DNA from: Octopus bimaculoides
Taxonomy: Eukaryota
Assembly (NCBI RefSeq): GCF_001194135.2
Contig: NC_068982.1
Coordinates: forward strand, 158,195,838 to 158,251,461
Length of the DNA: 55,624 nt
Direction of reading: 5' to 3'
A model generated the notes under the pieces. The model did no database searches. It was not told the origin of the DNA and saw only the letters and a program-made list of their open reading frames with translations. Both the position numbers and the translations under genes were made by a program. Each line of letters begins with the position of its first letter. The stretch's first letter is position 1. Shown piece after piece: positions 1-55,624 of this stretch.

Positions 1-164
1 ATATATATATATATATATATATATGTATACATACGCACACACGTATGCACGTTAATATGAGAATGTTGGAATGTGTGCTCAACACCGCAATAATGGATAA
101 ATATTCTTTATTTTAAAATTAACAAGGCTTGTATTACTTTCATGCCGAGCAATATCAGCAATTA

Positions 165-425
165 TCGAGCCTGCCACGATGTGTGAAGAAGTTTGGATTA
201 AAAACACATGAATATACAGATCAGGGGAAACAACTCCTCAGCATCAATTCTGATCGCGTTCAAATTTATAAACTTAAATGTGAATACATGTGTAAGCTCA
301 TGTACATCCATGCAGAATATCCATGCAGAATGCGTGCACACCGCCCCCATACTCTGGCACACACACACCTGCGTCATGCATTTTGTTTGCGTTTGAGTGT
401 GTGTGCACATAACTGTTCGTATTTG
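165..425 (-). repeat. Left arm of a long diverged inverted repeat (partner 1070-1425)
   Basis: Its reverse complement (tctgcatggatattctgcatggatgtacatg...tttataaatttgaacgcgatcagaattgatg...gttgtttccc) aligns by eye to 1250-1370 (tctgcatggatattctgcacgaacgtacatg...tttataaatatgaatgcgaccagaactaatg...gttgtttccc). Boundaries are approximate. Confidence 0.7.
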
Positions 426-464
426 CACCTATGCACACATAATTACTAAGCGTCACATACTTTT

Positions 465-1060
465 AACATATTTTGTCGTCAAACGTTTTCCATGAAGTTG
501 TTAATTAATGGGATTGCTAATGTCATTAACGCATTGTTTTATGATTGGTGGTTAGAGCCTTTGTCAATATGTGAGGTCTCCTTTTTTTGTTTTGTGGCAG
601 GGTTTAACTTTTCCGGTATTGATGCACATGAAATTATCTTTAAAGTTAGTATTAGTTTTAGGTCCTAGGTTTAGTTGGCTAAATATCTTGCACAATTTGC
701 TTCATATCTTATCGACATCGTGTCCATTTTTGTTATAAAGCACTCACAAACTCTCGTCACTGTATATAGCAGGCGCGTTTCCATCATGTGTGCTGATAAA
801 TCTACTCTCAAAAAGGCTGCACAAACTACAACGCTGCATTAGAAAGATCTGACTATAAAAGTAGTATAAATTATACTGAATCAAACGTTGATGGACTAAG
901 AAAACGCAGGCAGAAGAAACTCTTATAGCACAATCCCTCGTATAGTATGAACGCAGCCACTAGCATGGCCTAAAACTCAAAGACAACCTCTTTCCTCCCC
1001 CGTATAAATACTACAATTTCTAAAATTCCATGGACCAAATTTGACGTAAAAATCATGCGA
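465..1060. mobile_element. Penelope-like element (PLE) reverse-transcriptase remnant with an inverted 5' part
   Basis: Minus strand ~800-465 translates, with stops and shifts, as IYSDESL*VLYNKNGHDVDKI*SKLCKIFSQLNL...INTGKVKPCHK...DKGSNH (PLE LYRDDGL...KKLCKIF...PYRKP...SNHP). Plus strand ~810-1060 gives KAAQ.YNAALERSDYK...RKRRQKKLL*HNPSYSMN...LFPP (PLE KAAPIYNDALKKSG...WYNPPYS...HFP). Confidence 0.7.
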
Positions 1061-1069
1061 ATCTCCACA

Positions 1070-1120
1070 TTTATGTGGGACAATCAGACACGAACTAAAT
1101 GCATATATCTATCTCTCTCC

Positions 1121-1201
<81 letters not shown>

Positions 1202-1425
1202 TGTACGTGTGTGTGTGTGTGCGTGTATGTGTGTGTGCGTGCGTACATAATCTGCATGGATATTCTGCACGAACGTACATGTGCATATAAATGTATATTC
1301 ATATTTATATTTATAAATATGAATGCGACCAGAACTAATGGAAGAGAGATAACGGGTGTTGTTTCCCGTAATGTGTACATTTACTTGTCTATTCCTAAAT
1401 CTCATATAGCCTCGTGTAGCTTCGC
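1070..1425 (+). repeat. Right arm of the diverged inverted repeat, interrupted by (TG)n
   Basis: Aligns to the reverse complement of 165-425; contains a (TG)n tract at ~1124-1240. Confidence 0.7.
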
Positions 1426-2194
1426 TGCATTCTCATGCAAGATGGAAACGAGTACTAACGTCCAATAAAACAGGGTTGATAATTGTTAAGAATTCTTGCA
1501 CATGAAATCAATGGACGTGTTAGATATTGTATGTATATATATATGTATATATATATATATATATGTATGTATATATATATATTCATAAATTAATTCAAAT
1601 GCGTACCCATACCTACCAGTTTTTACATGTGTCACTAGCTAACTACAGTTTTTAGTTTCACCTCTAGTTGTCATTTCGTTTGCAGCGTATATCTTCAAAC
1701 ATTGCATTCTTTCTGGTTGTTTATATACTGGCAGAGAAATTGCAAATTCTGACTGTAATAAATGTAATTTAACTTCATATTCTGTGAATATTTTATTAAA
1801 TCATATTGAACACAACATAACGCAGAATAATTATGCCAATAGTATGTGGGCATTACAATATAATTCAAGCATACTTAAATAAGTATTTGAAAGATAAAAT
1901 TTGAATCCAAAGACCACATCGTTTCCTGATTTGCTAGGGTGTTGAACTAGAGACAAGCTGATATATTAGTGTTTGAATGCAATTCTATAACATTGGAAAT
2001 CCGCTTTATAGAATTACAATGCTTGTTATTCCAGAAGAAATGTTATTAAAAATCACAAATATAACTATTTTGATTCATGATTTACTATATCTACAGCATA
2101 TTTGAATGACATAAACATTAAGCAGAATACCGTGTATTGTATTATTCAAGTGTGTTAGAATTGAATATAAAGTAGGAGAGAGACAGATAAAGGT

Positions 2195-2285
<91 letters not shown>

Positions 2286-2421
2286 GAGAGAGAAACAGAG
2301 AGGAAAGAAAATAAGGAGAGTGAGGGAGTGCGTGTCTTTTTATTCCAGAGACATCCGAAATAAATCTACATTTATATAGCGACATAAAAGTCCTGACAAT
2401 ACAAAAGCTCAATGAACTTAC

Positions 2422-2639
2422 CTTGAAAAAAGTCATTGTTGATCCACCATATAAAGTGCCGTATTTTATATCACTTTGTTTAGCTAGGTCATCTGCTCGC
2501 TCAATGGGTGAAGTCATCCGCTCCACAGTGAGAAAAGCGGCCAGATTGGCAGTGTAGGACGATATCATGATCAGTGTGAAAAACCACCACGTACCACTGA
2601 CTAGTCTTGTAGAAATAGCTCTCGGAGAGAATTCGCAGC
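2422..2639 (-). CDS. GRIK2: Kainate-type ionotropic glutamate receptor exon: post-M2 linker, M3 (SYTANLAAF) and start of the S2 ligand-binding segment
   Basis: Acceptor ctatttcag|GC TGC at 2640/2639 and donor TTC AAG|gtaagt at 2422/2421; 218 nt, phase 1 in and phase 0 out. Encodes (G)[72 protein letters not shown]; SYTANLAAF at 2559-2533. The symbol marks closest family resemblance; one-to-one orthology is not established. Confidence 0.97.
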
Positions 2640-3085
2640 CTGAAATAGTATACAAAACGGTAGGAAAAAAGCATCGAGAAGAAAAGCAAATAGCAAAGCT
2701 TATTAAGTCTACAATACGTTATTTCTATATGCTTCTTGCTGCTGCTTGCGTTTAATACTATCAAAACTCTAAGAAATGCCCTTCTAATTTTGAAGATGGG
2801 GACTAATGATGCAAGGGAGATTTGTTTTTTAGTTCTTGTTTCATCAAATAACCACGCAGAAGTGTCCATATGGGTCAAGCTCCTTATAATGGTCAAAGCC
2901 CCTTGAATGTAACCATGCTGAAGCAGCGCCAAGTTTGTATTTAAGTATATGTGAAAGGTACGGGACTGGCATATGCATACATGTGCATAAATGTATATAT
3001 GTAAGCATATGAATGCAAACACACACACTTTTTTCGTTGTGTGTGTACACATAAATACTCGGTGAACGAATTAGTCTCTTTTCTC

Positions 3086-3126
<41 letters not shown>

Positions 3127-3230
3127 NNNNNNNNNNNNNNNNNNNNNNNNNNNNNNNNNNNNNNNNNNNNNNNNNNNNNNNNNNNNNNNNNNNNNNNNNN
3201 NNNNNNNNNNNNNNNNNNNNNNNNCACACA

Positions 3231-3272
<42 letters not shown>

Positions 3273-3347
3273 CTGTCTCTCTGTCTCTCTGTCTCTCTGT
3301 CTCTCTGTCTCTCTGTCTCTCTGTCTCTCTCTCTCACACACACACAC

Positions 3348-3542
3348 CGTGTATTGATGAAATGTTCGAGTCAAGACCCGGTGATTTCTACCTTCAAGGC
3401 ATTCACAATCTAGTGGAACGTTGGCAAGAAGTCGTGAACAATGAAGGAGGATATATTATTGACTGATTTGTTAAAATTGCTGATAAAAAATCAAATTAAA
3501 ATAAGTGGAAGAAAAGGAACGAATTCATCTGACAACCCAATA
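3348..3542 (+). mobile_element. Mariner transposon 3' end (transposase C-terminus plus TIR and TA)
   Basis: Reads IDEMFESRPGDFYLQGIHNLVERWQEVVNNEGGYIID* (mariner FY..GI..L..RW..V....G.Y), followed by an eroded TIR ending gacaacccaa plus TA. Confidence 0.85.
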
Positions 3543-3714
3543 TAATATATACTGCTTAGCACCAATCAGAAAGCAATAAAATCCTGTAATCCAACCCTCT
3601 TCGTTTTTACGGCTGTCTACTCCATCTATAAAAATAACTGTCGATACAGCTCGATCAATAGAAACCCTTGTATGATAAATTATTCTCTTGTTATCACATT
3701 ATCTTTTAGGCTTA

Positions 3715-3900
3715 TACAGGGTGTTCGGGCTAAATTTGACGATTTTTTAAGTCTCCTTTTCTCAGAAACCACTTGATGTATTGGTGAACAGTCAACGGCG
3801 TTGGAGAACATGTAAATTGAAGTTGTAGAAAATTGAAGTTGAGAAAATTTCAGCTGGTATGGAGCCGTATTGAAGTTGTGGGGAATGTGAGGGCGGCTAC
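3715..3900 (+). mobile_element. Possible Tc1/mariner-type non-autonomous element end
   Basis: Begins TA-CAGGGTGTTCGGGCTAAA, typical of TA-CAGGGTG termini. No partner TIR was found and the right boundary is a guess. Confidence 0.3.
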
Positions 3901-4087
3901 TTTGAATAAACTGTTATCTCCTGGCCAGTATCTAGTTGATAGTTTTCGATTTGTTAAAATAGTGTATTTTTGGATGAGATATTTTGTTTTGAATCCATGT
4001 TTGTTGCTTGATAAAATGTACTATCGTGCCAGTGTATGTGAGAGCAAGAGATAGAACGAGAGATAAAGAGAAAGAGGGAGAGAGAGA

Positions 4088-4157
<70 letters not shown>

Positions 4158-4510
4158 CAGAGAGAGAGAGAGAGAGAGAGATTGTGTGCCTATGTACTCC
4201 AGGGGAAAGAATTGTGTTTTCTTTTTCTGCAAACTGTCCAATTTAACCCAAAAATTCTGTATTAATATCGTCAATTACATGAGAGTGGCTAAATATGGAG
4301 CTAAAAGCGAAGATATTACGTAGAACAGGAATTGCATATATTAACAACCTGTAGAATTCGAGACTAACAATAGCACGATTTTGAAATGGTTAATATACTG
4401 TGAATTATCTGAATGACGAAACGGATAGGACAGGAAATGTAGTATTCTCTGTGTGTCTGTCTTCTGTGTGTCTGTCTGTCTGTGTGTCTGTCTGTCTCTG
4501 TCTGTCTGTC

Positions 4511-4547
<37 letters not shown>

Positions 4548-5166
4548 GTGTCTGTCTGTCTCTCTCTCTCTCTTGCTCACACACACACATTCACTTGTTC
4601 AAATGTACATAAAATACTTACAAACAAAAATATATGGCAAGCTACATAGCCACATATGACGCAAACAAACACCCATTTACTTGTGGAAATATACATAAAA
4701 ACTTTAAAAGTAAAAATATATGCCAAGCTACATAAACACATATGATACACACACACACGCACACACACATGCACACACACACACACACACATACACAAAT
4801 GTATATAACACAAACACATATGTAACATATTTGCATTTCCAAGTAAAAGGCAAACCAGAGGTTACCAAAATTTGACTTAGTAGAGACTATTTATATTTCA
4901 CACATTCGAAAAACTCGAAATGTCACAGCATTACAGTTATAATTTTGTCGATAAAACATTCATTTTATTTATTTACTGTAGGGTGGGGTGTAGCAATGCA
5001 ACCTTTCATTTATTTCTAAAACTGCATGTGTGCAAACATGCACGCACATAAATGGCACACACATACGCATACACGTGCACATATTCACATACACATATAT
5101 GTAACATATGAAATGCGTGTATATCTGAATGTGTATTCGTATGCCCAAATATATATATATATATGT

Positions 5167-5200
<34 letters not shown>

Positions 5201-8200
5201 GGGCATACGAATGCACATTCAGATACAAGCAAATCTAAAAATGCATAAGACACTGTAAAGTTAGCCTATAAGATTTATAAACTGAGACTTACATATGTAT
5301 GCGTAAACATACGTAAGTCAGAGTGTAGAACTACACACACACACACGTACACACACATATTCGTTTGAAGGTGATGACTTACTTTGCTGCTTGTCCGCGT
5401 TTCTCGCTGATATGCATTCGTTCAAGTGACAGAGAGTCTCTGAGCAAAACCATGCAAGCGAAAATCTTATAACGTATAAATAAACTCTGCCAAATATATT
5501 AAATGCTTTCGAACACATACGTACTTCTGTACCTCTGCACCTCTGCATACATACATACACACACTCTCACCCACTTATCAACATACACATAAACATATTT
5601 GTATGTAGGTATAAATGTATGTGCCCGCGCGTGTATATATATATATATATATATATNNNNNNNNNNNNNNNNNNNNNNNNNNNNNNNNNNNNNNNNNNNN
5701 NNNNNNNNNNNNNNNNNNNNNNNNNNNNNNNNNNNNNNNNNNNNNNNNNNNNNNNNNNNNNNNNNNNNNNNNNNNNNNNNNNNNNNNNNNNNNNNNNNNN
5801 NNNNNNNNNNNNNNNNNNNNNNNNNNNNNNNNNNNNNNNNNNNNNNNNNNNNNNNNNNNNNNNNNNNNNNNNNNNNNNNNNNNNNNNNNNNNNNNNNNNN
5901 NNNNNNNNNNNNNNNNNNNNNNNNNNNNNNNNNNNNNNNNNNNNNNNNNNNNNNNNNNNNNNNNNNNNNNNNNNNNNNNNNNNNNNNNNNNNNNNNNNNN
6001 NNNNNNNNNNNNNNNNNNNNNNNNNNNNNNNNNNNNNNNNNNNNNNNNNNNNNNNNNNNNNNNNNNNNNNNNNNNNNNNNNNNNNNNNNNNNNNNNNNNN
6101 NNNNNNNNNNNNNNNNNNNNNNNNNNNNNNNNNNNNNNNNNNNNNNNNNNNNNNNNNNNNNNNNNNNNNNNNNNNNNNNNNNNNNNNNNNNNNNNNNNNN
6201 NNNNNNNNNNNNNNNNNNNNNNNNNNNNNNNNNNNNNNNNNNNNNNNNNNNNNNNNNNNNNNNNNNNNNNNNNNNNNNNNNNNNNNNNNNNNNNNNNNNN
6301 NNNNNNNNNNNNNNNNNNNNNNNNNNNNNNNNNNNNNNNNNNNNNNNNNNNNNNNGCATATATTAATGTGTCTTTTTATGTTTATTGCTAGATAAATCGT
6401 CATAATATTCCATTAGATTTTATTTCTATATTTTGTACATCGGAATACTCAAGTATAAACGGTTATTTACGCAATTCTTGGATTGAATATTTACAGTAAT
6501 TTTTGGTTAGTCCGTTAACTAATAACGAAATTTTGATTAATATTATAGATACAATTATAATGATAATCATCAGCACTATATTCCATTTTATTCTGTTTGC
6601 TCATGTTGGCAATGCTTTGGGTGATAACGCTAATGAGATATTTCTACAAATATCGAACGCTTCGCACATACCATATTTCTTCAGGCTAAACAATAATTTA
6701 AAATTAAATCTAGGTACCACTTAAATGATCTTTCTGATTGGTAATATAATACATATCAGTTTATGAAATCGTAGAACCTCATAATATACAAGTGAATTAA
6801 AGTCGGCATAATTTTGCTTCTTGCTGCTAAATGATGTGTTACTAATCGGTGATAAAATATATCAATTCAGAATCAATGAGTCAAGCATCGTTACTTACAC
6901 CCACCAATTGAATTTATTTAGAATATCAAGATAGTCATTAGTTAAACTAACTTACAACATATTCAACGTGTAAATATATTGAAAATTAGCCTCAGGCTTC
7001 AAGTATTTATCCTCAGGTTACATATTATGGTCATGCCAATAGTAAAGTCTCCTGTAATGTACTAATCAGATATTGAAACTTACAATGCGCAACATTATAT
7101 GTAGCTGTTTTGACGATACTAAAAGACAACCACTATTTACTTTATATTTCACAATATTACTAAGTATTAACAAATTAGAAAAAAAAAGTGAAAAAAGAAA
7201 ACTGCTGATGCAAGATAATATTTATTGCAAAATTCTGTGTGATGTGGATTTAAAAAGAAAATTGAATTAAGTATCAATGAATATTGTGTAGTAAATGTTG
7301 TTATATGTATGTGTAAGAATCATAATAAATTTCAAATTATATTTAAAAAGTCCGAAATATTGGTCTTCAATTGAGGATATAGGTCTCAGTGGGTATAATA
7401 GTCACGCAAAACAAAAACAATCTGAAAGTTGTTTATTGCATCATAAAATTAGAAATAAATTACTAAAATTGCTTTCGAACAAATTTTCATTCGTCGGTTG
7501 TCAGACATTTCTGCAATTTTATTTTATTTCGTAGAAAAATGTTGTATCATGAAACATTTGAAAAGGAAAAATATGCAGTGTAGTATCAAAAGATGTTTTT
7601 GAAGTACTGTGGAATAAATACTACTGTTGAATTTCGATTCTAATAGCTGTATTAATAATGGTTGCAATAATTGATAAAATGAAAGAGAATAATTTCAATG
7701 AAATCGATTTAAGATTCTCCTTATCTTACTTCTTTAAAGGAGAACAGAAAACATAGCACAAATACAAAATTATTTTGATTAATCGAATCAAACACGATTT
7801 AATAGGAAGAAGAAAAAGACAAATTTATTGAATTGATTGCATGAATTTCCAATAATGTGATGTAAATTATATGTAACATAAAAAAGTACTAGTTTGTTTT
7901 TCATATATTGCTTACTTCCGTTTGAAATAACTGTATTGTTTGCATGTAGTTGAAGTATATGCTTAATAAACGATATATACAAAATATCAATGCCTTCGAT
8001 AGCTATTCTTCTTAATTTCTCTTATTTACTATCTATATAAAACACACAAACATGACTATACAGAGAGCAATATATATATATATATATATATATANNNNNN
8101 NNNNNNNNNNNNNNNNNNNNNNNNNNNNNNNNNNNNNNNNNNNNNNNNNNNNNNNNNNNNNNNNNNNNNNNNNNNNNNNNNNNNNNNNNNNNNNNNNNNN

Positions 8201-9038
8201 NNNNNNNNNNNNNNNNNNNNNNNNNNNNNNNNNNNNNNNNNNNNNNNNNNNNNNNNNNNNNNNNNNNNNNNNNNNNNNNNNNNNNNNNNNNNNNNNNNNN
8301 NNNNNNNNNNNNNNNNNNNNNNNNNNNNNNNNNNNNNNNNNNNNNNNNNNNNNNNNNNNNNNNNNNNNNNNNNNNNNNACACACACACACACACACACAC
8401 AACTATATATATATATGTGTGGGTGAGTGAAAGTATGTATGTGTGTATGCGTGTGTGAGTATATAAATTTACATGACCAAAAATATACCACTCAACACAT
8501 CAGCAGAATAGGGTATATATTTTGGGGTTTAGTATTAAGAGTGAATGCGAGAGAACCGAATTTTTTATTGACAGCTCAGGCTCTTGCGTATCTTCAAAAT
8601 ATCTTTACGCTTTCGTTGCGTTATAGCAAAATGAAAATTTCGTCTTTTAGGCGTCCAGTATGTCTAACCTTGTATTAAAAGAAAAAAAGACGGAGAAAAA
8701 GAAAGAATTCAATAATGCGGCAATTTAAAAACGGAATGATTTGATAGACAAGCCTTTCAGTTTTTGCTACTGTCTTCGATATCTTAATCCAGTGGTACAA
8801 TTTTATATGCTTACAATATATCGCTCCATTTCATTATGCTGACGTAGCATTAACAATATTTCTCAATGAGAAACCTTTTAAAAACTATATATAATTCTAT
8901 CATTTATTATATATGTGTGTGTGTGTCTGTTTTTATGTACGTGTATTTCTGTTTGTATATATGCAAATTGCCATGTTGTAATAGACAGTATATTTACTGT
9001 TTTGAGCCTCGATTACTATAATATATATTGTGTACATA

Positions 9039-10120
9039 CGGAGTTGGACAAAATAATGGAATCATCTAGCATCATAGTATCATAATTTTCAAATATCTAT
9101 AAAACCGCCAAAAGCTTGTTTGTTCTTTTATGTTTTTTTTATTTATTTTTAGTGTTACTTAACATGTTTTGCTAAAATTGCTGTTTCTTTTCAGATATCA
9201 TCAGAAAAAGGTAATTAAAATTCATTAAAATGACAGATCTATCGGACTTTGAAAGAGGTCTAATTGTTAGTGCTCGTATGGCAGGCGCTTGCGTAACGAA
9301 AACAGCTGAAATGTTTGGTGCATCAAGAAGTACTGTCTCGAAAGTAATGACAGTCTTTGAGAAAGAGGAAAAAACCTCCTTGTCGAAACAAGACTCCGGA
9401 AGAAAACCAAAACTTTTAGATAAGGACCGTCGGACTCTTACGCGAGTTTTAAGAAAGAATCACAAAAGTACAGCTCCCAAAATTACTGCAGAGCTCAATG
9501 ACCACCCACAAAATCTACTTGCCGGGAGCTGCACAAAGCCGGGTTTCCCGGTAGGGCTGCAATTAGAAAACCACTATTTTCAAAAACAAAGTTGCAAAGC
9601 GTGTAGAGTGGAGTAAAATCCTACAGAATTGGTCCCTAGAGCAGTGAAAGAATGTTATTTTCTCGGACGAGTCATCCGTTGCCTAATTTTTGACCACCGG
9701 CCGAGTATACGTGTGGAGATAGCCAATAGAAGCATTCGACCCAGACTGCCTTCTTCCAACTGGTAAACATAGAGGGGGATCTGTGATGATCGGGGGTGGG
9801 AGTGGTGCTATATCTTGGAAATCCAACGGCCCAAAGGTTTTCCTTCATGGAAGAATTAATAGTCAAGACTATTGAACATTTATGGTGCATTTTAGAAAAA
9901 CAAGTAAGGAGTCTATATCCTCCACCTTCATCACTACAAGAACTGGAGACTGTTTTAGCTGAAGAATGAACAAAAATTTCTTTGGAGACAATTCAAACTT
10001 TGTATGAGTCCATACCTCGTAGAATTCAAGCTGTAATTACTGCCAAAGGCGGTCCAACCCCATATTAAAATAAATTTGTTTGAAATTTTAAGTTGTTTCC
10101 ATTATTTTGTCTAACCCCTG
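9039..10120 (+). mobile_element. Tc1-family DNA transposon, internally deleted, with both TIRs and TA target duplications
   Basis: 5' TIR TA|cggagttggacaaaataatggaatcatc; 3' end gttgtttccattattttgtctaacccctg|TA. ORF 9230-9616 (MTDLSDFERGLIV...GRKPKL) is the Tc1 paired/HTH region. Downstream frames give VIFSDESS, GAISW and IEHLW...IPRRIQAVITAKGGPTPY*. Confidence 0.95.
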
Positions 10121-11644
10121 TATATTAAAAATATATTTTAGCGTATTTCTCTTTTATTTGCGTGAGACTTCTAGGTGACTTACAGAAGAGCCGTTACAAA
10201 GATTGTTATAATATATGACTGGCTCTAGGCAGAATGTTTAGCATTTAGATGCATTGAGACCATAAATTCAATCAGATGATAATGTGATATATCAGTAATC
10301 TTCATACCATGATTCCTTTTTACTATCTTCCATTTTCCCAGCACTCTGTGAAAAAGCACATAGTCGCTACCCTATTAAATCTGCCAAAGCCATAAAAACA
10401 CGCCTAACATTAGTCACCATACTGTACGTTTATTATCCATACATTTATAACTCAAGAAATGAATAAAGTACCAGTAATAAACTTCTATTCAATTCAATCA
10501 AATAGGAATTTACTTGAATATATGAGCCTTCTGTTTATTCGAAATAAACCACTGTATAGTGGTATTAAAACACGCTGCAACCATTAAAACACAAATTGAA
10601 ACTATGAGAAGTATTTATAGAAGAATTTGATTGATTTAAAATTGATTAAGGCCATAACTACGGAAAAAACTAATTTTTCAAAAAGAAAACGATATGGATT
10701 AGAAATTATTTTCAAATAGTAACATTGTATACTGCAGTAAAGCATTACTGTTCTACTGGAATTTGATACATTCCTGCACTCCATGAAGAGAAAAATACTG
10801 ATTTCCACATAAATAGATCAATATCTAGTGTGCGCTTACTTTATATCTAGTTTAGCCTCTTCTGGTTTATGGTATGCTATACATATACTACGTCCACCAC
10901 ACTATTTTGCATTCTATACTTCACTCCTATGACGCATTATCTTCACTGTCATTGTATAGTCGTTAACACATCCTAAACTCGCTCTACTGTTTTTGTTTAT
11001 AGGCAGCCATAGTCATATGTACATATATTATGCATATAGATGAATATACATGGAATATATACGCGTTTATGTATGCTTATATCAGATTATGACTGAAACT
11101 TATCCTAAGAATGTCCTCGACATTTGAAGTTGCACCAAAACTATTTTTTAAACAAGTAGAATTAATAGTAGTAATGAGAAGAGAATTACTTTGTATTTAC
11201 GAATATAATTCAAAGTTGACAAGCAAGAAAAAATGAAGTAAACGAGAATTAATTATAGTAATAAATACTATTGAAGTTATTTGTATCTGAACATGTTTCG
11301 ATTTTACTGAGTTTCCTTAGTGAAGCGTCATCAACATAGAGTAACATGAAAACAGAACTAGTTAAATCGTTTAAAGCTTTGGTTTGTGGAACTCAATACA
11401 TGGAGATAATATAGTTAAAAGGTAAAGAGTATCATACATCATGTGATGGGAACAAAATATTTTCTAATCAATTGAAATATTGTAATTCAATGGATTTAAA
11501 TAGATGTATCCTAATCACACACGCACACATATATACACATATTTACATGCACGTATATATGCATATATGTATGTATACATATATAAGTACATTTATGTAT
11601 ACACATGAAGATACATATATATATAATACACACATTTATTTATG

Positions 11645-11680
<36 letters not shown>

Positions 11681-11925
11681 TACATATATATATATATATT
11701 CCTATACACATATATGAGTGTGTGTGCACTCAAACATATATATTTATATGCGTTTATTTAAATATACACGCAAACAAATACATGTATGTTAATTGTATGA
11801 TTGTGCCAACTACATATATTCGTTTGTCTGTGTGTGTATTCAGGTTTTCATATCTATATGTGTATCATGTTTGACTAGTTTTAGAAACACTGCATGAGAG
11901 AGTGGGTCGGGGAGAGATAGTGAGA

Positions 11926-12021
<96 letters not shown>

Positions 12022-12449
12022 GAGAATGACAGAGGGAGAAAGGAGGTGAGAGAGGGAGAGAGAGACAGAGCCAGACTGACAGAAAGAGAAAAATGTCGTA
12101 TTTAGGCTTGCGCTTGTTGAAAGCATTTATCATATATTCTCGTAGGATTAGGTTGCTTTTTGTTGGTCTCCGAAAGCGAGCGTTACAGATTTACATTTTC
12201 ATTATCATATTCACATTTGTAAACGTTGCACGAACTTCGAGCATCTTGTTCGGAAATAATTTGGCACTTTAAACGGAATGAGAAACCATCCGTTTTGATA
12301 TATGCAACTGTTCAGTGGCTTGTACTTTTTTTTTGTGTTGCTCTTCCTTAATCTGACGCAAAATGTGTGCGTTTGTGTGTGTACGTGCACACACACACGT
12401 GTACACATAGACATGTACATATGTACACATATACATGTATACACATATA

Positions 12450-12507
<58 letters not shown>

Positions 12508-12701
12508 NNNNNNNNNNNNNNNNNNNNNNNNNNNNNNNNNNNNNNNNNNNNNNNNNNNNNNNNNNNNNNNNNNNNNNNNNNNNNNNNNNNNNNNNNNNNN
12601 NNNNNNNNNNNNNNNNNNNNNNNNNNNNNNNNNNNNNNNNNNNNNNNNNNNNNNNNNNNNNNNNNNNNNNNNNNNNNNNNNNNNNNNNNNNNNNNNNNNN
12701 N

Positions 12702-12748
<47 letters not shown>

Positions 12749-13540
12749 CCTATATATATATATGCATTTATACACAGACATATTTATATGCATATATATG
12801 TATACGTGCACACAAATATAGCGTTCGCAGTTTCTTGGCGCTATGATGAATCTCTTGAGCTAAGTAAAGGTTAACAGTTTATCCATAAAAAAACGTAACA
12901 TAAAATACATTAGAAAAGTGAACACATCAACTTTCGCATTATTCTTCGTTCAGAGATGAAAATATCCTATCAGTCACACTGTCTGGGATGTCGATAGCAG
13001 TATTATACATAAGAGGTGATAAAAAATAACCATTTTAGATAAATATACTACGGCTTCTGCTGAATAAGTCCAGTTCCGTATTTTCATACTAGTCATTATA
13101 ATTAAGTCGTAGTGTACTTTAGTGCTAGGTCAAATGAATATAAACAGAAGGTAGTTTTTCCCATGATAGAAGACTTGTATTTGAAGATTAACATACTGCA
13201 CTTGAGTAGTATTTCTGAAATTTTCGATTGCGAATAAAAATTATAAAAATCAGGAGATCATTGTAATCTGTTATAAAGACGAAAGGCAACTGGAAGAATC
13301 GGAAGTGTACGAATGGAAATGAGAAGAAGAAAATCATAGAAAACAATAAGAAAAATAAGGTAAGTTAAAGTTCGAGATGCAAAAGGAGGTATCTATCACT
13401 TCCTTTCATTCCGATGTACAGTCTATATGTTTCTTTCGTATTTACATACGAAAAGAACACACACACAAACACACACACACACGCGCACACAGACACACAA
13501 ACACATACAGGTACTTACGTAGTAGATACACAAATATGGG

Positions 13541-13773
13541 AAAACTATCCCTCACTCTTCCCAGAATCCAGATCTTAATCCCTGTAATATTTGATCGTTT
13601 CCCAAGCTGAAAAAGATTCCCAGGTTCAGTCGTTTTGAACACATTGAAAAGATGGAGGCTGTGACAAGGGCCCTGGATACCTTCACTGTCAAGGACATGA
13701 GACATTCTCGAAGTGAATGAATTGCTACAACAAACGCATTGAGGTTAAGCGATACTACTTTGAAGGAGGTTAG
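13541..13773 (+). mobile_element. Mariner transposase C-terminal pseudogene fragment
   Basis: KTIPHSSQNPDLNPCNI*SFPKLKK...RFEHIEKMEAVTRALDTFT...(shift) YNKRIEVKRYYFEGG*, matching PPYSPDLAPCDFWLFPKLK...RF..IEE...YFEGD. Confidence 0.85.
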
Positions 13774-14128
13774 AGTATTGTATTGCTTTGCGATTAATAA
13801 ACGTCTCTCTCTAGCTCTTACTGACTTTATATGTAAATATACATATATGTATACATAAAAATTTTTTAAATACATGTTTTTCATATCATCCGCCAACAAA
13901 TACTCAATTTCAGTATCATTAGAAAGTCATCGGCTATACACATATCTCAATAATTTTGAAAGATATCATTCAAGATATTGCTTGTTTTTGCATTGCCTAA
14001 GTAACTGTGAGTGAGAAGGCAAAGTGATTTCTTCTCCAGTAAGCTACATTCTTTTAAATTAATGGGAAATGTTGGGATTTAACATAGAGTGACGTGTAGA
14101 TCAATTGAAGTTCATAAATATGAATTTG

Positions 14129-15610
14129 GACACAAGGCCAGCAATTTTGGAGGAGGGAGTAAGTCGATTATATCGGCCTCAAAGTTCAACTACCACTTAT
14201 TTTAACCACTCAGAAAGAATGAAAAGTAAAGTTGACCTCAGGAGGTAAAGACGGGTAAAATGCAAACACGCATTTCGCCCGGCGTCACCTTAATTCTTTG
14301 ACAAAATTCATATTTCTGTCGTAGGTGACGTTTTGTATGACATGGCTTCTTTCCTTATTATTTTGGTTGCAATTTAACCAATGCAGCTAATTATGTCTAA
14401 GATTGATAAATAATAAACTATAAAGTTACTTCAAAGTCATACTTTGCTTTCTATATCGATATTTTGCAGTAATATTTTGTCATATCATCTATAAGCTCAG
14501 AATTGTTTCTTCAAATTCCTTCAATTTCTTTTATGTAGTGAAATATGGAACAACTTAGCAATTATGAGGAACTTTGATTAATTCCATTTTGTCAGCGAAA
14601 GTAAACTAGGTACACTTCAAACGCCATATTTTCGCATGCATTTCTGATTTTAAGCAATCATGTATTACTAACAAGACGTTATTACCAATGTCAATGAAAT
14701 TAGCAAGAATTCCACTCTCTGAATTTCTGTCGCCTTTCGAATTAAGAACCTCCTGAGAATGAAAGACTCTAGCATGTCTTATGAAAGTTAAGAAAATCAC
14801 ATCGGTTCTAAAGATGTTAACTTATATATAAAAAAGAAATAAATGAAATATTTCTCTGAATTACACAGATTTAATAACACCTTCAGATTGCATTATAGCA
14901 TGTAGATAGACATAGAATTGACACGAACTCAGCTCATCCCACTTTTGAATCAGGTAAATATCCAGGATGCAACCGGTGCATACTATAAGTCAGAAATGCA
15001 CGAAATACTTGACTGGTACATTTTTATCGACCCCGAAATGATTAAATCCAATTTAGCTGCCTTACCACCCTTGTAATAATGACATTGATTTCTAACATTG
15101 ACTCAGTTCTACACAGTTGTGTGGTGCAATATAATCGATTTTATCGATTCTAGTAAAAAAAGGATATTTGATCGAAACCTGAATAACGAAAAGCAAAGTC
15201 AACTTTGGTGGAACCTGCAATCTGAATGCACAGAGATGTTACTAAATACTATAAGGCATTGACAAGCTCTTCAACAATTCTACCAACGTTCTCACAATAG
15301 TAAAAAAAATTAAATTAGGCTCCGGTCCGGAAATTTGTGGGTATATGAGTAGTGGATGAATGTGTTCTAGAACCTGATTAGTACATCATTTTATCGACCT
15401 GGGAAGGATGAAATGTTAGATCTTAAATGAGGTATACGGGGATTTTCAATCATGTCAACCATTCTACTTTTATATTTTTCGATATTTTTCGACCTTAGAA
15501 AAGTGAATGATAAAGTCGACCTTCGTAGCAATTGAACTCAGAACGTAATGAGCAGCCAATAAATAACAAATGGAATTTTATGAGAAGGCTTACCGATCCT
15601 GTCAGTGTCA
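14129..15610 (-). mobile_element. Cluster of about five degenerate fragments of the SINE family seen intact at 22508-22745
   Basis: Recurring motifs aagtcgattatatcg, tttatcgaccccgaa, aaagt(c/t)gacct, gaactcagaacgtaa and catttcgcccggcgt are reverse complements of the intact copy. Confidence 0.6.
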
Positions 15611-18479
15611 TCGTAATAGTAATAGTTGTTCACTTTGGCACCAAGTCACCAAAACTTTGCAATGGTCTGTTAAGTGAATCCCAGACAGATGAAAAGCAAT
15701 AATGGCCACTGCAGGATACGAACCTTAACAAATAGCTCAAGATATTTTTCATACGCTCTACCGATTTTGCCAATGCCATTGAAATATTAAAGTATGAAGA
15801 ATAAACAAAAGAATACGAAAATGTTGGAACAAGAATGAAATACGAGAAAATAATACAGCTGGATGCAAAATGAGCAGCTTGACACAAACTACAGAGAAGA
15901 AAGGGTGCAATATCTTATGAAATGAGGCAAAGGTTGAATGTTTTCAAAGATCATAACATCTAAAGAGTTTCTTGAAGGAAGAAACGAAAGAGAAAGGAAA
16001 TGAGAGGCAAATTTTAACTATCGAAAAATTAACGTTTATTGTTATTTCAAGAATTGCTATAATGCCGGTCAGTATCGATGGGAAGGAATGTAAAGTAATC
16101 GCTTTTGTTGGAATGTTTTTTTTTTTTACCTCTTCATATTCTTCGTAAATCTTTTCTTTGAAATCACTATAATTGCAAGTGAATAGTAATGCCTCTTAAT
16201 GTAATGTATTAAGAAAATCATTGACTGTAATCGTTTCGATTATTTTTCAAACCCAATCTACAAGATTCTTGCTGATTGAACCATTATTAACAATGAGAAT
16301 GATTAAGTGAAGTAGCCAATATTGATTAATTTACAGAGAAGAAAACAAATTTGGACATATTGTTCAATTAATTGACCTGAACCAGTTACTGGTACTCATT
16401 ACTACGTGTACCATAAGACTGTGAAAATCATTAAAATTGTGCTAAAATGTACAAGAAATATGCTTCTATAAAGTCTTTCCGGTTGTTGACTCAATAAAGA
16501 AAATCATTCTAAATATGGCCGTTTCGTATTCCTGACTAGCATTACGTAATGCATATTCTTACTTTTTGAATAAGTAACCTAAAGGCATTTAGCAAGGGTT
16601 AATGCTTTCTTCATATGACTGAAATGTAAATATGCTGAAATATGATGAGATATAAATAGGCCTGTTTCTTACAATGTACTATCCATTTATAGGAAATTTG
16701 AAGCTGAGAATATTTGACATTTGTAGATTCCCACACGGATGCAATAGGTCGTATGTATATTGAGTTGGAAGGTCCATGCTACTAATAATTTAGGTCTGTG
16801 TAATAGAACAACAACTGAATATAATCTAAGTTAGATATTCACTTTTGATAACGTAGCTTTATTCATCAATGTTGCTAATGCACATGTCCCCTAATATGTA
16901 TATAACATCACAACTCTTAGAAATGAAAGCTTTCATTTAATATGTTCAAATTTTTTGGGAGGGGGGAGGCTTTTCAAACTAATCAAAACTCAAGGGATTT
17001 CATTTAGCGTGTGTTTGTTTTTATCATTTAATTTTCATTTGTTTTTTTTTTTATCATAGTGTGTTTAATGAAAACGTCTACAGTTATATCTAAAATGAGG
17101 GCATGTGCACATCACGGATTTAATCGCATTAATTTAGACATGTTTAATAATAACTGTTGAATTTTTCAAAAGATTTAATGGCACAGCTTAAAATTACAAA
17201 CTACTGCCATCTTACTTTTCCGTATTTTTGAGTGATATTATTCGCATATTTTCAATGATAGAGTGTAATGTTGCTGATTGGGTTAAATCAAGTCTTACAA
17301 ATCATGCTGTTTTCTCTGTTGTGTTTATTGTTTAATGACTAAATGTTTACTGCACGTGAGTTGGATATGTGTACATTTACAGCGAGGACAATCGGTTTAT
17401 TTCTATTATACAATGCGGAGCTGCTTTTCATATCCCGTTTGTCATTTGCTTAAGTTCAGGTTTCTACTGGTATTAATGCCGTTTCAATTAAATTTTATGG
17501 CAGTTTTTCGTTTGATAAAGTATATATTTACGTCAAAGTTTTCTGGATATCAAATATAAACGTTAAATACATTAATCTTTGTTCATGAAGTTTATGTAAA
17601 GTGAATGTTTCGAGTAATACATCTACTTGACGTTAACTTACTCTTGTGCAAATTTCTCCTAATGGAAGAGGAAAACATTTTATTCATAATTGTCATATAG
17701 GGCTATATATTTATATTTTAAAACCGTGGTAAAATGTTTGAGTTAGAATTTCATTGTTCTTTCATGCGTAGTTCTTATTGATGATAGAAGTAAAGTTACC
17801 CAAAATGGAATTTATGGAGCTTCCTGTTGAGTGTTGATTTTTGAAAAAAATAAAATAAATAAATGAAAAAAGAGCTGTTTGTGAGTCAAATATTTCCTTC
17901 CAAGGTTAAACTAAAAGCTCTGCTTCCTGAATCATGCAATATTAAAAATAAAATAAAGTAAAAATAACAAAGGATAATGAAATAAATAACAAAAACAAGT
18001 AACGAAAGAGTAGCATAGAAAAGAAAACAGTAATCAATCTTATATACATGCGAGATAGAATACCACATATTGTAACGGAAATTTAAATTCAATCTTAAAT
18101 ACAAACAAGACTGTATACATTAAGTGAATTGTAGAAGTCAAATGCGCCGATAAAACAGAAAAAGGAGAATGTTATTGAAGCCGTTTAAAAGTAAATCTCG
18201 CTACGGTAGCTTAAGTACATAAATTTTTGTATATATATAATATAAAATAATTATTACATGCATACACACACTCACGTATGGAAATCGTAAAATTTTGGTG
18301 TTATTTATTCAACATTACAGGAGTTTCATCTGCTAATAGGAACTAGAAAGTTTTACTGTTAAATAAGCATGTAAGGAATTTCCTATTCGAAGCAGAAGGA
18401 ATATACCCACCTACCTACACAATATATACATCATGAACATTCCAGTCGTTAGACGACGCATACGGGTTCTGCACAGGTG

Positions 18480-18620
18480 CACGATATATGTCACGTGTCA
18501 GAAACGAGATGCTAGCAGGGCAACGTGAAATGAAACGTTTTGCACAAGAAGGACAACGTAACACCCAGTCATGGAATCGAAATCACGATCTCGTAAGTGC
18601 AACACCCTAACCATGAAGCC
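18480..18620 (-). mobile_element. tRNA-derived SINE head (same family as 44005-44280)
   Basis: Reverse complement atggttagggtgttgcac...tttcgattcc...ccttcttgtgcaaaac has A/B-box-like motifs and aligns to 44005-44110. Confidence 0.6.
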
Positions 18621-18681
18621 ATACGTCTTCACAATATATATATATATATATATATGTTTGTATGTGTGTGTGTATGTGTGT

Positions 18682-18778
<97 letters not shown>

Positions 18779-19328
18779 TTCTGAAGCTCAAAGAGGAAAA
18801 AGCTACGTTTTGACTGGTATTTCAAACTGCTGGCAGAGGTATGTCACATAGAACGTATAGTAATGAAAGCTTCACGTTAGACAATCTAACAATTCTTCCA
18901 AAACACTGTCCTTGGCGAGTTCGCTGTTTATCGATCCACAAATTATGAAAAACAATGGTGACGCCACGAAGTAGGAGTGAGTACAGAGAAATTTGGAATA
19001 AATACCGTGAAACTTTGTATCCAACAATGTAAGGATCCTGACTAATTACTACCGTTATGCCCCCCCCCCCCCNNNNNNNNNNNNNNNNNNNNACACACAC
19101 ACACACACATACACACACACATATATATCCGTATATATGAATGTAAGATCTAGGAATCGAGTTGTCGGAAGAAAAAGAAAGTTAACTTCAAGCAATCCGT
19201 AATAAATATAATAAAACAACTTTCAGGGACAGTAGTGGTTTATTGAGGCGGAAGGTTGTGGATAAGTTATTTATATATTCCACGGTAGGTGAATGGGGTT
19301 GCTGGGTGTGCGAATAAGGATACAAGAA

Positions 19329-19599
19329 TTATGGAATGGAGTAGGTAAGATCCGGGCTACATCTGTTTCATAGGGAGTTGAACCTCAGAAGTGGCAAAAA
19401 TCCAAGTGAGGTGTATACTACCGGTTGCTCTTCAGGCATGTCTTTTTAGCTCGTCTTCGTTGTAACCATAAATTTTATCAAGATATCCTTGGACTGAAAA
19501 GTAGCCGATGGTATTCACCTCCCTTGGATTTTTATCACTTCTGAGGTCCTCTCGCTGCGAAATATATGCAGCTCAGATCTTACCTACTCCATTCCGTAA
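19329..19599. repeat. Diverged ~107-bp inverted repeat (MITE-like hairpin)
   Basis: Arms 19329-19435 and 19494-19599 share about 80% identity by manual alignment; loop ~58 nt. Confidence 0.9.
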
Positions 19600-19665
19600 C
19601 TATATATATATATATATATTGGAAGGTTTGGAGGTGATGTACAGAAATTATATAGAAAAAAAAAT

Positions 19666-19834
19666 TAAGGTACTCAGAAATCTGGATGTTTGTACATTTA
19701 TAGATTTTTATTAATGTCACATGTTTTATAAATTAAATAAAGCGCTTTTCACCTAATCGTTATTTAATTTATAAAACATGTGACATTAATAAAAATCTGT
19801 AAATGTACAAACATCCAGATTTCTGAGTACCTTA
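19666..19834. repeat. Near-perfect 75-bp inverted repeat
   Basis: 19666-19740 versus the reverse complement of 19760-19834 is 74/75 identical with a 19-nt loop; the right arm ends at an N-gap. Confidence 0.92.
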
Positions 19835-19898
19835 NNNNNNNNNNNNNNNNNNNNNNNNNNNNNNNNNNNNNNNNNNNNNNNNNNNNNNNNNNNNNNNN

Positions 19899-19933
<35 letters not shown>

Positions 19934-21330
19934 GTGTGTGTGTGTGAGTGTGTGTGTACATACGTATGGTGCAAAAGTTATGAATAATACGGAGACGAGC
20001 TAAAAAGACAGAGTGTATTAGTTTTACGCCCAGGAAAAATGAAAGGAAATGTATTTTCAGTTTCGAGCATACGATCTTCTACAGCAAGACTTGACGAGGA
20101 TATAAAACATGGGGAGAGAAAAGATCAAATGTGTCTCGAACGATCCCCGTGTACTAAAATGACCGAAGACGGAAAAGGACACCCGGGGTGTGAGTTGTAA
20201 TCAAGGAATTGTGGTTGGTGATATACCATTGCCACACATATACCTCATAGATAGATAGATAGATAGATAGAGAGATAGATAGATAGCCAGACGGATAGAC
20301 AGATACATACATTGGCTGTGAAGTCCCGCAGAGGTTACTCTCCAATTCAAGTTGAAATTATAGCAGAAATCACTGGATATTTGTACGCCTCGTAGGAGCA
20401 AGCCTATCATCCTGCTATTACAATCCAAACTTATTGATAACGTAGCCATTACATTTTTATATCCATAACATGTTGAAAGAAGAAACATTGTACATGCGGA
20501 CTCCAACCGACGGCTATAAGTAAAACGAAACGATTGATGCCAAATGCTACACAGCAGAATATATGAAATAATGGAGAAGTGAATAGAAAATGTCAATTAC
20601 GACAAATTTAGAACAATAGATTTCAAGAAGAAAAAATACGCCCCAATACTCAAGGAATAGTAGAAAATTTTCCGACATAGATTTACCTACTGGCATTTCA
20701 ATTGTAATTCATATTCTATACGTGAAATGGAAAGCATTTTATTTGCACAGTAAAATGCAAAATTTTTAAATGGAAGCTAACATATGAGAGACAGAAAATC
20801 CCTGGAAACAATGGAAAATATTTTTATAGAATTATTTTGCAACATCAAAAGCAAGCTAGAGGGAAAAGCGAATGATATCCTCATACAGATGAATATGTAC
20901 TCCCACTCTCACTAGAGGGGTACGTCTGTTAAGTGACTGAAGAATCCACATTACAACGCAAAATTTACGAGTTTTTGTATATAAATTAACGCACATCACA
21001 CACACACACACACACGCACGCACACACACACATACATTCATATATATATTCATATGCTTGCATATATATTCATACACATGTACACACATGCACGCATATA
21101 TACAATATTTCCTATGTATACAGTTAGATGTATTACTGCTATTGGTGAATTTAAAGGTTCCACATTGAACATCATTTTCCACTTCATTTCCAGCAAAGTG
21201 ATATGGCTGCTATTGTATTTAGTAGTATTGATGGTAATGATAGACAAAAGGAGTATGAAAAACAACTTAATGTAATAAAGTGTTACCTTGAAAAACCGTT
21301 GTGGATCTAAATCCCAATGCAATATGTAAA

Positions 21331-21379
21331 TCCACTGCAGGGGAAGCAAACAGCTACAATGTCGAAACGCGCGTATGGA
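21331..21379 (+). ncRNA. Degenerate minimal type-I hammerhead ribozyme-like motif
   Basis: tcca-CTGcagG-...-gtc-GAAA-cgcgcg-TA-tgga: helix I tcca/tgga, palindromic helix III ACGCGCGT and a GUA cleavage triplet. The CUGANGA box has two substitutions and helix II is poor. Confidence 0.45.
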
Positions 21380-21539
21380 ACAAATGCTATAAACTACATC
21401 TTGTATTTATCATACTCTTTAATCACACAATTTATCATACTCTTTAATCACACGATTATGAAATATGGAAACCAAACATAGGTACAACATGAAATAATTA
21501 AGTGCGATGCACAGACGAGTGGATAGGTTCCTGTTTAGT

Positions 21540-21735
21540 ATATTATGCTTATTTGTCTACTTTATTATATCCCCTTCTTCCTAGCTTCTCACCCTGTTTA
21601 TTTCTGTGTTCCTTTCTATCGAAGTGCGTAGGCTCGAAACGTAAAAGACTTTCTTACTTGCCGAGCATTAAACTAAGACATCTGTTTGTTGTTTGTACAC
21701 CCGTCTTCGTCTTTTGTTTCTTGAAAATTCTCACT
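21540..21735 (+). mobile_element. Probable PLE/retrozyme-derived terminal repeat carrying a degenerate hammerhead (21612-21647)
   Basis: cttt-ctatcga-a-gtgc-gtag-gctc-GAAA-cg-TA-aaag: helix I cttt/aaag, helix II g(t)gc/gctc, palindromic ACGT helix III. It is followed by a pyrimidine-rich tail ending in tatata. Confidence 0.5.
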
Positions 21736-22507
21736 ATATATATATGTGTGTGTGTGTGTGTAGTGGTAATGATTCCATGGTGACGAGCATACAATGAGTG
21801 AGGGTCATGGGAGAAGACGACCTAGCTGAATATAGTAAGTATTTGAATACTGAATGTACGTAAAATAATGTTTGCATGAATTGAAATGATCTCAGTTGGA
21901 GAAAGAATATACATAATAAAAATAAAATGATTAAAACATAAATAATGGAGTAAAACATATTCTCTAAATAATAAACCTGTGCATGCAGACAAATATAGAT
22001 ATACAGAGAAGGCTGCACAAACACACAATTTAATATCTACACATAAATGCGGATAGCCTGTATGCACAAAGACATACAAATTCAAGCATATATATACGTA
22101 CACACACACACACTGACACACATTCGCAGAATATCTCGATAACCCATCAGTCTTATATCTTAAATATTCACAGATTTTTTTCTTATTCATTGTTTATTTT
22201 CTTATCAAGATAACATATGTGTTCTGTGATCCTAATCATAAGAGCGACAGCAGAAGTTAAAGACACTGCTAAAATATAATGCTATGCTTATATTAAAATA
22301 AATATATATTATACAATATAATATACTTATATCAAAATAACTTTCATGAACTAGTTATCATATATATTATCATTAACCATTTCAAATATTTGAATATCAA
22401 CCGCATATACCAAAAGATATGTATATTTTTCGATTATTTTGAATCTGAACAAAAGAATGTGTGGAACTCCCATTCGTTCTGTCAAACGGCATTTGCAATT
22501 ATTCGAT

Positions 22508-22745
22508 CAGCAGCGAGCTAGCAGAATCGTTAGCACGCTGGGCGAAATGCTTAGCGGTATTTCGTCTGCCGTTACGTTCTGAGTTCAAGTTCCGCCGAGG
22601 TCGACTTTGCCTTTCATCCTTTCGGGGATCGATAAATTAAGTACCAGTTACGCACTGGGGTCGATGTAATCGACTTAATCCGTTCATCTGTCCTTGTTTG
22701 ATCCTTCTATGTTTAGCCCCTTGTGGGCAATAAAGAAATAAGAAT
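22508..22745 (+). mobile_element. Near-full-length tRNA-derived SINE
   Basis: A-box-like gctagcagaatcgtt, B-box-like gagttcaagttcc, body gtcgactttgcctttcatcctttcgggg...taagtaccagt and tail aataaagaaataagaa. Several eroded copies occur elsewhere in the window. The family name needs a Dfam/Repbase search. Confidence 0.9.
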
Positions 22746-22775
22746 TATTTACTGTGTTATATCTTTTATCAGATA

Positions 22776-22950
22776 CTGGCTTCAGTCATTGGACTACGGC
22801 CAAGCTGGGACACCGCTTTCTAAGGCTTTAAACGAACAACTCAACTCCAGTACTTATGCTATCTCATACTATTCTGGCACGTATTCTATCCGCCTCTTTT
22901 GCTGGACCGCTAGGTAACGGGGACATTAGCAAATAAGCTCCGTTTTTAAC
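22776..22950 (-). mobile_element. Eroded 3' part of the composite SINE family (cf. 27305-27852)
   Basis: ttcagtcattggactacggccaagctgg...caccgc...tattctatc...ctcttttgctggaccgctaggtaacggggac aligns to 27322-27455. Confidence 0.6.
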
Positions 22951-23124
22951 TTGTGATTAAGAGGTAAATTTCTTTTTTAGTTAATGATTTAGTCAGACAA
23001 TGAAGGACAGCGCCCTTGATGTTTCGCAGAGCCAACCAGATTATTCCGTGAAAGGGAAGCACGAATATTGGTCACATACGGAAAGTCGCCAAATGTTAAC
23101 AAGGGTGAAATGATTGTATTAATT

Positions 23125-23320
23125 CCTTTCTACAATAGGCACAAGACCTGAATTTTTGGGCAGGGGTTAGTCGATTACACCGACCCTACCGCTCCACGGG
23201 TACTTATTTCGTCGACTCCGAAAGGCAAATTAGACCTCCACGGAATGGGAACTCAGAATATAATACCGAAAAATCTGTCGCTAAACACTTGCCCGGCGCA
23301 TTAATAATGTTGGCGTTGAC
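23125..23320 (-). mobile_element. Diverged SINE copy inverted relative to 22508-22745
   Basis: Reverse complement gcgccgggcaagtgtttagcg...ttctgagttccc...ttgcctttcggagtcga...aaataagtacc...gtgtaatcgac aligns to the intact copy. Confidence 0.7.
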
Positions 23321-25014
23321 CGCTCTTATGGTAAAATTAGATAACGCATTTAAACTGAAAGTTAATTATAAGTGAATACCAAATTAAATAGAAAGCAAAT
23401 ATAAGTTGAATAAAAATATCAATATTCTTATATAAATATACTACTTATCACTGTACAAAAAAGCTATACTGTTAAGTATTCTGTATGGCAGACTAGATTA
23501 AATTAGCTCACTATGGTAATTAAAAATAAATATATTTTGTTTTATATCAATTAAGGTATTGGATCTGAAGTTCAAGGAATTGACCATTTTTAATGTTATA
23601 ATCAGGAAATGAGAGTAGAAAGTAGTATATAAAAAGTTTTAGATTCTAAATAAAATTCCATATAAAAAAAATATAATATCGATAAATTCCATTGGGAACA
23701 GAGTGTTGGAAATATAAAGATTAGACCAAGAGATAGTATTGAATTACAGTAATTTTCAAATATGCTTAAAATGTGAAAAGACCACACATAAAAGCTTATG
23801 GATCTTAGTTTAATCACATTTTCTAATTACACATCAAAATAGTCACTATCTCAATGAACTGTAATGAAACCTAAACAAAATGCACAACTATAAAGAAGCG
23901 TATACACATATGCATTGCCATACTAAAACGTATACAACCACACTCACACAGCTGTATACACGTATACACACACACATATATATATATGCACAAATACACA
24001 CACACACACATATACATATACATATATACATACATATATGTGTGTGTGTGTGTACATGTATATATGTGTGCATAGGTGCACGTGTGTATGTATGTATGTA
24101 TGTATGTGTGCGTATATGCGTACATATAATTAAGTATGAAGATTTTTATGATACGGTTTTTATCTATACAATATTGTTTGAAAGTGTATTTTTCATTAGC
24201 TATATGTAAGCATCTGAAGCCATAAAGTTTTATTGAAATTCTTCAAATCTTGACATGATTTCTTTACTGATGTTCTCCAAAATGAGAAAGAAGCAGACAA
24301 TAAAAACCTATGAAATAGCGTAGAAGAATAAAGAAGGAAAAAAAATAGGAGAAATATAAAAAGGGAAACGGAAGTAGGTCAGATGAAGAAAAGTTCTTTT
24401 TACAATCAGAGTTTAAAAAAATACAGCATCGTGAAGAAATTGCTTTAATATACAGCCACAACCACAACAACAACAACTGCGAAAATAAAAATTAAAACAA
24501 GAAATTATACTGGCTAACAATATTGCCTTACGTGGAAAACTTAAAGTCGGAACAAAATATTTTGTAAGGATTCCATTGTAACCGATTCTCTCTGAAAATA
24601 TCAGATTTCTCTGAATAAACTGAAGTCTATAATTTCAAACTAAGAACAAGAGTTAAGCAAATGGGACAGATATTTCTCGTTCTAAAATTAAAATTATTGT
24701 CACATCACCATGTATATTTTCAAAGTCACTTATGCTGTGGTAAATATTGTAGCTTTGAAATGTTTACGCGTAGGATAGAACGTCTGATTAATTAGTAATT
24801 AGTGTAATTAGTGAACGTAGATTGGCAGAAGCGGTAAAGAGCTGTACTGAATGGCTTGCAACAGTTAGGTACGTTTCTCTCCGATCTCAATCTACAATTA
24901 GCTTGTATCGAGCTTTGTATCATATCTTACACGAGAAAGTAAGTGAAATAAGGATGAGAAGCAATATCGTATTAGTACTCTTGCTAGAAGTAAATTCTAT
25001 CATATTTTGGCGCA

Positions 25015-25170
25015 AGACCTGTAATTTTAGGGATGAGTGTTAGTCGAATACATGAACCCCAATTCTTGACTGGTGCTTTATTTTATCGAACCCGAAAGGA
25101 TAAAAGGCAAAGTTGACCTCAGAACTTTATCTGTCGTGCTTCCAATTCTGTCAGCTCACCACTTTATTCC
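25015..25170 (-). mobile_element. Internally deleted SINE copy (22508 family)
   Basis: gactggtgctttattttatcgaacccgaaaggataaaaggcaaagttgacctc...ttctgtcagctcacc is the reverse complement of the body and head. Confidence 0.65.
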
Positions 25171-25315
25171 TGCAAGAAATAATGACCAAATCTTCAAAAT
25201 ATCCCGAGTTATTGTCTTAAAAAAAGAAAGGACAAACAGGATAGTGTAGTCTTTCAATATATTTCGTACATGTTGCTGTGTAGTTATCTCTTAGCCCTAA
25301 GTCAGCTAAAGGTTA

Positions 25316-25372
25316 AACAACAACAACAGCAGCAGCAGCAGTAGCAGCAGCAATAGCAACAACAACAACAGC
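25316..25372. repeat. Compound (CAA)n/(CAG)n trinucleotide tract
   Basis: aacaacaacaacagcagcagcagcagtagcagcagcaatagcaacaacaacaacagca; no coding context found. Confidence 0.9.
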
Positions 25373-26337
25373 AATATATCTAAAATACCGTCAAATTACA
25401 AGCTTACAATCTTCTGACCTGCTCCCAACGTCAGATTAATAATACTTTGTTTTGTTTGACATATACGTAAATCAAGGATTACAAATAGCAATGTCTTCGT
25501 GGAGAAAGCAGAGAGGAAAATCATCCATGTTTTATACAACTCCTAATGCGTCATGTATATACCATTATAAAATTGCAGAATGTGTTATAATGTATGAAAA
25601 CATCATGAGTATATAACAAAATGTTCTGAACTTCTGACAACATGTATTACATTATTGCGTTTCATTAGGTTCTTATTCCTATTCTTGTTGGGATTAATTG
25701 CAATTTCCATTCTTAGGAGACAAATCCTTTGGGAGGTTGTATTAACACTTTCCTCCACAAGGATATTTTACCTTTTACCTTTCATTATGTTTTCATATGA
25801 ATGGTGGCTTGCTTATTAGTTCCGTTATTTTCTATTTCTAAGTTTAGAATAGATTGGGGACGCTGTTATTTTTTACCACAAGGTCATACTTGATCGATCT
25901 GATATTTCATCATTTGTGCTCCTGTCATTTCATCTCATTGTTTCTGTCTTCTATCAAGGACTTCATATTCAAATATGTAGAACTAGAGTAACAGTTGATA
26001 GGGATGCAGCCGCTAAATCCAGCAGGTCGAGCGTCTGCATACAATTTCTTTCTTTGATGACAAATAATACTCATAATATAACCAAAACAATAAAACTCAT
26101 ACTAAGTTCGATTTTGTTATCCCTCCAGCGACTTTAATATATAAAAGTAGTAGATAATCGTTTGCAGGGTCACAGATTAATTCATCTCTACTCTTCTGAA
26201 ATATGGGAATTTGTATGCCAAGGTACAAACTAATAAGAAGCATAATCTGAGACATACGGTTATGCTATTTTGAGTGAAGTTTCAGATTTTCTAGAAGTAA
26301 TTCATTTAGCCAAACGCGATTTTATTTTCTTAAACCG

Positions 26338-26383
<46 letters not shown>

Positions 26384-26692
26384 CTAGGGGAATACAAACT
26401 AAGACAACAAATACAGAGTAANNNNNNNNNNNNNNNNNNNNNNNNNNNNNNNNNNNNNNNNNNNNNNNNNNNNNNNNNNNNNNNNNNNNNNNNNNNNNNN
26501 NNNNNNNNNNNNNNNNNNNNNNNNNNNNNNNNNNNNNNNNNNNNNNNNNNNNNNNNNNNNNNNNNNNNGGGTGAGAGAGAGGGGGTCAGAGTGAGAAGTG
26601 ACAGAGAAAGAGAAAATTACGAAGATTTACAACACCAATTATACATACATACACATGCACACATACACACACACACACAGACACACGCACAG

Positions 26693-26727
<35 letters not shown>

Positions 26728-26849
26728 TACATATATATACAAAGTATGTGCGTATAAAAGTATAGAGCTACATATACACACATATATATACAATTATACA
26801 AAACATATAAGACTGTGTGTATTGATATATCTATATATATATATGTGTG

Positions 26850-26909
<60 letters not shown>

Positions 26910-27304
26910 ACGTTTGAATGGCTATGTTTATATACACGTGCACACACACATACACACGCACACATATATACAGAGACCATGGTTTGGTGTGTATATGCAT
27001 ATGTTAACCAAGTGAATAGAAAGACAATGAGAAATCTCCTGATATTTAGCAGCGTAGAAAATGTTCTTACCAATCAATTATTAGAAAAACATATTGATCT
27101 TGTGATGAAAAGTAAATAAGTTAATTGTAGTTGTCCTTTAAACTAACAAAAACAAGTAGCCGTATTGAGCGAATCTCATTTGTAGTTCGATAAATGAAAA
27201 CAGACAAAAATATTCATTGAGGCATTTCAAAATTACAAGGATTTTAATTCATGCTAGTATTTCTATACTAAATTGTTACAATAAAGTAGAAGAGAATATA
27301 TTAT

Positions 27305-27852
27305 GTTTACTCTTTTACTTGTTTCAGTCATTTGACTGTGGCTATGCTGGAGCATCGCCTTTATTCAAGCAAATCGACCCAAGGACTTATTCTTTGTAAG
27401 CTTAGTACTTATTCTATCGGTCTCTTTTCCCCAACCGCTAAGTTACGGGGACGTAAACACACCAGAATCGGTTGTCAAGCGATGTTGGGGGGGACAAACA
27501 CAGACACACAAACATATACACACGCGCGTATATATATATATATATATNNNNNNNNNNNNNNNNNNNNNNNNNNNNNNNNNNNNNNNNNNNNNNNNNNNNN
27601 NNNNNNNNNNNNNNNNNNNNNNNNNNNNNNNNNNNNNNNNNNNNNNNNTATATATTTATATATATATATATACATACATGTATAAGATGAGCCTCTTTCA
27701 GTTTCCGTCTACCAAATCCAATCACAAAGCTTTGGTCGTCGGCCCGAGGCAATAGTACAAGACACTTGCTCAAGATGCCACGCAGTGGGACTGAACGCGG
27801 AACAATGTGGTTCGTAAGGAAGCTACTTACCACACACCCACTCCTACGCCTA
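27305..27852 (-). mobile_element. Composite tRNA-derived SINE with a central microsatellite
   Basis: Head at 27852-27690 (reverse complement gtgtggtaagtagcttcc...gttcagtcccactgcgtggc...gacggaaactgaaag), central (TA)/(TG) tract with a gap, and 3' body ending gactgaaacaagtaaaagagtaaa. The same layout occurs at 38195-38985. Confidence 0.9.
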
Positions 27853-28119
27853 TAGAAAAAATATGGAACGCTTCACGAATCTGCGTGTCACCTGGGTTTT
27901 TCTTGAACTGCTAAGTGTTTTTTATTCAGCCTAATGACAGAAACGAGAATAGCAGTATCAATGATATTTTCCTACTTTTAGAGCTCTTGAAAGAATGATG
28001 AGGTTTCGTTAGAGAAGGAACGATAGCGTTTATGCATGTTTTTTATGCCTCTAAGATTGGAAGCAGAAAAGGAAAACATGTAGCTGCACAAGAAAGAAAG
28101 TCAGCTCAAATGTTTTCAA

Positions 28120-28290
28120 CATAGTAGACTTCTCAAAGGGTACATACAGTTTCTATTGAACAAACTAGTCACAGAAATTTCTGCCGACCTGAGGTTGTGG
28201 TAAAAGATCATACTTAACCAAAATGCTAAACAATGTGGTCAATGCTATCGAAGTGGAAGCATTTGCTTGTAAACTAAACTTCCTAATCAC
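28120..28290 (-). mobile_element. Highly eroded head of the composite SINE family
   Basis: cagtttcta...gtaaaagatcatactt...gaagc...ttcctaatcacacagcc loosely parallels 27700-27840. Confidence 0.4.
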
Positions 28291-29334
28291 ACAGCCAAAC
28301 TCGTACCCAAGCTGTACAATGAATATAATCATTAACATCTCTGGATTTTGTCATAGGCAATTAATTCAGCCCTAAAGATATTTTCAATAGTTGTGTTGTA
28401 GCTTCCAACAACTGTTCAACATGAAAAAAGCTGAAGTAGTTTTATGAGCAAAACGAATAGAAAAATAGTCCATTTATTAAACCAGTGAATTACATTATAT
28501 GGAAAATATTCGTTCATTCAATAGATACAAAGGCTGATTGTCAGAATATTTGAATATACCTTTTTAAATGGTTGCATGAAATGTTTCAAACAACTTTGCA
28601 TCGAAATTTCAGTGGTAAAATCTAACATAAAGAATATCAATGGTTAATCACACTTAAGCAATCAATGATTAAGGTTCAATATGGTCGTTCAAGTTATTTA
28701 GAAATATCAGACAAGTTCACTCATACAGCAACGTAGCAACTTAAAAGGTATATAAACGTTAGAAGATACGAACTTGGTTAAACTCTATCTGAAAAAAAAA
28801 CCAAACAAAAAAAAAAACAGAAAGGGCAAATCTGGAACGCAGTTGATCATAGATCTACTAAATAAGGATAACCTAGTGTACAACAGCATTAAGTAATATG
28901 GAGTATATTAACGGTAGCCGAATCTATTTAAAACACTAGGTTGCCATGAGCCTATAGAAAGATCTTGTCAATGAATCTGATCGTAAAAGCAATGGAAGTC
29001 TAGAATTATTGTTGTTGTTGTTATTTAACTCTATGTTGTCTGAAGATATCTACTTACAAAAAGCTCTAGCTGTTGCGATGAGGTCTTCCCGTTTAACATT
29101 GATTATTATTTCTAGTTGACCAAACGGCTGTATAGACTTTCTAAAGTTGCTGTAATGAAGTGTTAAGGTTATAAATGTAACGTTTTGTTGGAAGAATCTG
29201 TATGAAAATTACCCATTTACACAGAAAATGAACTGTGGAGAGGCTTGGGTGACAATAGCATTGAGAGCAGGCGAATGAAGCGTTGCAGGTAACCTTTTCT
29301 AGCTCAACAGATAACCAACAGATATAGGCGAGAG

Positions 29335-29443
<109 letters not shown>

Positions 29444-30420
29444 AGGGATTTTCATGCTAAATAATGATGAAAGCTTTTTCTTTTAAGGCAAAGAAATATT
29501 AGTGCATGAACTTGCAGGAAAAAGATCTCTTGAAATTCTGACACAACAAGCTTGGGTAACATTTATTTGGTGAAAGGAGATGCTTCTTTTCTCTATAAAT
29601 TTTGAAATGCTGGTGGTGAGAGAACTGGGTCTGCAGTGGGGAGAATATTTAATCTATTACTAGCAATTTACATTTCGACACGTCAAAATTACAAACGCTA
29701 GAGCAAGGAACTAAATATCCAAAATCTTGATGGCGTAGGTGTACGCCACTAGTCAGCTAGTAATTGCTAGTGGTTGCCAAGACAACTCGTGTAGGAATCC
29801 GGGTTAATCAGAAATGCAAATGAATAGCACAGGATGGAAGATACTCTGGATCTAGTAAAGACAAATAACTGTGCGTTCTACTGACCCATTAAAAAACGGA
29901 AGATTAATTATTGACTGCAAGAACCAATGCTTATAGAGTTCTGTTCAATGCAAATCAATTTCTGCAAAAGTTAATGAATTCTACACATGCGAAGACTGAG
30001 ACAAGTAATTCTGTTTAAATATAGCATATTGATATGGAACTGGGTATGGAGATAGTAGAAAGCGCCATTGATTTTTAATAAATTCCACAAAGTTAAGCCT
30101 TTGACCGAGATTAATTTTCCAGTTGAGCCGATTATTTCATTAATTTCTGAAACATCGATTTTACTCAATAACCCGGAAAGTGGTAGGTGCTATCAGACAC
30201 ACTTGCTCCCAACATGCTTCACGAAGACGAAATCACTGATGGTGTCTGAAGAATAATTAAATGCAGCAGAACATTATCATTATAGAAGTGATGGTTGAGG
30301 AAATACAATGATGCGATAGACACTTTAACTGCATGTAGGTCGACATCCTATTATCAGCATTCCGCAACATATCTAGAATAATTTGTTCAATCGTTCATCC
30401 ATGTTTCAAAGCTTTCACTG

Positions 30421-30470
<50 letters not shown>

Positions 30471-30534
30471 ATATATGTATATACATATATATAAAACATA
30501 TATATATATACATACACCTATATATAACACAAAC

Positions 30535-30660
30535 CTACCTACGTGCCTGACTACCTACCTACCTATCTACCTACCTACCTACCTACCAACCTACCTACCT
30601 ACCTACCTACCTACCTACCTACTTACATAATACATACATACATACATACATAATACATAC
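30535..30660. repeat. (CCTA)n then (CATA)n tetranucleotide microsatellites
   Basis: Directly visible acctacctacct...acatacatac. Confidence 0.9.
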
Positions 30661-32478
30661 ATACACCACACAACTATATGCAAACAGATAAAATGGAATA
30701 AGTTATTTTCCTATAAAAATTGCCTTAATACATAGTCAAAAATGTTCAGCATTTTGATTTTCGAAATCCATAATTCCTGCAGCTTGATTCTAGTGATAAT
30801 ATTTTCTTGGTTTCTTTCTTATTTTATCAATAAATTTCAAAAATGAGCATATACATATTTATTTGCAGACACACTGGCTGGGTTAATGTATGTTCTCTGT
30901 AATTAGGACTTCCACGTATTGATTGGCATCTCCATTATGTACATGTTTACTGAGAACGACTACATTATATCAATTCACACATATACAATTACATTTCCAT
31001 ATTTATCTCATCATAAAGAATTATATACACTTTGTGCAACGAATTAAGTCCTACGCTAACTGTTCAACGCTGAATACATTTGTCAAAAGCTGCGAAAGTA
31101 AAAACAGATGTATAATATCTGGATTTAGTCTGTTATATTTAAAATATAGCTTCGAATGAGAGTGATCTATCACTACCGAACTAGAAAAACCACAAGTTAC
31201 AAAAATGAATATGAAGCGTACATGAACGACGAAATTACACCCCCTGGCACGTACTGGAATATATAGCTCAACACATATTTACACAAAAAGTATATATACG
31301 AGCGACAATTAACAATTGTGTGACTGAGTTTATGAATATACACATAGAGAAGCATCGTCAGAAGTAGGGATATACGCATGCATACATATACACCCCTACA
31401 CACACATATATCTGGTACACAAGCATACACACAAGCACACACACACACTCACACACGCATATGCCTATGCATATATATATATATATATATATNNNNNNNN
31501 NNNNNNNNNNNNNNNNNNNNNNNNNNNNNNNNNNNNNNNNNNNNNNNNNNNNNNNNNNNNNNNNNNNNNNNNNNNNNNNNNNNNNNNNNNNNNNNNNNNN
31601 NNNNNNNNNNNNNNNNNNNNNNNNNNNNNNNNNNNNNNNNNNNNNNNNNNNNNNNNNNNNNNNNNNNNNNNNNNNNNNNNNNNNNNNNNNNNNNNNNNNN
31701 NNNNNNNNNNNNNNNNNNNNNNNNNNNNNNNNNNNNNNNNNNNNNNNNNNNNNNNNNNNNNNNNNNNNNNNNNNNNNNNNNNNNNNNNNNNNNNNNNNNN
31801 NNNNNNNNNNNNNNNNNNNNNNNNNNNNNNNNNNNNNNNNNNNNNNNNNNNNNNNNNNNNNNNNNNNNNNNNNNNNNNNNNNNNNNNNNNNNNNNNNNNN
31901 NNNNNNNNNNNNNNNNNNNNNNNNNNNNNNNNNNNNNNNNNNNNNNNNNNNNNNNNNNNNNNNNNNNNNNNNNNNNNNNNNNNNNNNNNNNNNNNNNNNN
32001 NNNNNNNNNNNNNNNNNNNNNNNNNNNNNNNNNNNNNNNNNNNNNNNNNNNNNNNNNNNNNNNNNNNNNNNNNNNNNNNNNNNNNNNNNNNNNNNNNNNN
32101 NNNNNNNNNNNNNNNNNNNNNNNNNNNNNNNNNNNNNNNNNNNNNNNNNNNNNNNNNNNNNNNNNNNNNNNNNNNNNNNNNNNNNNNNNNNNNNNNNNNN
32201 NNNNNNNNNNNNNNNNNNNNNNNNNNNNNNNNNNNNNNNNNNNNNNNNNNNNNNNNNNNNNNNNNNNNNNNNNNNNNNNNNNNNNNNNNNNNNNNNNNNN
32301 NNNNNNNNNNNNNNNNNNNNNNNNNNNNNNNNNNNNNNNNNNNNNNNNNNNNNNNNNNNNNNNNNNNNNNNNNNNNNNNNNNNNNNNNNNNNNNNNNNNN
32401 NNNNNNNNNNNNNNNNNNNNNNNNNNNNNNNNNNNNNNNNNNNNNNNNNNNNNNNNNNNNNNNNNNNNNNNNNNNNNN

Positions 32479-32542
<64 letters not shown>

Positions 32543-32841
32543 CACACACACACAAATGTATGTGCGTATTTACGAAATGCAGTTATGTCCTGCGCTATCT
32601 GTGATATTACTCAGTCTAACATACAGAAATATATAACAAAGTAAATTCACACACAGACGTGTGCGTGCGTACATACACATGTATATAAACATATATTTGT
32701 ACAAATGTACATATGTTTCTACAGATATATATATATATATATATATGTGCATGTGTGTGTAGGTATGTGTGTATATCTATATATCTATCTATCTATCTAT
32801 CTATCTATCTAACTGTCTGTCTTTATACGTGTATGCATACT

Positions 32842-32958
<117 letters not shown>

Positions 32959-34758
32959 TGATAGGCAAACTCCTACGTATGTTACTAGGTAGAGAGGTAA
33001 GTATGTAATAAGGAACTCGAACAGAAAAGAAAAATACCCTTATGCAAGTGTTTCGACCCTTAACTCCATACAATCTAATGGGGCTGAGCAGCATCCAGAT
33101 CATGACTCCTGGATACCCATTTATATTGGGCCTTGCACCTTCCAGGTTTGTTAGGCCCCATAAATCCGAGATTGACTTGGATATTATAACATCTTCAAGC
33201 TGTGACACAATGATGTTTCCTTTCCATCTTCGTGGACTAGATCCTGTTGGAAACATTTTCAGCTGTTTTTTGCGATTGCCTTTAGAGATCTGGTCCTCTT
33301 TATCCTAGAAATTCAGAGCCATTAGATTAAATTATATGCAAGTTTGCTCCAGACACCTTGTATCCACCTCTATGGCGAAGACATTCGTTTAGAATTTATA
33401 TTCTTTGAAAGTATTGACTGAAACGGCAGTCATGTAGATCTTGTAAATAACGTTTCGTAAATAAGATCAATACTGTTGCACTTGTATATTTTTCCTAGTG
33501 TAATGTAAGGTAAATGGGATATAAAAATGTATAGTGAATAAATGTTTGGATGATTTGAGAGCTGCCCAAAAAAGATCTTAAATGACTTTTTTGTACCACG
33601 AATGCTTACGTATATAAATATATAAATACTTACAGACATATATACATTTTTCAAGGATATTGATACGCATCCATAAATATATACATATATTCACTCTTGC
33701 GCATACACACATATATATAGACACATGGATATGAACATATCTATCTATCTAAAATTAAAGGATAGGAGTTTACATATCCGATCGCCTAAAATACATTTAG
33801 CGTTATCAAAGGTCCAATAGGATATATATAAAAAATCCAACTGTTTCAAAATACTTTCGACCTTCAATACTTGCAACATAAATACATGTAAGGTATAACA
33901 ATAGTTGGGGCAAACACACTTTTAACACCATTTTAAAATTTAAAGAATTACTTGTTTTGCAAAGCAGAGTAAAAGAATGAAAACACACTTTTTAAATGCA
34001 TTTTGTTTACGAATTTCGATCGAGTAACTTGACTGATTTAACACTGATATTTCGAACAGGATAAACTCATACATAAGTTGCATATATAGAATATTACATT
34101 TATATACAGTGTGAGGGACATATCTGATGAATACATTATCACATTTAAAGTTGATATATATTTGGAATATGTAATGATTTTAATTCTATGATAAACAGCT
34201 GCAAAGTGGAATGCATATGGAAAAAACGAAAATATATCATATGTAATAACAAAATTTAATTTTGCGCAACAGTTAAATTTCGTTGTAGTGTGAGATACAT
34301 TAGAATCCAACTAGTTAAGTAATACATGTTCATACACACATACACGCACCTATAATAATAAAACTAAGCATGTATAAAAAAATATGTGTGTGTGTAAGTA
34401 TATACATATATATGCATATATATATATTCAAAATTTAAGTTAGTTGAAATATGTTTGTCACATATTTCAGCTGCTAAAGACAAATACACTGCAGTTACCG
34501 TGGAGAAAAATTCTCTCTTATGGTGAAAAGGTGTGAAAACATCCCATTCGTTCAGTGTCACCCTCTCTCGGGAATCTGAGACATCGATGTTTTGAGTTTG
34601 TTGAATCTTGTCGATCAGATGTACCTGAGATGGGAAACCCTGAACGAACTGACAAAGCTAATAGCTTTATATACAATTCAGCCAACACATTGACTGATTT
34701 GCGCTAGTAGATCTCCCGATCGAGAACAATATCGGATATATATATATANNNNNNNNNN

Positions 34759-34811
<53 letters not shown>

Positions 34812-35720
34812 TGAGACAGTAGTGGCCAACGGAGGCACCTCAAAGAAAACCAAAATAGTGACCGGTGTTCCACAGAGCATTGTATTGGGACCACTGCTTT
34901 TCGTACTGGGCCCCTGAGATATGCCCCCAGCTGCCCGGGTAGCCACTCTTGCTAGCTATGCAGTTGATACGAAAGTCTTGCAGAAAATGCAGAAGTGCAG
35001 CGATGTTGCACTCCTGCAGCAGAAATTGGACTGCATTTACAGATGGGCTGAGGACAACAATATGCAGTTTAATGCTAAAAAAATCCAAACCCTACGCTAC
35101 CACCGTCCAAAACTGGTATACAACTTACTTGAACACTGGTCCACAGGAGATTACAATGCCAGAGCCTAAATCACTGAGGGACTTGGGAATCGACATGAGT
35201 GATGATGCCTATTTCGATTGTGCACATTACCAGGATTGCCGCAAAGTGCAGACGACTTGCTGGATGGATCTTGAGAGCATTCAGAACAAGAGAGAGGGAA
35301 ACCATATTGGTCCTCTGGAGGACGTTCATCTTGGAGGACGTTCGTCTTGGAGGACGTTCGTCTTGGAGGACGCTCGTCCTGCTCCTAGCTATTGTCACCC
35401 AACAGAGTAAAATTAACAGCGTACCTTGAAGCAATCCAGCGATGTTTCACAAAAAATATCATCTCGTTGTAAAAGCTACTTGGAAAGGCTGAAGCAGCTA
35501 AGATCCCACCTCCTGGAGCGAAGGTGAGAGAGGTATGCAGAAATATACATCTGGAAGATCCTTGAAGGAATTGTACCAAATTTTGGCACTCAAATCTACA
35601 CCAGTGCCAGAACAGGTTAACACTGCACAGTGGCAAAGATTCCAACAATGCCACCGCACTTCAGGACCAGTTACATGACTTATTTGGAGTTAGAATTTCT
35701 AATCTCTTTACTCATCTATA
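34812..35720 (+). mobile_element. CR1/L2-group LINE reverse-transcriptase remnant
   Basis: VVANGGTSKKTKIVTGVPQSIVLGPLLFVL..DMP...SYAVDTKV...LQQKLDCIYRWAEDNNMQFNAKK, matching GVPQG.VLGPLLF, YADD and W..NNM.FN..K. Later frames give LRDLGIDMSDD and GWILRAFRTR; several stops and frameshifts. Confidence 0.9.
35316..35379 (+). repeat. Four copies of a 16-bp tandem repeat (TGGAGGACGTTCGTCT) inside the LINE
   Basis: Units start at 35316, 35332, 35348 and 35364, with at most two mismatches each. Confidence 0.95.
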
Positions 35721-36519
35721 GAGGGAACGTCTCTAAAAACCTTTCTCACTAATATTTTCAAATAACCGTTATGGCCTTTAGTTTTAGTTAATACCTAACT
35801 AGACTCACACATATCGTTCTATCTCATAAGGATAAATATGAATCTCCTACACTCTCTTCTGCTTTTTTTCTTTCTTAAGTGCTTTGTAAAAAAATTTCTT
35901 TATACTTCTTGCACTGAATAGTGCAGTGTTATATAATTTATTTAATTTAATCTAATTAATTTAATTAATTCTATTCAACCAAGCATTTGCATGAATTTTA
36001 TATCGCTGTACGAAATGATCGTCTGCATGAATTAAAATTCTCTTATATATATTAAGACCTTCTTTTGTCCATCTAAAAAAAAATTGTTGAGTTTTATAGG
36101 ATCTCTTTCCGTAAATTCACAAGACACCATATACAAGTATTATTTTCATATTCGCAATTTTACGCCGGTAAGCTATCAGGAAAATATGAAGAATCTATAT
36201 TAGAAATCATTTGGAAACCTCCAAATTAAAAGACGAACCTAATTCAACCTTTTTACACACACACACACACCCTTTTTACACACACACACACACACANNNN
36301 NNNNNNNNNNNNNNNNNNNNNNNNNNNNNNNNNNNNNNNNNNNNNNNNNNNNNNNNNNNNNNNNNNNNNNNNNNNNNNNNNNNNNNNNNNNNNNNNNNNN
36401 NNNNNNNNNNNNNNNNNNNNNNNNNNNNNNNNNNNNNNNNNNNNNNNNNNNNNNNNNNNNNNNNNNNNNNNNNNNNNNNNNNNNNNNNNNNNNNNNNNNN
36501 NNNNNNNNNNNNNNNNNNN

Positions 36520-36556
<37 letters not shown>

Positions 36557-36885
36557 ATATATATATATATGTATACATATATATACACACTCATTTATAT
36601 GTATATATACGCACATATGCGTACTTATATATACATATATACATATGTATATACATGTATACCTACACACACACGCATATATGTGTGTGTGCGTGTGTGT
36701 GTGTGTGTGTGTGTACACACATAGATATGGATACGATTCTGTATACCGACAAGTGTGTCAATATACTGTGTATGAACTTGTGTGTATGAAATTGCGTATG
36801 CGCGTGCATGTGTTTTTTTGTGTAAGTGAGTACATGTGCCGTTGTGGATATAAATGCAAAAGTAGCTTAGAACACGTACAGTCAC

Positions 36886-37066
36886 CTTGCCGCATCAACG
36901 AGCTGACAGTAAACCAGAGGCTGTTGAGAATTGTAAATTGGTTCTCCACTACATCAGAATCTGGGTTGCAAGGATGTGGGTTATACCATTCATAAGGACT
37001 GAAGCGAGCTAGTACGAACAGCATAAAACTGACGCACAAGTAAGCTGCTACCACATATACCCAAAC
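36886..37066 (-). CDS. GRIK2: Kainate-type ionotropic glutamate receptor exon: M1, intracellular loop and M2 pore loop including the Q/R site
   Basis: Acceptor tttctgtttccag|GTT at 37067/37066 and donor CAA G|gtgact at 36886/36885; 181 nt, phase 0 in and phase 1 out. Encodes [60 protein letters not shown](G); [23 protein letters not shown] matches vertebrate GluK2 as I recall it. Confidence 0.97.
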
Positions 37067-37654
37067 CTGGAAACAGAAATAGGAAAAGTGCTAATGTAAG
37101 TTATTTATTGCGAACATATGTGTATAATAAAGCAATGAATGAATGACTTACTGAATGAATGAATGAAAGAATGAACGAGAAAGCGAAATAGATATCGATA
37201 AAAGTGAAAGAAGAATGAAAATGTAGGTGCTTAGAAATTAATTTGAGCGAGTGCTAGAATTAAAGAAGAAAGTTAGAAATACGTTTATTAGAAGAGCGAA
37301 ATAGAAATTGTTATGAAATGAAGGTATGCAGTGAGAATTATGTTAGTTGCTTGTTATACTGACAATGTAGCAGATATGTTGACTGTATTAGAAGTCATCC
37401 GTGAGACAGTCTAATGAGAGGAACGAAGGCAGAAGAACATGTTTTCTTGTCACTCCTTTATTTGCAAATGATTAAACATTCTTTTTATTGTTCTGCTTTA
37501 CTACAGTATCTTCTTCATACAGAAATTATTTCTGAGAAGTTATTTTCGAATCATTTTTGTATTAATATCTCTAATCAGTGAAATATTTGCGCACACAATA
37601 ATAACCATCACTGGCCGGTGTATGATTATGACTGACAATTCCAAGTAGATTATA

Positions 37655-37700
37655 CTTCGCTGAGGAGGTCCAATACGGTCGAAATAGGTCTGGAATTATC
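37655..37700 (+). ncRNA. Minimal type-I hammerhead ribozyme-like motif with intact core boxes
   Basis: ttcg-CTGAGGA-ggtc[caatac]ggtc-GAAA-tag-GTC-tggaa. CUGANGA (37660-37666), GAAA (37681-37684) and the GUC cleavage triplet (37688-37690) are all present; the helices rely on G-U pairs. Confidence 0.55.
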
Positions 37701-37869
37701 ACCAAGGTTCCTTAGGCAAAATATTCATTCCACCCACACATTTCTATTTCATTCTGTTGCAAATTTCATTAATTCGTTTCATTCATTTTCTTTCTCATTA
37801 GAAGTATATTTATTATTAAACAAGTTTATTTTGAATCAGTAAGTTAAGTAAAGAAATTTAATCTCAACT

Positions 37870-37956
<87 letters not shown>

Positions 37957-38194
37957 TACACTAAGGTATGTTGATGCAGACAGGAAAAATAGTACTTAGA
38001 ATATGAGTATATGTATATATTTTTTACGAATATTTAGTAGAAGTAACAGCATGACTGAAGGTCAGAGAATTTCGTGCGTTGGCACTTAACAAAGTAAGTT
38101 TCATAAGTGCCAACGTACGGGACCCTCAAACTTTGAGTCACTCTGTTAATACTATTAAATTTTAATAGAATATATTCTTTGACATTTTTATAAT

Positions 38195-55624: not shown

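Follow-up and report, generated by a model that had tools for sequence, protein, structure and literature searches.

A kainate receptor gene of Octopus bimaculoides encodes in its DNA the pore arginine that vertebrates obtain by RNA editing. The codon was found in a stretch of 55,624 nucleotides (hereafter the window; contig NC_068982.1, positions 158,195,838 to 158,251,461) that holds two exons of the octopod orthologue of a single molluscan GluK2-like kainate-receptor lineage. As the best explanation we propose that this octopod subunit combines a hard-wired Arg at the Q/R site with an Asp-Cys insertion in the selectivity filter, with channel effects that would follow by analogy with better-studied receptors, and we put the probability of this reading, all its parts taken jointly, at about 0.7. 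The genomic CGG would have arisen from an ancestral CAG by one A-to-G transition in the cephalopod lineage, and comes together with a 6-nt shift of the splice donor that inserted Asp-Cys into the selectivity filter; each copy of the octopus subunit is therefore made in the form that vertebrates reach by editing. The features concerned, all on the minus strand, were as follows.

36880..37066 (-): exon for M1 and the M2 pore loop, 187 nt (VWVYVV...SLMRQGD and the first base of Cys), whose spliced translation is that of octopod RefSeq proteins.
36890..36892 (-): CGG (Arg) at the Q/R site, placed by the reading frame, the alignment to GluK2 Q621 and the annotated proteins.
36880..36885 (-): GTGACT, the old 5' splice site, now exonic; it reads GTGAGT in the nearest non-cephalopod relative.
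36874..36879 (-): GTACGT, the 5' splice site in use, 6 nt downstream of the ancestral one, which reproduces GDCCEF.
2640..36879 (-): intron of about 34.2 kb, its length approximate owing to the 11 N-runs inside it.
2422..2639 (-): M3 exon, 218 nt, which completes the selectivity filter and continues through M3 and its SYTANLAAF gate into the first part of S2 (...TMTFFK), placed by ORF scan and alignment.

By every sequence criterion tested, the subunit encoded in the window is a kainate-type iGluR. The window peptide matched the Pfam family Lig_chan (PF00060, E = 8e-44), with M1, re-entrant M2 and M3 with its SYTANLAAF motif all present, and the peptide of the two exons resembled GluK1-3 more than it did AMPA, delta or NMDA subunits (bit scores of 224 for GluK2, 211 for GluK3 and 186 for GluK5, and at most 175 for GluA1-4). 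The full architecture of ATD, S1, channel and S2 was seen in the O. bimaculoides orthologue at full length, a protein that matches the window exons exactly and carries ANF_receptor, Lig_chan-Glu_bd, Lig_chan and SBP_bac_3 domains. Protein searches used five tandem copies of the window peptide as the query, with full-length proteins ranked by their pore region. The best match was one 90%-identity cluster of octopod proteins (O. sinensis XP_036354915.1, O. bimaculoides XP_014777584.2 and XP_014777586.2, O. vulgaris CAI9717871.1 and Argonauta hians GAB1598890.1), all of them named 'glutamate receptor ionotropic, kainate 2(-like)'. P0179, the top match among cluster representatives, proved to be a chimeric model from an arthropod and was dropped as an orthologue. 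The initial annotation of this DNA had supposed a probable cephalopod, and the spliced peptide is indeed that of octopod RefSeq proteins.

Positions 36890-36892 read ccg on the plus strand, giving CGG (Arg) on the minus strand in the context ...TCG TTG ATG CGG CAA GGT GAC T/gtacgtgttc, where the slash marks the splice junction. The frame containing this codon was open over 36884-37075 (-), with a translation that starts CFQ, while the other two frames held stops throughout the M1-M2 exon. When the two-exon peptide was compared with PDB chains using phmmer, it aligned without gaps to GluK2 residues 563-695 (top match 5kuf_A, E = 4.9e-66, 224 bits; numbering taken from 9c5y_A, E = 2.5e-65). Query residue 59 (R) fell on Q621, the Q/R site of GluK2, and the DNA therefore has an Arg codon at the position aligned with GluA2 Q586 and GluK2 Q621. 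In the annotated proteins the residue is R636 (O. bimaculoides XP_014777586.2) or R625 (its isoform X2 and O. sinensis XP_036354915.1). The initial annotation had read a minus-strand CGG at these positions within M-R-Q-G, a reading borne out by the strand and the open frame, and had conceded that it would fail if Arg lay off the Q/R position, which the gapless alignment answers by placing Arg on Q621. Its view of the Arg as constitutive and genomic agrees with the gene models of four octopod species, all of which encode Arg.

The exon at 36880-37066, joined to 2422-2639, gave a translation identical to the octopod proteins. Its acceptor AG lies at 37068-37067 (-). The M3 exon, about 34 kb downstream on the same strand, was located by a stop-to-stop ORF scan and is bounded by an acceptor AG at 2641-2640 and a donor GT at 2421-2420 (-). 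The intron between the two sits where vertebrate GluK2 also has an intron, immediately behind its Q/R exon. A tblastn comparison of the full-length octopus protein with the window recovered just these two exons of the gene, and no upstream S1 exon was found between 37.1 and 55.6 kb of the window. The intron upstream of the M1-M2 exon contained broken ORFs at 44424-45489 (-) with a weak RVT_1 match (E = 5e-4, below the Pfam cut-off), and these fragments are probably a decayed retroelement.

The end of the M1-M2 exon differs from that first proposed. The initial annotation closed the exon after M-R-Q-G (CAA G), but it runs 6 nt further, to 36880. An exon end at CAA G/GTGACT was rejected because the annotated proteins and the Sepia transcripts need the downstream donor: only the GTACGT junction gives GDCCEF as found in both. 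The exonised GTGACT and the first two bases of the next exon make up the inserted Asp-Cys, and the selectivity filter reads MRQGDCCEF here as against MQQGCE in relatives. In the closest non-cephalopod relative found in genomic DNA (L001, positions 3196-3215) the same region reads CTC ATG CAG CAA G/gtgagt. From this comparison, the ancestral donor lost its +5 G in the cephalopod lineage (GTGAGT to GTGACT) and became exon, with splicing moved 6 nt downstream and, as a consequence of that shift, two residues (Asp-Cys) added to the filter. The insertion shifts the conserved acidic residue from +4 to +6, leaving Asp at +3 and Cys at +4 and +5. The pore as first pictured was thus right about Arg at the Q/R position and missed the Asp-Cys directly after R-Q-G. 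Because the insertion displaces the conserved +4 acidic residue, the predicted pore is not simply an edited GluK2 pore.

Both features were conserved in the cephalopods for which we had sequences. The spliced window peptide was identical to the proteins of O. sinensis, O. bimaculoides, O. vulgaris and Argonauta hians, every octopod cluster member spanning the region had Arg and Asp-Cys, and four independently assembled octopod genomes agreed on Arg. A Sepia cluster of 12 transcriptome contigs, more than 99% identical to one another, had Arg and GDCC in 12 of 12. Nucleotides were read in one of these 12 contigs (L004, from run SRR20545814, a Sepia esculenta larval RNA-seq dataset; PMC9538352), where the Q/R codon was CGG, a reading of mRNA from which the genomic codon may differ. 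Arg thus occurs on either side of the split between octopods and decapodiforms, at the mRNA level at least. Over the two exons, L004 and the window shared 81% nucleotide identity with 4 amino-acid differences in 135, most nucleotide differences being synonymous, and the pairing of so much nucleotide change with so few residue changes indicates strong purifying selection on the M1-M3 segment. Protein identity between Octopus and Sepia was 93%, compared with 46-60% overall between octopus and other molluscan orthologues. The Asp-Cys insertion was kept in the four octopods and Sepia and was absent from every other relative inspected.

Two further observations concern the Sepia transcripts. A 19-nt stretch, TG ATG CGG CAA GGT GAC T (36880-36898, -), was identical in Octopus and L004 and spans the Q/R codon and the exonised old donor; elsewhere in these exons roughly half of the third codon positions differed between the two. 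This identity may reflect a constraint on splicing or RNA structure, or else chance (about 0.05). The 12 near-identical transcripts (L004; P0350, P0468-P0478) varied at 13 residues, 11 of which were of sense-strand A/G types (I/V, I/M, E/G, K/R, T/A, N/S). Four variable residues lay in the pore region, at Q/R-5 (FT[I/V]GS), at Q/R+6 (CC[E/G]F), just before SYTANLAAF (LIM[I/M]SSYTANL) and in TV[E/G]RM. The variation looks like RNA editing of the pore, with SNPs in pooled larvae as the alternative.

The Arg is derived. Gln was found in each of the 23 further relatives checked among molluscs, brachiopods and nemerteans, which read MQQG followed by CE, CD, SD or SE, with the insertion in none. The comparison covered a chiton (Liolophura), gastropods (Haliotis, Gigantopelta, Patella, Batillaria, Littorina, Nucella, Lymnaea, Biomphalaria, Bulinus, Physella, Aplysia GluR7 and Plakobranchus), bivalves (Solemya, Crassostrea, Mya, Mercenaria, Mactra and Ruditapes) and, as outgroups, Lingula, the nemertean Tubulanus and the nematode Plectus. 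In a neighbor-joining tree of full-length proteins the cephalopods were nested in one molluscan lineage, with the brachiopod and nemertean outside, a topology that fits the pattern expected of one orthologous lineage; its chiton, gastropod and bivalve members, and also Lingula and a nemertean, had MQQGCE. Since all non-cephalopod orthologues carry Gln, Arg arose in the cephalopod lineage after its split from other molluscs. An ancestral Arg across molluscs would, as the initial annotation acknowledged, have removed the novelty; the survey it called for returned Gln in every non-cephalopod orthologue and CAG in the closest genomic relative.

We also evaluated how often the Q/R position departs from Gln more widely. 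In a set of 173 homologous fragments, Gln stood at this position in 154, Arg in 11, Lys in 6 and His in 2, the Arg cases coming from an insect clade and from vertebrate-type genomic ORFs. Kainate-type exons in metagenome contigs, from 80 loci of diverse animals (L006-L085), gave 82 motif matches, all of them Gln (70 CAG and 12 CAA); CGG is one A-to-G transition from CAG. The editable codon, one step from Arg, was strongly preferred over CAA in these exons. Genomic Arg at this site is thus rare yet has precedent. Lys at the position (WFTVVTLMKQG) occurred in the kainate-type fragments P0117, P0125, P0129, P0131, P0133 and P0140, which form another group with a fixed positive charge at the pore tip.

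It is unlikely, but worth setting out, that the substitution had a history of editing: the cephalopod ancestor would have edited a genomic CAG almost fully through ADAR, octopods would later have fixed G, and decapodiforms may still edit CAG. Such a route fits the single step that separates CGG from CAG, the codon carried by the nearest relative and by 70 of the 82 genomic exon matches. It also fits the shared CGG at the Q/R site in Octopus and in Sepia mRNA, since two other Arg codons of these exons differ between the two (AGA vs CGT, AGA vs CGA). ADAR appears active on this mRNA in Sepia, with A/G-type recoding at 11 of 13 variable residues, and in coleoids edited adenines have been replaced by guanine more often than unedited ones (PMC7703385). 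Yet we found no evidence of editing at the Q/R site in any mollusc, and plain substitution accounts equally well for the data. No ECS-like duplex was detectable near the site in a 146-nt fold of the exon end and proximal intron, which folded no better than shuffles (z = +1.48), the intron as a whole being 34 kb long with 11 gaps. A longer fold of 441 nt (z = -6) was rejected as editing evidence, driven as it was by TG/CA and TA microsatellite hairpins. The genomic fragments searched contained no cephalopod ORFs, and the scan of metagenome contigs returned no match above 85% identity. The octopus subunit itself does not count among ADAR-edited Q/R sites, since a genomic CAG, which defines them, is missing: the genome has CGG and the octopod models Arg. 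Were the editing history true, GluA2 Q/R editing would have an independently evolved counterpart in protostomes, seen at two stages of its genetic assimilation and coupled to a selectivity filter lengthened by the exonised old donor.

For the hard-wired Arg and Asp-Cys reading preferred here, the consequences for the channel are drawn from other receptors. The Arg would place a fixed positive charge at a four-fold ring position at the tip of the M2 pore loop, and receptors with the octopus subunit would have lower Ca2+ permeability, relief from polyamine and philanthotoxin block, and a smaller unitary conductance. In GluA2 and GluK2, Arg at the Q/R site lowers Ca2+ permeability, abolishes polyamine block and reduces conductance (PMC12226733, PMC6307864). 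The effect extends to a kainate receptor of a protostome, as Drosophila KaiR1D is blocked by philanthotoxin whereas KaiR1D(Q604R) is not (Li et al. 2016, as described in a citing paper). By analogy with GluA2, GluK1, GluK2 and the fly KaiR1D(Q604R), low Ca2+ permeability, absence of polyamine block and low conductance would be expected, and the most likely role is that of a constitutive R subunit keeping Ca2+ permeability low and rectification linear in the heteromers that it joins, on the assumption of Gln-bearing octopus partner subunits. The Ca2+ impermeability of heteromers proposed in the initial annotation is likewise an extrapolation from vertebrate GluA2 and GluK2 and from the fly receptor. 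The Q/R site and the +4 acidic residue both govern polyamine block and Ca2+ permeation (PMC6307864). Vertebrate pore rules may not transfer to the octopus subunit, and its quantitative pore behaviour is not predictable because the Asp-Cys insertion moves the +4 acidic residue.

Such a change to the filter could go further than an edited pore. With Arg and a filter two residues longer, the channel might conduct very poorly, be anion-permeable like homomeric GluK2(R), or serve a purely modulatory role. The insertion separates the conserved acidic residue from the Q/R site; this position, its retention in octopods and Sepia and its absence there from every other relative inspected are in keeping with so divergent a pore, and in other iGluRs homotetramers with four Arg conduct poorly (PMC12226733). 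We nevertheless regard it as improbable, as the M2 helix, the SYTANLAAF gate and M3 are otherwise canonical and strongly constrained, and acidic residues remain near the filter (Asp at +3, Glu at +6).

The window as a whole had 30% G+C, abundant TG/CA and TC/GA microsatellites, and 17 N-runs, all in keeping with a draft octopus assembly. Two N-runs were of equal length, 446 nt (38436-38881 and 40583-41028), and a 195-nt exact direct repeat (40154-40348 and 41029-41223) abutted the second; together these are probably a scaffolding or gap-filling artefact. The notion that CGG is itself a sequencing or assembly error, a rare polymorphism or part of a pseudogene exon, which a gapped draft with a 195-nt exact duplicate near two equal-length N-runs might invite, is effectively refuted by Arg in the gene models of four octopod genomes and in 12 Sepia transcripts, by the intact splice sites of both exons and a protein identical to RefSeq models, and by nucleotide differences from Sepia that are mostly synonymous.

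In the literature searched we found no published account of the cephalopod Arg or of the Asp-Cys insertion, the sequences themselves being public in RefSeq; broad iGluR surveys discussed the Q/R position for other groups only, and an oyster iGluR paper was silent on it. The Q/R site is the classic example of RNA editing that is essential to function, and cephalopods are the heaviest recoders among animals. With Gln in all other molluscs examined and Arg in octopods and cuttlefish, the site offers a clean test of the trade-off between editing and genomic substitution, in a subunit with a selectivity filter that exceeds those of all other relatives examined by two residues. By analogy, the octopus subunit probably has an influence on Ca2+ permeability and rectification in receptors containing it, and the glutamate receptors concerned sit in brains used as learning models. 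The value of the finding is comparative and hypothesis-generating, and it establishes no new principle since the sequences are public and genomic Arg was found in other lineages.

Among known systems, vertebrate GluK2 (GRIK2) and GluK1 were close parallels. Identity over M1-M3 was 72-74% without gaps, with Arg on Q621, an intron of the same position and phase lies directly after Q-Q-G, and editing by ADAR2 gives the vertebrate mRNA the same CGG codon. Unlike these receptors, the octopus subunit has its Arg in DNA, which leaves neither a Q form nor any tuning through the extent of editing; it has two extra residues, Asp-Cys, after R-Q-G, and no ECS-like duplex was found near its site. Vertebrate GluA2 (GRIA2) has the homologous pore position, with Arg in essentially all of its protein, but belongs to the AMPA class (174 vs 224 bits) and gains its Arg from near-complete editing of CAG. 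GluA2(R) makes receptors poorly permeable to Ca2+ and low in conductance, with a linear I-V relation, and some fish GluA2 paralogues encode Arg genomically.

Other kainate-type subunits also have Arg in the genome at this position, and the octopus subunit belongs with this scattered set. An insect clade (WFITGTFLRQG; Bactrocera, Dendroctonus and others) has it, and a vertebrate-type GluK exon in GCA_977066275.1 reads ATG CGG CAA G/GTGAGT. The latter locus (L005, contig CDRUPQ010001914.1; proteins P0028, P0041 and P0052) includes in P0052 a sister ORF that has the same intron-encoded tail as the Arg locus but Gln at the site, and these look like closely related loci or paralogues differing by a hard-wired Q/R residue. 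The insect and vertebrate-type subunits with genomic Arg belong to independent lineages and do not have the Asp-Cys insertion. The molluscan orthologues (Aplysia GluR7, Lymnaea, Haliotis, Patella, Crassostrea GluK2 and others) fell in the same lineage of the neighbor-joining tree and shared 76-84% identity in M1-M3 (among the gastropods, chiton and Solemya listed) or 72% (Crassostrea cluster representative), as well as the Cys-Glu after Q-G; they differ in that all have Gln (MQQGCE) and none the insertion. Because these molluscan orthologues, which stand between the lineages with genomic Arg, have Gln, the lineages are independent and a hard-wired Arg at the Q/R site has arisen repeatedly.
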